A stretch of DNA of 63,516 nt, the filler included, from Asterionella formosa (Eukaryota), in NCBI GenBank assembly GCA_002256025.1. It is 16 parts of 16 records of this genome, joined end to end, with 100 filler letters (N's around TTAATTAATTAA, not from the genome) between each part and the next. Parts side by side here need not be neighbours in the genome. Positions count along the whole stretch, not along the records: positions 1 to 16,306 come from NKIB01004986.1; 15 more parts are not named here. One strand, given 5' to 3'. The position numbers and the translations under genes were made by a program. Below are positions 1-63,516 of this stretch, piece after piece (the first letter of the stretch is position 1; each line of letters starts with the position of its first letter). The notes under the pieces were generated by a model, which saw only the letters and a program-made list of their open reading frames with translations, was not told the DNA's origin and made no database searches.

Positions 1-1
1 T

Positions 2-1503
2 AATGAAGCTTTTACTAAGGATCGTGACTCCATATTCCTTGATAATGGTACTCTTGGAAGTGCTGCTCATCGATACTGTCAACAGCTTGTTGAACTTCTG
101 GCAGGTCATCATGACGAAGTTCGACAATACTGTCGTGCTGAGCGAGTGAAAAGCCATGGTCTCAGGAAAGGGTCTGCTACCCATGCAACAAGTGGAACCA
201 CTGTTCCTCCACCACTTCCATCAGTGGCTAGACGAGGTGAATGGAGCCAAGGAACTATCTTTGACATATATTTTTTGTTTGCAGAACCTGGTGATCAATA
301 CCTTGGGCGATGTCTTGCAGGCCTCCCACCTAATGCAGTTGATTTCGCGGTTCTCCCACCACATTTCATTTATGGTATGGAAAATGATGATGTCAAGCAG
401 GCATTACAGATATGTTTTGGTTGCATCATTGACTTGTATGAGGAGAGACAAAGTGGGGGTATAGTTGGTGTTTTACTCTACTTCCTTGCATCAGTTGTTT
501 ATCACATGGATGCCTTTGTTAAACCTGTAATTGAGAAACAACCAAACCACCCATTTTCAGCAATTCCACTATTGCAATATCCTGGCCTCCTTCAGCGCTT
601 GCAAAAATTTGTGACACTTGATAGAACTGACAACATGCCCCAAGCCACAGGGATCCCACCACATATTGATCACTCACAAAAATTGAGTGAGATTCTTCTA
701 AAAGTCACTCAGATAACATCAATGATGATGCATCAGACAGAGGAAATCAAAGCTTCTGTAGTTCAAGCAATTGAAGAGCATGACATCCGTGGTGGTGTCA
801 TTACAATCGATTTTCTAAACAATCGGTTGAAAGAGCATCACAAACAGCTTGAACAGGTGCTTTGTGATCATCTTCAACAAGGTGGAATAACAAATGATCA
901 GGTAACTCGACCACTCCCTGAACAAGAACACCAACAAGATGGGATAGATCATACTTTGTACTGCTACGATGGAAAGTTTTGGCAGGTTCCAAGGGGTTGG
1001 CAGTTTCCTGAAAAAATTCTCCGCCAGACAGGGTGGAGTCTATGGCTAAATGGACAACCGGGCATTGTCAGAACATTTCGCCTTCTTGATCCACCGTCAC
1101 TATCCCCTGACAAGAAGCTCCGGGATAGACTGAAATTAGAGTGGAGACCAATTTTCCAAATGATGGAACAAGCACCAGACATGGAGATTCCAACAGGGTC
1201 ACACAATGTTACACCAGAATTGTTGAGCAATCATTTCTGCAGGGAACTTATTATCTCAAGGCAAGAGCTGGATATGTTTGGGAGCATTCAACAAGACCTG
1301 AAGTTCTTACTATCAGCTCATGGTCTAAACATGTTCAGCGGAGTAACATTGAGAAGTTTGGGAATGATAATGACCATTACAATCTTCCACCTCCAGATCG
1401 GCACAATGCTCCCCACAGCAATATACGGCAGCGGCGGCGCCAGCTTGCACCTAAGGTACTTGATCAAAGAAGAAGAGTTCGTCAGAGACACAATTCTCCT
1501 TGA
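2..1503 (+). pseudogene. Crypton (CryptonS-like) tyrosine recombinase, 5'-truncated by the window edge and frameshifted near 1225
   Basis: The frame is open from position 2. It contains YR catalytic motifs SHGLRKGSAT...RRGEWSQG...DIY (HxxR, W, Y) followed by GDQYLGRCLAGLP, and a C-terminal VPRGWQFP...WSLWLNG block. The plausible C-terminus (EQSFLQGTYYLKARAGYVW...ISSWSKHVQRSNIEKFG) lies in another frame ending at 1503. Candidate TATGG terminus at 1668-1672. Confidence 0.75.
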
Positions 1504-1952
1504 AATTACAAGTGAATATTTAAATAAATATATATCATATTATGTATATACTATACCATGCAAGTAACTGGTACACAAGTTCTAGTTAAAAGCAAGTGAA
1601 AAGTACAGCAGAGTTTCAGCAGGCACTACTGGCTGGCTGATGGGGGTTTATTTTTTAAAAGGCTTTTTATGGATTACAAATCACACCACTGTTGCCTCTC
1701 CTCGGCCAGTTGAGCTACTTGCTTTCAAGCAAGGTCAGCAGTGTGCGAACCAGTCAGCAAATTTAATAATGCAATGGTGAGTTTCTTCTCTTCAATTGCT
1801 GGGATGTTTATTAGATTATCTAGGTGCAGATGGGTTCGGTGAGTATTATTTATCTGGCTGGACACCCATACTTTTCTACACATTTGCGACACTAACAATA
1901 CTGGTTGCTCCATCTCTTAGCCTACAGTCGTAACTTTACACCAGGTACCAGG

Positions 1953-2065
1953 TGAAGTATCTAACTAGAAGTAGTAATATTTGTTGAATATATGAGCTTA
2001 TTTGTTTATCCTTGTGTGTAACTCGTTCTCCTATATACATCTTTATTGATGCGCAAGATCGCTCA
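1953..2065 (-). repeat. 3' LTR of the Gypsy element (113 bp)
   Basis: Direct repeat of 5289-5401 with 4 mismatches; TG...CA ends. Confidence 0.9.
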
Positions 2066-5000
2066 CTCTCCCACACCAAGGAAAGCCTTTTACCTTTGAA
2101 AAGGTTTGATGTGATTGAATATTGATTTGTTCCGTAGTATGGATAGTTTGTTGAAAAGTAACTGTACCATTGGCATATACTTGAATAATAGAATAAGGAC
2201 CTCGTCCATGGTTATCCAAGGTAGTAGGATTATCCAATAGGATTAAAACCTCATCAATAACTTTGTAATTGCAAGAACGACGACGGAAATTATCACGACG
2301 TAGTCATTTGTCAATTATCACTTATCGACATTGATATCCCAATATCAATTACATAACTGTAATCAAATCATGTTGGAAAACCCATGTTCCTGGTGAAAAT
2401 ACACAATGTACTATAAATAGTAGCTCGAGCTGCATATGATGCAGCAAACTGATATCCACAATATTCTGAACTTGAAATTTCTTGATTGGAGGATGAGCCT
2501 TTAACATAACTTGTACATAGACTTTTACTGATAGATTGATGTAAACGTTCACGGATAGCATTTGTTTGTGGATTCTTGACTGTAATGATTCCAATTTTAA
2601 TTCCATTCAACACTTACATGTGTATAAAAGGAATACCAGTAAATTGACCTCCATTGTCATGTTATAACCTTCTGGACGGAGATATCTGTCTAACCAATCA
2701 TTTTCAAATTTCATCGCAATATATTCTGATGTCTTATTATTGATATGTGAAATTTCTGGTAAATTGGTGACTGTGTTAACTCAAGTTGGAACATGAAATT
2801 CAATCGCTTGTGCAGTCACTGTTATCTTCCATGGACCAATGAAATCCACTGTGATTCTGAGAATTGTAATAACAATGCATTCCTTGGTGGAAGTTGACCA
2901 AAACCCAGCACCAGGAAATTTTCTAAGTTTTGACATGTTTCATGTATGCTTGCAATATGTTCCACTCTTGCTTTTAATGGAGGATAGTAAAAATGTGTAG
3001 AAACTGTGGCATTTCATCTTGTCATACCCACATGAGCTAACATCTGATGATACCAATTAATAATAGGATCCAATAGTGATGTAGGAATCACAATACGTCA
3101 AGTGAATGTTCCATGTGTAAACATAATCCTTGATAGGTGTATCAAAATATAACAAACCATTGCGAAAATGTTCTGTGCGTATCATTATAGGAATGCATGA
3201 CATACAGAAAAACACTGATATATCCACCATACAGACAGGACATGGTATTTGTAAATTATCCGTCATAAATTAAAAAGCTGGACAATTGAGCAAACTCGCA
3301 GAAGGTACTAAGACCAGGTACTTTTGTTGCAAGATACAAGCTGACGGATTAAATTTTGGGAGCATCATGCTGAGTACTGGCAAAGGAAGAAAAAATGGGA
3401 TCATACCTGCTATGCATGGTATATTATAATTATAAATGTTCGATTTACAACAAAATGTCCTGAATTGAAATCCATTCATAAGTTAAAGATCAGGACCCAC
3501 CGCAATCAAACAATATTCATCTTATGTCATGCATATACAACGCAGCCACCAATCCTTGGGTTGGTTATGACATGAGAATGAAATGCAATTAAACTTATGC
3601 ATTCTTAGGCAAAGAAAGAATGAGACCGGAATCAGGCCTTGAGATGTGCATATGGAATGATATATTGAATCTACCTTTGCATTTTTTAAATATCCCGTGT
3701 TACAATAGCGGTGATATCCAACCTGTAATTATCCTGTAAATAGAAAAAGTTATTCAGGTAGAAATGATTGACGTAAGACATATTCAATGTGCTGTCGCTC
3801 ATAAATATATATATATATATATATGTATATTATTAAAATCATAGCATTGTTGCTATTGTCGCACATACTTCTGTTAGTAAGGCGATCTGTTCAACATTCT
3901 GCTGTTCTTTATTAGGCACATCGGCCACTAACTGACCAACAGGAGGGTTCACGACCACTAAAATTTTCTGGGCAGATTCATAATAGTCGGCAGGTATGGC
4001 CTTCGGCACAGTTTTCTAACCAGACATCATCATAGGGTTAACCCATGGATTTGCTTTTATAAAACATGCACGGAAGAAAAAACATGAATAGAGCTAGCTG
4101 TGTTAGTATGATAATTCGTTCCCAGTAGAATTTCCATGCCAGCCAGAGGAACAGGAACAGGAGTCCGAACAGGAACAAGGTTAGTAGTGTTAGTAATGTT
4201 AACTCCATGAACCTTATGTTTGACCGTTGTTTCATATCCCATGCGTGGTCGGTTGCATTAAAATGCATGTGCCCTGTCATTGCCACTGAGTAAAAAATTA
4301 TCATGTACAAATTTACGCTTGATATGGTGGTTGTACTCTTGATACATCACAGGACTGTATTTAGCAATTTGAAGACGATCTTTTGTTAAACTTGACACCA
4401 GTCACGCTTATTTTTTTGATGCGTCATGGAATTGTCTTCAACTTCAACTATTTATTTACGATTTTGTGTTAGAAAATTGACATCAGGCACGCGCGTTCTC
4501 TCGACATAACACGATTGCCTTCAGCGATACGAAGTCGATTTTGGCTTATGGTAGAACTCATGCTTGAGGATGTGCTTGAGTTGATCTTTGAATGATTGTT
4601 GACTCTCGAAGTAAGTCAAAACCAAGCGAATCAATTATTTTGTGTTCTTTCCATTGTTCCATTCAAACACTTGTTGCCGCGCATTGTCGATCAAGCAAAA
4701 TGACAATCAACCTCAAATCTTCCTTGGCGGAAACCTTCTTGATCTTCTGGATGAGTTATCATGAGTTTTAGGAGCTTCTTTAAGGTCTTGAGACATTCAG
4801 CGAAGTCAATCATAAACATGTTGAAATGTTTTATTGAGTAATATCATTGCATCCAGCCACTGTTATTGACTCTCAGAGATATCATGAAGAAGGTAATCTT
4901 CCAGTCACATCACTATGACTTGCTTGTTGAGACTGTTATGGTGGGACTGAGCATCTGAGTGTATTGCAACGCTCATCCAGTCAGACAAGACGATGTCTAT

Positions 5001-5288
5001 GAGTCATCTTTTGTAGCAGTAGGTGAACAAGCAAAGAATCTGCTGAACTGAAGGTATATGTGTTAGCCATTTCACAGGGTTTACTGAAATCAATCAACAA
5101 GCTTCCCCTGAGCGTCAATTGATCATATCTTTGCTGTAAGATTCCAAATGTCGACCTGGCTTGTAAGGATACACAAAGAAGTTTGAATCTTGATGTTTAG
5201 TATGTTGTTATCCTTCATCAATGGGACCACTGGAACTTGAGAGGACACCAACATTTTAATTCTAATTGGACTCTTTTTGAATTCAAAG

Positions 5289-5401
5289 TGAAGTTTCTAA
5301 CTAGAAGTAGTAATATTTGTTGAATATATGAGCTTATTTGTTAATCCTTGTGTGTAACTCGTTCTCCTATATACATCTGTATTGATGTGCAAGATCGCTC
5401 A
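5289..5401 (-). repeat. 5' LTR of the Gypsy element (113 bp)
   Basis: Direct repeat of 1953-2065; flanked by the CCAGG TSD. Confidence 0.9.
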
Positions 5402-5480
5402 CCAGGTACCAGGTACCAGGTAATCCTAGTACCTGGTATTTCATTTTACATGGTGTGCGTGTATATGATGCTCTGTAGCA

Positions 5481-7600
5481 TATTGCTGAAGGCAATACAC
5501 GCCCAAGGTGGTCTCTTGCCTGCGAGTATACATGTGGTCGAGGCCGGGTGGCGCGAGTAGGTTGACCGTACGAGTGGCGCCCCCGGCGCTGCGAGAGCGC
5601 TGCGAGAAGGTCACCCTACGAGTGCCATCCCAGTCGAGTTCACATGTATACGAGAAGGCAAGTAGCCGCCGAGAAGGGTATTGTTGAGGCAATTCCCGCT
5701 CTAGCTATCGTCGTGTCATTCGCTTACCTACTGCCCACAAATTTAGCATAAATGTCAATTTTAGCCTACTATTGCCCATCATATAGAATATATTTTTTGT
5801 ATATTTCCTATCTTCACCTCGAAAATTGCCAAAGGTCCGATATTGCCCATCATTAAAATATATTTTGTATATTTCATATGTTCGCATTTTGGCAAGACAA
5901 CAGACGCCAATTGCCCCTCGGTTTTCCAGCCCTGGGATTGCCGAAATCGGCAAGGGGTCTACTTAAGGAAACCATTTTATATACTAGACAGACTTTAATA
6001 ATTTATATCTAGAATTCACCTCGTTTTTGTTCGTCTCCTGAAAAGTGGACTCCGGCAATTCACCTTTCACCATGCCAATCGTCGTCCATCATGACCGGTT
6101 TGAAGCGAAATCAGTTCCGCGATGACGCCAGTAGCGATTCTTTGCCTGAAGGATGCGGTTGATTGTTGGATTGCTTGTCTTCTCGAGGCATTCATGTAGT
6201 CGCATCGTCCATTTTTCGTCGGAAGAACGATGATATCGATACATCTGATGGTTGTGACATGTTTTTGCTCCGGTCATGTATGTAATGATGCTTAACGGAT
6301 ATTCTCGTCTAAATACGTACGTGGTACTAAAAACAACCATGCATGCTTTAACGCTTACTTTGAAAACGTTATAATTTTATCTCTGTAGACTCGGTATTAT
6401 TTTTACGAGACCTGAAATGTTGAATTATATCGTTCACATATTCATTGATTTCACGTACCGTATGCCCGATTTCGTCCTCACAAATATAGTTCTCACTCTA
6501 TCTTGCCTGCCTTTGCTCTATTCGGGCTTGCAATAGGCAACGTTTGTCTTTCTTTGATCCCATCGTCTGCTGCTTGTTATGCTAGTTGAAGCGGATTGGT
6601 AAGTACAACAGTGAAACACTGAATGTGGATTGTAGATCGTATTTATCGACTTTCCGATTTGATTGCTTCCGTGGTTTGTTTTGATCGCTTCCATCGTTGT
6701 TTGTCCTTACGCACTGTCGTTTTGTTTCGATTGTACATATCTACATGAGAACCAATGAATTTATCAATGACTACTCATTGAAGATGTGGTATTGTGTCGT
6801 TGTTGATTTGTATAGTCATTGACAATGATGTCAATATTGCCGCCAAGCAATGCTTTTCTTGTACTAACGCGCTTTGCTACATTTCTACTGCGAGTTAGTA
6901 TCACAAGCTACATGAATACTCAGCTAGAGAGAGTCAATAGTGCTGGAGCAGCGTGGCGATCATGCTTGCTCAGAATGGAATGATCGGGGTTGCTTGTTTG
7001 GTGGGCGGAGAGGAATGACTGTGGCGGAAATACTGCTACAGGTGTCAGGCTACTACAGCTATGCGCATGGTTGCAGCAACCAGACCATTGACGCTAAATA
7101 ACGATGCAGGTCTACATTGGGTTGAGCTTTTCTTCTTCTTATTTCGGTCTTCGATTGTATGGCGATGGAAAGTCAATGTTGCCTGTGTAAGTACTACAAT
7201 GATTCACAATGCATAGCTACGTCTCCATTGGAACTCTTATTTTTTATTTCATTTCTAACCCAAATTTTTTTCTATTTCTCATTTGATGCTACTTATTACA
7301 TCGCATTTCATACTTTGGTTGCTCCAAACATCATATTCAATTTTCATTGATGTTGCATGTTACAATCATTCTCGTGTTTTTTACGCTTGTTGTACCATCT
7401 CTATGCATATTACCGATATTCTGGTTGTCATGCTAAAATCGGCAATTTTCTTGCCGTAAAATTCGATGTGCCCCATATTGCCCTTTAATACCTTAAATAA
7501 AAATTACTTAAGAAATTACTTAGAGCCTAAAAATTACTTTGAAGTACCCGAATGGCAAGACGATAGCTGGAGCGGGAATTGCCGTAGCACCGCAGCAGTG
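5481..7600. mobile_element. Unclassified non-autonomous element with asymmetric inverted termini and a terminal long hairpin
   Basis: 35-bp inverted repeat at 5688-5722 and 7549-7583 (3 mismatches). Outer ends are TA(T/C)TGCTG and CAGCAGTG. Bases 5481-6056 recur at 58242-58804 in an unrelated context. No intact ORF; no TSD seen. Confidence 0.65.
5491..5685 (+). other. ~190-nt rod-like stem-loop (ssDNA or RNA) with repeated CGAG/CGAG tandem G.A motifs
   Basis: Nested complementary blocks: CAATAC/GTATTG, CTTGCC/GGCAAG, GTATACATGTG/CACATGTATAC, GGGTGGCGC/GTGCCATCCC, GTAGG/CCTAC, TGACC/GGTCA. CGAG faces CGAG between the blocks. Second copy at 58252-58435. Confidence 0.8.
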
Positions 7601-8054
7601 GAATATTCTCACCAGCTTCTTTGGTTATGTATATAGCTCGTATGTACCACCTAATTCTTTCTCAAGCTGTCCTCATCAGTCATGCATCGATTTTACACAA
7701 GATCCATCCTTTACATTCTATATGAATTTATATAGCTGATTTATAACTTTTTATACATAAATTCAATTTTCACAAAAGCCCTTTCATCACTAAGGGTATA
7801 TGACCCAAAATATGTGTTTGATTTAATGCATGCATACACAAATATATACAGAGATGATGGACAAAAGTTCCGGTATGACTGAATGAATTTGGAAATTGCA
7901 TGTAGAATTGAACGACATGAGGTGTAAGCGGAACTATTTCCCTAAAAAAAAGCAGGATTCTAGAATTATAAACAAAACGTACCACAACAAAGAAAAAGGC
8001 GTATTTAAAACACATGTGCGATTAAACAATCAAATCAACGAGAACAAATCAAAC

Positions 8055-10260
8055 ATGGCGAATATCGCACCTTCACTCCATGCTTCATTCGCCAATACCC
8101 ACCATGATGCTCCAATTACGAGTGAGTATGCCGTACAAGTTGAGCTCATTAGGAATGGATTCTGTCCTTATCATCCAGACATTCAGCTTCGCAAAAAGAA
8201 TGCGTTTGGAGGTTGGACGACTGTACGAGACAGCTGCCCTAGATGCGATCGTATGAATACCCAAGGGCCCGCTGCTCCAGTGACTCCAATGCAAACCCAA
8301 GAGCAGCCTCCTTTGCCAGCAACAAAATCTCAGCCTCCAACCCAAATTCCAACCACTTCAATTTCGTCTCCGATTGCTGCAATTCTTTCAAAGATGAAAA
8401 TCAATAAGCAGGACGCTGACATTCAAGGAGATGGTCTCAAGGAGCTTGCAGACATGGCTTTTACTAACGAATACAACAAGGTGTCAATTGTTGCAGCAGG
8501 AGGTATCACTACGATACTGACTGCGATGACGAATCATTCCTCAAATGCTACTGTGCAATACTATGGTTGTGGAGCACTTCGGAACTTGGCTAGGAATGAC
8601 AGCAACAAGGTGACGATTGCTGCAGCAGGAGGTATTCCTAAGATTTTGTCTGCGATGAAGACTCATTCATCCCATGCTAAGGTGCAAGAGAATGGTTGTG
8701 GAGCACTTAAGTACTTGGCTGTGAATGACAACAATGAGGTGACCATTGCCGCAGCAGGAGGTATCACTACAATTCTGTCTGCAATGAACACTCATTCCTC
8801 TGATACCAATGTGCAATACTATGGTTGTGGAGCACTTCGGAACTTGGCTAGGAATGACATCAACATGGTGACGATTGCTGCAGCAGGAGGTATCACTACG
8901 ATTTTGTCTGCGATGACAACTCATTCCTCCAATGCTAATTTGCAATACTATGGTTGTTTAGCGCTTATGTGGTTTGCTGAGAATGAAAACAACAAGGTGA
9001 CGATTGCTGAAGCTGGAGGTATCACTACGGTTTTGTCTGCGATGAAGAATCATTCATCCCATGCTAAGGTGCAAGAGAATGGTTGTGGAGCACTTAATAA
9101 CTTGGCTAATCATAATGACAAGAACAAGGAGACGATTGCTGAAGCAGGAGGTATCGCTACGATTCTGTCCGCGATGAAGACTCATACGTCCACTGCTAAG
9201 GTGCAACACTATGGTTGTGGAGCACTTATGCACTTGGCTGAGAATGAAAACAACAAGGTCAAGATTGCTGAAGCAGGAGGCATCACAGCGATTCTGTCTG
9301 CTATGAAAAATCATTCATTCGATGCTGATGTACAACACTATGGTTGTTCAGCACTTTGGAACTTGGCTGAGAATGAAAACAACAAGGTGACAATTGCTGC
9401 AATGGGAGGTATCAATACGATTATGTCTGCAATGACGACTCATTCCTCCATTGCTACTGTGCAACACTATGGTTGTGCAGCACTTATGAACTTGGCTAAT
9501 CATAATGACAAGAACAAGGTGACGATTGCTGCTGCAGGAGGTATCACTACGATTCTATGTGCAATACTATGGTTGTGCAGCACTTATGAACTCGGCTTCT
9601 AATAATGGTAAGAACAAGGTGACGATTGCTGCAGCAGGAGGTATCACTACGATTCTATCTGCAATGGATAACCTTTCCTCAAATGCTAATGTACAACACT
9701 TTGGTTGTGGAGCACTTAGGAACTTGGCTTATAATAATGATAACAACAAGGTGATGGTTGCTGCAGCAGGAGGTATCCCTATGATTCTGTCTGCTATGAA
9801 GACTCATTTATCCAATGCTAACGTGCAAGAGAATGGTTGTGGGGCACTTATGCGCTTGGCATTGAATATAAACAACGAGGTCATGATTGCAGAAGCAGGA
9901 GGTATCACTACGATTCTGTCTTCGATTAAGACTCATTTCTCCAACGCTGATGTGCAAGAGTATGGTTGTGAAGCACTTTGGAACTTGGCTTTTAATGACA
10001 ACAACAAGGTGGCAATTGAGGCAGCTGGAAGTATCACTACAATTTTGTCTGTAATGAAGACTCACTCTTCCAATGCTAATGTGCAATACTATGGTTGTGG
10101 AGTGCTTTGGAACTTGGCTTTGGATAATGACAACAACAAGGCGGCAATTGCCGATGCTTGTGGAAAAAGCGCAATTGAGTCTGCTATGCGAAATCACTTA
10201 TCCAATGCTAGTGTTCAAGAAAAAGGCAATGGAGCACTTCGCATTTTTATCCAACATTAG
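8055..10260 (+). pseudogene. Armadillo-repeat protein (N-cap plus 14 repeats of 43-44 aa) with an N-terminal CxxH...CxxC domain; frameshifted near 9558
   Basis: Repeat consensus NKVTIAAAGGITTILSAMKTHSSNANVQxxGCxALxxLA in ORFs 7896-9602 and 9526-10260. Repeat 9 lacks ~32 nt (ATTCTAT|GTGCAATAC), which shifts the frame. N-terminal motif CPYHPDIQLRKKNAFGGW...CPRC. Likely start ATG at 8055. Confidence 0.85.
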
Positions 10261-11088
10261 ACATAGACAATATGGTTATATGTATGAGAATCAATTAGTA
10301 TTAATTTTTGTATTTAATATGTAACTGTTACAAGTTTATAATCATTTAGTGTTCATTTTTTTAAAATTCGACTCGGAAACTTCATTTATTATGTACTTCT
10401 TTATTGAACTTTTCTTGACCGATACAGACATGTTGAGCGATGCTCTTTTTGTAAACTTGTTGGTTTGCATTGCTTACACCAATACAGAAGGATTCATCAA
10501 CATGGAGATGGACAGCACACAATCACAACCTCACCTTGACTATTCCTAGGGCTTACGTGTCGTGCTAACATGCACTCCTATGCCCAAACACTTGTGACTT
10601 TTTCAGGCTGTATCATTTGTACACAACTCAACATTATGTAACATTGACAATTAGTTATCATTATACAACAAACAATAACATCTCACTAGACAATAACAAT
10701 GAGGAGAAGTTTGATAAAGCCTTGTCAACATAAGATGTACAATCAACCACAGCTCATAATTTTGACTACTAGATTAGACTAGACTTTAGAGGACCACCAA
10801 GAAATCATCTTTTGAAAATACAACCACTACTACTAAAAAATATCAGGCACATAGTTTCTATATGATTGTAATCAATAGTAAGTAATAAATAGACACCCAC
10901 AACATCAAACAAATGGTTAACAATTTATCCATTTTTGCTAATGAATGTTTCCGATGTTGTACTTCAATGAAAAAAGGATTTAATGAATTATACCCCCCCA
11001 CTGCTACAATGTATTATGAATTGACAAAACACAAGCTAAAAAAGGGCTAACACCGAATCATATTTCCGAGTGAAATACAATACTTGAT

Positions 11089-11980
11089 TTACTCTTTGGC
11101 ACTTTGAGTTGCTTCTTCCTTCCTCTTAATCGTCTCAAGCATGGCCGCAAATGCAGCTTCCTCGTACAACTTCTTTGCATCTATAGATTCACTTCCTCCA
11201 TCAAGGGGGCCCTCAATTTCCATAAAGATTTCACCCAAGTTCTTGATACCATAGGCACGTTTTTCACGATCATCTTTACTGATTGCATGATCGAAGCACA
11301 CCATCTTGACGACTTCATAAATGGTAGTAGAAATGTCCACTGTTGTTTGAGTCCACAAGACACTCAATAAGGTGGATGACATGGTGGCTTCCAACCTATC
11401 CTCAATCGCTTTCCTCTCTTCATCTGTTGTGGCAGTCTCCAAGTCCTTCTGTAGCTTCTGCTGGACCCTCAACATGTCAAATCCAGTTTTGAGAGTATCC
11501 ATCTTGGCGTCCTGAGCATCTTTCTTCTTCTGAATAATATTGGCCTGCTGTCTTGCGGCCCAATCTGCAATAGATAGCATGCCAATACCAGATTCTGCTG
11601 ATCCCAAGAACTTGACTGCAGCCAAGTTGTATACCTAAAAAGTACTAGTATACAAATGTAAGTTAATAATGACAGTGGCAGAAATTTGGTTGTGACAAAA
11701 ATAGGTTTTAAGAACAAAACAAATGTACATATATACCTTTCCAAGTAAATGGATCAATGGAATACCATAACTGGCAGTTGATAGGACTTCCGCTTCCGTA
11801 ATCCACATGGCCTTGCAAAAATCAAATTCTCCCAGCCACCCATGGTTTCAATTCGCTTGCCAGTTTCAATGCCAATCTCAAGACACGACACTTCTGCAAT
11901 TCCCGCGCATTGGCGAGACTAATCTTGGGTGAATCTCCAATCGAGGCAGATGTTGCTTGCCACAGCCAAGCGTCCAATAG
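11089..11980 (-). pseudogene. DnaJ-X domain protein fragment (Caj1/Djp1-like; J domain absent), frameshifted
   Basis: RVLRLALKLA...ASYGIPLIHLLGKVY...LWTQTTVDISTTIYEVVKMVCFD...REKRAYGIKNLGEIF matches the DnaJ-X pattern. GT-AG intron 11635-11736 splices in frame. Frameshift near 11830; no HPD/J domain upstream. Confidence 0.7.
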
Positions 11981-12594
11981 TATAGTCATTGATCTTGTCA
12001 GAACCAAACAAAAATGCAAAAGCAAAGGATAGCAGGATTGCTTGGTGAATTCAAATGGGCAAAGTTTCTAGGCTTCAGTGGAGTCCAAATATGATTTGTT
12101 TGCTTGTTGCTGGATGTTGCTGTTGCTATACTACTAGATATGGGTGATTTCAGGGGGGAGAAGCCTCAAATGATGAGCTCTTGTCTGACTGGATGTTGTT
12201 GCTCAGTCCCAAGTCTTTGAATTTGGTATAATAAATAAGTATCTACTTCTGTTGAAAAGTTCTGTTGAAGATTCACATCCCTTAATTCCCTCCTTTTGTA
12301 GCAATACTAATATAGTAGTTGAAGCTTGTTGCTTCTTTCCGCTACCTCCATGATGTCTAGTTGTTGTTCTCCAGTTTGGTGATTTCCGTTCTTCTCCTAC
12401 ACTAGTCATAGTTCATAGTACTTCTATTGGTGGAATTAAAAGTAGTAAGTAGAGCAACTTCTGTAAATAATGTTCGAGGAGAAGCAAAGAACTACTAGGT
12501 GATGTCACAGCCCTGTAAACATCACGAAATTTTTGATCATCACAACCCCAAGCAACTTCCACTCCGTCTTAGCTGCCTCTTCAATGGGATATAA

Positions 12595-12823
12595 ACCAAA
12601 TTCCAACCACTTCAATTTCTTCTAAGTTTGCTGTAATTCTTTCAAAGATGAAAAGGAATGAGCGGAATGCTGATATTCAAAAAGAAGGGTTTACAGAACT
12701 TTGAGACTTGGCTTTTAAGGACAACAACGAGGTAACAATTGCTGATGAAGGAGGTATCCCTATTATTCTGTCTGCGATGAAGACTCATTCTTCCAATGCT
12801 AATGTGCAATACTACGGTATGGT
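12595..12823 (+). pseudogene. Truncated paralogue of the ARM-repeat gene, interrupted by a Copia LTR
   Basis: CCAAATTCCAACCACTTCAATTTC...ATTCTTTCAAAGATGAAAA matches 8342-8400. One ARM repeat follows (GGIPIILSAMKTHSSNANVQYY), with an in-frame stop upstream of it. Confidence 0.85.
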
Positions 12824-15800
12824 TGTTGGAGAAATTATTTTAGGAAGGAAAATCCCGGCATGAATTACCTACTACATATTGAGTCTAATGAATCAAAAAG
12901 AATATGGTACCAGAAAGAACAACTCAGAATTCGAAAACAATCTGCATCGCCAGTAAAACCCATAATTCTCCATAAACTCTTAGGAACGATTACAATAGAT
13001 TACGGATAAATCGTTGTTCATATCTACAGCCTATTTGGTCCCTGACGTGGACGCAATTTGAACAGTTTTAGTAGAATTACCGGCCAGGAAGCGCTGTAAG
13101 TTTACAATCAACAACAGGCGGACCGTTGAGAGTCCGGAGACAAGATTTGAGGGTACCAGACCATCCAGAATCTGAAGAAGTCGCACAAGGCGCATCATGA
13201 GTGACAAAGGAAAGTTTACCAAGAAGGCTCAAGCCAAGGGAGGAAGCAACAAGGCTTCTCACACCATCAAGAAGTCAGTTAATGACTATAACTACTACCT
13301 TGGATCAGCAAAGCAAGAATCTGACTATGAGACTACTACTGAGTACCTCATCAACTATATCAAGAAAGTGTTTGACTATGGCAACAACATAGGAACCGCT
13401 CTCGAGTCATTAGAACCGATGAGCACAATGGCATGGAAGCCAAGTATGCAAGTGAGCATTGCAACAACAGAAGAAGATCGCGCTGCAGAGAATCGGCAAT
13501 TTCAGATCGAGTTTTAGTAGGCCGATTATGACCTACAGTAAAAGGGTACAGGCCTGCGAAAATAATAATATCAAGGCATTTGCGTTGATCTGGGAATGAT
13601 GCAACAAAGCCATGAAGAACAAAATTGAGGCGAGATCTGATTACAATAGGATCAAAAATAACCCAATAACATTGCTTATGGCAATTAAAGAACACGCACT
13701 AAATTTTCAAGAAAATCGATATTCAATGTCAATCATTTTAGATGCGATGAGAACGCTTTTATTTACAAAGCAGAAGGAAGTAGAAAGTCTACAAGACTAC
13801 ACCAAGAGATTTCGTGTGGCTCGAGATGTGCTCAAGTCACACATGGGAGGACCCATTATTCTCACCAAGTTTGTTGAAGCCATGGACGGATACAACAAGA
13901 CCAACATCAAGCAATGAGATAAATTTCGTGAACAAGCTTTCAGTCAATTTTTATGGCATATTTATATCTCGATAATGCCGACAAGGCCAAATATGGATCA
14001 ATTATGACCGGGCTGAACACTCAACAGTCACTCGGCAACGATCAATACCCGAAGACCATCACCGAATCAAATAATGTTCTCAGCAACCATCGGTTTGACG
14101 TAACAAATAAATCCAACTACAAGAAACCAGGAGAGAATGATAAAGAGAGGAAACAAAAGGATGCAGGCAAGGAAGACGAAGATGTGAGCTTATCGTTTGC
14201 ACAGTTAGAAGGAAAATATTACTGCTGCGGATAAGCAGGTCACAAATCTTCTTTGTGCCGAGACAAGAATAAACCCAAAGAGGAATGGGCTATCAACAAG
14301 GCCCAAAGCCATGCACAGGCACAGGCTAATACATCCGACACGAGTACAGTTACCTCTGTTAATTCCAACAACCCGCCGTCATCACAAGCTTCACAACAAG
14401 CAAATGCCAATCAATTTGGATGGACTGGAGCTCATATGAAACTAAAATTTTACCAAGCATCTGAGATGCGTGACTGGATACTATTGGATAATCAATCAAG
14501 TGTCACAGTCTTTTGCAATCCAAAAATGGTTAATAACATTCGAAAGTCAACCAACGGAAGCATGCACCTGGCCACAAATGGTGGATCCATGGTAACTGAT
14601 ATGAAGGCTGATCTTCCAGAATGGGGAGAAGTATGGTTGAATGAAAAGGCAATTACAAACATCTTCAGTTATGCCGAAATGGCAGATAGGTACAGAATTA
14701 CCTACTACTCTGAGAAAGAAGATGCATTCATTGTTCATTTGCCTGACAAAACAGTTCGATTTGAAAGAATTGGGATGAACTTATATGTTTTCAAGCCAAC
14801 TACAAGAATTAGAGCGGAGAATGCTCAAATGTTAAATACACTTGAAGAAAACAAAACATTTTACACTGAGCGTCAATTTGAAAGAGCCAAGCAAGCTCGT
14901 GATCTATTTCATGCCTTGGGTACACCATCAATTAATGATTTCAAGGCAATAATTTGTATGAATATGATCAACAATAATCCAGTGACTACCGATGATATCA
15001 AAATTGCAGAGAAAATTTTTGGACCCAACATCGGAACACTGAAAGGCAAGACAACTCGTTGCAAGCCGCTGCCAGTCGTGAAAGGAGCTTATCCAAGCTC
15101 AACGCGAAGTGACTCTTTGCATGGATGGAATGAAAGTCAATGGACAATCATTTCTCACAACAATTTCTCGAAACATTATGTATAGGACAAGGCAATGGGT
15201 CAAGAATCAGACAGCTGATGTCCATCGAGACGCTTTGACCCAGGTATTCCGTGTTTATAATACCGGAGGATTTAGAATAACAAGAATCCATTGTGATAAC
15301 GAATTTCTACCTTTGATGGAACAGCTTTCCAATGAATTTCAAGTCACTATGAACTACGCAAACCCACAAGAACATGTTCCTGAAGCGGAACGAAATAGTC
15401 GAGTGATTAAAGAACGCGTGTGCGCAGCTTATCATCAATTACCTTTCAAACATTTGCCAAGACTGATGATTAAGATGCTAGTCACAGAATCTGCAAAGAA
15501 GCTGAATTTCTTTCCGGCAAAGAACGGATATCCCCGTATTACAGTCCTTGTATGATTCTACATCAAAGAAACCTGGACTATGCTCAACATTGCCAGTATA
15601 CATTTGGCACTTATGTCCAAGCACATGAGGAACCAGTGTTTTCAAACACTAATGCACCACCCAGCCTAGATTGCATTTATCTACGCTACAATGACAACGT
15701 GCAAGGAGGTCATGAATTATTACACCTACCTACAAATTCATTGATCACTAGACGAACAATTACTCCTCTACCACTTACCCAAGCAATCATTAATCAAGTA

Positions 15801-16306
15801 CACGCCCTTGCTGTGCAGGAAAATATGCCAGATGGTCTCAAGATATCAAATCGAACAAGACAACTATTTTATGATAGTGCTTGGATTGCAGGAGTGGATT
15901 ATGATAATGAAGCATTTGAAGATGCACAAGACGAAGATTATGAAGATCAAGATGCTAGTGACAACGAAAGCAATGATGAAATTCTCGGAGAAGAAGACTA
16001 TGATGAAATGACTCCAGATGAAATATATGAAGCAGAACAGCTCGAATTAAATGACAATACTCAAGAGGATGACCCTGAACCTGACGAGGGCAACAATGAG
16101 AATAATATTGAAATGAATGCAGATGATATCCAAGATGAGGATGAAGAGCCAGCAAATGAAACTGAAAATGAAGAGGCATTGTTAGAAGTCAATCCAAGCA
16201 CTCAGGATGACTCAGACCCAAATGTTAGAACTACAAGGTCTGGAAGAGTCTCAAGACCACCATCAAAACTAACTATGGTCCAAAATCATTTGCATACCCA
16301 AGCACA
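12824..16306 (+). mobile_element. Ty1/Copia (diatom CoDi-type) LTR retrotransposon, decayed; truncated at the contig end before RT
   Basis: Putative 5' LTR TGTTGG...CTACA (12824-13028) and candidate PBS TGGTCCCTGACG. gag starts at 13197, with a degenerate knuckle YYCCG*AGHKSSLC. Protease WILLDNQSS, pre-integrase LFHALGTPS, integrase IHCDNEF...EHVPEAERN. Several stops and frameshifts. Confidence 0.9.
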
Positions 16307-16406
16307 NNNNNNNNNNNNNNNNNNNNNNNNNNNNNNNNNNNNNNNNNNNNTTAATTAATTAANNNNNNNNNNNNNNNNNNNNNNNNNNNNNNNNNNNNNN
16401 NNNNNN
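16307..16406. other. Artificial contig linker N44-TTAATTAATTAA-N44 (first of 15)
   Basis: Identical 100-nt spacers with stops in all frames also start at 32708, 33819, 34930, 36041, 37153, 38264, 39375, 40486, 41597, 42708, 59077, 60187, 61297 and 62407. Confidence 0.98.
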
Positions 16407-16532
16407 CAAATAATTATGTGAAGTATTTTCAAATAATTATGTGAAGTATTTCAAATAATTATGTGAAGTATTTCAAATAATTATGTGAAGTATTTCAAAT
16501 AATTATGTGAAGTATTTCAAATAATTATGTGA
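16407..16532 (+). repeat. 22-bp tandem repeat (CAAATAATTATGTGAAGTATTT) x ~5.7 at a contig start
   Basis: Directly visible, near-perfect units with no spacers. Confidence 0.95.
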
Positions 16533-16729
16533 ACGTGATCACATAATATAGTGATGATCAGGAATGCATGCATGATACTTTGATCAAATATTTAACGTGA
16601 TGTATTCAGATAATATATAGATATATTCAACTACGTATTTTGATGTATTCAACTAATTCATGTGATGCATTCAAAATCAACTAGGCTTATTTATGTGATG
16701 GTCACTTCACGTAATACGCGGCTTAGATG

Positions 16730-17720
16730 TAACTCTAACAAGTAAAATATAGAAAAAGAAGCAAAGGAGCAGCAGCTGTCAATGATTGAATTTGTAAAAT
16801 CGTTTAGAAACAGCTGTTGCATATTTTAACCTTGTAAGTCGCAGTAGTGAGTCGAAATTGAGATGTGCCGCAATGGCCGTCTCCGTTTTGGATCAGCTAC
16901 AAATAGTCAACAGCGATAACTTTAGCAAGCACAATATAGAAAAAGAAGCAAAGGACGATGAGCAGCTGTCAACGAATGAATTCGTAAATATGTTTAGAAA
17001 CAGCTGTTGCATATTTTAATATTCAATGCATGTCGCCGTAATGAGTCAAACTTGATATGTGCCACAATGGCCTTCTCCGTTTTGGAGCAGCTAGAAATAG
17101 TCTACAGCGATAACTCTAGTAAGCACAATATAGAAAAAGAAGCAAAGGATGATGTGAAGCTGTCAACGATTGAATTCGTAAATTCGTTAAGAAACAGCTT
17201 TTCCATATTTTAACATTCAATGCATGTCGCCATAGTGAGTCGAAATTGAGATGTGCTGCAATGGCTGTCTCCTTTTCGGAGCGGCTACAAATAGTCTACA
17301 GCGACAACTCTAGCAAGTACAATTTATAAAAAGAACAAAATGATGAGTAGCTGTCAACAATTGAATTCGTAAATTCGTTTAGAAACAGCTGTTGCATATT
17401 TTAATATTCAATGCATGCCGCCTTAGTGAGTCTAAATTGAGATGTGCCGCAGTGGCCTTCTCCGGTTTGAAGCAGCTAGCAATAGTCTGAAGCAATAACT
17501 TTAGCAAGCAAAATATAGAAGAAAAAAAGCAAAGGATGAGTAGCTGACAAAAATTGAATGAGTAAATTCGTAAAGAAACAGCTGTTGCATTTTTTAACAT
17601 TCATTGTATGCCGCCATAGTGAGTCGAAATTGAGATGTGCTGCAATGGCATTCTCCTTTTCCGATCGGCTAGATTACATCTATATTGATAACTGTAGCAA
17701 TAACAAATTGGTCGTAAAGT
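16730..17720. repeat. ~193-bp tandem array, ~5 diverged units
   Basis: Marker AGATGTGC (or a variant) at 16861, 17055, 17249, 17440 and 17633; spacing 191-194 bp. Confidence 0.9.
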
Positions 17721-19629
17721 CAAGGGCCAAGGAGATGAGGACTATCAACTTCATTGAACTCAACCATTCCTTAACCTGTAGTATTTTTCGCAATATTTCG
17801 CACCTTTTCTGCACACCACCAGTCAATGATAAACTTCAAAAATAATTGCTGATGTCTGATTTGACCAATAAAATTCTTAGCAGTTTAGTACATGGATGCA
17901 ATTTGGTAGAGAATAATAGCTTTGAGTTTTGGTGCATCACTGCTGATGTACTATCATCACGGCATACTAGCACATCCTGCCTATGGTAGTAAATCAAAAA
18001 TGAGAAGTGCCACAAACGCCATCTACACATCCTGATGCCTCCTTTGATCAAAATATGTTCGCTATGAGTATATCGACAATCGCCTTGACGTCATTGATCT
18101 TGTGTACATCGAATACTATGCTGGTTAGAAATTGGCCTTAAATTGGTGGAAAAAGATGGTTTTGAATTTTTTTCTACAGCACTGATGACCAGACCACCAT
18201 CACCGTAAATATAAAAAATTTACACATCCTGATGCCTCCTTTGATTAATATAAATTCGTTCTCAGAAAATCGAAATTCGCAGTGACTGCACTGATCTCGT
18301 GTACATCGAATACTATGCTGGATTGAAATCAGCCTTACTACAATGGGGTTGGAGAAGGATGGTTTGGAATTTCCGTTGCTACAGCACTGGTCATGCAGCT
18401 GTCCACAGCAAGCACCGAAAAATTTAAACATGGTATCAAGTGCAATGTTTTCTTGCCTTCTCCTGATATTGTTTACTTTTGCATGTTGTGGATCTCCTCT
18501 CATACTATTCTCCTTCGTCTTTGTTCGGAATTGTTACCACATGCATTGCTTTTTTACTTGTCATGAATTAGAAGAAAGGCCTTGATTTTGTGCTTCTTTT
18601 TACTTGTTGATCACGAACTTACTCTGCAAACGCTGTTCTTTGTCTACAGACAATCAATCTGTTGAGCAAGGGTTTTTATGGGAATCAGGCGGCATGGTAA
18701 GCACAACGAAAATGACACCTTTGTACTAATAATTGTTTATTCATGAACTCACTCTGCAACCGTTGTTCACTGATTGCAGACAAATTAATTTGATGAGAGG
18801 TGGGTTGGCCATTGGGGAACATGGTAAGGAGCACAACAGAACCGAAATCATGGCTTCGCGACTTTTGTTTTCTCATTAACTCACACTGCAAATGTTGCCC
18901 TCTTTCAACAACAGACAATCAATCTGAGAAATGAGAATGAGCAGCCGGCTAATTTACTATGAATTGATCCACTGGTAGTAGTAACAGGGACTCCTGCAAG
19001 TATGAGTAGCCAAGCAATCTTGTGATTAGTTACAGCATCCAGCTGCAAGAATGAACATCCATTGCTTGTCGTATTGGTTTGAGAATCACATTCCATAGAA
19101 GGTATGAATATAAACTACATCTAAGACGCTTTACGGCACTTTTTCGAATTTATGTTCTAAAGTGACGTATTTATGCTACTTTTCTAAATCCTTTTGGTAC
19201 TTTTCTAAAATAATATGCTACTTTACTAAAATATTACGTTACTTTTTCCGTAGTTTATTCGGATTTATTTCACTTCTCGAATAATTATGTGATCGCACCA
19301 ATAATTATGTGTGTTTGTGACAATATATGTTGTCCAACTAGCCATCGTGACAGTATAAAAGCGAAATTATGCTGCTTTCACCATATAATGAACGAAAGAG
19401 TCGCCAATTCCGATTCACTTCCGCTCCGACATATATTTCTTTGATCTGAACTGGCAAAGAAAAACACATGCAAGAGGAAGATTCACACAGTAGTAGAATT
19501 CAGCACACGTATTAGCAGTTGATGTTGTAGACACATTGTTTAGTCATTGTTGATTGTAGAGTTTACAATAGCTTGCCAGAATAGAAAAAAAGCACTGTTG
19601 GTCCTCGTTGAGCATCGTTGAGCATGATT

Positions 19630-20285
19630 GCATGTCGTCGTTGTGAGTCGAACTTGAGATGTACTGCAATGGCCTTCTCCTTTTCGGAGCGGATACAAAT
19701 AGTCTACAGCGATAACTCTAACAAGTACAATATAGAAAAAGAAGCAAAGGAGGAGCAGCTGTCAATGATTTAAGTCATAAATATGTTTAGAAACAGCTGT
19801 TCCATATTTTAACATTAAATGCATGTCCCCATACTAGTGAGTCAAAATCGAGATGTGCCGCAATGGCCTTCTCCATTTTGGAGCAGCTAGAAATAGTCTA
19901 CAGCGATAACTCTAGAAAGCACAATATAGAAAAACAAGGAAAGGACGAGTATCTGAGAACAATTGAATTTGTAAATTCGTTAAGAAAAGCTATTGCATTT
20001 TTTAATATTCAGTGCATCATGTTGCTGTAGTGCTTCGAAATTGAGATTTGCCGCAATGGCCCTCTCCTTTGCGGAGCGGCTACAAATAGACTACAGCGAT
20101 AACTCTAACAAGTACAATATAGAAAAAGAAGTAGAGGAGGGGCAGCTGTCAACGATTTAAGTCGTAAATATGTTAAGAAACTGCTGTCACACATCTAAAT
20201 TCAATGCATGTTGCCGTATTGAGTCAAAATTGAGATGTGCCGCAATGGCCTTCTCCATTTCGGAACAGCTACAAATAGTCTATTT
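19630..20285. repeat. Second array of the same ~193-bp unit, ~3.5 units
   Basis: Marker at 19657, 19851, 20044 and 20233; same orientation as the first array. Confidence 0.9.
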
Positions 20286-21810
20286 TTACAACGCCTCTTC
20301 CTTTGGCTTTGTTCCGGAAGCATCTCATGAAGTTGCAGAAATGGCTGGTGATTTTAGTCAACAACACTTTTTATTCAGGTTGAATGAAGCAAGGAGTGTG
20401 CGAATATGAGAGTGATGCATACCTGAAGAAACGTGATTATGACGTCATGTAGTGGTGGGATTTACATGGATCACGGAGTAGTGATGTTAGTGCAGCAAAA
20501 GCATTTGAAATTAATTGATTATTTAAGTATCCCAGCCAGACCAGTAGTGAGAGTAATCCATGGGAGAAGGTTTCCAAGTACTTTTACATCAATGGGGCAT
20601 AAGGAACCCGCAAGTGAATGTATCAAACTGTGGGTAATACTTTATGAACCCCCACAGGATGCACGAAATGCAGAAGAAGAGATTGATTAGTATGCTTTGT
20701 AGAGGATGACAGTTTATAAGCCTACATAATGGACTACCATGAGGAAAACAACAGGAGTTTTATCAGGAGCAATTGTTTTTCATTGTAACATGAATATGAA
20801 TTTATCTTTTATTGCAGATTTACTATTATTGTGGAATAAGCGACATGCTTTGATTGCTTATAATTTACGTCGAAAGAATTTAGAAAGACGAAACTTTCAT
20901 GATAAAGCAGGAATGGAAGTTTTAGAACTTACACCGCATCCAACCAAGCTGGTGTGACAATTAACTCATGGACTATTTATGATTGAACAACAAGGCAGTG
21001 CATTGCTATGGAACAATTACTATTTGTAGAAAAGCTCATGTGGTGGATCGAATTAATATCCGGAATGTTTGGCGATTCAAATGTGTTGCAGAGAATCAGG
21101 AACAGGTGTTTGGGAAGGCAACAAACTAACACAGCAAAATTGATTATGATTCTGCCTTGCCTCTCCTTCCAATCATCTTGGAAGGGAAGAATACAAGAAT
21201 CTTTTGACTATTGCAACTGGCTGGTGACTCAACAAATTAGATTAGGAGATTGGAACTTGAGGCTTTGGTTTTTCTCATTTGGAATTCTCATTGAGGAAGC
21301 TTCTCTGGCTACTCAAACTGAGGAGACTTCTCGAATTGAGGTTCACCTCTGGGTTTACAAACTAGTTTTATAATTATTTGTAGACTGTATTACCTTAGGG
21401 TTGTGCATTATCATTTAAGGCTTTTTAACCGAACTCAGGGAACTCACGCGTGAACTCAATGTATTTTGGTTTTTGAACGAACCTTTTAGGTAATGCACTT
21501 GTGACCTTGTTGGAGTTGAAAATTAGCATCCGGTTCTTTGAATGAATAGTATGCTATAAAAATAATCCAGAAAAATCACCACGAACTGATTACTCCAATA
21601 AAGTGAAATGACATGATCGGAAAAAATCAATTTTAGGATACCGGTACCGGATACCGGTTACAGAATTTCGTGAAATGATCCTTTCAGCCAAAAAGGTCAA
21701 TATTGGTCTCCATCCGCGGCAAGTGTAATCTTCTACTTCTATTCTTTTTGTTCGGAAGATGTCAAAGGAATCTATCGTTTCGAGAATTCATGTTCACTCC
21801 TGCTATCACC

Positions 21811-22896
21811 ATGCCACCACGAGAAGGTGAAAGCAATCTTCCCATGGATATAGCATTCAACTCCTCTAGCAGCATTGTTGAGAGTGTATCAAACAACGAA
21901 TTGGCAGCCGAGAATGCAAATTTGAAGCGACAACTGGAGGAGCTGCAGCTGCAATTTTCGAAACTGAAGCAACGCACGCGCCGCAACAACAACAGTCCTC
22001 CACGAGGCAAACCCAAGAAATCGCCATCTCCAGATACCAACCGACTTCGGATACGATGGCTTCAACTTGGATCGTCGTTCGGTACGCCCCAAGACGAGGA
22101 CGCACTTGCCGCACCTCTGATTCATGACGGTCTGCACCATCGGCACACGATTACTGCGCCGTCCCCCATGAAAATCTCACGGGTAATAAAGAAATCTAGC
22201 TCTCTTTTAGACGATAATAAGGAGAGAATGCGGGACGTCGAAGCGATCGACGAAGAATTCGCGTCAGGGTATGACTCCTTTGACGATAATGTTCACGTTA
22301 TCTCATTTTGCAAACTGGTGTGCGATCGAGCTTCGTGGCTCGTTGGGTTGTTGGTGTTGCAAAGTATGTCGTCCTTTATTATTTCATACAACGAAGCTTT
22401 ACTGAAGCGGCATATTGTAATTGTACAGTTTTTGACCATGCTAGTTGGAGCTGGAGGTAATGCAGGCAACCAGGCAACCGTTCGAGTCATTCGAGGGCTG
22501 GCCACGGGAACTATAAGTCCTAGCAACACACAAGCATTTATTCGCAATGAGCTGTTGATTGGACTTTGCTTATCCATCATCCTTGGTGTTACAGGCTGCT
22601 TGCGGGCATTGGCCTTTTCTGTCCCACTACCTGAAACAATTTGCATCACAACAGCGTTGCTGATGATTGTCATCATTAGCGTCGCGATTGGAGCAACGCT
22701 TCCATTGGGTATGAAGCATGTTGGTATTGATCCTGCTCACTCGAGCACGACAATTCAGGTATTGATGGACATACTTGGAGTGACAATAACGGTGTATGTG
22801 AGTGCAGCTGTTTTGGATTCTAAACTTGGTGAATTTCTGGGTATTCAGAATATTTTACTACAGGCGGTACAATATGAAGAAATAGCTCCTCCCTAA
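21811..22896 (+). CDS. MgtE-family (SLC41-like) divalent cation transporter
   Basis: DRASWLVGLL...FLTMLVGAGGNAGNQATVRVIRGLA...GIDPAHSSTTIQVLMDILGV; multiple TM segments after a coiled-coil N-terminus. Start could be 21790 or 21811. Confidence 0.9.
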   Translation: MPPREGESNLPMDIAFNSSSSIVESVSNNELAAENANLKRQLEELQLQFSKLKQRTRRNNNSPPRGKPKKSPSPDTNRLRIRWLQLGSSFGTPQDEDALAAPLIHDGLHHRHTITAPSPMKISRVIKKSSSLLDDNKERMRDVEAIDEEFASGYDSFDDNVHVISFCKLVCDRASWLVGLLVLQSMSSFIISYNEALLKRHIVIVQFLTMLVGAGGNAGNQATVRVIRGLATGTISPSNTQAFIRNELLIGLCLSIILGVTGCLRALAFSVPLPETICITTALLMIVIISVAIGATLPLGMKHVGIDPAHSSTTIQVLMDILGVTITVYVSAAVLDSKLGEFLGIQNILLQAVQYEEIAPP

Positions 22897-23428
22897 CGTA
22901 CCAACATGTACAATATGATATTTTATCATTTTTTTTCTCCTTTTCCCTTTTTAAATGCATCCATCGTGTACTTGGCGATTCAATAGGCATACTCAAGGCT
23001 TTAACAAATTCGGGAAGAGCTCGTTTAAACTTTGCTGGGATACAACAAAGATGCTACTTCGTACGAGTCGGAGTAAAGCACTATATTTGCTTTGCATATC
23101 GGGACTTTTCAATAATTTAGACCATACAAATCATGAATTGAATTTCCCGAGCATTAGTAGGAGCGTGACCGCAGTAGTGAAAGCATCACGCGACAAGCCA
23201 TCCATGCAAGTTTGATCTTGATAGGATCTGAAGGAATGGGGAATGGTAACTGTTCTTTCCCTAAAATATTCCAAGCAAAGTCCTTGTCATAGGATTATCT
23301 CCACTTCATAATTGGAATGATACAACTTCTCTATTTCGTTTTGTTTAACTATATTCATTGAACAGCTAACGACAAGGAAAGTTGACCGAATGTTTGCATC
23401 ATGTCCCTCCTGTTTCGTTGGGTAATTC

Positions 23429-25291
23429 TTACTCCATATTGAAGTTCTCCATCTTCAACATCTTAGCAGCACCGTGCTGGGCAACAGTAAGTATACGCAT
23501 ACTCGCAATGTCCTTAATTTCATCCGCAGTTCTGCAGTATGCTAATCCCTGATCATATAGCTTGATAACTTTTTCTGCCCCGGATAAATCAGTTGCCATG
23601 CTCAACTTGAGTTGTCCCAAATGAACATAAGCAGCATGGAATTGAGGATCGACCGCAATAGCTTGTTCCATCAACTTGATAGCCGCGGGAGCATCTGGCA
23701 TTTGACCAGGACTAGGAGGAAGGTTCAAAATGGCAAGAGCAGCATTCACATAAGGAGTTGGGTTGTTAGGCTCTGCTTTTATCGCCTTGTTAAATTCTTC
23801 TGCAGCAGCTGCAACATTACTCTCGGCAAAGTACATTTCGCCACGGTAGGAATGGACTTCTGACGAATTGGGATCGACACGCTCAGCGTCGTCCAGCGCC
23901 TTTTTAGCCCCAGCCAAATCATTTGTCGCCATGAAAATGGTCGCAAGACGGAGTCTTGCCAAGACATGGTCTGGCCTGAGCTCCAGACACCTTTCCAAAT
24001 CTGCCTTCGCTTCTGGTAACTTTTGCTGAAGCATTCGTAAGTTAGCTCGGTGCAAAAGAGCATCAGTTGTCTCGCAGTCCAAGCCCAAGGCAGTGTCAAA
24101 TAGCTTTAATGCTTCATCATGCTTGCCACCGTCCATCTTGACACCAGCCTGCTTAACCAAGATTCCTGCATTCATAGGTTCCAAATCACTGACTACCTCG
24201 TAGCACTTGACTGCTCCGTCCAAATCATATTTCCAATGCTTTGCCATGCCAGCCCATTCCATCAGCCTCGCATACGAGTCTTCTTCCATGTCCTCTTGAA
24301 CTTCTGGTTTTTTGTCGACCAGCAAAAATCCAGCTTCAAAATCCTTGGAAGCTTCCTGAAACTTTTGATCGAATGCATATCTCCGCCCACGCTTCATCAA
24401 CAGCGTTGCCTTTTGAGCCTCTGTTTCCGCCTCATTCAGTTGAATAGAAAGAATCTCAACAGTTCCATCCTTGGCTGCTTTGGCCATCCACGAATTGTAT
24501 CCTTGAAATGACTTTAACAATTGTATCAATGTATGGTCCGAAGGAAGAGGCCGCTCGGCCTTGCTGTTTGCACTCATTGCCAAGTATTTTTCCACTTCCG
24601 GTGGAAGCAACACTTGGATGAGTTCCTCCAACTTACTCTGAGGAATTGGCGGTTGGACTGGAATTCCCATGCGCAACTTATCTCGGTTGTCCTTCATGAA
24701 TTTAAGCTGAATCGCACACACTTCCACGAGCGCGTCGGCATAATTGTGCTGCGACTCCAATACTCGCAACTTGCGAGTCCGGGCCTTGATATGCCCCACA
24801 TCCAGCTCAAGGATGCTGGCGCAGTCTTCCAGGGCTAAATCCGGGAGGCCACCCTTTTCATACATGGCTGATCGGTTGTTTAAGAGTGTAACGACCTGAC
24901 GAGACAACGCAGTGGATGCTCGGGAGCCTCCCTGCTTATCAATCACCTCAAGGGCTTCGGAGAACGTTTGAGCAGCTTCGAGGTATTGCTTATTCTTGAA
25001 AAGGACCTTGCCCTTCTTGTCGAGTTCTTCGATTTTCAGGTTGATAGACTTTTCATCGGTGATATTGGACGTAGTTGGAGTGGACGTGTCGGAAGAAGAG
25101 TTGCTTTGCGTGACGGAACTGGAAGAAAGGTCTCGTGATTTGTCTCTCGCCTTTGTGTCTTTCGCATCGCCTTTTGATCCTCGTGAAATAGTTCCTGTGG
25201 CACTCCTTTGCTTGTAGGCATACCACAGAACGACGCTAGCTATCGCGGCAGCAGTTAGGCCAGTGACGACTTGTCGATTTACCTTTGTCAT
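23429..25291 (-). CDS. TOM70: Mitochondrial import receptor Tom70-like TPR protein
   Basis: N-terminal signal-anchor (VVTGLTAAAIASVVLWYAY) followed by basic residues. Clamp-type TPRs (KKGKVLFKNKQY, LLNNRSAMY, KARTRK), then a C-terminal TPR array; 620 aa. Confidence 0.8.
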   Translation of the reverse strand: MTKVNRQVVTGLTAAAIASVVLWYAYKQRSATGTISRGSKGDAKDTKARDKSRDLSSSSVTQSNSSSDTSTPTTSNITDEKSINLKIEELDKKGKVLFKNKQYLEAAQTFSEALEVIDKQGGSRASTALSRQVVTLLNNRSAMYEKGGLPDLALEDCASILELDVGHIKARTRKLRVLESQHNYADALVEVCAIQLKFMKDNRDKLRMGIPVQPPIPQSKLEELIQVLLPPEVEKYLAMSANSKAERPLPSDHTLIQLLKSFQGYNSWMAKAAKDGTVEILSIQLNEAETEAQKATLLMKRGRRYAFDQKFQEASKDFEAGFLLVDKKPEVQEDMEEDSYARLMEWAGMAKHWKYDLDGAVKCYEVVSDLEPMNAGILVKQAGVKMDGGKHDEALKLFDTALGLDCETTDALLHRANLRMLQQKLPEAKADLERCLELRPDHVLARLRLATIFMATNDLAGAKKALDDAERVDPNSSEVHSYRGEMYFAESNVAAAAEEFNKAIKAEPNNPTPYVNAALAILNLPPSPGQMPDAPAAIKLMEQAIAVDPQFHAAYVHLGQLKLSMATDLSGAEKVIKLYDQGLAYCRTADEIKDIASMRILTVAQHGAAKMLKMENFNME

Positions 25292-26215
25292 GATTGCTAA
25301 AATTACTATGGCGCCAGGTGGATATTGATTTGATTTGATTTGATTGGCTTTGCTTTTCTGTAAAGTGCTCCCGGCGTTTCTCGAATCTATTCAAAGATCT
25401 AACAGCAATTATTAACCAGCTTCAAGGTTATCACGAGAGAAGAGGAGGAGGGATGAATAGCATCAATTTTAATCAATGGAAGAGTCGTGGGCCCGCGATG
25501 AGGATCCACAGCCAACGCAAACAAGTTGGGGATTTTGAGCTCACAAGCGACAACGACGAGTAATCAGAGTAACATAGGTATGGGTACCAGGTACCAGGTA
25601 CCTGGTGTTGCGTTAATTTTGCTGAACCAAAGATTTAGCTATCTTTATCCCAGATGAAATTGTTTATTTAAGTAAAATGACCGTAACTTGTGGGTACCAG
25701 GGGTACTGGTTGTACCTCAGTACCCTGGTACCTCTATCTGGTACCTATTTCGTGGCACCAAACGAACAGTTATACCGGGTAGCATATTTATCGCTGGTCT
25801 GTCATGACGCACACCACCATCTGCTTTTGTACGCACAGCCAATTGTTTCCTGCACCCCGCCCCGTCAATGACCGCAGTCTAATTATATTTTGGTTTAATT
25901 AAACGACTAACCTACTAATAAATAAGCAAAAAAGATCCGAAGGTTTTGCATTGAACAATTCATAAAGCTAAGAAAATATTCACATGGCACATCTGCCAAT
26001 GCCGGGGGTGGAGACGAGGATGAATACATTTTGTCTATGTAAGTTACTTTCTGCCTGCCTCCTTGCTTTTTTTGAGAACCATGTGACATCATACCTTACA
26101 TGATGATGATACAAAAGCCATATTACAAATTCATATGACATGTCTTTGGGCGTCAGCGCGAAGGCTTCGAGCATTACCCCTTTTCCTTCGTTGATCAACA
26201 GTCGTCAATCAAAAA

Positions 26216-27320
26216 ATGAATTCGACACTTGCCCTTTCGGGCCTCTTGGCTTTTGGCATTCTGCACATGTCTGTTGGATTTCATTCATTTTCAGCCTCTG
26301 GATCGAGAACCAGCAGGAAGCCTTTCGCCGCTCTCCCAAACGATCGCATGCATTCAGAAATGGAACGTCGATCAGCTATTGCCTTAGGTCTCGTGGGGAG
26401 CATGGCTATGTTTGGTCTCTTGGGCCCCATTGCAGCGTCTGCGGCTGATGATCCTACTGAGTCGTTGCCCCCCATAACAAACACAGTTTACATGAACGTC
26501 AGGATATCAAGGCAAGATGGCACGTTTTACGTACGAGACGACTTGGAAGATACGCCTGAGAATCAAGTATTTACCGGGACTTTGAAACTGGGATTGTTTG
26601 GGACGGCGGCTCCTCGTGCTGTGCAACAATTTTTGAGCTACGTGAATGTTAGCTACAGCCCATTGGACGACGATCCCCTTCCATCCTATTCGAGGTCAAC
26701 CTTTTCGTCGTTGGATCAAGCAACAGGTGAGGCCATGTATGCGGGGTGATCTTGAATCGCGTCAATGTCACTGCCAAATAATGGCAACCTAACCAACAAA
26801 TTTCTTGCGCTCGTATACCAAAGGCCTCCTCCTGGGAGGAACCATACCTAGTCTAGAAGTGACTAGCTTTGCAGGTTCAACGGCAATCAAATACGGCGGT
26901 AGAATTCTCATGGCCCCTCTTTGGATCGAACCAGGAATTCCCGTTGTTTCACTCAAACACAACACCAAAGGGCTCCTGACACATCGTGCCTTGGATGTTG
27001 CACCCTCCTTTGGCATTACAACACGGTCGTCCACGCCTGAATTAGATGGTATCAGTATTGTTTTTGGGAAAGTACTCTTTGACGATTCTAGCCGAGAATT
27101 CTTTCGACTTGTCGAAGATTTGCCAACTTACAGTATGGAACATACATCAACTGACCCCAGTAGCGAAAATATGGCCGATACCGCCAAAGCGGCTGTCTTT
27201 AACTCTCAACGAGAAATCTTTCGCTCCGTCGCAAGGGGTATTGGCGACACCCGAGTCAGCAAAGTTTACGAAGGCAAGTTGCTCCGGCGAGTTGAAGTGA
27301 CCCAAGTGGGGCTTATTTAA
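26216..27320 (+). CDS. Plastid thylakoid-lumen cyclophilin-like protein (2 exons; intron 26727-26823)
   Basis: Signal peptide ending SVG|F, then a twin-arginine RRSAI...ASA lumenal peptide. ITNTVYMNVRI...LKLGLFGTAAPRAVQQF, LKHNTKGLLT and IVFGKVL give a cyclophilin fold. The GT-AG intron has a CTAAC branch site and joins the exons in frame (DQATG|LLLGG). Confidence 0.8.
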
Positions 27321-28524
27321 TTTTAAAACAACCTAATTTGGTGCAGTTGAGACGACCTAGATCGGTTTTGTAAGACCCACCATCCGCACAAGGATCAATT
27401 TGCCACTGGAGGAGAATGGCCTCAAAGTGTACTCGATTGGAAACCACCACGTCAGGGCTTTTCAAAAAGTAGCAACGAACCCATTTGGAAACGTTGGTGG
27501 CAATCTCTAGTAAACTTTCTCGGACTTGCTTGTACTGATCTTCGCATATGTCAACCTTTTTGTTATTCACCTTCTCCAGTGTCGCCTCTGAGTGTGTCTT
27601 TCGACCAGGCTTGAACCATACCATTGGCGGCAGTTTCTTCCGCAGATAGAGAAAACTTTGTAAATCCCTTCGAAATCTATGAGCTCGCACTTCATCCTGA
27701 TCATCTAACTGATCCACGTCATATAGAAAAACTCGTCCCTTCCATCCATGCTTGGGCCGGTCCTTCTGATGCATTTTTTGGGGGCCAAATAGCATCCGTT
27801 CCTCTTGACTCAGATTCGTCTTGCCAAGATTCGACAGATACCAATGAAATTCAGCTCTTTTGGTGCACACATGGAACATTCCCTTCATACATCCGAATAG
27901 AGTTTTCTGTAGCGGCTGGATCGGGAACTGGTTGTGTACGCGGTGGTTGTAAAACGATTCTAGCCATTTCACTGGATGTCGAATGCCAACAATAAAATCT
28001 GTTTTTGGAAAGAATTTTCCGTAATTTTTTAAAGCCAAGGGTGCCTCCACATCAGAAGGACACTTGATACCTTTTACAAAATCACCTGATGGAAACGTGG
28101 TGTAAAGTTCTTTGATGAGGGTGACTTGCTGATTTCCTCCCAAATGACACTTTTCGTTCTTGAAGATTTGAACTTCGGTATTTGTATTGAAATAGTGCAT
28201 CATACTGCTAGTTCCGCATTTTGGGAATCCGACGATGGCAAAGTTTAAGAGCCACTGTGGACTAGTCGTGATGTTCCATTCAACGACAATCTGATCCAAA
28301 GGAGGTCGGGGCGTGGGTTCATATGGTCGGATAGAATTAATCAGGGTCAGATTCGTTTCCGAGTCAAAGACTTCGATGTAAACGTTTGATTGTCTATCCA
28401 TTTCAGCAGCGTTACCGGAAGTAAAAAGCAAGGAATATATAAAGGCAATCAACATCGAACTGACAATGGCGCCGGCAAAAACGACTCGAACAATCCTTCG
28501 CGTGGAGATTTCTCGAATGCCCAT
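27313..28524 (-). CDS. Membrane-anchored sulfotransferase-family protein
   Basis: Type II TM anchor; 5'-PSB loop FAIVGFPKCGTSS and 3'-PB motif IVGIRHPVKWLESFY. Confidence 0.8.
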   Translation of the reverse strand: MGIREISTRRIVRVVFAGAIVSSMLIAFIYSLLFTSGNAAEMDRQSNVYIEVFDSETNLTLINSIRPYEPTPRPPLDQIVVEWNITTSPQWLLNFAIVGFPKCGTSSMMHYFNTNTEVQIFKNEKCHLGGNQQVTLIKELYTTFPSGDFVKGIKCPSDVEAPLALKNYGKFFPKTDFIVGIRHPVKWLESFYNHRVHNQFPIQPLQKTLFGCMKGMFHVCTKRAEFHWYLSNLGKTNLSQEERMLFGPQKMHQKDRPKHGWKGRVFLYDVDQLDDQDEVRAHRFRRDLQSFLYLRKKLPPMVWFKPGRKTHSEATLEKVNNKKVDICEDQYKQVRESLLEIATNVSKWVRCYFLKSPDVVVSNRVHFEAILLQWQIDPCADGGSYKTDLGRLNCTKLGCFKIK

Positions 28525-29563
28525 GGCTCAACTATGTTGAAGATAACTAAATTGCTCAGCCAGATTGATGCTTTGCGTGACGGGGATTCGGATTCTAACA
28601 TGGAAAGAACTGATAAGTTCATGTGCGGTGAAGTTATACCTTGAATCATGCATTCAAAGTCATTGAAATACCTTCCAACATCTTTTTGTGTGAATGTCGT
28701 GTCAGTACCACCTTTGGCCGGACGAAATTAATACCTGCATATATTATATTAGGACGATCATGAATAAATGCTGCCAGTACAGTACCGGTATGTACTATTT
28801 ATATCTATTTTACAGATTTGCAGTACCAGGGTACCTGGTACCAGGTACATAGGATAACATGATATCACCACCATCAAAACATTCCGGTAGGTATACCGGT
28901 AGTGTTAAGTATTCGCATACATACATTTTTTTAATCGTCATGTGATAGATATTTTCATGTACCTGGTACCTGGTGCCCTGGTACCAGGTACTATAACATC
29001 ATTCTATCGGTACATTCTAGACTTGAGACAAGACGTACTGTACCAGGTACCAGGTACCTGGTACAGGAGTACATCGCTTGTTTTATGGGTCGGGTCATGA
29101 TATTTTAATTCGTAACGATGTTCACACTTTTTCAGGGGATAGATATGGCGACAATATCATTACGATTGAAACCTTGGCTTTTAAAGGACTTCCAGGTCCC
29201 TGGTACCGTACACTATTGAATTTTGGCTTGGGTCATCATTAAACTACCAGGTGCTTTGGTAGGTACTCCTAACATCCTTTCCAGTATAGCATTTGCATTA
29301 AGTTTTCACAAAACCGAACCACAGTGTTCATGCAGTTGATGATAGAGCAAGGTTGGTGATACATTTGTTCATGATCAACATGAATGAAAGAAATATTGCC
29401 TTTTGCAGTAGACTTTAGTAGTCAAGAGTTCGTTTCGACTAATATATATATCGTCGATGATCAACACTACCAGCCCGAAGCCGACGAGCAGCACATTTGC
29501 TTTGCACAAACGAAAGAACATACGTTATCACTCAAATTAGTCCCGCTGATACTTAGCTAGTAA

Positions 29564-32521
29564 TTATGGTCCCGCCCCGTTGGATGCCATTTGCCTTTTC
29601 TTTTGACGTGCACGGAATTGACTTCCATAGCCACCCCCACCAAACAAGTCTTCTTCGTCTGACGACTCGCCACCATTGTCTTGACGTTTGTTGGCGTTCC
29701 CATTCTTACCGGACGGTCGTTCTGCAGGAAGGGCGTCGTTTCGCAAAGATGTCAAAGCCATTTCAACCATGTGCGGTGGGGGCTTGCTCAAGATGGCAGC
29801 ACGATGACGAGATGCAGGCAGGAGATTCAGGAGAGGGTGAAGCCATTCTGGCGCTTGTTGGATAGCGAGTTGGACAGCGCTAGACTGAGCAGGTTGATTG
29901 ATTGTTCCGGAGCCTTGTTGGAGACGTTCTCTCGCGGACAGGTGCTTGGATCCACCTTCTCCATCCAAAGCAGCTTCAATCGATAGGCCGGACGCCGAGC
30001 GTCGTTGAAAGTTCAGTCGACGTTGATAGCAAGCATCACTCTGACCACCGGCATCCCAGTCATAGTCTCGACTAGTTAGCCTCGCTTGTCGTGCGCTACT
30101 TCCGTCCCCGTCTCCCCACAATCCCGTGACTTCCAAGACATTGATAAGACGAGTCATACCATTTACAATATTAGAGCTGACATCATAGCCCTCCACTCGC
30201 ACGAGTTGTTCCGCAATCGTCGACTTGGTGGATCCTACAGCAACGCCCTGATCACCCATCCCCACGAGCCCACCAGTGGCTACATCTTCAACTTCTGCGC
30301 CCATAAGCGATGCATTGCGTTTCTGCTCCATCCTCCTCATCGAAACGAGGTTGGCAGGATCTGTTCCAGCTAAGAGAGACTCAAACCTCAAAGTCATATC
30401 CAAAAAGGCAGCAGCCGCAGCTGCATTGCCTTCGCTTGCTTCGCAAGCAGCTACCGCTCTTGTCAGCAATGCACGGAGGTTCTCCATATCTCTTAATTCC
30501 ATCAACAATTGAGCATATCGTAGCACATAAGGCGCTTTGGTCAAGAACGAGATATGCTTCCTGAGACCCAGCTCATAGACACGAGCCGCAATGGCTGGGA
30601 AATTATTCAATCGATGTTCCATTGTAGCATGGGAGGCATAAAGTTGCCAAGTAATAGGTCCAGGGATTAATTTGACTCCTGATTCATCGATAGGAAAATC
30701 ATCTCCACTCGAGTTATTTCCAGTAGTAGCCTGTACTGACTTGCCTGCCTTGCCAACTTCGGGATTTAATCGATTTGTCACCATATGACGATTTCCACTG
30801 TCAGCAACTACTGCTTTTACTGTCACATCCTCACCAGCTTCGCTCTGTGTCACTTCTTGTTTCGTTTCCACAGTCGGGACTCCCTCAGCATAATGGGCAG
30901 CCGCACCTTCCTTTAACACCCGGCGTGCATGAGAAAATACTGATCTAGCCTCCTGCATGCCCTTATACCGTCGGACGATTTGTTGATAAAGAACAAATCC
31001 AAGAGTATTAGGACTCCGTTCAAGAAAATTCTCCATCACCCCAATACAATCTGCAGGAGAGTCTGTATGACTTTCAATTAGTTGTACTTCCGCATATGCT
31101 AGGAGAGTACAGTCTGGGATGTGTTGCTGTCCCAGTTCAAGAACTGACACGGCATAGTCTAACTTGTTGTCTGACCCACTTTGCAGGATTTCCCACGAAC
31201 TCCACATGTGCCAGGCTTCCGGATGCCTTGTTAGGACACAAATCATTTCTTTGTAAGCTTGACGCACCCGTATTGTCAAGGCAGCGGACTCAAGTCTTTC
31301 CGGATTCGTCCTTTCGTACGAACATCGTTTTTTCCACAAAGTCAATAATTGATTTTCTTCATCCATCTTGGCAGCATAGTCCTCGTCAGAAATATCCACA
31401 GGTGGAATTGCCAGTCGACCAATTTGCAAGTCTAAAACGTTGTAAACTCTATTTCTCTCCAAGTAAGTACTTCGAGCATGCTGGTATTTTGGTGTGTACT
31501 CTTGTAGAAGGGCCTGTGCCAAAGCTTCTGACTGCCCTCTCTCGAATGCTTCATATTCTTGGTATAACTGGTCCAAGCCAGTCATTGGATGAGTCACCAG
31601 TCGCTGATAGATGGATCTCAGATTAATCATTTGTTGCTGAGCAAGGGCATGATCCACATTCATCGCTGGATTTAGGATCCAGGACTTGACCCATTCCAGG
31701 TACTGTTTCCATAGCAGATGGTTTCCATTCACAAAGGATGCATGGTCGATAGCCACCTCGTACGCCTTTTTGGTCCATTCCCTCACAAACTTGGCTTGGT
31801 TGTCCACCGGTAATGTTATTGCGTGTCTCAACGTATCCCGCACGCGTTTGCGTACAAAGAGCAACCAAAGTTCCACCGAAGACGTGCACAAGCCTCCTAT
31901 AGTGGAATCCAAAACTGGAGTACCGTCCATTTCCACTCCGAGAACGTTACGAAAGATGCGCTCCACCTTGGCCTCACATAGGGTCGCTCGTTGAGATGTG
32001 TCCATGCCGAAATCCATCAGGGGCCCATCCTCTTCGCCGACCCGAGCACTTTGTGCCAAGAGCATTTCAACGACCGTAACATAGTAGGAAGATGCGTATG
32101 GAAAGTAAGTCAAGAGCGCACCGTAGCAGCTTTCGATCCAGTCCAATTTGGCATGTGTGTCGGCATCAACGTTGTGAAGGAGTGGCTGAATGTTTCGATA
32201 ACACGCGCCAGCTTCAGTAATAAGCGCTTGCCATGCTTCAACATCTGAAGTGGGGCTATCTGTGACACGCTGAAGGGCGTTTCGGAAACGCGCCGATGTA
32301 GCTCCCGTTTGATGGTGCGCGTATGGCGATGGCGTTATGATTTTGGAAATTAAATCGTCGGAGCCCTCGACAAATTGCATGGAAGGAGCCACAGGCATTA
32401 TCTCGTCTTCTTCCATGGCATCTTCGCCACCCAGGAGGATGGGCTTGCCACTGGCGGGACCATAGTGGCCGTCTGCATCGTCCATGCTTTGGAAAAGACC
32501 GCTGTCGCTCGCGGAGCTCAT
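29564..32521 (-). CDS. CSTF3: Cleavage stimulation factor 77 kDa subunit (CstF77/Rna14), HAT repeats
   Basis: SVELWLLF, LRSIYQRLVTHPMTGLDQLYQEYEAFE, RVRQAYKE...HPEAW, ATMEHR...AARVYELGLRKH, ENLRALLTRAV; Pro-rich C-terminal segment. Confidence 0.85.
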   Translation of the reverse strand: MSSASDSGLFQSMDDADGHYGPASGKPILLGGEDAMEEDEIMPVAPSMQFVEGSDDLISKIITPSPYAHHQTGATSARFRNALQRVTDSPTSDVEAWQALITEAGACYRNIQPLLHNVDADTHAKLDWIESCYGALLTYFPYASSYYVTVVEMLLAQSARVGEEDGPLMDFGMDTSQRATLCEAKVERIFRNVLGVEMDGTPVLDSTIGGLCTSSVELWLLFVRKRVRDTLRHAITLPVDNQAKFVREWTKKAYEVAIDHASFVNGNHLLWKQYLEWVKSWILNPAMNVDHALAQQQMINLRSIYQRLVTHPMTGLDQLYQEYEAFERGQSEALAQALLQEYTPKYQHARSTYLERNRVYNVLDLQIGRLAIPPVDISDEDYAAKMDEENQLLTLWKKRCSYERTNPERLESAALTIRVRQAYKEMICVLTRHPEAWHMWSSWEILQSGSDNKLDYAVSVLELGQQHIPDCTLLAYAEVQLIESHTDSPADCIGVMENFLERSPNTLGFVLYQQIVRRYKGMQEARSVFSHARRVLKEGAAAHYAEGVPTVETKQEVTQSEAGEDVTVKAVVADSGNRHMVTNRLNPEVGKAGKSVQATTGNNSSGDDFPIDESGVKLIPGPITWQLYASHATMEHRLNNFPAIAARVYELGLRKHISFLTKAPYVLRYAQLLMELRDMENLRALLTRAVAACEASEGNAAAAAAFLDMTLRFESLLAGTDPANLVSMRRMEQKRNASLMGAEVEDVATGGLVGMGDQGVAVGSTKSTIAEQLVRVEGYDVSSNIVNGMTRLINVLEVTGLWGDGDGSSARQARLTSRDYDWDAGGQSDACYQRRLNFQRRSASGLSIEAALDGEGGSKHLSARERLQQGSGTINQPAQSSAVQLAIQQAPEWLHPLLNLLPASRHRAAILSKPPPHMVEMALTSLRNDALPAERPSGKNGNANKRQDNGGESSDEEDLFGGGGYGSQFRARQKKRQMASNGAGP

Positions 32522-33918
32522 CGTCGCGGTCGATCAAGTTGCAATTCAATAATGTGGCATGGGAGCTACTGGTATCCATGTATCATATATACCGTTTTAT
32601 CGAATTTAGCTCGTCCCTACGGTATTTTGAATGTATCACCACCATGCCGCTACGTGCTATTTGTCCCCTTGTGATTAAATAAATAAATAAGTGTATCATG
32701 TAATAATNNNNNNNNNNNNNNNNNNNNNNNNNNNNNNNNNNNNNNNNNNNNTTAATTAATTAANNNNNNNNNNNNNNNNNNNNNNNNNNNNNNNNNNNNN
32801 NNNNNNNGGAAAGACGACGACTGCTGCTGGTTACAACGAAGGCAGTGCTTGTGGTTGCTACTGATGCAACAAGGCAAGAGAGGAGGATGGCAGCTTGCGA
32901 ATACATTATGATGATGAGGATTTCAATATATATTTTACCGCTAATAGTAGAAGTGATGGGTTCAGACGGACAAGAACCATAAAATATCTTTCATTGCAGC
33001 TTCTTGACATTGATGAAGCAAAGGATATGCAAACGACTACGGTGCCGGTATTACAGGTTCCTTCATGCTGTAGAGCCTACCGGTACTAGGTACCGGTAAC
33101 TGTTTTGGATAAGGAAACAACGTACCGGTTGCTACCGGCATGTAAGTATTAGTACATACATGTATCATTAATTTTTATCCTACTTACTATCAGCGCCTAC
33201 AGTATCACGCAGTCATGATTATCCTCATGTGTACCTGTAAACCACATGCTGAGCGATGATTACTATGAATATCATGTTGTATGTATGTACTAGGTGCGTA
33301 GGAAGCCAATGGTCAAGAAGCAATGGCTAGGGATGGCACGCGCTACTATCATGTCGTCTGTGGCGACATGTTGTGCCAGTATAGGAGATACAGACATACG
33401 ACATACAGGTTACTAAATACTAAACCACAGTCCTGGTCCCTGTACAAGAATGGTACCGTACCAGGGTACTAGGTATCATTCATAGAAAAGAAGTACGCCA
33501 GCACCTGGATTACCTATGTAGGACCAGTTACCGTACTTTGCTTGAAAGGACATGGTAACTGGTACCAGGGTACTACATGGTACAAGTACCTGGTTGCCTA
33601 CCAATATCAAGACCACCCAGTCATTATCACATGCTGGTGTCAAGGGTAATACCATACATAGCTATACTAGGGGTTCAAGTGATGAGGAATATGGATTCCA
33701 TGACACTTAAATGAGTCGAATCATGTGTTGCCATGCCAATCCCTCAGCTGGCAATGAGATTGAAGATTGACGATTGCTATAGTGATCTAATTCCAGTCTT
33801 GTCAACAAGTGAAAATTCNNNNNNNNNNNNNNNNNNNNNNNNNNNNNNNNNNNNNNNNNNNNTTAATTAATTAANNNNNNNNNNNNNNNNNNNNNNNNNN
33901 NNNNNNNNNNNNNNNNNN

Positions 33919-34088
33919 TCGAAAACAATCTACGCCAACAGTAAAAACCCATAATTCTATTAAAACTCTTAGGAACGATTACAATCGATCGCGGAGACAT
34001 CGTTGTTATATCTACAGCCTATTTGGTCCCTGACGTGTCCTTACAGGATACAAGAAAGCATATAGTGCTTCGGGACGCAATTTCAACA
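33919..34088 (+). mobile_element. Copia LTR 3' part, PBS and leader (same family as 12824)
   Basis: Aligns with 12931-13064 and 62520-62676 (…ATATCTACAGCCTATTTGGTCCCTGACGT…GGACGCAATTT). Confidence 0.85.
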
Positions 34089-34751
34089 CCCTTGTTCAAG
34101 TCAAGTTCCACAGGCGATCTTTCCCATCTTTCCCGCCCAGCCACGAGAGTCAAAATGTCACGCATGATGTCAACTTCAGATATTACCATTCAGCAAGAAA
34201 CCAACTGTACCAAGAACGGCGGCATTTTGGTCGTCAAGACACAAGCAGATTCGCTGCACTTGGAGCAAAACGACTCCAACTACAGAGATATGCGCCGTTG
34301 GAGGCGTCAAAATCTAATTGGAAAAGGCGTCCGATTTGGAGCCTGCGAAATTAGAGGATACCCTGTTACGCTAGGCGACAATCCCGGGGGATATCGGGGA
34401 CCGCCTCTCACGCTGAGTTGGGACCACTACGGGACCATTTGCATGCCCCTCGAAGAGTTTGAATCTCAACATCCACCTCGCCGGACCGAATCTCAAATGT
34501 TTCTCCCTCTGTCGGTTCGCGAAGATTTACTGCGCAATGCCGGCTTTTCATTGGGGGATATCCGAGCGGGATCGGAGGAAGTGGATAAAATCAGAGGGCA
34601 GCGAAGGCGAACTATAGAGCGACTACAGTTGACTGTACTGCGAGAACTGACGGAGAAGCTATTACGCGGCACTAGCAACGTTATTTTTCGATATGGAAAG
34701 AAAAGTGGGAGTAATCATATTTGCAGCATGCGATGGAGGTTCACCAAATGA
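34089..34751 (+). CDS. Diatom-typical uncharacterised domain protein (VRF...EIRxY...LGDNP...GPPLTLSW family); 5' end joined to a Copia leader
   Basis: GVRFGACEIRGYPVTLGDNPGGYRGPPLTLSWD...EEFE...RR...LPLSVREDLL; family recognised by motif only. Confidence 0.65.
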   Translation, partial: PLFKSSSTGDLSHLSRPATRVKMSRMMSTSDITIQQETNCTKNGGILVVKTQADSLHLEQNDSNYRDMRRWRRQNLIGKGVRFGACEIRGYPVTLGDNPGGYRGPPLTLSWDHYGTICMPLEEFESQHPPRRTESQMFLPLSVREDLLRNAGFSLGDIRAGSEEVDKIRGQRRRTIERLQLTVLRELTEKLLRGTSNVIFRYGKKSGSNHICSMRWRFTK

Positions 34752-35656
34752 AAGTGCAGCAGGAAGAATCAGAGGATGTACTAATTGACGAACTGCATGT
34801 TTAGAATTCATCAGAGGATGATGAGGAACATCCCCCATGGGATTTTTAACTTTGGTAAAGGACACTGAACAGACATTCTATTTCAGTGATTTTTGAATAT
34901 TATTTCATGATAACAATTTGTTTGCATGTNNNNNNNNNNNNNNNNNNNNNNNNNNNNNNNNNNNNNNNNNNNNTTAATTAATTAANNNNNNNNNNNNNNN
35001 NNNNNNNNNNNNNNNNNNNNNNNNNNNNNGCCTGAAAAAATCAAGGATGTTGGGCCTGCAAACTAACGATGGATCTGTTCGCTCACAGGGAGCATCCAAA
35101 GAACAAAAACAAATAAATGATTCTCGTGCTTGCTGTCATTCTACGAAAAATTTGTATAGTTTTGATGGTTGCTGCTGTTGACATTGTATATGGGGAGCTG
35201 GACGGACGCACGCTTCCTACAATCATGAGCAGTACATACTCTTTGTGCAATACATGTACACCAGACCGGTACCAGGTACCTTGTACCGGAGTAGACTACC
35301 ACCAGGCACTAGGTCTTACGATATAATTGGAGAACTACCTTATCTCTTCCTGGCTCTCCAGATTCCTGTCCCCCTCGCCCTTTTTCGGCACTGTTGATCA
35401 CCCTGGGAAAACATAGAACATCAACTGAAAATACTACGAACTCAAAGAAATGGCATGACAGGTAAATAGGACAAAGTACTTCGCTTTTTCAACCATTTGT
35501 CGCCAGTTGGTACTCTCGTCCAACTTTTTTAATAAGCTAAATAAATGTGAAATTACAAAATATGATGTATCGAAGATGGAGGAGCCAGTCACTAGGGGAC
35601 TAAGAAATACCAATTCATTCCAGGTGCACTTCATGAAAAATCCAAAAAGGAATTAC

Positions 35657-35727
35657 TGCACCAACCGGGAATCGAACCCAGGGCAAACGCTTGGAAGGCG
35701 TTTATGTTACCACTACACCATTGGTGC
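35657..35727 (-). tRNA. tRNA-Gly (anticodon TCC)
   Basis: GCACCAA acceptor stem, D arm, anticodon arm AACGC-CTTCCAA-GCGTT, GGTTCGATTCC T-loop, 71 nt, downstream oligo-T terminator. Confidence 0.95.
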
Positions 35728-36414
35728 CTTTCTGATGTAGTACGAGAGGGTAAAACGGTTTATAAAATCTGTCATTTTACTATGTTACAGGATATATAAT
35801 TTAATGTAGGCAATGATAATAGTACATATATATCAAACTTTTAGAATACTGGTATTCCCGGTAAGACGACCTGAAAAACAACGATGTGACTTCATACACA
35901 ATAAAATATGCCTTGAGACATGAGACTACCGGTACATGAATGATAAACGGTATCATGGTCTTCTGCTATGAATGTAGGCTTTTGGTCCTGATCAGTTAGT
36001 TATAAAGGTGATCCGTTCCACCCTCAAGGAGGCCCACTCANNNNNNNNNNNNNNNNNNNNNNNNNNNNNNNNNNNNNNNNNNNNTTAATTAATTAANNNN
36101 NNNNNNNNNNNNNNNNNNNNNNNNNNNNNNNNNNNNNNNNCTTTGCTCATTGTGATGTCGAATGGATGCTGTAGCACTACTTATGAATTGATTTTGGCAT
36201 GGGTATGAACCAACCAAATCCAGAGATGTCAACAATAGTCTTCAGGTCGTTCCCCTTTCCCTTTCTTGTCCTTTTTGAATGACAAAACCGGTACCGGTAG
36301 TAAGGCAGAAGAATGCCAATGCACCAGGAATCGGACATTTTGGTATCATCATGTACCGGTAGTACCAGGTACATGGTACCAGATATTTCTGGATTTTATG
36401 CCGGGGTAGACTAC

Positions 36415-37152
36415 TGTTAAAGTGAGCTCATCTACGTAGTTAGGACTCGGAGTCAAACGAGTCAAACGATTCGAATGAGTCCACTTTGATGTACCAAGCT
36501 CTCATCAACCACACATTATACTTTGCTACTCCGACTATAATGAGCCGGACAACATAAGCTATTTCGGAAGACCGATAGTTTGAAATGAATGATCATGGTT
36601 AAATACCTATGATCAGTAAGTGTGAGATAGACATGGGTCTATCTATGATTGTATGTTCCTAGAAATGCAAACAGCATTTGGAGAATAGTTCGTTTGTTTT
36701 GTTCAAACAGAACAACCTAAACTAGATTAGTAAACTCACAATAAGAATATAGAAACGGAAAGAGAAACGAACGTCTCTATCTATAGTCTTCTTTGTCTAA
36801 CGATATAGATCTATACAAAAGGTAATACTTTAACACGTTTATAAACGGACTTAAGTGTTTTTAACATGTCTACAGAAATGTCTGAAGAGAGCATGAGGCT
36901 CATCAAGTTTGATGGCAACGAAACGAACTGGTACCAGTGGAGCGTTAAAACGCTCGCTCTGGCGAAGGCAAGAGGATTCCGAACGATGTACTCCAAGAAC
37001 CACAACCCGTGTTCTGACGAAGAGTACGAATTGGAGACAGACAAAGGAGTCAGGGCTATCTACGAGGCCAACGACAAGGCGTACCAGTTGCTCATCATGA
37101 GCTGCACCGGAATCGCCTTCGGACTCGTAAACCAAGCCAAAACGAAAACGTT
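36415..37152 (+). mobile_element. Copia-type element (second family): 421-bp 5' LTR plus start of gag
   Basis: LTR 36415-36835 with perfect 9-bp inverted ends TGTTAAAGT/ACTTTAACA. ORF from 36866: IKFDGNETNWYQWSVKTLALAKARGF...ANDKAYQLLIMSC (Copia gag N-terminus). Confidence 0.8.
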
Positions 37153-39474
37153 NNNNNNNNNNNNNNNNNNNNNNNNNNNNNNNNNNNNNNNNNNNNTTAA
37201 TTAATTAANNNNNNNNNNNNNNNNNNNNNNNNNNNNNNNNNNNNNNNNNNNNTCTTTCCCGACTCAGTGCATCAACTGGGCTGCCTTAGCCAGCATCACA
37301 TCTCTGTCTGCATTGATCTTCTTGAATTCGAGGTCTTGATCTAGCTCGGACTTTTTCTTGAATATCTTTTCTTTTAGAAGTGCAATAGTTTCTCTGCTTT
37401 CATGATGTTCATCTTGATGTTCTGGACTAATAGTGAGACATATTTCTTGGTTTTGCGACTTTTCAACGACCATTTCTACTTCAGAGCTGATGTCTCCCAC
37501 ATTTCCGCCGGTATTTTCATTCATCGCGTGAATTTGTTCATCAGATGAATGAGAATCACTGAGTTCTTCTTCATTATCAGCGATTTCAGGAGAATTATTA
37601 GCAAAATATGACACTGGATGGAACTGTGACTCTGTAGGAATAGAGTCTTCATCCGCGAAGAACAACTGTTTGGGTTTCCTCTGCTCTTCTTTGAAAGCAA
37701 TCTTTCCTTCTTTTCAATCTCTTCCACTATTGTATCGGCATACTCGCTTCATCATCTGTCTGGAGTATTATGAGTCTTTTCAAATTCATTTGTTATTTGA
37801 GTGTATTCAAAGGAATCTTCGATTGATTTAATTAGTTTCTTCATCTTCTTTTCCGAAAACATAAAGTCGTGTAGCGTAAACAATGGAAGTAAGTCACGTT
37901 TCTTGTTTGACTGACCCTTTGCATGAAATCCATGAAATTAATTCCATTTGGAAAGTTTTCAAAGGGCCAGAAGACTATGATGTAAGACAGTGGAAGGGAA
38001 GCGCGGAGCTTTTTGCGGCGCTTGTGGAGGTGCAGCTGGTGTGATGGTAACCGAGTGTAGTAATTGTTGAACAGAGCACAGCAGTGTAATATGCGTATGC
38101 CGGCATGTGTATTGTTTACACAGTACACAAGCCGGCAAAATACAGCTATAACAAGGAAAAACGACACAACAATGAATGTGATGGCTGGTTGTTGAGGATA
38201 CCGGTATGTGATATGCATCAATCCATATCACAAATCATATTATAGTGATGTACATATCAACGCNNNNNNNNNNNNNNNNNNNNNNNNNNNNNNNNNNNNN
38301 NNNNNNNTTAATTAATTAANNNNNNNNNNNNNNNNNNNNNNNNNNNNNNNNNNNNNNNNNNNNATGGTGATGCTTTCGAGCGACGTGACGAAAGTGGTTT
38401 TGAATGAGAAAAAGTGAATCAATTTTGATCCTTTGGTGCTCGCTCAGTTCGCTCTGGCTTGTCCTCCTCTGATTTTGAGCTCGTACCATCCATCAGGTAC
38501 CAGGTAGGAGTACCGGTAGTACATAGCCTGTGTAAGAATACTTAGCAAATGCAATCTATGCACTAACGGAGCATGACTGGAATTTCCTTTTTGGCTTCAT
38601 ATTTTAATGTTAGAGATAGTGTACTATTACTATACAAAAGGAACATATCATATACTTATTCTTCAGCTTGCTTTTACCCGTATATTGATTCGCCAGCTCG
38701 CTCGCTTTCATGCAACTAAGTTCATCCTCCTCGCCGCGTGGACTTGTCCACGATCACGATTATCTCAAGAAGGCACTCATTCAGTCTTCTCCAGTATATA
38801 CCGTATTCATTTTATTTCTCCCTTATTCATAGATCTATAAATATGCATATTTATACCGTCTCTACATGCCTCCTTTGCTTGACGTCTTGCTTGTGCTCGA
38901 CAATTCTCCTTCGCGTGGTCCTCCACGCTCCGTTTCAAATCTTTATCGTACTTAATCTAGTCTTTCTACAGAGACGATAACAATAGAAATTTGCTCCTCA
39001 CTTTTTACTCCCTTCGCTCATCTGTCGTGTTTTGTAACGATAGCAGCATTATAATTATGATGGAAGCTGAAGGGTGTTCAAATCTCTCCGCGAAAGCTCT
39101 GTTTTTGTCACTTCTTTGTGTCGTCATAAATCACAACAATGATCCTTGGCGACAGAGCAACTATGACAACAGGCAGTTTGTTCCAACGTCGCAGCCTTCG
39201 GCGCAAGCGTTTTTCGAGGGAAATACTACTCATAAAATGAGAATATTAACACGATTAGTGAGATCTTTTTGACAGCTTAAACATGATTTCCAATTCTTTG
39301 ACTATTAGCTACAAAGTTCAGACCAAGTCCAAGCAGTTGCCCCTAAATGCGATTTCCTTTGCGCTCCAGTTTGTNNNNNNNNNNNNNNNNNNNNNNNNNN
39401 NNNNNNNNNNNNNNNNNNTTAATTAATTAANNNNNNNNNNNNNNNNNNNNNNNNNNNNNNNNNNNNNNNNNNNN

Positions 39475-39960
39475 GATTTCAGCTAAAATCTCCTGGATGT
39501 CATCTGCCTCATCACTTCCAGGTAACCCAGAAATATCCTTATCAACTTTATTTTCGTCCATGACATAATTGTGCAAACGTGCACATACCTCAAGCACTTT
39601 TGCAGTTGTTTCCAAGCCAGTTGTTAAGTTTCTTTTTAGAACAGCCCATTTTGTCTGTAACAAACCAAATGCCATCTCTATCCTAATCCGTAGCTGGGAA
39701 AGAAAGAAATTATAGGCATCTTGTGTTTGGTCATCACGCTGAGAACCAACAAATGGAACTAACATGACATCTGACAATGTATATGCTGCATCACCAACAA
39801 GATAAAAACCAGAATCAAATAATGCAGTTTTGTTGGGTAGAGCAGTTCTCTCAAATGCAACTTGATCACTGCATCGTCCAGGAGCAATCACCCCAAAAAA
39901 TATAAATCTACTCTCAACATCACAGATAGCCTGAACATTGATACCATAAGACATGGTGCT
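39475..39960 (-). mobile_element. PIF/Harbinger DDE transposase fragment (HARBI1-like)
   Basis: YGINVQAICD...PGRCSD...YLVGDAAY...YNFFLSQLRIRIEMAFGLLQTKWAVL...CARLHNY; N-terminal half missing. Confidence 0.9.
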
Positions 39961-40585
39961 GATTGCTTGTAAACTTGAAAGGGGATGATGGCAAGCGGAA
40001 GTGTAAGAAGAAGTGTATAGAGGATCTTGCATGTCTGTGTTGACTCATGGCAAATCAAGAATTAAGCAGGTATGTCAGCTATATAATCCATACTGCTACA
40101 TAATACGCGTAGTTTTCCAACATGGTTTTAGTAATGGAAAATTATCGAAATAATCTGGAGGGAGGCCTGGAGGGATATGCACATGATTGTAGCCAGCCCG
40201 TAACCATTGAATTTTCGTGATACTTTTTGGGTGATACAATTTCATTTTTATTTTTGTGGAGAATGGTTTTTTTGGTTTAAATCGAGTAGCCGTTACATGA
40301 TACTTTTTCAAAAAAAATGATACCAAATCGAAAATGATAAGAACGACCCTAAGGGAGAGTGAAAATATTCGAAGTTCCTACGGGTGAATAGTCGTACGAT
40401 CCCGGTATGAAAGTATCTGATGGGTTTCCGGGTTCGTTTTCGGTTGTTGTTGGATTCGATTTGTAACTTGCTTCAGATGCCGATGNNNNNNNNNNNNNNN
40501 NNNNNNNNNNNNNNNNNNNNNNNNNNNNNTTAATTAATTAANNNNNNNNNNNNNNNNNNNNNNNNNNNNNNNNNNNNNNNNNNNN

Positions 40586-41313
40586 CAGGTATGACGAAGA
40601 GCAAGATCGACCCTATGTTATTTATGCACCGGAACAAGGATGGACAAATTGATGGTCTACTTGTTAATTACGTGGATGACGGTATTGTATGTGGGACTCC
40701 AAGTGCAGTGGAGTATATGAAAAATGTTATCAAGGAAGATTTCAATATTACCGAGCAGGGTATTCTACAGAAACACCTAGGAGTGGAATATGTTTGGAAA
40801 GAGGACAAGTATGGTGAATACGTGAAGGAACAGATTCATACGAGATTGTCCGAACCAGTTCAGAGTGGAACGATGTTACAGCCTCTTGAGCGTGGCAATG
40901 GGGAGGATGTCAAGAATATTAGCCCGAGTCACAAGGATTGTGGACTCGATTGTAATCGAACGAGTCGAATATTGCATTGCCACGTCAATCAGCTGTCTAA
41001 CGAGATCAGAGATTGAAGATTTCTATGGAAATGTTAAGTGGAAACTCGAAGAGAGTCTTAGAATGACTTTGCAGGAAGCAAAGATGCGTGGAAAGGAAAC
41101 ATTTAGTTTAGCTTATAATTTAATTTGAGATTTAGATTATCAACCGAGGAAACAGTGTGTTAATTGACAGGAAGGTCAATTAGTCTATCTAGCAGGAAGG
41201 CTAGAAGCAGAGACAAGAGAGAAAGTGAGTGGTACTAGGTAGTACTACGATCACGTAAGAGTCTACGTGAAGAGAGACCCAACCCGCGGGAAGGAGTACG
41301 GACCATTTCAACA
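40586..41313 (+). mobile_element. Copia reverse-transcriptase fragment and probable 3' LTR (41158-41313)
   Basis: KSKIDPMLF...LLVNYVDDGIVCG...FNITEQGILQKHLGVEY (YVDD motif). A purine-rich GAGGAAACAG precedes a TGTT...AACA segment. Confidence 0.75.
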
Positions 41314-41696
41314 CATAGGTACCCCTGGTACTGGTTTATGAAATCGACATGGTATACCTGGTATACGGGTATAGATAGAGGCAATATAAATCGTGCTGTT
41401 ACCTGGAACCAGTTCCGGGTTCCTCCCGGTATTTTGCATTGACACGTGGACATGATCAGCCAAAGGCGGAAGCAAACAAACAAACAAATACAAACAGCCA
41501 AGCAAGCGTCCAAGAAACAAGCAATGCTGCGTGGCACGCCTTTGTTGTTGCGCCGGCAGGGGCCGTCGGAACTTCCTGCTCGATTTTGTAATAAACNNNN
41601 NNNNNNNNNNNNNNNNNNNNNNNNNNNNNNNNNNNNNNNNTTAATTAATTAANNNNNNNNNNNNNNNNNNNNNNNNNNNNNNNNNNNNNNNNNNNN

Positions 41697-42707
41697 CTCT
41701 GGAGACATTGCTGTATTGCTTGCATCCGGCATACCGACTACAACATCCTCCTGTGGCAGGGTTGGCTTTTCCCATGTAGTTTCTTGGGTGTCAGCATGAT
41801 AGTAGTATGTCTCACCACTGTTGGGGTCTACCTGAGCCACCCATCCTGAAGGGAGCAACCCCTCAACTGATTTATCTTCTATCCTATGAACTGGCTCAGG
41901 TATCATTGTCTCTTGTGCAAGATCGTCAGAAACCAATTCACTTTTCATTTCTGGAGTTGCAGCTTTGTCATCTGAACACAAATCTAGGCATCCATCATTG
42001 TTGTTTACTTGTAGAATTGGCTTTTCCCATGTTATTTCTTGCGTGTCCGCATGATAGTAGTATGTCTCACCACTGCTGGGGTCTACCTGAGCCACCCAAC
42101 CTGATGGAAGAACGCTCCCAACTGATTCATTTTCCAAACTATGAATTGAGACAGTATCCTCATGCTTACTATCGAGATTGTCAGTATACTTTTCATCTTG
42201 ATGCACTAGTGAAATCATTGCGTCTGTCGCGATTGCTTCATCGACAACACTGTCCAGCGACATCATTGGCTTTTCCCATGTAGCTTCATTGGTATCTGCA
42301 TGGTAATAGTATGTCTGCCCACTGCTGGGGTCTACCTGAGCAATCCAGCCCGATGGAAGCAAGCCCTCAACAGGTTCATTGTCCAAAGTATGAACTGGTG
42401 CAGTGACCTCAGTCTCTTCTACAGCATTGACAGTACCCGTTTCATACAGATCCTCCCAAGATATTGCTGTATTGCTTGCGTCCGGAATTCCGACTACAAC
42501 ATCCTCCTGTGGCAGGGTTGGCTTTTCCCATGTTGTTTCTTGCGTGTCCGCATGATAGTAGTATGTCTCACCACTGTTGGGGTCTACCTGAGCCACCCAT
42601 CCTGAAGGGAGCAACCCCTCAACTGATTCATCTTCTTTCCTATGAACTGGCTCAGGTATCATTGTCTCTTGTGCAAGATCGTCAGAAACCAATTCACTTT
42701 TCATTTC
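41697..42707 (-). CDS. Multi-WW-domain acidic protein (internal fragment, 4 WW domains)
   Basis: Four copies of LPSGW(V/I)AQVDPxSG(E/Q)TYYYHADTxExTWEKP; frame open across the whole contig. Confidence 0.9.
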
Positions 42708-42807
42708 NNNNNNNNNNNNNNNNNNNNNNNNNNNNNNNNNNNNNNNNNNNNTTAATTAATTAANNNNNNNNNNNNNNNNNNNNNNNNNNNNNNNNNNNNN
42801 NNNNNNN

Positions 42808-43423
42808 AGCCACTGTTATTGACTCTCAGAGATATCATGAAGAAGGTAATCTTCCAGCCACATCACTATGACTTTCTTGTTGAGACTGTTATGGTGGGAC
42901 TGAGCATTTGAGTGTATTGCAACGCTCATCCAGTCAGACAAGACGATATCTGTGAGCCATCTTTTGTAGCAGTAGGTGAACAAGCAAGGAATCTGCTGGA
43001 CTGAAGATATATGTGTTAGCCATATCACAGGATTTACTGAAATCAATAAACAAGCTTCCCCTGAGCGTCAATTGATCATATCTTTGCTGTAAGACTCCAA
43101 ATGTTGACCTGGCTTGTTAGGATACACAAAGAAGTTTGAATCTTGATGTTTAGTATGTTGTTATCCTTCATCAATGGGACCACTGGAACTTGAGAGGACA
43201 TCAACAATATTAATTCTAATTGGACTCTTTTTGAATTCAAAGTGAAGTATCTAACTAGAAGTAGTAGTATTTGTTGAATATATGAGCTTATTTGTTAATC
43301 CTTGTGTGTAACTCGTTCTCCAAGTCGACACCAAAGTATACAATGAGGGTTAGTCGAGTTCTTATTCATATATGATATAACACTAACCCTATATACATCT
43401 GTATTGATGCGCAAGATCGCTCA
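42808..43423 (-). mobile_element. Second copy of the Gypsy element 5' end, with a longer (181-bp) LTR at 43243-43423
   Basis: Highly similar to 4855-5401, with 68 extra bp (43322-43389) inside the LTR. Confidence 0.9.
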
Positions 43424-44078
43424 CCATATACCTGGTACGATATGTTCAACGATATACTCCTGCCGGAACATTTTGATATATTCATCCATGACTATGTAAA
43501 CGCCTGTAGAAGCGAGCCGAGAAACAACGCAACCCACATCATGCATACTACCGGTACGCACATGACCATCATTTTATTATTTTGCTATGTACGTACCAGT
43601 ATCGTATGTTTAGAGCGGGGGTAGGTGTACAGCATACATACGATATAATTAAATAATTTAGATCAAGTAGGAAGACTGCATGTTCCACTGGTAGATTCTA
43701 AAATAAATTATGATGTTCTTCCACATGTGCACCATTTTATTGAATAGAAAATGCTCACAATATATTTTTTGTGTACATCAGCCATTTCATATATTTTATT
43801 ATTGCTTTTTATAGTCCAGCGTGGGTATGCTTGATAATTTTATTCCCATATATTTATAGGTATGTCAGGATCGTCCTAGATCGGTTCATCAATCAGCCAT
43901 TTCTGACGTGACCGTTGCAACTAGTCTAAATTGTGTTACCTTTTGATTGAGTGCGGTTGAACACAACGCTACCACCGTGGATCATGCTTAGAAATCAATG
44001 TTTTTATCCATGATGTGCCTACATATATACTGATTTCCTAACTATATTTGAAACTACTGATATCAGTAGTCGTTCGCA

Positions 44079-45987
44079 ATGACGATGGAAACATACGACA
44101 AAGGTGACTTCTTCGGCATTGTTCGTCAAGAGAACAGATCAGAGAATGTCTCAGCAGAGTCTGATAATAAATCTGGAAATGAAAAATCACTTCCCACTGA
44201 CGTTGAAGACTTCCATGGAACATGTGTAACACAAATAGTTGGAACGGAAGATATTGTCCCAAATAGGAGTACAATTGTCCATGAGGCAGTCGATCCAATG
44301 GATCTCGACAAAGAGCAGGAGAATGGAATTGGCCATCATGTCAATGAAACCTACGGATTCACCTTCAGAGACTCAGACAGTCTTCCCAAAAAGTCAAATT
44401 TTGAAACAATTTTACATGAAGCCGAACCCGAAGATACTTATCTCGACGCACAACACCATCACCGAATGCAGGCGCCTCTTAGTACTCATGTGCTTCTCAG
44501 TATAAGAGAACATGAATCTGCTGTGGAGCAGTTAGCAGAGAGAATAGAAGCACGCCGGGCAAATCGGACTATAGTTACACAAAACACCAAGTTTCAGTTT
44601 ATCGAACGATGTAAGACCATTTCGAATGTAAAATACGGAACTCCGAGTACCAAAAACATGATCCGGATCGAAGATTTACGGACTATGCACGCTCAGATTC
44701 TGAGTGAGATCAAAAACGACGAAAGAGTCAATGAAACATGGCGGGGAAGTTTGGAGTTTCTAGGATTCCATGACCAAAAGAAAGATCTCCTCATGCTTGT
44801 CACTCGCTCCATTGAATGCACTCTCCGAGTGAACGACGAGGGAGACGAAAATTGGTTTCCGTTTTTTGATTTCGCTTTCTATGATGTTCGAACCGTTTCC
44901 AGATGGCCATTCTTGCGCAACCCTCCCTCAATTGCTCTTTTTGTAGTATTTATATATTACACTCTCACGCCTGTTTTGTTTTGCATAATAATGGACGATG
45001 AGGGTGTATGCCCTAGGGATCCAACTGAGAAAAACCGTGAATATTACGGTACTCTATCAGCTCTCTACTACGCCAGTACAACCATGTCGACTGTTGGCTA
45101 CGGTGATTTGTCTGTACAGAAGGGCGAGGACTGGCGACTTCTTGTTGCCATTATCTACATGATTATATCGGTTCTCGTGGCTGCATTGGCCTTTAGTGTT
45201 GCTGCGGAGACTGCAACTACACCCTTTTGGGGCAGGTATGAAAAGGTGATTTTCGATCGACTGCTTGGGACTCCAGACAACGATGAATTCCTTTATCAGC
45301 GGACAAGGCGGTTGATTGCTACCACGTGTTCAACAATTTTCATCCAGGTTGGTTCATTTGTTGTGCTAGGAGTACTCATCCAGAGATGGTTTGCTTCTGA
45401 CGAAACCAAAGAGTCGCAAAATTGGTCGTGGATGACATCTTATTATTGGGTTGTACAGACTGTTACTACCATTGGTTACGGGGATCTGGACATGTCATTT
45501 GATTTGGTACGTTCCTTGTCTGTCTCATGGGGTGATGAGATCCATTCCGAGGTGCACTAACCGGGGAATGTTAATGTTGAAGAGATGGTTTCAAGTGTTC
45601 TACATCTCGTTCAGTACCTACTTCGTTGGCGCGGCGATCGGAATGATTGCTAACCTCGCAGATGATATCAAAAAGGCTCGATTACAGTTTGCTTGGAATC
45701 GTCGAGAAGTTTCGAAAGGGATGATCGAAGACATGCAAGCCTACGATCATGATACCACCATAGACCAGTATGAGTTTTGTGTCGCGTCTCTTTTGTCCCT
45801 AGGCCTTGTCAAATACGATGACATCAAGCCGATTATGGACAAATTCCGAACTCTTTCTGAAGGCAAGGGATTCATTTCACTGAATGATTTGCCAAACCCA
45901 GATGCATATGGTCTGCAAGTGGATGAGCAAATGGATCATCCTTTGGACTTCTTCGCAAGGAACGGGAGCGAGAAATCAAACTATTAG
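44079..45987 (+). CDS. Two-pore-domain potassium channel (TPK/K2P-like) with a C-terminal EF-hand; intron 45507-45582
   Basis: Two pore loops, TMSTVGYGD and TVTTIGYGD; four TM helices; DHDTTIDQYEF. Phase-0 GT-AG intron with a CACTAAC branch point. Confidence 0.9.
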
Positions 45988-46324
45988 ACATCTATGAAGC
46001 AAAGTCAAGATATGCGAGATAACGGTGTAGGGAAATGTGTTCCTAACAGCACCGGATCTTGGAGGTGTTACAGTGAAAAACGAATTCTTGCAATGGTAGC
46101 TTGGCTTAATGAACTATTGGATTGAATGGGGGTGGGGGTGGACACCGGACCAACTTCATAGTCGACAGGAACAATAACGGAAGAAATCTCAGGAAAGGTT
46201 GTGCTCCCGTTATTCCTGTAGATAAAATAATAACACTAAGCCCGAAAGCGAGTCTTCAGTCCGAAAACGCAAGTTTTCATTGTCTTGGCCGTTGATAATG
46301 CTGAGTGTTTTTTTCGGGAAGTTC

Positions 46325-47755
46325 TTAAGCCAAAATCGCGAATGCCCCAAGTTCGACGCAGCACTTTGCAAAGCTCAAAAGAGTCAGATCGCAAATAAGC
46401 ATCGTTTGAAATTCTGGGGCGAGGAGACCCAAAAGATCCTTCACAGAACAGATTAAACTCGATTCTCCTTTCATTAGTTGTACAATTGCGAAAAGGGCAT
46501 CTGCCGTTTCTTCACGAACGTGAAGACCCTGTGGTGTCGAGAGTGGAGGAAGGGAATCTCTCTCTGCCTGGGTGGAGCATCTAAGTTTGGTAGACAAAGT
46601 CACTTTTGCAGCAGCCTGTCGACCAACGACAAGGGAATTTGTGGTAGTGATTTGAAGCGATCTCGCTCTCTCAATGGCCGCCTGTCGAGCGCCATGTTTG
46701 CCTTGGTTGTGTTTCGAATACTTGATGCGCAGATGCTGACAAACTCTTTCTGCTGTTATTTCTTGTCGCAACCTCTCTATAGCTTCATCAATTTCCTCCT
46801 GTAACTGCTTTCGATCGTCAGCCGACTCCCCTCGGCCGAGGTTCAGGGGTAGTGCCATTCTATATTCCACCACCTGCGTCAAAACATTCGCGGTGGCGTC
46901 TCGCATAGTGCCAGCCAAAGTCCAATCATGCGTCGCCAAAGCAATTGTAATGTGAAAGGAAAGGTCGTCTTTTTGTGTTTTCGCTTCGTGTATAAATCCC
47001 CGAGGCATATACAACACGTCACCAGCGCGAAGAACGTCGTCAACTAGAAGGGGTCCAGCGAACACAGAAGGAGGAATCGGCATGCCCTCTTTTCCAACCT
47101 GCTCATTAGGGTAAGGAAAAGGAATGGGCACTCTTCCATAAACTTTCCATTTCTTTTTCCCAATAACTTGAATCACGAGAACATCGCGATCGTCGGCGTG
47201 GGGAGGGACTGCCTTGCTTGATGGAGGAGTGACATAGGCATTGGCATAGGCATGTGGAAACGATTTCTGGAGATCCTGACAGAGCCTAGCAATAAAACCA
47301 TTCAAAGTATCGGCATGGTTTAGTACGATACTACAGCCATCTAGATAGGACATACTAAGATTGCTGGATTTGGGATCAGTCTTGGAAATACACTCCTGAT
47401 TTTGAAAGATCAGGGGCAATAGATTTGAGGCATTCTCCATGCACGGATCGAATCGATGTCGGCCTTGTTCCAGCATGTCTGTCAGTACCGGCCAGCCATT
47501 CGAAACTAGTGCCTTAAATGGGTTCTCATCGTCTTTCCAACATGCTTCATCTGGTCTGGATTGCTCATTCGTACCGTCTCTTCGAAAAATGTTACATTTC
47601 TGCTGCCAATAGTCTCGAAAGAAGTTCTCGATTGATCCTTTAACGATTTCTTTCAAGGTTTCCGAATCACCAAGCTCCACCATGAGAATTCGAGGATCGT
47701 CGGGTTGGCTTGTCATCTCGGCATCTGGCGCTTCTGATGTTGGTCGTTTTAACAT
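46325..47755 (-). CDS. JmjC/cupin 2-oxoglutarate oxygenase (NO66/MINA53 ROX-like)
   Basis: ANAYVTPP...PPHADDRDVLVIQVIGKKKWKVY...LRAGDVLYMPRGFIHEA (HxD...H facial triad). Confidence 0.88.
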   Translation of the reverse strand: MLKRPTSEAPDAEMTSQPDDPRILMVELGDSETLKEIVKGSIENFFRDYWQQKCNIFRRDGTNEQSRPDEACWKDDENPFKALVSNGWPVLTDMLEQGRHRFDPCMENASNLLPLIFQNQECISKTDPKSSNLSMSYLDGCSIVLNHADTLNGFIARLCQDLQKSFPHAYANAYVTPPSSKAVPPHADDRDVLVIQVIGKKKWKVYGRVPIPFPYPNEQVGKEGMPIPPSVFAGPLLVDDVLRAGDVLYMPRGFIHEAKTQKDDLSFHITIALATHDWTLAGTMRDATANVLTQVVEYRMALPLNLGRGESADDRKQLQEEIDEAIERLRQEITAERVCQHLRIKYSKHNQGKHGARQAAIERARSLQITTTNSLVVGRQAAAKVTLSTKLRCSTQAERDSLPPLSTPQGLHVREETADALFAIVQLMKGESSLICSVKDLLGLLAPEFQTMLICDLTLLSFAKCCVELGAFAILA

Positions 47756-48376
47756 GGTGGTGAAATTTGATTGCAAATGTGTTCTCTCTTACTGTTACGG
47801 AGTGTACTTTTATGAATTGTGCTGGTACCAGGTACCAGGTACCGCACCAGTAGTACATACCCGGTATACCTGTTGACTAGTCCGACTAGGTAGGAGTACC
47901 TAGTATGTGTACCAGGGGGGGGTACGAGGTACCGTAGTCTACATACCGATAGTAGTTAGCATTGTTGCTATTATGTTTCTTTATTTTCCCATACTAATCA
48001 TGCTACCGGAAGCAGTCTGCGTTCATTACATATACCCGGTATAGCAACTTGGCAATATACGCGGGTACCTTTTTATTATGAGGTGCTCCGGGTGCCTTGA
48101 ACCAGGGCATGATCCTTTTATATACCTGGTACCAGGTACCAGGTACCGGGAATCAATACCCCGGTACGGTAGGCCATCTTACGGCTACCGTTATATGCAG
48201 ATATTGGTACATACCCGTATGTACTACCGGCACTGGTCCCGGTATTTGGTGTTGATCATTGCTTCTGCCTGAACGAGGAAAATGACTGAATTTCAGTACC
48301 CCTCGTGCCCCTGACTCTTCTCGCTCAACGGTCAAGCAAGGGTTCAACATTTAGGCTCGTCTGTAGAATCATTGAA

Positions 48377-50924
48377 ATGTCAGCAGCAGCTCCAATTGAG
48401 CTCTTGAATGATGACGATGAGCCGACCAATCGTCCCGACGAAGATTCAGTTCGATTGTTCCTTGAAGTGACAGGATTACACAGCAGACGCTCGGCCATCA
48501 AGGCGCTGCAAGACGCGGAGTTTGACGTACATAGAGCTATTTCGAGGGTGTTTCAAAACCAGGGAAGCCTCAGAAGCAGTGCAATCGCTCCCAAGCACAT
48601 ACAGAAAATTGAGCTAAAACAGGGACTGCCTTTGTCGACACGGGCACTAACAGCATCTGATCATGTTCCGAAATCGGCATCGAAGCCCCAAGAATCTCTG
48701 ATATTATCAGCACAATGGAATCTTTGCATGAAAAATAGTCTAGGGCTCTTTGTAGACCCTGATTTCCCGCCAAATCAGTCATCGTTGGATGGACGGAAAC
48801 AAACCTCTCAGCAACACTCCATAATCAAGTGTCCCTGTGGTCTTGCAGCATCAGCTCGATCGGTGCAATCGGAAGGTCCAAATTATGGAAGATTCTACCT
48901 TGCGTGTGGCCAGAAAAGCACTCGAGGTAAACCCATCCCAAGATGCAAGTTCTTTCAGTGGGAGGACCGCAATGGAAGCCAAGGGGCTGGTTACGCAACT
49001 AGGTACTCGTCCATGGCTTGGGAATTTTTCGGATCTCCACAGTGTTGTTTGGTTCGGAAGGAAATATCGCCCAGCGATGTAAAGCAAGGAGCCATTGGAA
49101 ACTGTTGGTTTCTGTCGGCTCTTGCCGTCGTTGCAGAAAAACCCTATTTAATTCGTCACGTTTTACCACACAATGAATTGAATCCGAAGGGATGTTATCA
49201 AGTCAATCTCTGTCTTGATGGTCAATGGCAACCCATTATTGTAGATTCGAACCTTCCAGTCGTGCACGGCGACACTCATCAGAACCAGGTATTTCGCGGT
49301 GGTATAACGTCGTCAGTATCAAACTCATTGATAGCATTCCCTGCATTCTGTGCAATCCCGGAAAGACAACTATGGCCAGCGTTGATCGAAAAGGCATACG
49401 CCAAAGCGCACGGATCGTATGTACAATTGAGTGGCGGATTCATCCAAGAAGCATTTTACGATATGACAGGAGCACCAACCGAAACGATTGTTTTTGGAGC
49501 TTGTTGGGATGTTGAGGAATTGTGGGCAAGACTACTCTCGTTTGGCGAAGCTGGCTTCATCATGGGAGTGGCAACTAGTAAAGGGGGCGATGGACTTGTG
49601 GGGCACCATGCCTACAGTGTACTACAGGTGATTGAAGTTCATGATGCCGTGGTGGGCGAACAACAGAAAGTCACCGAATTCTTCACCGGCAGTACCGAGC
49701 TTGAGAAAGACAATAAGAAGCAGAAAACAACAGTTCGACTAGTTAGGATCCGAAATCCATGGGGGAAGAAGGAATGGAAAGGGGACTTTTCCGACAGCTC
49801 CGACAAGTGGACAATGTCATTACGAAAAAAGTTAGGAGACGGTGTATTTACGAAGAACGACGGGACGTTTTGGATGTCGTATGACGATTTGATGCAGCGT
49901 TTCCATCACATGGATGTAGCAAAGTGTCGTGAGGTAAGCTCAAGTTTGCTGTCGCACTTCTTAGAATTAAGTTGGGCTCACGATTTCTCAGGGCTGGAAG
50001 CACTCATCCACTCGGGGATGTTTCCCTTCGACTCCCCGTGATCCATTTCTCTCATCGCGTCATTGCTATCGGTTAAGACCAGATCTGAAGACATGGGCTT
50101 TTATTTCTTTGGTTCAACCTAAGAAAAGAGCCAACACGAAATCTCATTATTGGTACGCAGATCCATCGATGATCATCATGAAGAGAAGGATTCCAACGGA
50201 TCGTTGGTCGAACGAGGCTGTAGCATTGTACGGATTTACAAGATTCTCGGTTTGTGAAGTATTTCTAGATCCGGAGTTTGAGTATTGCTGTATTCCAATA
50301 TCTACCAACGCGTGGGACAGAGAAAATAACACTGATGCACCATTTTGTATTACATCTTATAGCGCCGAATCTGTCGAAATTGAACAAATTCCACACCAGA
50401 TGGTTGTGAACCGGAACAGTGACGCGCTTTCCTTGATCCATCGACATTTGTTGACTGACGAACGAAAGTTGATGTATGCACTTGCTCCAAAGTGTTTGTT
50501 GTTGTGTTGCAATGGCTATCGCTGCATGTATTTTCTTGTGATCAACGCTTCTCCTGATCACTTTCTATCCCTAAGACTGCAGCTAAGATTACAAAAAGGG
50601 ATTCTCATTTCATATGGAGAGAATAATGCTACACATGATATCCCAAAACTGTCGATGAAAATTCTCGCTGTAGTGTCGAGCGACGGTACAGATGCCTCAG
50701 CAGTATCGCTTAGCTTCGAATATTCAAGCGACGTGATTGCTTCTCCCGGGCGAGAGGCAGCCACATCAAAATCACCAGCTAAGCTAAACAGCGCCATAGG
50801 TATCTCCATGGCAGCCGAATTGCTTGTTTGCGACATCAATCCAGCGGCGGTTCGTGACAAAGGGAATGATACAATCGAAACATGTCACTGGCTCGCTCAA
50901 GTTGGAGCTGCACGTTCACCTTAG
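48377..50924 (+). CDS. Calpain-family cysteine protease with a UBA-like N-terminus and an inserted GRF zinc finger; intron 49934-49991
   Basis: Catalytic triad QGAIGNCWFLSAL, HAYSVL, IRNPWG; zf-GRF CPCG...GPNYGRFYLAC...CKFFQW. The intron joins CRE|GWKH in frame to the 50109-50924 ORF. Confidence 0.9.
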
Positions 50925-50931
50925 CGCCCCA

Positions 50932-53900
50932 TTAAGATTTTATCTCGTCGACTGAGACAGAACTAAAGCCTCCGTCCTTGACCACTTCATCAATGCGATC
51001 GAAACTTTCCTCAAGCTCTTCCGCCGCGAGGTCCTGAAGGATAATTAAGACTGTAGTTGCAGTAAAACCATTTGGCTCGAATTTGTCGACCATTTCGTTC
51101 CGTTGTAATAACTTCCTTAGTAAGTTTCCGACTCTGCTTCGCCCGGATCTGTCAAGATGTGTCAATGGTTCATCGAGTACCAGCAATGACGAACGCAATT
51201 TTCCTCGCCGGGCCAAGAGATCAGCAAATCCGAGAGTCAAGGAAAGTGAACACCGTCGCCACTGTCCACCCGACAGCGACGACAGCGGTCGCTCAAGAAA
51301 ATTCCCATCAGAGCTTCGAATGAATGCCCGGCGCAAAATTCGATCTGAATCGTCTAAAGATATTTCAAGGCGCTGTGTGCAGTCACTCAATTCATCCAAA
51401 TAGGATTGAGATATTGACTGGAGAGCCTCAATTGCATTCTGTAAAACAAAGATTTGAATCCCTCGAGGACCAAAAAGCGCGTTGAGTCCATCCATCCTTG
51501 CAGAGAACAAACGCTGCACTTCGGACTGTTTTCTCAAGCTAGAAAGGATAGATTCTGCATCATCGAAGTCGGCCTGCAGGCCTGAGCAGATAGCTTCAAC
51601 CGCTTCAACTGCTTTCAATTCAGCACTTAAGGATGCTTCTATTGAAGACTGCTGCAATTTCAAAGCTGTCTTAGAGAGGTCTGCAGTCTTTTCCGCCATG
51701 TCTGATCTGTAGCTGGCCAACTTTCCGTTAAGAGCATGGATTTGCTTCTCAAAATTTTCTTCGGCATCGTTGAAAGCCGCCAACAAAGTTTCCAGCATTT
51801 CCGTTTGTTTTTTGAATGTCGCATTGATCCGATCCTTTGCATGAATTTCCTGTTCCAATGTGACCTCCGCTTCACGAACGGCAAACATGCCGCCTTCCAT
51901 TTCCTCCTGAATCAATTTACGCATATCTACATGGGTGTGTCCTTCCCCACTAGTCGATAATGGTTGGTTACATGTGGGACAGATATTAGGAGCCGTGAAA
52001 GAAGCATCGGTCGCATTTGGTGTGTTCAGATTCCATTTCTTTTTCACTTGCAACAATGTGCGTTCTACCAACTCCAAGTTCATAGAGGCTCTGTCAACTT
52101 GTCGAACGGAAATTTGCAGGTCGTTTCGAGTCGCGGACACGGAAGTCTTCATTTTATCAATCTCGTTTTGCAGCTCGGCTAGCGCCAGGTTGCGGCTTGT
52201 CTCAGCTTGTTTTATTTCCTTCTCAATCGACTGGATTTCTGCTGCAGCTACTTCGACCAAGTTATTAAGCTCGCTCAGGGATCCTGAGACTGAAAGAGGC
52301 TCAGCTTTGACATCATTTGTTTCATCACAGAGATTGTCAGCCTTGGTTGTCAGCTCATTGTATTTGTTCCGCTTTTGGATGGCGTTTCGTGTGGCTGTAT
52401 CAAGGCGCTCCCGAAGGCTATTCAAATCGCCCTCTCGCACTTTTATCATGCCATCAAATTCAGAAATGGTCCTTACGGCGGCCAGGCCTTTGGTTCTTGC
52501 GAGTTTGGCGCCAGTTTGCCAAAGATCTGTCGGAACAATGAGAGAGAGCTCTTCTTTCAACTTAGAATCTGTTGCTTCCAGGAGACCATTCAACGAATGC
52601 TGACCATGAAACATTGTTCGTACTAGAATTTGTGGGCTCACACCAAGATTTTCATCGATTAGTTGCTGGGTTTCCTTTGCAGATTGTGTTGTCAACTCCA
52701 CTCCATCGAGAGAAAATACTAGAGCACTTTTGGTTGATGTTTTGGTACGAGAAATGAGGAATTTTTTTTCGTTCAACGTTCCACGGATGCTCACCCGAGC
52801 CGACGAAGCACTATCGTTCACAATATCAGCAACCTTGGCATCGCTCATTGGTCGAGGATCCACTGAACCAGTTAACGCCCAAAGAGCAGCCATTGCAAGT
52901 GTAGATTTACCAGTGCCGTTACTATCTGATCCACCGTCTTTGTTTGTACCACGAACAAGAACAAGTCCACGATTCTTGAGGGGATACGAAACCTTGTCTT
53001 TGAAGGGTCCAAATCCTTGGAGAGTCACTTCATCGAGCACGAGATCGATGAAGTTTCCACTTCCCTCCCGGATTGAATTTGCGTCATCTTTAGTTTCCAT
53101 CTCATCTATGAGAGCTAACGCGGCCCTCAGCATGTCCTCAGCGGTACTATTCGTCATTGATTCTCGTTGTACCTCTGACAATATGAAGGATGCCACTAAC
53201 GTGCTCGGGGACATTTGCTCCAGCTGGTTCTTGTCTTCCGACTGCATTGCTGCCAGTGGTGTTGCCTTCAATTCTCGAACTTCAACAGTCGCTCCGATCC
53301 TTCGCAGCTCTTTTACATGACGATCAAACAACGAAAGGTCGCCATTGTTGGCTTGTCGCCTGATTTCCTCCAGATCTTCCATTCCAATCGTCACTGCAAC
53401 ACGATCCCCTGGGTGTACCACTCCTTCCTGTCCATTTTCGATTGGTATTAGCTCAAGAAGTTCACTCAAATTTCCTGCCTTGAAGTGTTTGCGTCCAATG
53501 TCCAAGGGAACTTTTTCGGTACACACCCATCCTTGCGCTGCATCCAATACCCATAATGCCTTGGTTTGCTGCATTTCTGACATTGTAGTTTGGTAGGGCG
53601 ACCCAATATAATCAATTACTACGTTTCTAGACCTTACAGAATGCGGTTTATGAAAGTGTCCTGAGTAGATTGGTTTGTTGCTTGGGAAAGTGCTAGGCGC
53701 GACACCTCCCATGGAAAGAATCAAGTCGTTCATGTACGCTCCAGTTACATCTGCATGAACAAAGAGAGCACTAGCTTCCTTTGCTTCTGGGGATTGCAAT
53801 ATGGACTCCATGATAGTATTGTCACGAATGTGAGGAACAAAAAAAGCACCAGCAAACTTGGTGGGATGAGAGAATATCAAAGGTCCTGGAAAGCTCTTGA

Positions 53901-54708
53901 TGTTGCAGTCTTTTTCTTTGAACTCAACTCGATAAGCGTGCTGCAATGGTGTCAACCCATGACTATGGCCTCCCAACGTAACTTGATCATGATTTCCTGG
54001 AATCATGACCATGGGTACTTCCCAGCTTTTTAAGCTATCAAGGACAGCGTTTAGTAGATCTACACGAAGTGTTCCGCGATGATGCCACCAATCCCCTAGA
54101 AACAGTATGCCTGCGTTTCTTTCAAGTGCTCTACGATGGACAAAATCGAGAACTTCTAGGCATGTATCAAGAGTATTTGTAGCACAGTGAAGATCTGTAA
54201 ACATGACCCATTTGGTGTAGGAAGCATGGTGTCTGCAGTGCTCGATATATTGCTTATCTCGCTTGTTGCGCACTGGATCTTCAGCGGTCATGATTGCATC
54301 TAGGTCGTAAATTGTCGGAGGCGGCACTGCTGGTAATTCAATTGGCTCTATAGTTTCTGAAATCGCCCCAGAAAACGCTTCCACTCCTGGGCTTTTGACT
54401 TCACCTTGAAGCAGTTGCAACTGCGAACTGCGTAGCTTGATCACGTCATTGGACATCAGTTCCACCGTGTACCAACCACCCTTCCGCCTGTCTTGAACCA
54501 CTCCAGTCACAGTGCGGTCCTCCAAAGTGCATTGAACCAAGTTGCCTGGATCGAAAGTTACTTTCGCCAACGATCGAGCCATGGATGGGCGCTTAGAAAA
54601 GGAAACTCTCGCAAATGCAGTCACTGACAAAGGCGTCGCTCGAAGTAACGTCGGGAGCCATAGACCCATCATCACACTGAGACTCCACAAGACAGTTCTT
54701 GCTCTCAT
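50932..54708 (-). CDS. SbcD-SbcC (Mre11-Rad50-like) nuclease-ATPase fusion with a predicted plastid-targeting presequence
   Basis: Phosphoesterase motifs TDLH, LGD, PGNHD, FVH, SGHFH; Walker A NGTGKST; coiled coil with CPTC zinc hook; LSGGQ signature; Walker B LLVLDEP. N-terminal signal peptide ending VTA|FAR. Confidence 0.9.
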   Translation of the reverse strand: MRARTVLWSLSVMMGLWLPTLLRATPLSVTAFARVSFSKRPSMARSLAKVTFDPGNLVQCTLEDRTVTGVVQDRRKGGWYTVELMSNDVIKLRSSQLQLLQGEVKSPGVEAFSGAISETIEPIELPAVPPPTIYDLDAIMTAEDPVRNKRDKQYIEHCRHHASYTKWVMFTDLHCATNTLDTCLEVLDFVHRRALERNAGILFLGDWWHHRGTLRVDLLNAVLDSLKSWEVPMVMIPGNHDQVTLGGHSHGLTPLQHAYRVEFKEKDCNIKSFPGPLIFSHPTKFAGAFFVPHIRDNTIMESILQSPEAKEASALFVHADVTGAYMNDLILSMGGVAPSTFPSNKPIYSGHFHKPHSVRSRNVVIDYIGSPYQTTMSEMQQTKALWVLDAAQGWVCTEKVPLDIGRKHFKAGNLSELLELIPIENGQEGVVHPGDRVAVTIGMEDLEEIRRQANNGDLSLFDRHVKELRRIGATVEVRELKATPLAAMQSEDKNQLEQMSPSTLVASFILSEVQRESMTNSTAEDMLRAALALIDEMETKDDANSIREGSGNFIDLVLDEVTLQGFGPFKDKVSYPLKNRGLVLVRGTNKDGGSDSNGTGKSTLAMAALWALTGSVDPRPMSDAKVADIVNDSASSARVSIRGTLNEKKFLISRTKTSTKSALVFSLDGVELTTQSAKETQQLIDENLGVSPQILVRTMFHGQHSLNGLLEATDSKLKEELSLIVPTDLWQTGAKLARTKGLAAVRTISEFDGMIKVREGDLNSLRERLDTATRNAIQKRNKYNELTTKADNLCDETNDVKAEPLSVSGSLSELNNLVEVAAAEIQSIEKEIKQAETSRNLALAELQNEIDKMKTSVSATRNDLQISVRQVDRASMNLELVERTLLQVKKKWNLNTPNATDASFTAPNICPTCNQPLSTSGEGHTHVDMRKLIQEEMEGGMFAVREAEVTLEQEIHAKDRINATFKKQTEMLETLLAAFNDAEENFEKQIHALNGKLASYRSDMAEKTADLSKTALKLQQSSIEASLSAELKAVEAVEAICSGLQADFDDAESILSSLRKQSEVQRLFSARMDGLNALFGPRGIQIFVLQNAIEALQSISQSYLDELSDCTQRLEISLDDSDRILRRAFIRSSDGNFLERPLSSLSGGQWRRCSLSLTLGFADLLARRGKLRSSLLVLDEPLTHLDRSGRSRVGNLLRKLLQRNEMVDKFEPNGFTATTVLIILQDLAAEELEESFDRIDEVVKDGGFSSVSVDEIKS

Positions 54709-55799
54709 GGAATCAGGCTGCGAATGCTGCTTGATGGCTGCTTAGTTCCTTCTGATAAGCTCATTCATAGCATACATCCACACTATGACCACAATTTGTT
54801 GTCGGCTTTCTAGTGTACCGGTATATGCTGGTAGTATACCCTGGGGAATATTTCAGTTATTTTGTATGGATGCCCCAATGTGGTACATATGATACCGTTT
54901 TTGCACTATATTTTTATACTTTGTTCCTTTCAGGATACTGGTACTGGTAACAGTAAGAAACTGCCGTGAGCCATTGAACGCAGAATAACACGATATGTAA
55001 ATTGTAAATTCTGAGAGTTCTGGCTCCTTCCTGATCATGTAGGTTGTTCATCTCAATAGATTGCCGGAAATAATGAATCGACCAAAAAAATGGAGAACAC
55101 GGATAAGGGAAAGTTTGGAGTTCTCATTGTCATATAATATACAACAAGACAAAACATGCAAATATTTCGACATTGATTTTAATTAGAGTCTGAAAGTTAA
55201 CCCCATTGACAACAATATACATTTTGTTTTGGTAACGAATTGTACAGAGATGGCAAATGATATGGGTGCACCTATATCTGATTGAAGATTTTGATATATA
55301 CTAGCTACTATGTATCTGTCAGTCCACAAAATATGAAAAACAGTACACACCTACTAACATACAAACCAGCTCCACCATGCCAAAGACAAGAAAAAAATCG
55401 AGCTTCCAACATCAAGAAGGAGAGGACTGAAGCACTTCATTATGCTCAGGTGGTCATCCAATGCAACATGCTTGGCATTGTTACAGAACTTGAAGCAAAT
55501 CAAGGCCAATAATAATGGAAAGCTCCCATCATACCAATCAATTACCGACATGGTGAAAGGCTTGGAAGGTAGTACCTTGGCTGACTAAAAAGAAATTGAC
55601 TACTGGTTATGAAAGGCAGGTGATAGTAGTGCTGTCCCCAACATGGCTATGTCATCAGGAAATTCTCAGGCAGACAATGCAACTCTAGTAGTAGAACATC
55701 TACTAAGACAAGAGAAGGGGATGATGACATGACAGTAGATGATATTAACAATATCAATGCTACTATGACTACTACTGCAGATAGTTTTCATGCTGTCTT

Positions 55800-56585
55800 C
55801 CCCATGACAAAACTGATCTTTTTGCCCTTGTTTCAAATGCCTGGGGAAAAAGCTTTGCAAATAAAAGAACAACCAGAAAAGCAATCTCAGAGCAAGGGTG
55901 GGAGTTTCTCAACTATAACCTTCAGCTCACTGCGAAAATAGAGAGCACAAGCACTTAACTCAATTCATCACTTGCCAGAACCACAACAATTTCAAATGTA
56001 ACTCCTGAAATGCTGAATTTGATCGAATGATGTTCTGAATCATTGACGGAATTTTTTTGCCTTTTGAAGAAGAGAACAAGATGCAAGAAACGGAATAGAT
56101 GCTGATGATCACGCAAAAAGTAAACGAAAGGAAACTGGACAGGCTGCTGCAATAGATCAACACAAAAGGATTACTTCTGGAATCAACTTTGCTGCTGGTA
56201 ACTGTCGATTTGGTCTAGAACTCTGGATCAAGCAAAAGAAGTCGTGAAAATTCAACAGGTTGCACAAGACGAAAAGGAAAAGCGAGCAAATGTTCAATTT
56301 CAAAAAATGGTGCAAAAGGTTGTTGCTGGTGTGAGAGCAACTTGAAAGCAGATTGAATCACACAATGTGACTAAACTCAGAACTCTTGTAATTTGGTATA
56401 AATGTGAGGGTGATGCACCAGTCCCAAAAGCAAGGCAACATCTGCTTCAAAGGTACACCAAAACTTGCCATTATAGGGAACAGATTCCACGAAATGCATT
56501 TGCTGCAGCACACCAGCTTCCTGATCCTCAGCATACTGCTGAAGATGCAGGTGATACTTTGGCCAATTTGATCGCAATGATCTGA
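55800..56585 (+). pseudogene. Decayed pogo/Tc5-like (DDE_1) transposase C-terminal remnant
   Basis: KTDLFALVSNAWGKSFA...KAISEQGWEFLNYNL, KRITSGINF and LRTLVIWYKCEGDAPVP across several frames with stops. Confidence 0.45.
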
Positions 56586-57542
56586 CCAAAGTCAGAGGAA
56601 CATCATGATGGTGGTAGATGCGTTGCATCATGAATATATGTTTAATTCAAAGTTGTAATGAGAGAAAAGTGTGTTAACACATGACCTAATGGGTCCTCGA
56701 AAATGTAAATAAATTTATATAAATTTATCTAGAAAAACGATTTACTGCCGTGACCCAGCATTGAAATCACTTTTTAGCTGTTACTATATAATCATGGTAA
56801 CTTCTGATGAAATAGTTTAATCAGAATTTGAACATGACAGCTTGATTGATCGATGCTGCTCTGACACTATCAAACAACCTTATTCGGGATTCGATAGAAA
56901 TTAGCCTAAGTCGCAGGAGTCAAACAAACACCCTAACTCAATGGTCATGGCAATTTTTTTACTGATACTTTGTACCAGCCATTCATACTTCATACTTCTC
57001 TGCTGACTACCGGTATGCATGTACCGTACAGTTCAGTAAGACATTCTCACAATTGTTCATGTTTTGCTTACACAGCAACATGCATTTCGCTTCTATCTTC
57101 ACTTACCACGAATTGAAGTAGTAACTGATGCATATTTCTTTAAAAGAATGTGTCAGCTGAAGATTGAATGAGAAAGTATCGATCAATAAATGGGCTCCAA
57201 CACTGCTGTTTTTAACTTGCAAATACTGTTTGTCCACCATTATCCTGAAAGAAGCAACACATATGTGTCAGTTTTTCTAACAGTTGGTGTGGATTGATCC
57301 AAAGATGATAGCCCTCACCGCATTTATCAAAATTATTTGATGATATAGCGAAAAATTATGATCAGATGATCATAATCCTATGATGCATCATAGGAATATG
57401 TTGGTTTTTATTTGCAGACGAATAGTGTACTGGTATGTGCATGAAATAGATGCATACAGTAGTTGGTAGACATAAAAACTATACTGGTAGATTACATTGC
57501 ATGTACTCCGGACTACATACTAAAGGAGTGGTACTCCAGGCA

Positions 57543-57878
57543 GTAAGGCTTTTGACGATGTCCACACATCCAAATCAGATCCAAACAGACCTTTTCCGTC
57601 CCATTGTACCTACACACCAGTACATACTGAACAACAAACAGATAAAAGAACTACAAGAATCGACAAGGAACTGATGGAGATAGACCAAAATGACCGAAGT
57701 CCACCCAGCAGCATCATTAAATAGAGTAAGGCTTTTGACGATGTCCAAGCATCCAACTCAGATCCGAACAGACCGTTTTGTCCCACTGAAGCTACACAGT
57801 ACATACTTAACAAGAAGAATCGACAAGAAGCTCATGGAGATAGACCAAAATGACCAAAATCCATCCAACAGCATCATT
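57543..57878. repeat. Diverged tandem duplication (~184-bp offset)
   Basis: GTAAGGCTTTTGACGATGTCCA...GGAGATAGACCAAAATGACC...CAGCATCATT occurs at 57543 and 57727. Confidence 0.85.
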
Positions 57879-58241
57879 CAGTTGAGAATGGTCAGACAAA
57901 TTTTAGGAAAGACACAATGAAAGAAACAAAGAAGAAGAAATAATCCAGGTTCTTGACCCTCTTGCAAGAGAAGTGTTATTCATTGACCTGGCCAGCTACA
58001 AACACTGATGGCAAAACTTTTTTTGCAAGATTCCTGCACAAGGGAGTGAACACCCCAAAACTCTCCACTGCCCAACCACATTTTTTTGGGCCAGGTGGAG
58101 CGCAATGAAAACAATCCTGTAGCTAGCTAGGCTATGTAGTACTAATGCGGTATATAATTTTTGAACAACAGTTGTGTGTAAATATATACCCATCGACGCT
58201 TACATTGATACACATTCTTATCATGTATTACCAGGGTAGGG

Positions 58242-58804
58242 TACTGCTGAAGGCAATACATGGCCGAGGTGGTCTCTTGCCTGCGAGTATACATGTGTTC
58301 GAGGCTGGGTGGCGCGAGTAGGTTGACCGTGCGAATGGCGCCCCCGGCGCTGCGAGAAGGTCACCCTACGGGTGCCATCCCATTCGAGTACACATGTAGA
58401 CGAGAAGGCAAGTAGCCGCCGCGAAGGGTATTGTTGAGGCAATTCCCGCTCTAGCTATCGTCGCGTCATTCGCTTACCTACTGCCCACAAATTTAGCATA
58501 AATGTCAATTTTAGCCTACTATTGCCCATCATATAAAATATATTTTGTATATTTCCTATCTTCACCTCGAAAATTGCCAAAGGTCCGATATTGCCCATCA
58601 TTAAAATATATTTTATATATTTCATATGTTCGCATTTTGGCAAGACAACAGACGCCAATTGCCCCTCGGTTTTATAGCCCTGGGATTGCCGAAATTGGCA
58701 AGGGGTCTACTTAAGGAAACCATTTTATATACTATACTGATTTGAATAATTTATATCTAGAATTCACCTCGTTTTTGTTCGTCTCCTGAAAAGTGGACTC
58801 CGGC
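58242..58804. mobile_element. Second copy of the left end of the hairpin/inverted-repeat element
   Basis: Colinear and highly similar to 5481-6056, with different flanks on both sides. Confidence 0.9.
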
Positions 58805-59176
58805 TGTTCCGATCTCAACAAACACACTAACGATTGAAGAGGCTCATGAGGAATACAAAGAGTATGAAGCGACGATCAAAGAAGGAGAAAACACAAACTA
58901 AAATTATAAAGTGTTATAAACCATGCAATATTTAGTTCCGAAGAAAATCGGGAAGAAGAATTCTGTCGAGGTGACCACGTCAGAATTTTGGCCGGTCTGA
59001 TCAACATACCTGTATATTTATGTATGAAGAGATTAACATAGTCCCCTCAAGTGGTATTCGTGGAATATCTCTTGCANNNNNNNNNNNNNNNNNNNNNNNN
59101 NNNNNNNNNNNNNNNNNNNNTTAATTAATTAANNNNNNNNNNNNNNNNNNNNNNNNNNNNNNNNNNNNNNNNNNNN

Positions 59177-59751
59177 CAATACGTCTGGTATGTCCTCCAC
59201 CCCAACCTCCTTGGTCGCGGTGTTCATTCAAGTATATGCCTTGCCAAGTGCCCAGAGCCAGGCGGCCATTGCGGATTGGAATATTGAGTGAAGGACCCAT
59301 CAAACTAGCTTTCACATGACCAGGCATGTCGTCATCACCCTCCATGGTATGCCGAAATGTGCCATCTCGGTTCCATTCGGCAGGAACAATCTTGTTCAAG
59401 GCCTCTTCCATATCTCTGGAAAATTTGTATGCATTAATTATTATCAACAGTATTGAAAAAAGATTCATTTGTTTGTTATGAATCCGAGACGCACCTTCTC
59501 ACATCAGGATCTGCGTTTTCGTTGATTGTAAGCGAAGCAGAGGTATGCTGAATAAATAGATTGCACATACCAATCTGGATCTGCGAAAGTTCTCCGCTTG
59601 TCGCTTTGTTGATTTCATTGGTTATTAAGTGACAGCCTCGAGCTGGTGCAGTGATGGAAATTTCATGTTGAAACCAGCGAGTATTCATGGTTGACAAAGA
59701 CGACGAGAATGGAATGAGGAGCGAGAGCAGGAGCAACGAATGCCCGGGCAT
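59177..59751 (-). CDS. yjbQ: YjbQ/UPF0047 family protein (3'-truncated by the contig end); intron 59416-59494
   Basis: RGCHLIT...[24 protein letters not shown]...[19 protein letters not shown]...[15 protein letters not shown]; the intron splices in frame. Confidence 0.9.
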
Positions 59752-60286
59752 GGTGACGCAAAGAATTATACCGGTGCACACAAAAAAATGGTACAGTGGA
59801 CGCGCTCTGATAATAAAGAATTATTATTTCATCTGTATAAAAAAAAAACATTTTATAACACAAATTGTTGTACCCATAACCCCAAAATTTGGTCACCACT
59901 AACACAAATTATTACAGGTATAAATAACAGTGCATTATATAAGATGTTTAGGCACGAATGACTACATAGAATTTACCCGAATACTTCAAGACTTGCTCCC
60001 TGCTCATACCCAAAATGGCTTGCTCTCGCCAAAGAACGCATAGAAAATATTGACTTTAAATCAAATTAAAGTTGGTGTAAGGACCTCATGGAAAGATGTG
60101 TGAAAAATGTTTGCATCTCCAGACATGTGCAAGATTGATGATGAACACACAGTCAAGGTATTGATTCACCTATGCTGACATGAAACNNNNNNNNNNNNNN
60201 NNNNNNNNNNNNNNNNNNNNNNNNNNNNNNTTAATTAATTAANNNNNNNNNNNNNNNNNNNNNNNNNNNNNNNNNNNNNNNNNNNN

Positions 60287-61296
60287 CAACAATTTGGAAA
60301 CTTTGCTCCACCACTGGCTCCACCGCCTCCTCCACCGCAACAGCAGTATGGAGAACAGTCCGGAACAGGTCAGTCAATGTCTCCTGCTCCGACCCCACAA
60401 ATGCAACCTCAACAGCCAGCATTTGCGACTTCTCAAGAAACACAACAACAGTCTGCAATTGCTACTAATGTCGATAGTAACCATGGCCAAATCACGATGG
60501 GGCCTCCACAGCACCATCATTCTTCAGCTCAAATGCCCCTAGGGCACCCTGAGCCGCAAGGGGCAGGATGGGCGGGTGATGGCAGCGGGAGAGCTAGCGT
60601 TATTGAAGATGCTTTCGCCAATATGTCTACCGAACTTGACAACACAAATGTCGACGACCCACCTGTTCCTCCTACTGCGCCAAAACAGCAAGTTTCCAAA
60701 TACCGGTCTGGCGAAACAGTCGTTTACAGAAACAGCAGTGGTGAGGCATTTACCTGTACAATTCTTAAGGTTCATTTTGATCATGAATTGGATCCATTTT
60801 ACACCATTACCCTTCCGGACGGGCGAGAAAAGCAGACTGACGATGGTCATTTAACACTTGGTGACAGTAGTGTTTCTTCGCAAATTGTTGATATGCTTCC
60901 AGAATTCTCTCCGCAACAGTTGCAAGATATCCTGGCCTTCATGACAAAAATCAAGGATGTTCCGCAGGCTAATGAATCTTCGGGCACGAGACCAACTGGA
61001 ATACCTTCGACGATGAATGGAGTGCCAGATCGCATGCCGGACGTAGGTCATCCTCCCGCTCCAAGTATGCTTCCTGTCCCACCTCCTTTGCCACCGATTG
61101 CAGACCAGCCTCCTGTGCAAAGCATGCCTTCTGTCCAAGCTCATAGTGACAACAATGGTATGGGAGGAGTTCCTAGCCCTACCCTAACCAACCAAGCTGG
61201 GCCACAGCACCAGATGTTGCAACATGGAGTCCCCCCTCCCCCTGTTTACCAGCCCCAGGCCCTCCAACAGATGTCTCACCAACAATTCAATCAGCA
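60287..61296 (+). CDS. Pro/Gln-rich protein fragment with a small SH3/Tudor-like beta domain (allele or copy A)
   Basis: Frame open across the contig; YRSGETVVY...ILKVHFDHELDPFYTITLPDGREKQT. Confidence 0.7.
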
Positions 61297-61396
61297 NNNN
61301 NNNNNNNNNNNNNNNNNNNNNNNNNNNNNNNNNNNNNNNNTTAATTAATTAANNNNNNNNNNNNNNNNNNNNNNNNNNNNNNNNNNNNNNNNNNNN

Positions 61397-62406
61397 CAAC
61401 AATTTGGAAACTTTGCTCCACCACTGGCTCCACCGCCTCCTCCACCGCAACAGCAGTATGGAGAACAGTCCGGAACAGGTCAGTCAATGTCTCCTGCTCC
61501 GACCCCACAAATGCAACCTCAACTGCCAGCATTTGCGACTTCTCAAGAAACACAACAAGATTCTGCATTTGCTACTAATGTCGATAGTAACCATGGCCAA
61601 ATCACGATGGGGCCTCCACAGCACCATCATTCTTCAGCTCAAATGCTCCTAGGGCACCCTGAGCCGCAAGGGGCAGGATGGGCGGGTGATGGCAGCGGGA
61701 GAGCAAGCGTTATTGAAGATGCTTTCGCCAATATGTCTACCGAACTTGACAACACAAATGTCGACGACCCACCTGCTCCTCCCACCGCGCCAAAACTGGA
61801 AGTTTCCAAATACCGGTCTGGCGAAACTGTCGTTTACAGAAACAGCAGTGGTGAGGTATTTACCTGTACAATTCTTAAGGTTCATTTTGATCATGAATTG
61901 GATCCATTTTACACCATTACCCTTCCGGACGGGCGAGAAAAGCAGACTGACGATGGCCATTTAACACTTGGTGACAGTAGTGTTTCTTCGCAAATTGTTG
62001 ATATGCTTCCAGGATTCTCTCCGCAACAGTTGCAAGATATCCTGGCCTTCATGACAAAAATCAAGGATGTTCCGCAGGCTAATGAATCTTCGGGCACGAG
62101 ACCAACTGGAATTCCTTCGACGATGAATGGAGTGCCAGATCGCATGCCGGACGTAGGTCATCCTCCCGCTCCAAGTATGCTTCCTGTCCCACCTTCTTTG
62201 CCACCGATTGCAGACCAGCCTCCTGTGCAAAGCATGCCTTCCGTCCAAGCTCATAGTGACAACAATGGTATGGGAGGATTTCCTAGCCCTACCCTAACCA
62301 ACCAAGCTGGGCCACAGCACCAGATGTTGCAACATGGAGTCCCCCCTCCCCCTGTTTACCAGCCCCAGGCCCTCCAACAGATGTCTCACCAACAATTCAA
62401 TCAGCA
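61397..62406 (+). CDS. Same Pro/Gln-rich protein fragment (allele or copy B)
   Basis: Same length and boundaries as 60287-61296; about 19 substitutions counted by eye. Confidence 0.7.
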
Positions 62407-62506
62407 NNNNNNNNNNNNNNNNNNNNNNNNNNNNNNNNNNNNNNNNNNNNTTAATTAATTAANNNNNNNNNNNNNNNNNNNNNNNNNNNNNNNNNNNNNN
62501 NNNNNN

Positions 62507-63305
62507 CAAGATCAGAATTCGAAAACAATCTGGAAAACCATAATTCTATTAAAACTTTTAGGAATGATTACAATCAATCTCTGTGACATTGTTGTTTATA
62601 TCTACAGCCTATCTGGTCCCTGACGTACCCTAAAAGGATACAAAAAAGCAATAGAAGGCTTCGTCGGGATGCAATTTAGTAGAATTACCGGTATCCGGCT
62701 TTGAAGTGCCGCAAGCCAAAAAAACAACATCAGGCAGACCATGGAGAGTCCAAAGTCAAGAATAGAGTGTACCAGACTTTTCAAAGTGTTAAGAAGTCTC
62801 ACAAGGTGCGAAATGAGTGGTAAAGGAAGGTTTACCAAGAAGGCTCATGCCAAAGGCAAGTTCCAAGCCAAGGGAGGGAGCAATAATGCTTCTCATACCA
62901 ACAAGAAGTCTATCAATGACTACAACTACTTCCTTTGATTGGCAAAGCAGGCATCTGACTATGAAACTACTGCAGATTACCTGATCTAATATATTAAGGA
63001 AGTTTTCGACTACAGTTGTATTTGAACCAATTAGGATTGAAGTCCTAACCAAGCTTGAAAGGCAACGTGCAATGGAAAGCCTAATTTTTTTGGTTGAAAC
63101 AAGAGACAAGAATATTAAAGGCAGAGCTTGTGCCAATGGCAGTTCTCAACAAGAATATATGGAAAGAGACTAGGCAGCTACTAGTCCCACCACCACCATG
63201 ACTGAATCTGTTATGATGATAACAGCAACAATTGACGCAAAACAAAGATGTGCGCAATATCATGATGGCAGATATATCCAATGTATTTGTGCAAGTGGAT
63301 ATCGA
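62507..63305 (+). mobile_element. Internally deleted Copia (family of 12824): LTR end, PBS, gag start joined to an RT N-terminal remnant
   Basis: LTR/PBS match; gag MSGKGRFTKK...NDYNYFL; from ~63015 VFEPIRI...RAMESLIFLVE...IKGRACANGS...DISNVFVQ. Confidence 0.85.
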
Positions 63306-63516
63306 GGGTGTTATGTTCTCTGTCACTTCCTGAAAATCACCTGTGAGCCTATCATCATATAATTATTTATACATGATTAGTCGAAAATATTTGACTTTGT
63401 ATCTATTGCATTTAGCTAGAATCATCATGCTACCTGAGGTACCAGATTAGAATAATTATTTTAAGTGAAATATTTAATTATGCATCATACTTTGATACAT
63501 AGACTGACTACTGGTA

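Follow-up and report, generated by a model that had tools for sequence, protein, structure and literature searches.

A candidate diversifying peptide-binding face in an armadillo-repeat gene of Asterionella formosa

The stretch of DNA analysed here (the window, 63,516 nucleotides from Asterionella formosa) carries a gene for a protein with a small N-terminal Cys/His module and an array of 14 armadillo (ARM) units. At six codons of helix 3 in these units, replacement changes have accumulated two to five times faster than changes at synonymous sites. We think it somewhat probable that the locus belongs to a large, lineage-specific ARM-repeat family of a freshwater eukaryotic microalga. In the explanation that we favour, the array would bind extended peptide segments in its groove, with about two ligand residues per unit, and ligand specificity would diversify through point replacements on the helix-3 face and through units, whole or partial, being gained, lost and exchanged. 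Coupling of binding to a cellular response would fall to the N-terminal module and, in sister genes, to a downstream protein kinase. Family membership, groove binding, helix-3 diversification and coupling are judged here jointly, and we rate the combination slightly better than even.

Repeat families in which the scaffold stays fixed and the binding face changes characterise innate recognition in brown algae, fungi and plants; to our knowledge they have so far been described for WD, ANK, TPR and LRR repeats. A full-text literature search yielded no account of such a regime for armadillo repeats or for diatoms. If the pattern is family-wide, it would supply receptor candidates for a group that resists chytrids, oomycetes and viruses in ways still poorly understood, as well as natural examples of the modular peptide binders that engineers build from the ARM fold.

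Gene layout and the frame break in unit 9

As read here, the ARM gene is a single exon in which the Cys/His module is followed by a linker rich in Pro, Gln and Thr, then by a cap and by 14 ARM units, each 43-44 residues long. The span given in the initial annotation begins at 8440; we place the start of the gene at an ATG at 8055, which is backed by relatives with the same first residues (P0123; P0022 starts MANIAP). The features are as follows.

8055..9602, plus strand: frame A (P0002), ATG to TAA, 515 aa, as assembled (translation)
8127..8264, plus strand: N-terminal Cys/His module, residues 25-70, C36-x-x-H39 ... C61-x-x-C64 (phmmer, jackhmmer, model)
8265..8372, plus strand: Pro/Gln/Thr-rich linker, predicted disordered (translation; pLDDT <50 at residues 68-95)
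8373..8471, plus strand: degenerate N-terminal cap unit with helices 2 and 3 only (weak unit-profile match, model)
8475..9512, plus strand: ARM units 1-8, 129 or 132 nt each (Pfam Arm, E = 5.8e-27; pLDDT ~98)
9513..9612, plus strand: broken unit 9 (VQ-to-VQ spacing, TRF)
9556..10260, plus strand: frame B (P0001), 234 aa, open to TAG 10258-10260 (ORF, unit matches)
11089-11625, minus strand: DnaJ-X ORF (no kinase ORF between the stop of the ARM gene and this ORF)
12573..12863, plus strand: separate fragment, roughly two units, from another ARM gene of this family (tblastn with P0001/P0002)

Frame A runs from the N-terminal module through linker, cap and units 1-8 to the fifteenth codon of unit 9, after which it continues for 15 out-of-frame codons. 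The N-terminal cap matches the unit profile weakly at positions 11-43, with model helices at residues 106-137. Frame B holds helix 3 of unit 9, units 10-13 (9613-10134) and a C-terminal cap, unit 14 (10135-10257), that is similar to the array ends of the relatives P0003 and L002. As assembled, the array is not one open frame, the break lying at 9557/9558. Because unit 9 lacks 32 nt (VQ-to-VQ spacing 100 versus 132 nt), frame A ends at the stop codon 9600-9602 and a different frame carries units 9b-14. In unit 9, helices 1 and 2 retain 15 codons (9513-9557), after which come an extra base (9558) and, in the other frame, helix 3 and the tail (9559-9612). TRF reports a period of 100 at 9458-9665 (2.1 copies, 91% matches), and the 32-nt loss is equally describable as a 100-nt partial-unit duplication. 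The copy in the window is either recently disabled, or a truncated 8-unit protein, or the product of an assembly slip in the repeats.

That the gene is dead, disabled by the event in unit 9, and that its sequence pattern is a record of family history only, we regard as a serious possibility that falls somewhat short of even. Besides the frame break itself, this account gains from the further ARM fragment nearby at 12573-12863 (ORF 12708-12863; unit match at 12726) and from partial or broken units in the relatives L001 and P0003. No allele or orthologue of the window gene was found among the proteins scored, and no intact counterpart among proteins of 283-902 aa (best match 60% identical). With a 9% difference between the two 100-nt copies, the event may not be very recent. 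Against a dead gene, frame B stays open for 234 codons and ends in a family-typical cap, the window units have a scaffold dN/dS (0.43-0.50) no higher than that of L001 or L002, and polyA-RNA contigs, for which a paralogue origin is possible, match exactly over parts 3' of the break (10122-10338 in X16, 10073-10286 in X8) and also at 9359-9486 (X16). The break could, moreover, arise from repeat collapse in a draft assembly. Among the contig pieces listed (four runs, all unitig-like contigs), none bridges 9557/9558 and none has an insertion or deletion there; run X1 gave 49,997 contig pieces on the gene at 90% or more, whose summed depths are not copy numbers. A tandem 1111-nt repeat was considered behind the regular N runs, and no repeat with that period was found.

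Fold and repeat units

Pfam, an AlphaFold model and Foldseek agree on the ARM fold. Pfam Arm (PF00514) matched P0002 with 93.3 bits (cut-off 20.6) and P0001 with 34.9 bits, and there was a match to Pfam ARM_LRRK2 at E = 2.5e-25. The model has a mean pLDDT of 86.6, rising to ~98 over residues 110-480, and consists of a regular three-helix unit (H1 9 residues, H2 11, H3 14; pLDDT ~98) in which unit positions 25-38 form the predicted helix 3. The best Foldseek match was the engineered ARM protein 4rv1 (E = 3e-14, TM 0.65/0.79), followed by Vac8, importin-alpha and beta-catenin. The predicted fold is, with confidence, an ARM solenoid whose nearest neighbours are engineered ARM proteins, Vac8, importin-alpha and beta-catenin.

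The motif VQxxGCxALxNLA aligns with IQvaaCaALgNLA of Vac8 and VQkeaarALaNIA of engineered proteins, and column 37, which is Asn in 9 of the 14 units, corresponds in this alignment to the Asn that Vac8 and the engineered proteins conserve in ALxNLA/ALxNIA. Fold, unit anatomy and the helix-3 motif ALxNLA are shared with Vac8, importin-alpha, beta-catenin/plakoglobin and dArmRPs, whose helix-3 groove holds extended peptides; according to PMC4756613, the ARM Asn residues lie on the concave side and bond to the peptide main chain. By its sequence motif, the array belongs to the peptide-binding type of solenoid, and its variable columns would lie on the concave face, a placement that draws on the alignment and the literature. 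Helix 3 is where dArmRPs show their largest shifts on peptide binding (PMC10684580), and dArmRP libraries randomise a few pocket positions, adjacent pockets being formed in part by the central H3 helix (PMC11228518). The window array differs from these peptide-binding ARM proteins in sequence (14-25% identity in structure alignments), in units that are far more alike than those of natural ARM proteins, and in the CHCC N-terminal module, which Vac8, importin-alpha, beta-catenin and dArmRPs do not have. The gene was also considered as a Vac8 orthologue, but the two resemble each other only in the generic ARM motif, at 23% identity.

The count of 14 units with a VQ-xx-GC-x-AL-xx-LA motif, made by the initial annotation, was borne out, and its readings of the di-residues after AL (RN, KY, RN, MW, NN, MH, WN, MN, MN, RN, MR, WN, WN, RI) and of the pairs after VQ (YY, EN, HY, HF, EY, EK) are exact. 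Its description of the repeats as near-identical, with very similar DNA, was overstated. Among the 12 full units, mean pairwise identity is 0.80 for DNA (0.75-0.90) and 0.68 for protein (0.60-0.79), and the TRF rows of period 129 and 390 have 75-82% matches. The latter is a three-unit period (82% matches), and EN/YY/HY unit types come back every three units; part of the helix-3 variation is inherited in blocks.

Replacement changes at the helix-3 face

The variable columns of helix 3 are 29, 30, 33, 36, 37 and 40, which is the spacing i, i+1, i+4, i+7, i+8 and i+11 first read from the motif. Over positions 25-40, column entropy has a helical moment of 0.66, a value reached by 3 of 20,000 shuffles, in keeping with the proposal that the variable sites occupy one face of the helix. 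Helices 1 and 2 have no such one-sidedness (17,153 and 2,439 of 20,000 shuffles, respectively). Hypervariability is one-sided on helix 3 but not confined to it, since columns 4, 12, 19, 24 and 26 vary too, with entropies of 1.6-2.1 bits, as high as those of columns 29, 30, 33 and 37.

In pairwise counts, dN at the six sites over whole-unit dS was 0.68/0.31 for the window gene, a ratio of 2.2 that is biased because the six sites were first picked for their variability. The sites defined on the window gene were cross-validated on two metagenomic arrays, L001 and L002, an independent result, though from arrays of the same family. Here the corresponding values were 0.74/0.14 (ratio 5.2) and 0.76/0.19 (ratio 4.1), while the rest of the unit gave ratios of 0.46-0.81. 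The ratios counted at these sites are above 1 in all three arrays. In L001 and L002 combined, the six sites rank 1, 2, 3, 5, 7 and 9 of 43 by pN, and none of 100,000 random six-site sets had as high a mean pN. Parsimony on a tree of 29 units assigned 123 replacement and 8 synonymous changes to the six codons, a ratio of 2.9 (0.60 for the rest of the unit); the tree was built from non-face codons, which inflates face-codon changes relative to the global synonymous rate. These selection counts are pairwise or parsimony-based and not recombination-aware likelihoods, and other exposed sites reach dN/dS(all) of 1.3-1.6. The counts support a putative diversifying binding surface.

Rather unlikely, in our view, is that the gene encodes a conventional ARM scaffold or adaptor whose partner does not change. 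The contact residues of each unit would then be under purifying selection, unit duplication and gene conversion would keep the scaffold DNA alike, and the replacement excess would reflect maintained differences, not ongoing diversification. Such an adaptor would account for the standard Vac8/beta-catenin-type motif of the units, for unit types that come back in three-unit blocks and for a unit protein identity of only 68%; exposed sites vary in any solenoid, and many relatives are plain adaptors, for example F-box/Aardvark and Vac8-like proteins. It does not sit well with the same six codons leading in two other arrays that have different residue sets, nor with paralogues whose N-termini are 60-70% identical and which differ in unit number and helix-3 residues. 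The conserved codons interleaved with the variable ones point the same way. No DNA in the unit is more uniform than these helix-3 scaffold codons; their synonymous divergence is the lowest (pS 0.12, 0.05 and 0.06 versus 0.32, 0.12 and 0.18 for codons 1-26), which argues against old differences shielded from homogenisation.

Relatives and comparison with known repeat systems

The family numbers 281 proteins at E ≤ 0.001 among 8,000 scored. It is large, unit number is variable, and units are broken or partly duplicated among relatives, in keeping with the shuffling family proposed in the initial annotation. Scaffold identity is 0.86 between window units and L001 units and 0.84 among the window units themselves; internal protein identity is 0.74 (maximum 0.86) for L001 and 0.68 for L002. 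A protein-guided scan of metagenome contigs yielded no relative, and a 21-base repeat-core pattern in metagenome contigs led to only four short contigs, of which L003 and L004 add little.

The closest relative, P0003, has the same N-terminal module and ARM units, followed by a stretch with a kinase-type glycine-rich motif that was read by eye, Pfam finding no kinase in this protein. In L002 the array is followed by a Pfam kinase domain. No kinase ORF lies between the stop at 10258-10260 and the minus-strand DnaJ-X ORF in the window. PMC3019232 gives Phytophthora infestans PITG_10645 as a TKL kinase with 10 C-terminal Armadillo domains. An ARM-kinase pairing is thus seen in PITG_10645, in L002 (Pfam kinase) and in P0003 (motif only), whereas the window copy has no kinase; the array precedes the kinase in L002 and the Armadillo domains follow it in PITG_10645.

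Other relatives couple such arrays to kinase, TIR, caspase, PARP, ART and DUF4062 domains (Pfam; P0013, P0018 and P0082), and two ARM genes, P0022 and P0047, have an inserted TAZ finger. These fusions and insertions, together with the replacement excess at the binding face and the many members with units gained and lost, favour the reading of the initial annotation, in which the family would consist of immune-like or self/non-self receptors resembling fungal NLR sensors. We nevertheless consider this reading quite unlikely, since the window copy has no NTPase, death or signalling domain, its repeat identity is under the 85% criterion, and housekeeping roles are common for ARM arrays.

The comparison with fungal NLRs holds in part. 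In PMC4986451, WD/ANK/TPR repeats (Podospora nwd/het-e) have an internal identity of ~85% or more over at least 100 aa, positive selection at a few codons per unit on the binding surface, and changes in repeat number with exchange between family members. A common scaffold is a point of likeness to the window array, in which the replacement ratios counted at six helix-3 codons may reflect a similar regime on a putative binding surface. The fungal repeats described there are WD/ANK/TPR repeats accompanied by a NACHT or NB-ARC NTPase and an N-terminal effector domain, whereas the window array is ARM with neither: at 68%, its identity is below 85%, and Pfam on P0002 and P0001 returned ARM-type families only, with no NACHT, NB-ARC or effector domain.

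The brown-alga LRR-ROCO and NB-ARC-TPR proteins are candidate receptors whose diversification is credited to exon shuffling in the title of PMC3341825. They resemble the window family in being repeat-domain families of a stramenopile alga, proposed as fast-evolving receptors, and differ in having LRR/TPR repeats with exon shuffling, the window array being ARM and, as read here, a single exon.

The parallel with TAL effectors that had been drawn serves as an analogy only, as unit length and fold differ. TAL repeats are two-helix units of 33-35 aa whose variable di-residue at positions 12/13 reads DNA. TAL-like DNA reading was rejected for the window units, which have 43-44 aa and three helices and are of ARM type.

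By analogy with fungal NLR repeats and plant LRR receptors, diatom-type algae might possess a large repertoire of intracellular ARM binders, used against parasites or viruses, whose peptide-reading helix-3 face diversifies and whose units are exchanged, some being fused to kinases or to TIR, caspase or PARP-like domains. We think this improbable; if true, it would amount to a modular, peptide-reading recognition system on the armadillo fold.

The small N-terminal CxxH...CxxC module noticed at the outset proved to be real and recurrent. A phmmer search with residues 1-115 gave 139 representative clusters (E ≤ 0.001), and many of these hold 2-4 copies; jackhmmer over the protein collection found 245 instances in 142 proteins, with the consensus G.C..Hp..qlakk...Ggwk.....CP.C. 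ESM Atlas returned nothing usable for the N-terminal part, and no Pfam family matched the module. The AlphaFold model gives it three strands and a short helix (pLDDT 53-68), and the CHCC module is probably zinc-binding. As a recurrent module outside Pfam, it is a small lead in its own right.

Layout of the armadillo gene and its apparent frame break

The long ORFs of the window are eukaryotic in character, with Pfam matches to WW, calpain, JmjC, Suf/CstF-77, MgtE and ion-channel domains. The armadillo-repeat (ARM) gene among them is laid out as follows.

Features of the ARM gene (+ strand)
8055: ATG, start of the ORF
Residues 25-70: Cys/His module, C36-x-x-H39 ... C61-x-x-C64
Residues 71-106: Pro/Gln/Thr-rich linker
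From 8373: degenerate cap unit
From 8475 (unit 1): 14 ARM units, 43 or 44 residues each
9600-9602: TAA ending frame A (protein P0002, 515 aa)
Frame B (protein P0001, 234 aa): units remaining after the break
10258-10260: TAG, following a cap-like last unit

The start at ATG 8055 is supported by two relatives, P0123 and P0022, which share the same initial residues (MANIAP in P0022). This copy of the gene carries no effector domain.

The array is not a single reading frame. The VQ-to-VQ spacing at units 8/9 is 100 nt rather than 132, and the frame shifts: unit 9 consists of 15 codons plus one stray base, after which helix 3 is read in the other frame. In TRF this event shows up as a period of 100 nt (2.1 copies, 91% matches, 9458-9665). 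As assembled, this copy is frame-broken. The region 7600-10700 was covered with contigs of the DNA runs X1 and X2 and the polyA-RNA runs X16 and X8, which yielded tens of thousands of short matching pieces (for X1, 49,997 matching at least 90% and 4,577 at least 99%). None of the pieces listed from the four runs spans 9557/9558. RNA contigs match exactly at 9359-9486 and 10122-10338 (X16) and at 10073-10286 (X8); there is no RNA cover before approximately 7808 and little past approximately 10340, while the DNA runs extend further. Together, these RNA data hint weakly at transcription of the gene, or of a very close copy, reaching beyond the break. A search of database proteins of 283-902 aa found no intact counterpart; P0002 has its best match in P0003, with 60% identity across 67% of the query. 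P0003 and the metagenome contig L001 likewise contain units that are broken or duplicated in part.

Variability and selection on helix 3

The predicted structure (mean pLDDT 86.6, approximately 98 across the array) has three helices per unit, at approximately -1 to 7, 10-20 and 25-38. Given the last of these, the VQ-xx-GC motif lies on helix 3, where the initial annotation had put it, and its lists of residues following AL and VQ proved exact on re-reading of the units. Its description of the repeats as near-identical was too strong: between units, identity is 80% at the DNA level (75-90%) and 68% at the protein level, a moderate repeat identity. Nor is variation limited to helix 3, as column entropy marks positions 4, 7, 12, 13, 19, 22, 24 and 26 as variable alongside the six helix-3 positions 29, 30, 33, 36, 37 and 40 (the face codons). 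The one-sidedness of the helix-3 variability is nevertheless clear, with a helical moment of 0.66 matched by 3 of 20,000 shuffles in the window units and 0.58 in independent arrays (19 of 20,000); the same test found no significant one-sidedness in helices 1 and 2. The helix-3 pattern is real and beyond chance. Some of the variation is inherited blockwise, with a 390-nt (three-unit) TRF period and recurring EN, YY and HY unit types.

Pfam matches were to Arm (E=5.8e-27), ARM_ARMC5 and ARM_LRRK2. The closest solved chains were Vac8, engineered ARM proteins, beta-catenin, ARMC4/ODAD2 and LRRK2 by sequence, and the engineered ARM protein 4rv1 (E=3e-14), Vac8, importin-alpha and beta-catenin by fold. 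Residue alignment sets VQyyGCgALrNLA opposite IQvaaCaALgNLA and VQyyctTALsNIA of Vac8 and the engineered VQkeaarALaNIA, so unit column 37, which is Asn in 9 of 14 units, corresponds to the ARM asparagine. In three published reports, conserved concave-side asparagines of ARM proteins bind the peptide main chain (PMC4756613), the largest peptide-binding shifts are located in helix 3 (PMC10684580), and libraries randomise seven positions of the pocket, the central H3 helix also taking part in neighbouring pockets (PMC11228518). On the strength of this alignment and these reports, the variable face of helix 3 would be the concave face.

For an estimate of selection, units were aligned codon-wise to a profile made from the window units and supplemented with full units from four metagenome contigs (L001, n=7; L002, n=6; L004, n=3; L003, n=1), retrieved by a 21-base repeat-core pattern. 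Pairwise Nei-Gojobori-type counts compared dN at the six face codons with dS of the whole unit.

Pairwise divergence by array (face dN; unit dS; face ratio; rest-of-unit ratio)
Window: 0.68; 0.31; 2.2; 0.46
L001: 0.74; 0.14; 5.2; 0.55
L002: 0.76; 0.19; 4.1; 0.81

At the other variable sites (4, 7, 12, 13, 19, 22, 24, 26), the pairwise counts gave ratios of 1.3-1.6. Since the face sites were picked on the window gene, L001 and L002 together provide an independent test: there, they rank 1, 2, 3, 5, 7 and 9 of 43 by pN, and none of 100,000 random six-site sets had a mean pN as high. With all 29 units on one tree, parsimony assigned 123 replacements and 8 synonymous changes to the face codons (ratio 2.9); the remainder of the unit gave a ratio of 0.60. 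This tree was built from non-face codons, which inflates face ratios scaled by the global synonymous rate; the within-codon ratio is the fairer measure. It could be argued that the face preserves old differences shielded from homogenisation; the conserved codons interleaved with the face codons argue against this, as their synonymous divergence is the lowest in the unit (0.12, 0.05 and 0.06, against 0.32, 0.12 and 0.18 for codons 1-26).

The ARM family and the N-terminal module

Of 8,000 candidates scored in a search with P0002, 281 proteins reached E<=0.001. Protists widely share the unit consensus NKVxIAxAGGIxxILxAMxxHxxxxxVQxxGCxALxNLA; 234 full units were found in 94 of 256 proteins scanned, columns 40 and 36 being the most variable. 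Precomputed Pfam lists join relatives' arrays to kinase, PARP, ART, caspase, TIR, RING, F-box, BTB, DUF4062, TAZ (P0022 and P0047) and other domains. Past its array, L002 encodes a protein kinase (Pfam), and P0003 has a glycine-rich motif of kinase type, read by eye, in a stretch lacking a Pfam kinase match. Scaffold identity of the window units is 0.86 to L001, 0.85 to L002 and 0.84 among themselves, and for only 10 of 29 units is the closest unit one of the same array, which fits a family-wide pool of units. In L003 (389-1087, +), an ARM unit is joined to an ORF resembling, by eye, the C-terminal part of a bacterial sigma-54 factor; this contig is probably chimeric.

The N-terminal CxxH/CxxC module of the initial annotation is present and recurs in many proteins, the closest relatives (P0003, P0006, P0010, P0022, P0047, P0123 and L004) among them. 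Used as a query, residues 1-115 matched 139 representative clusters (E<=0.001), in many cases at 2-4 places in the same protein, and an iterated search of stored proteins found 245 instances in 142 proteins, with the consensus G.C..Hp..qlakk...Ggwk.....CP.C. No Pfam family covered the module in 26 carriers scanned, five of which match Pfam only elsewhere (ARM families, SH3_15, DUF7640). The CHCC module is an undescribed small domain family. Modelled with modest confidence as three short strands and a helix, it may be a zinc-binding knuckle-plus-helix arrangement. Many carriers are, by eye, Ser/Arg-rich proteins with MORN-like ends; P0130, P0131, P0143 and P0191, for example, contain the module 2-4 times, are Ser/Arg-rich with MORN-like C-termini and lack a Pfam family.

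The gene is best read as a member of a large ARM family with a predicted diversifying ligand face. Its mode of working would resemble that of peptide-binding ARM proteins and designed ARM binders. The likeness to fungal NLRs drawn initially concerns the evolutionary regime, which resembles that of their highly internally conserved WD/ANK/TPR repeats, but does not extend to 85% internal identity or an NTPase, two defining features of those repeats (PMC4986451). Brown-alga LRR/TPR candidate receptors (PMC3341825) offer the nearest taxonomic analogy. Literature searches turned up neither hypervariable armadillo repeats nor an ARM family of this kind in diatoms. A putative immune or self/non-self role is a possibility.

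Other features of the window

A second ARM gene fragment of the same family (12573-12863, +) ends abruptly and is followed by a run of + strand ORFs (13197-16358), including ones of 310 and 268 aa without a Pfam match; this region is possibly a mobile element insertion. In 32708-42807 and 59077-62506, and also in 16307-16406, there are thirty runs of exactly 44 N, paired 12 bases apart. The pairs are spaced every 1110-1111 nt. The intervening sequence does not itself repeat with this period, and the runs look like a masking or assembly artefact rather than biology. Within this zone lie two neighbouring ORFs of 323 aa each (60377-61348 and 61487-62458, +), 1110 nt apart and without a Pfam match. 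A 351-aa ORF (41649-42704, -) encodes four WW domains (E=1.2e-53) in four direct repeats of approximately 249 nt; identity is 96% between the first and the last repeat and approximately 62% for the inner two. Finally, a 1258-aa ORF (50932-54708, -) matches calcineurin-like phosphoesterase and AAA_23/SMC_N, and may encode a fused Mre11/Rad50-like or SbcCD-like protein.
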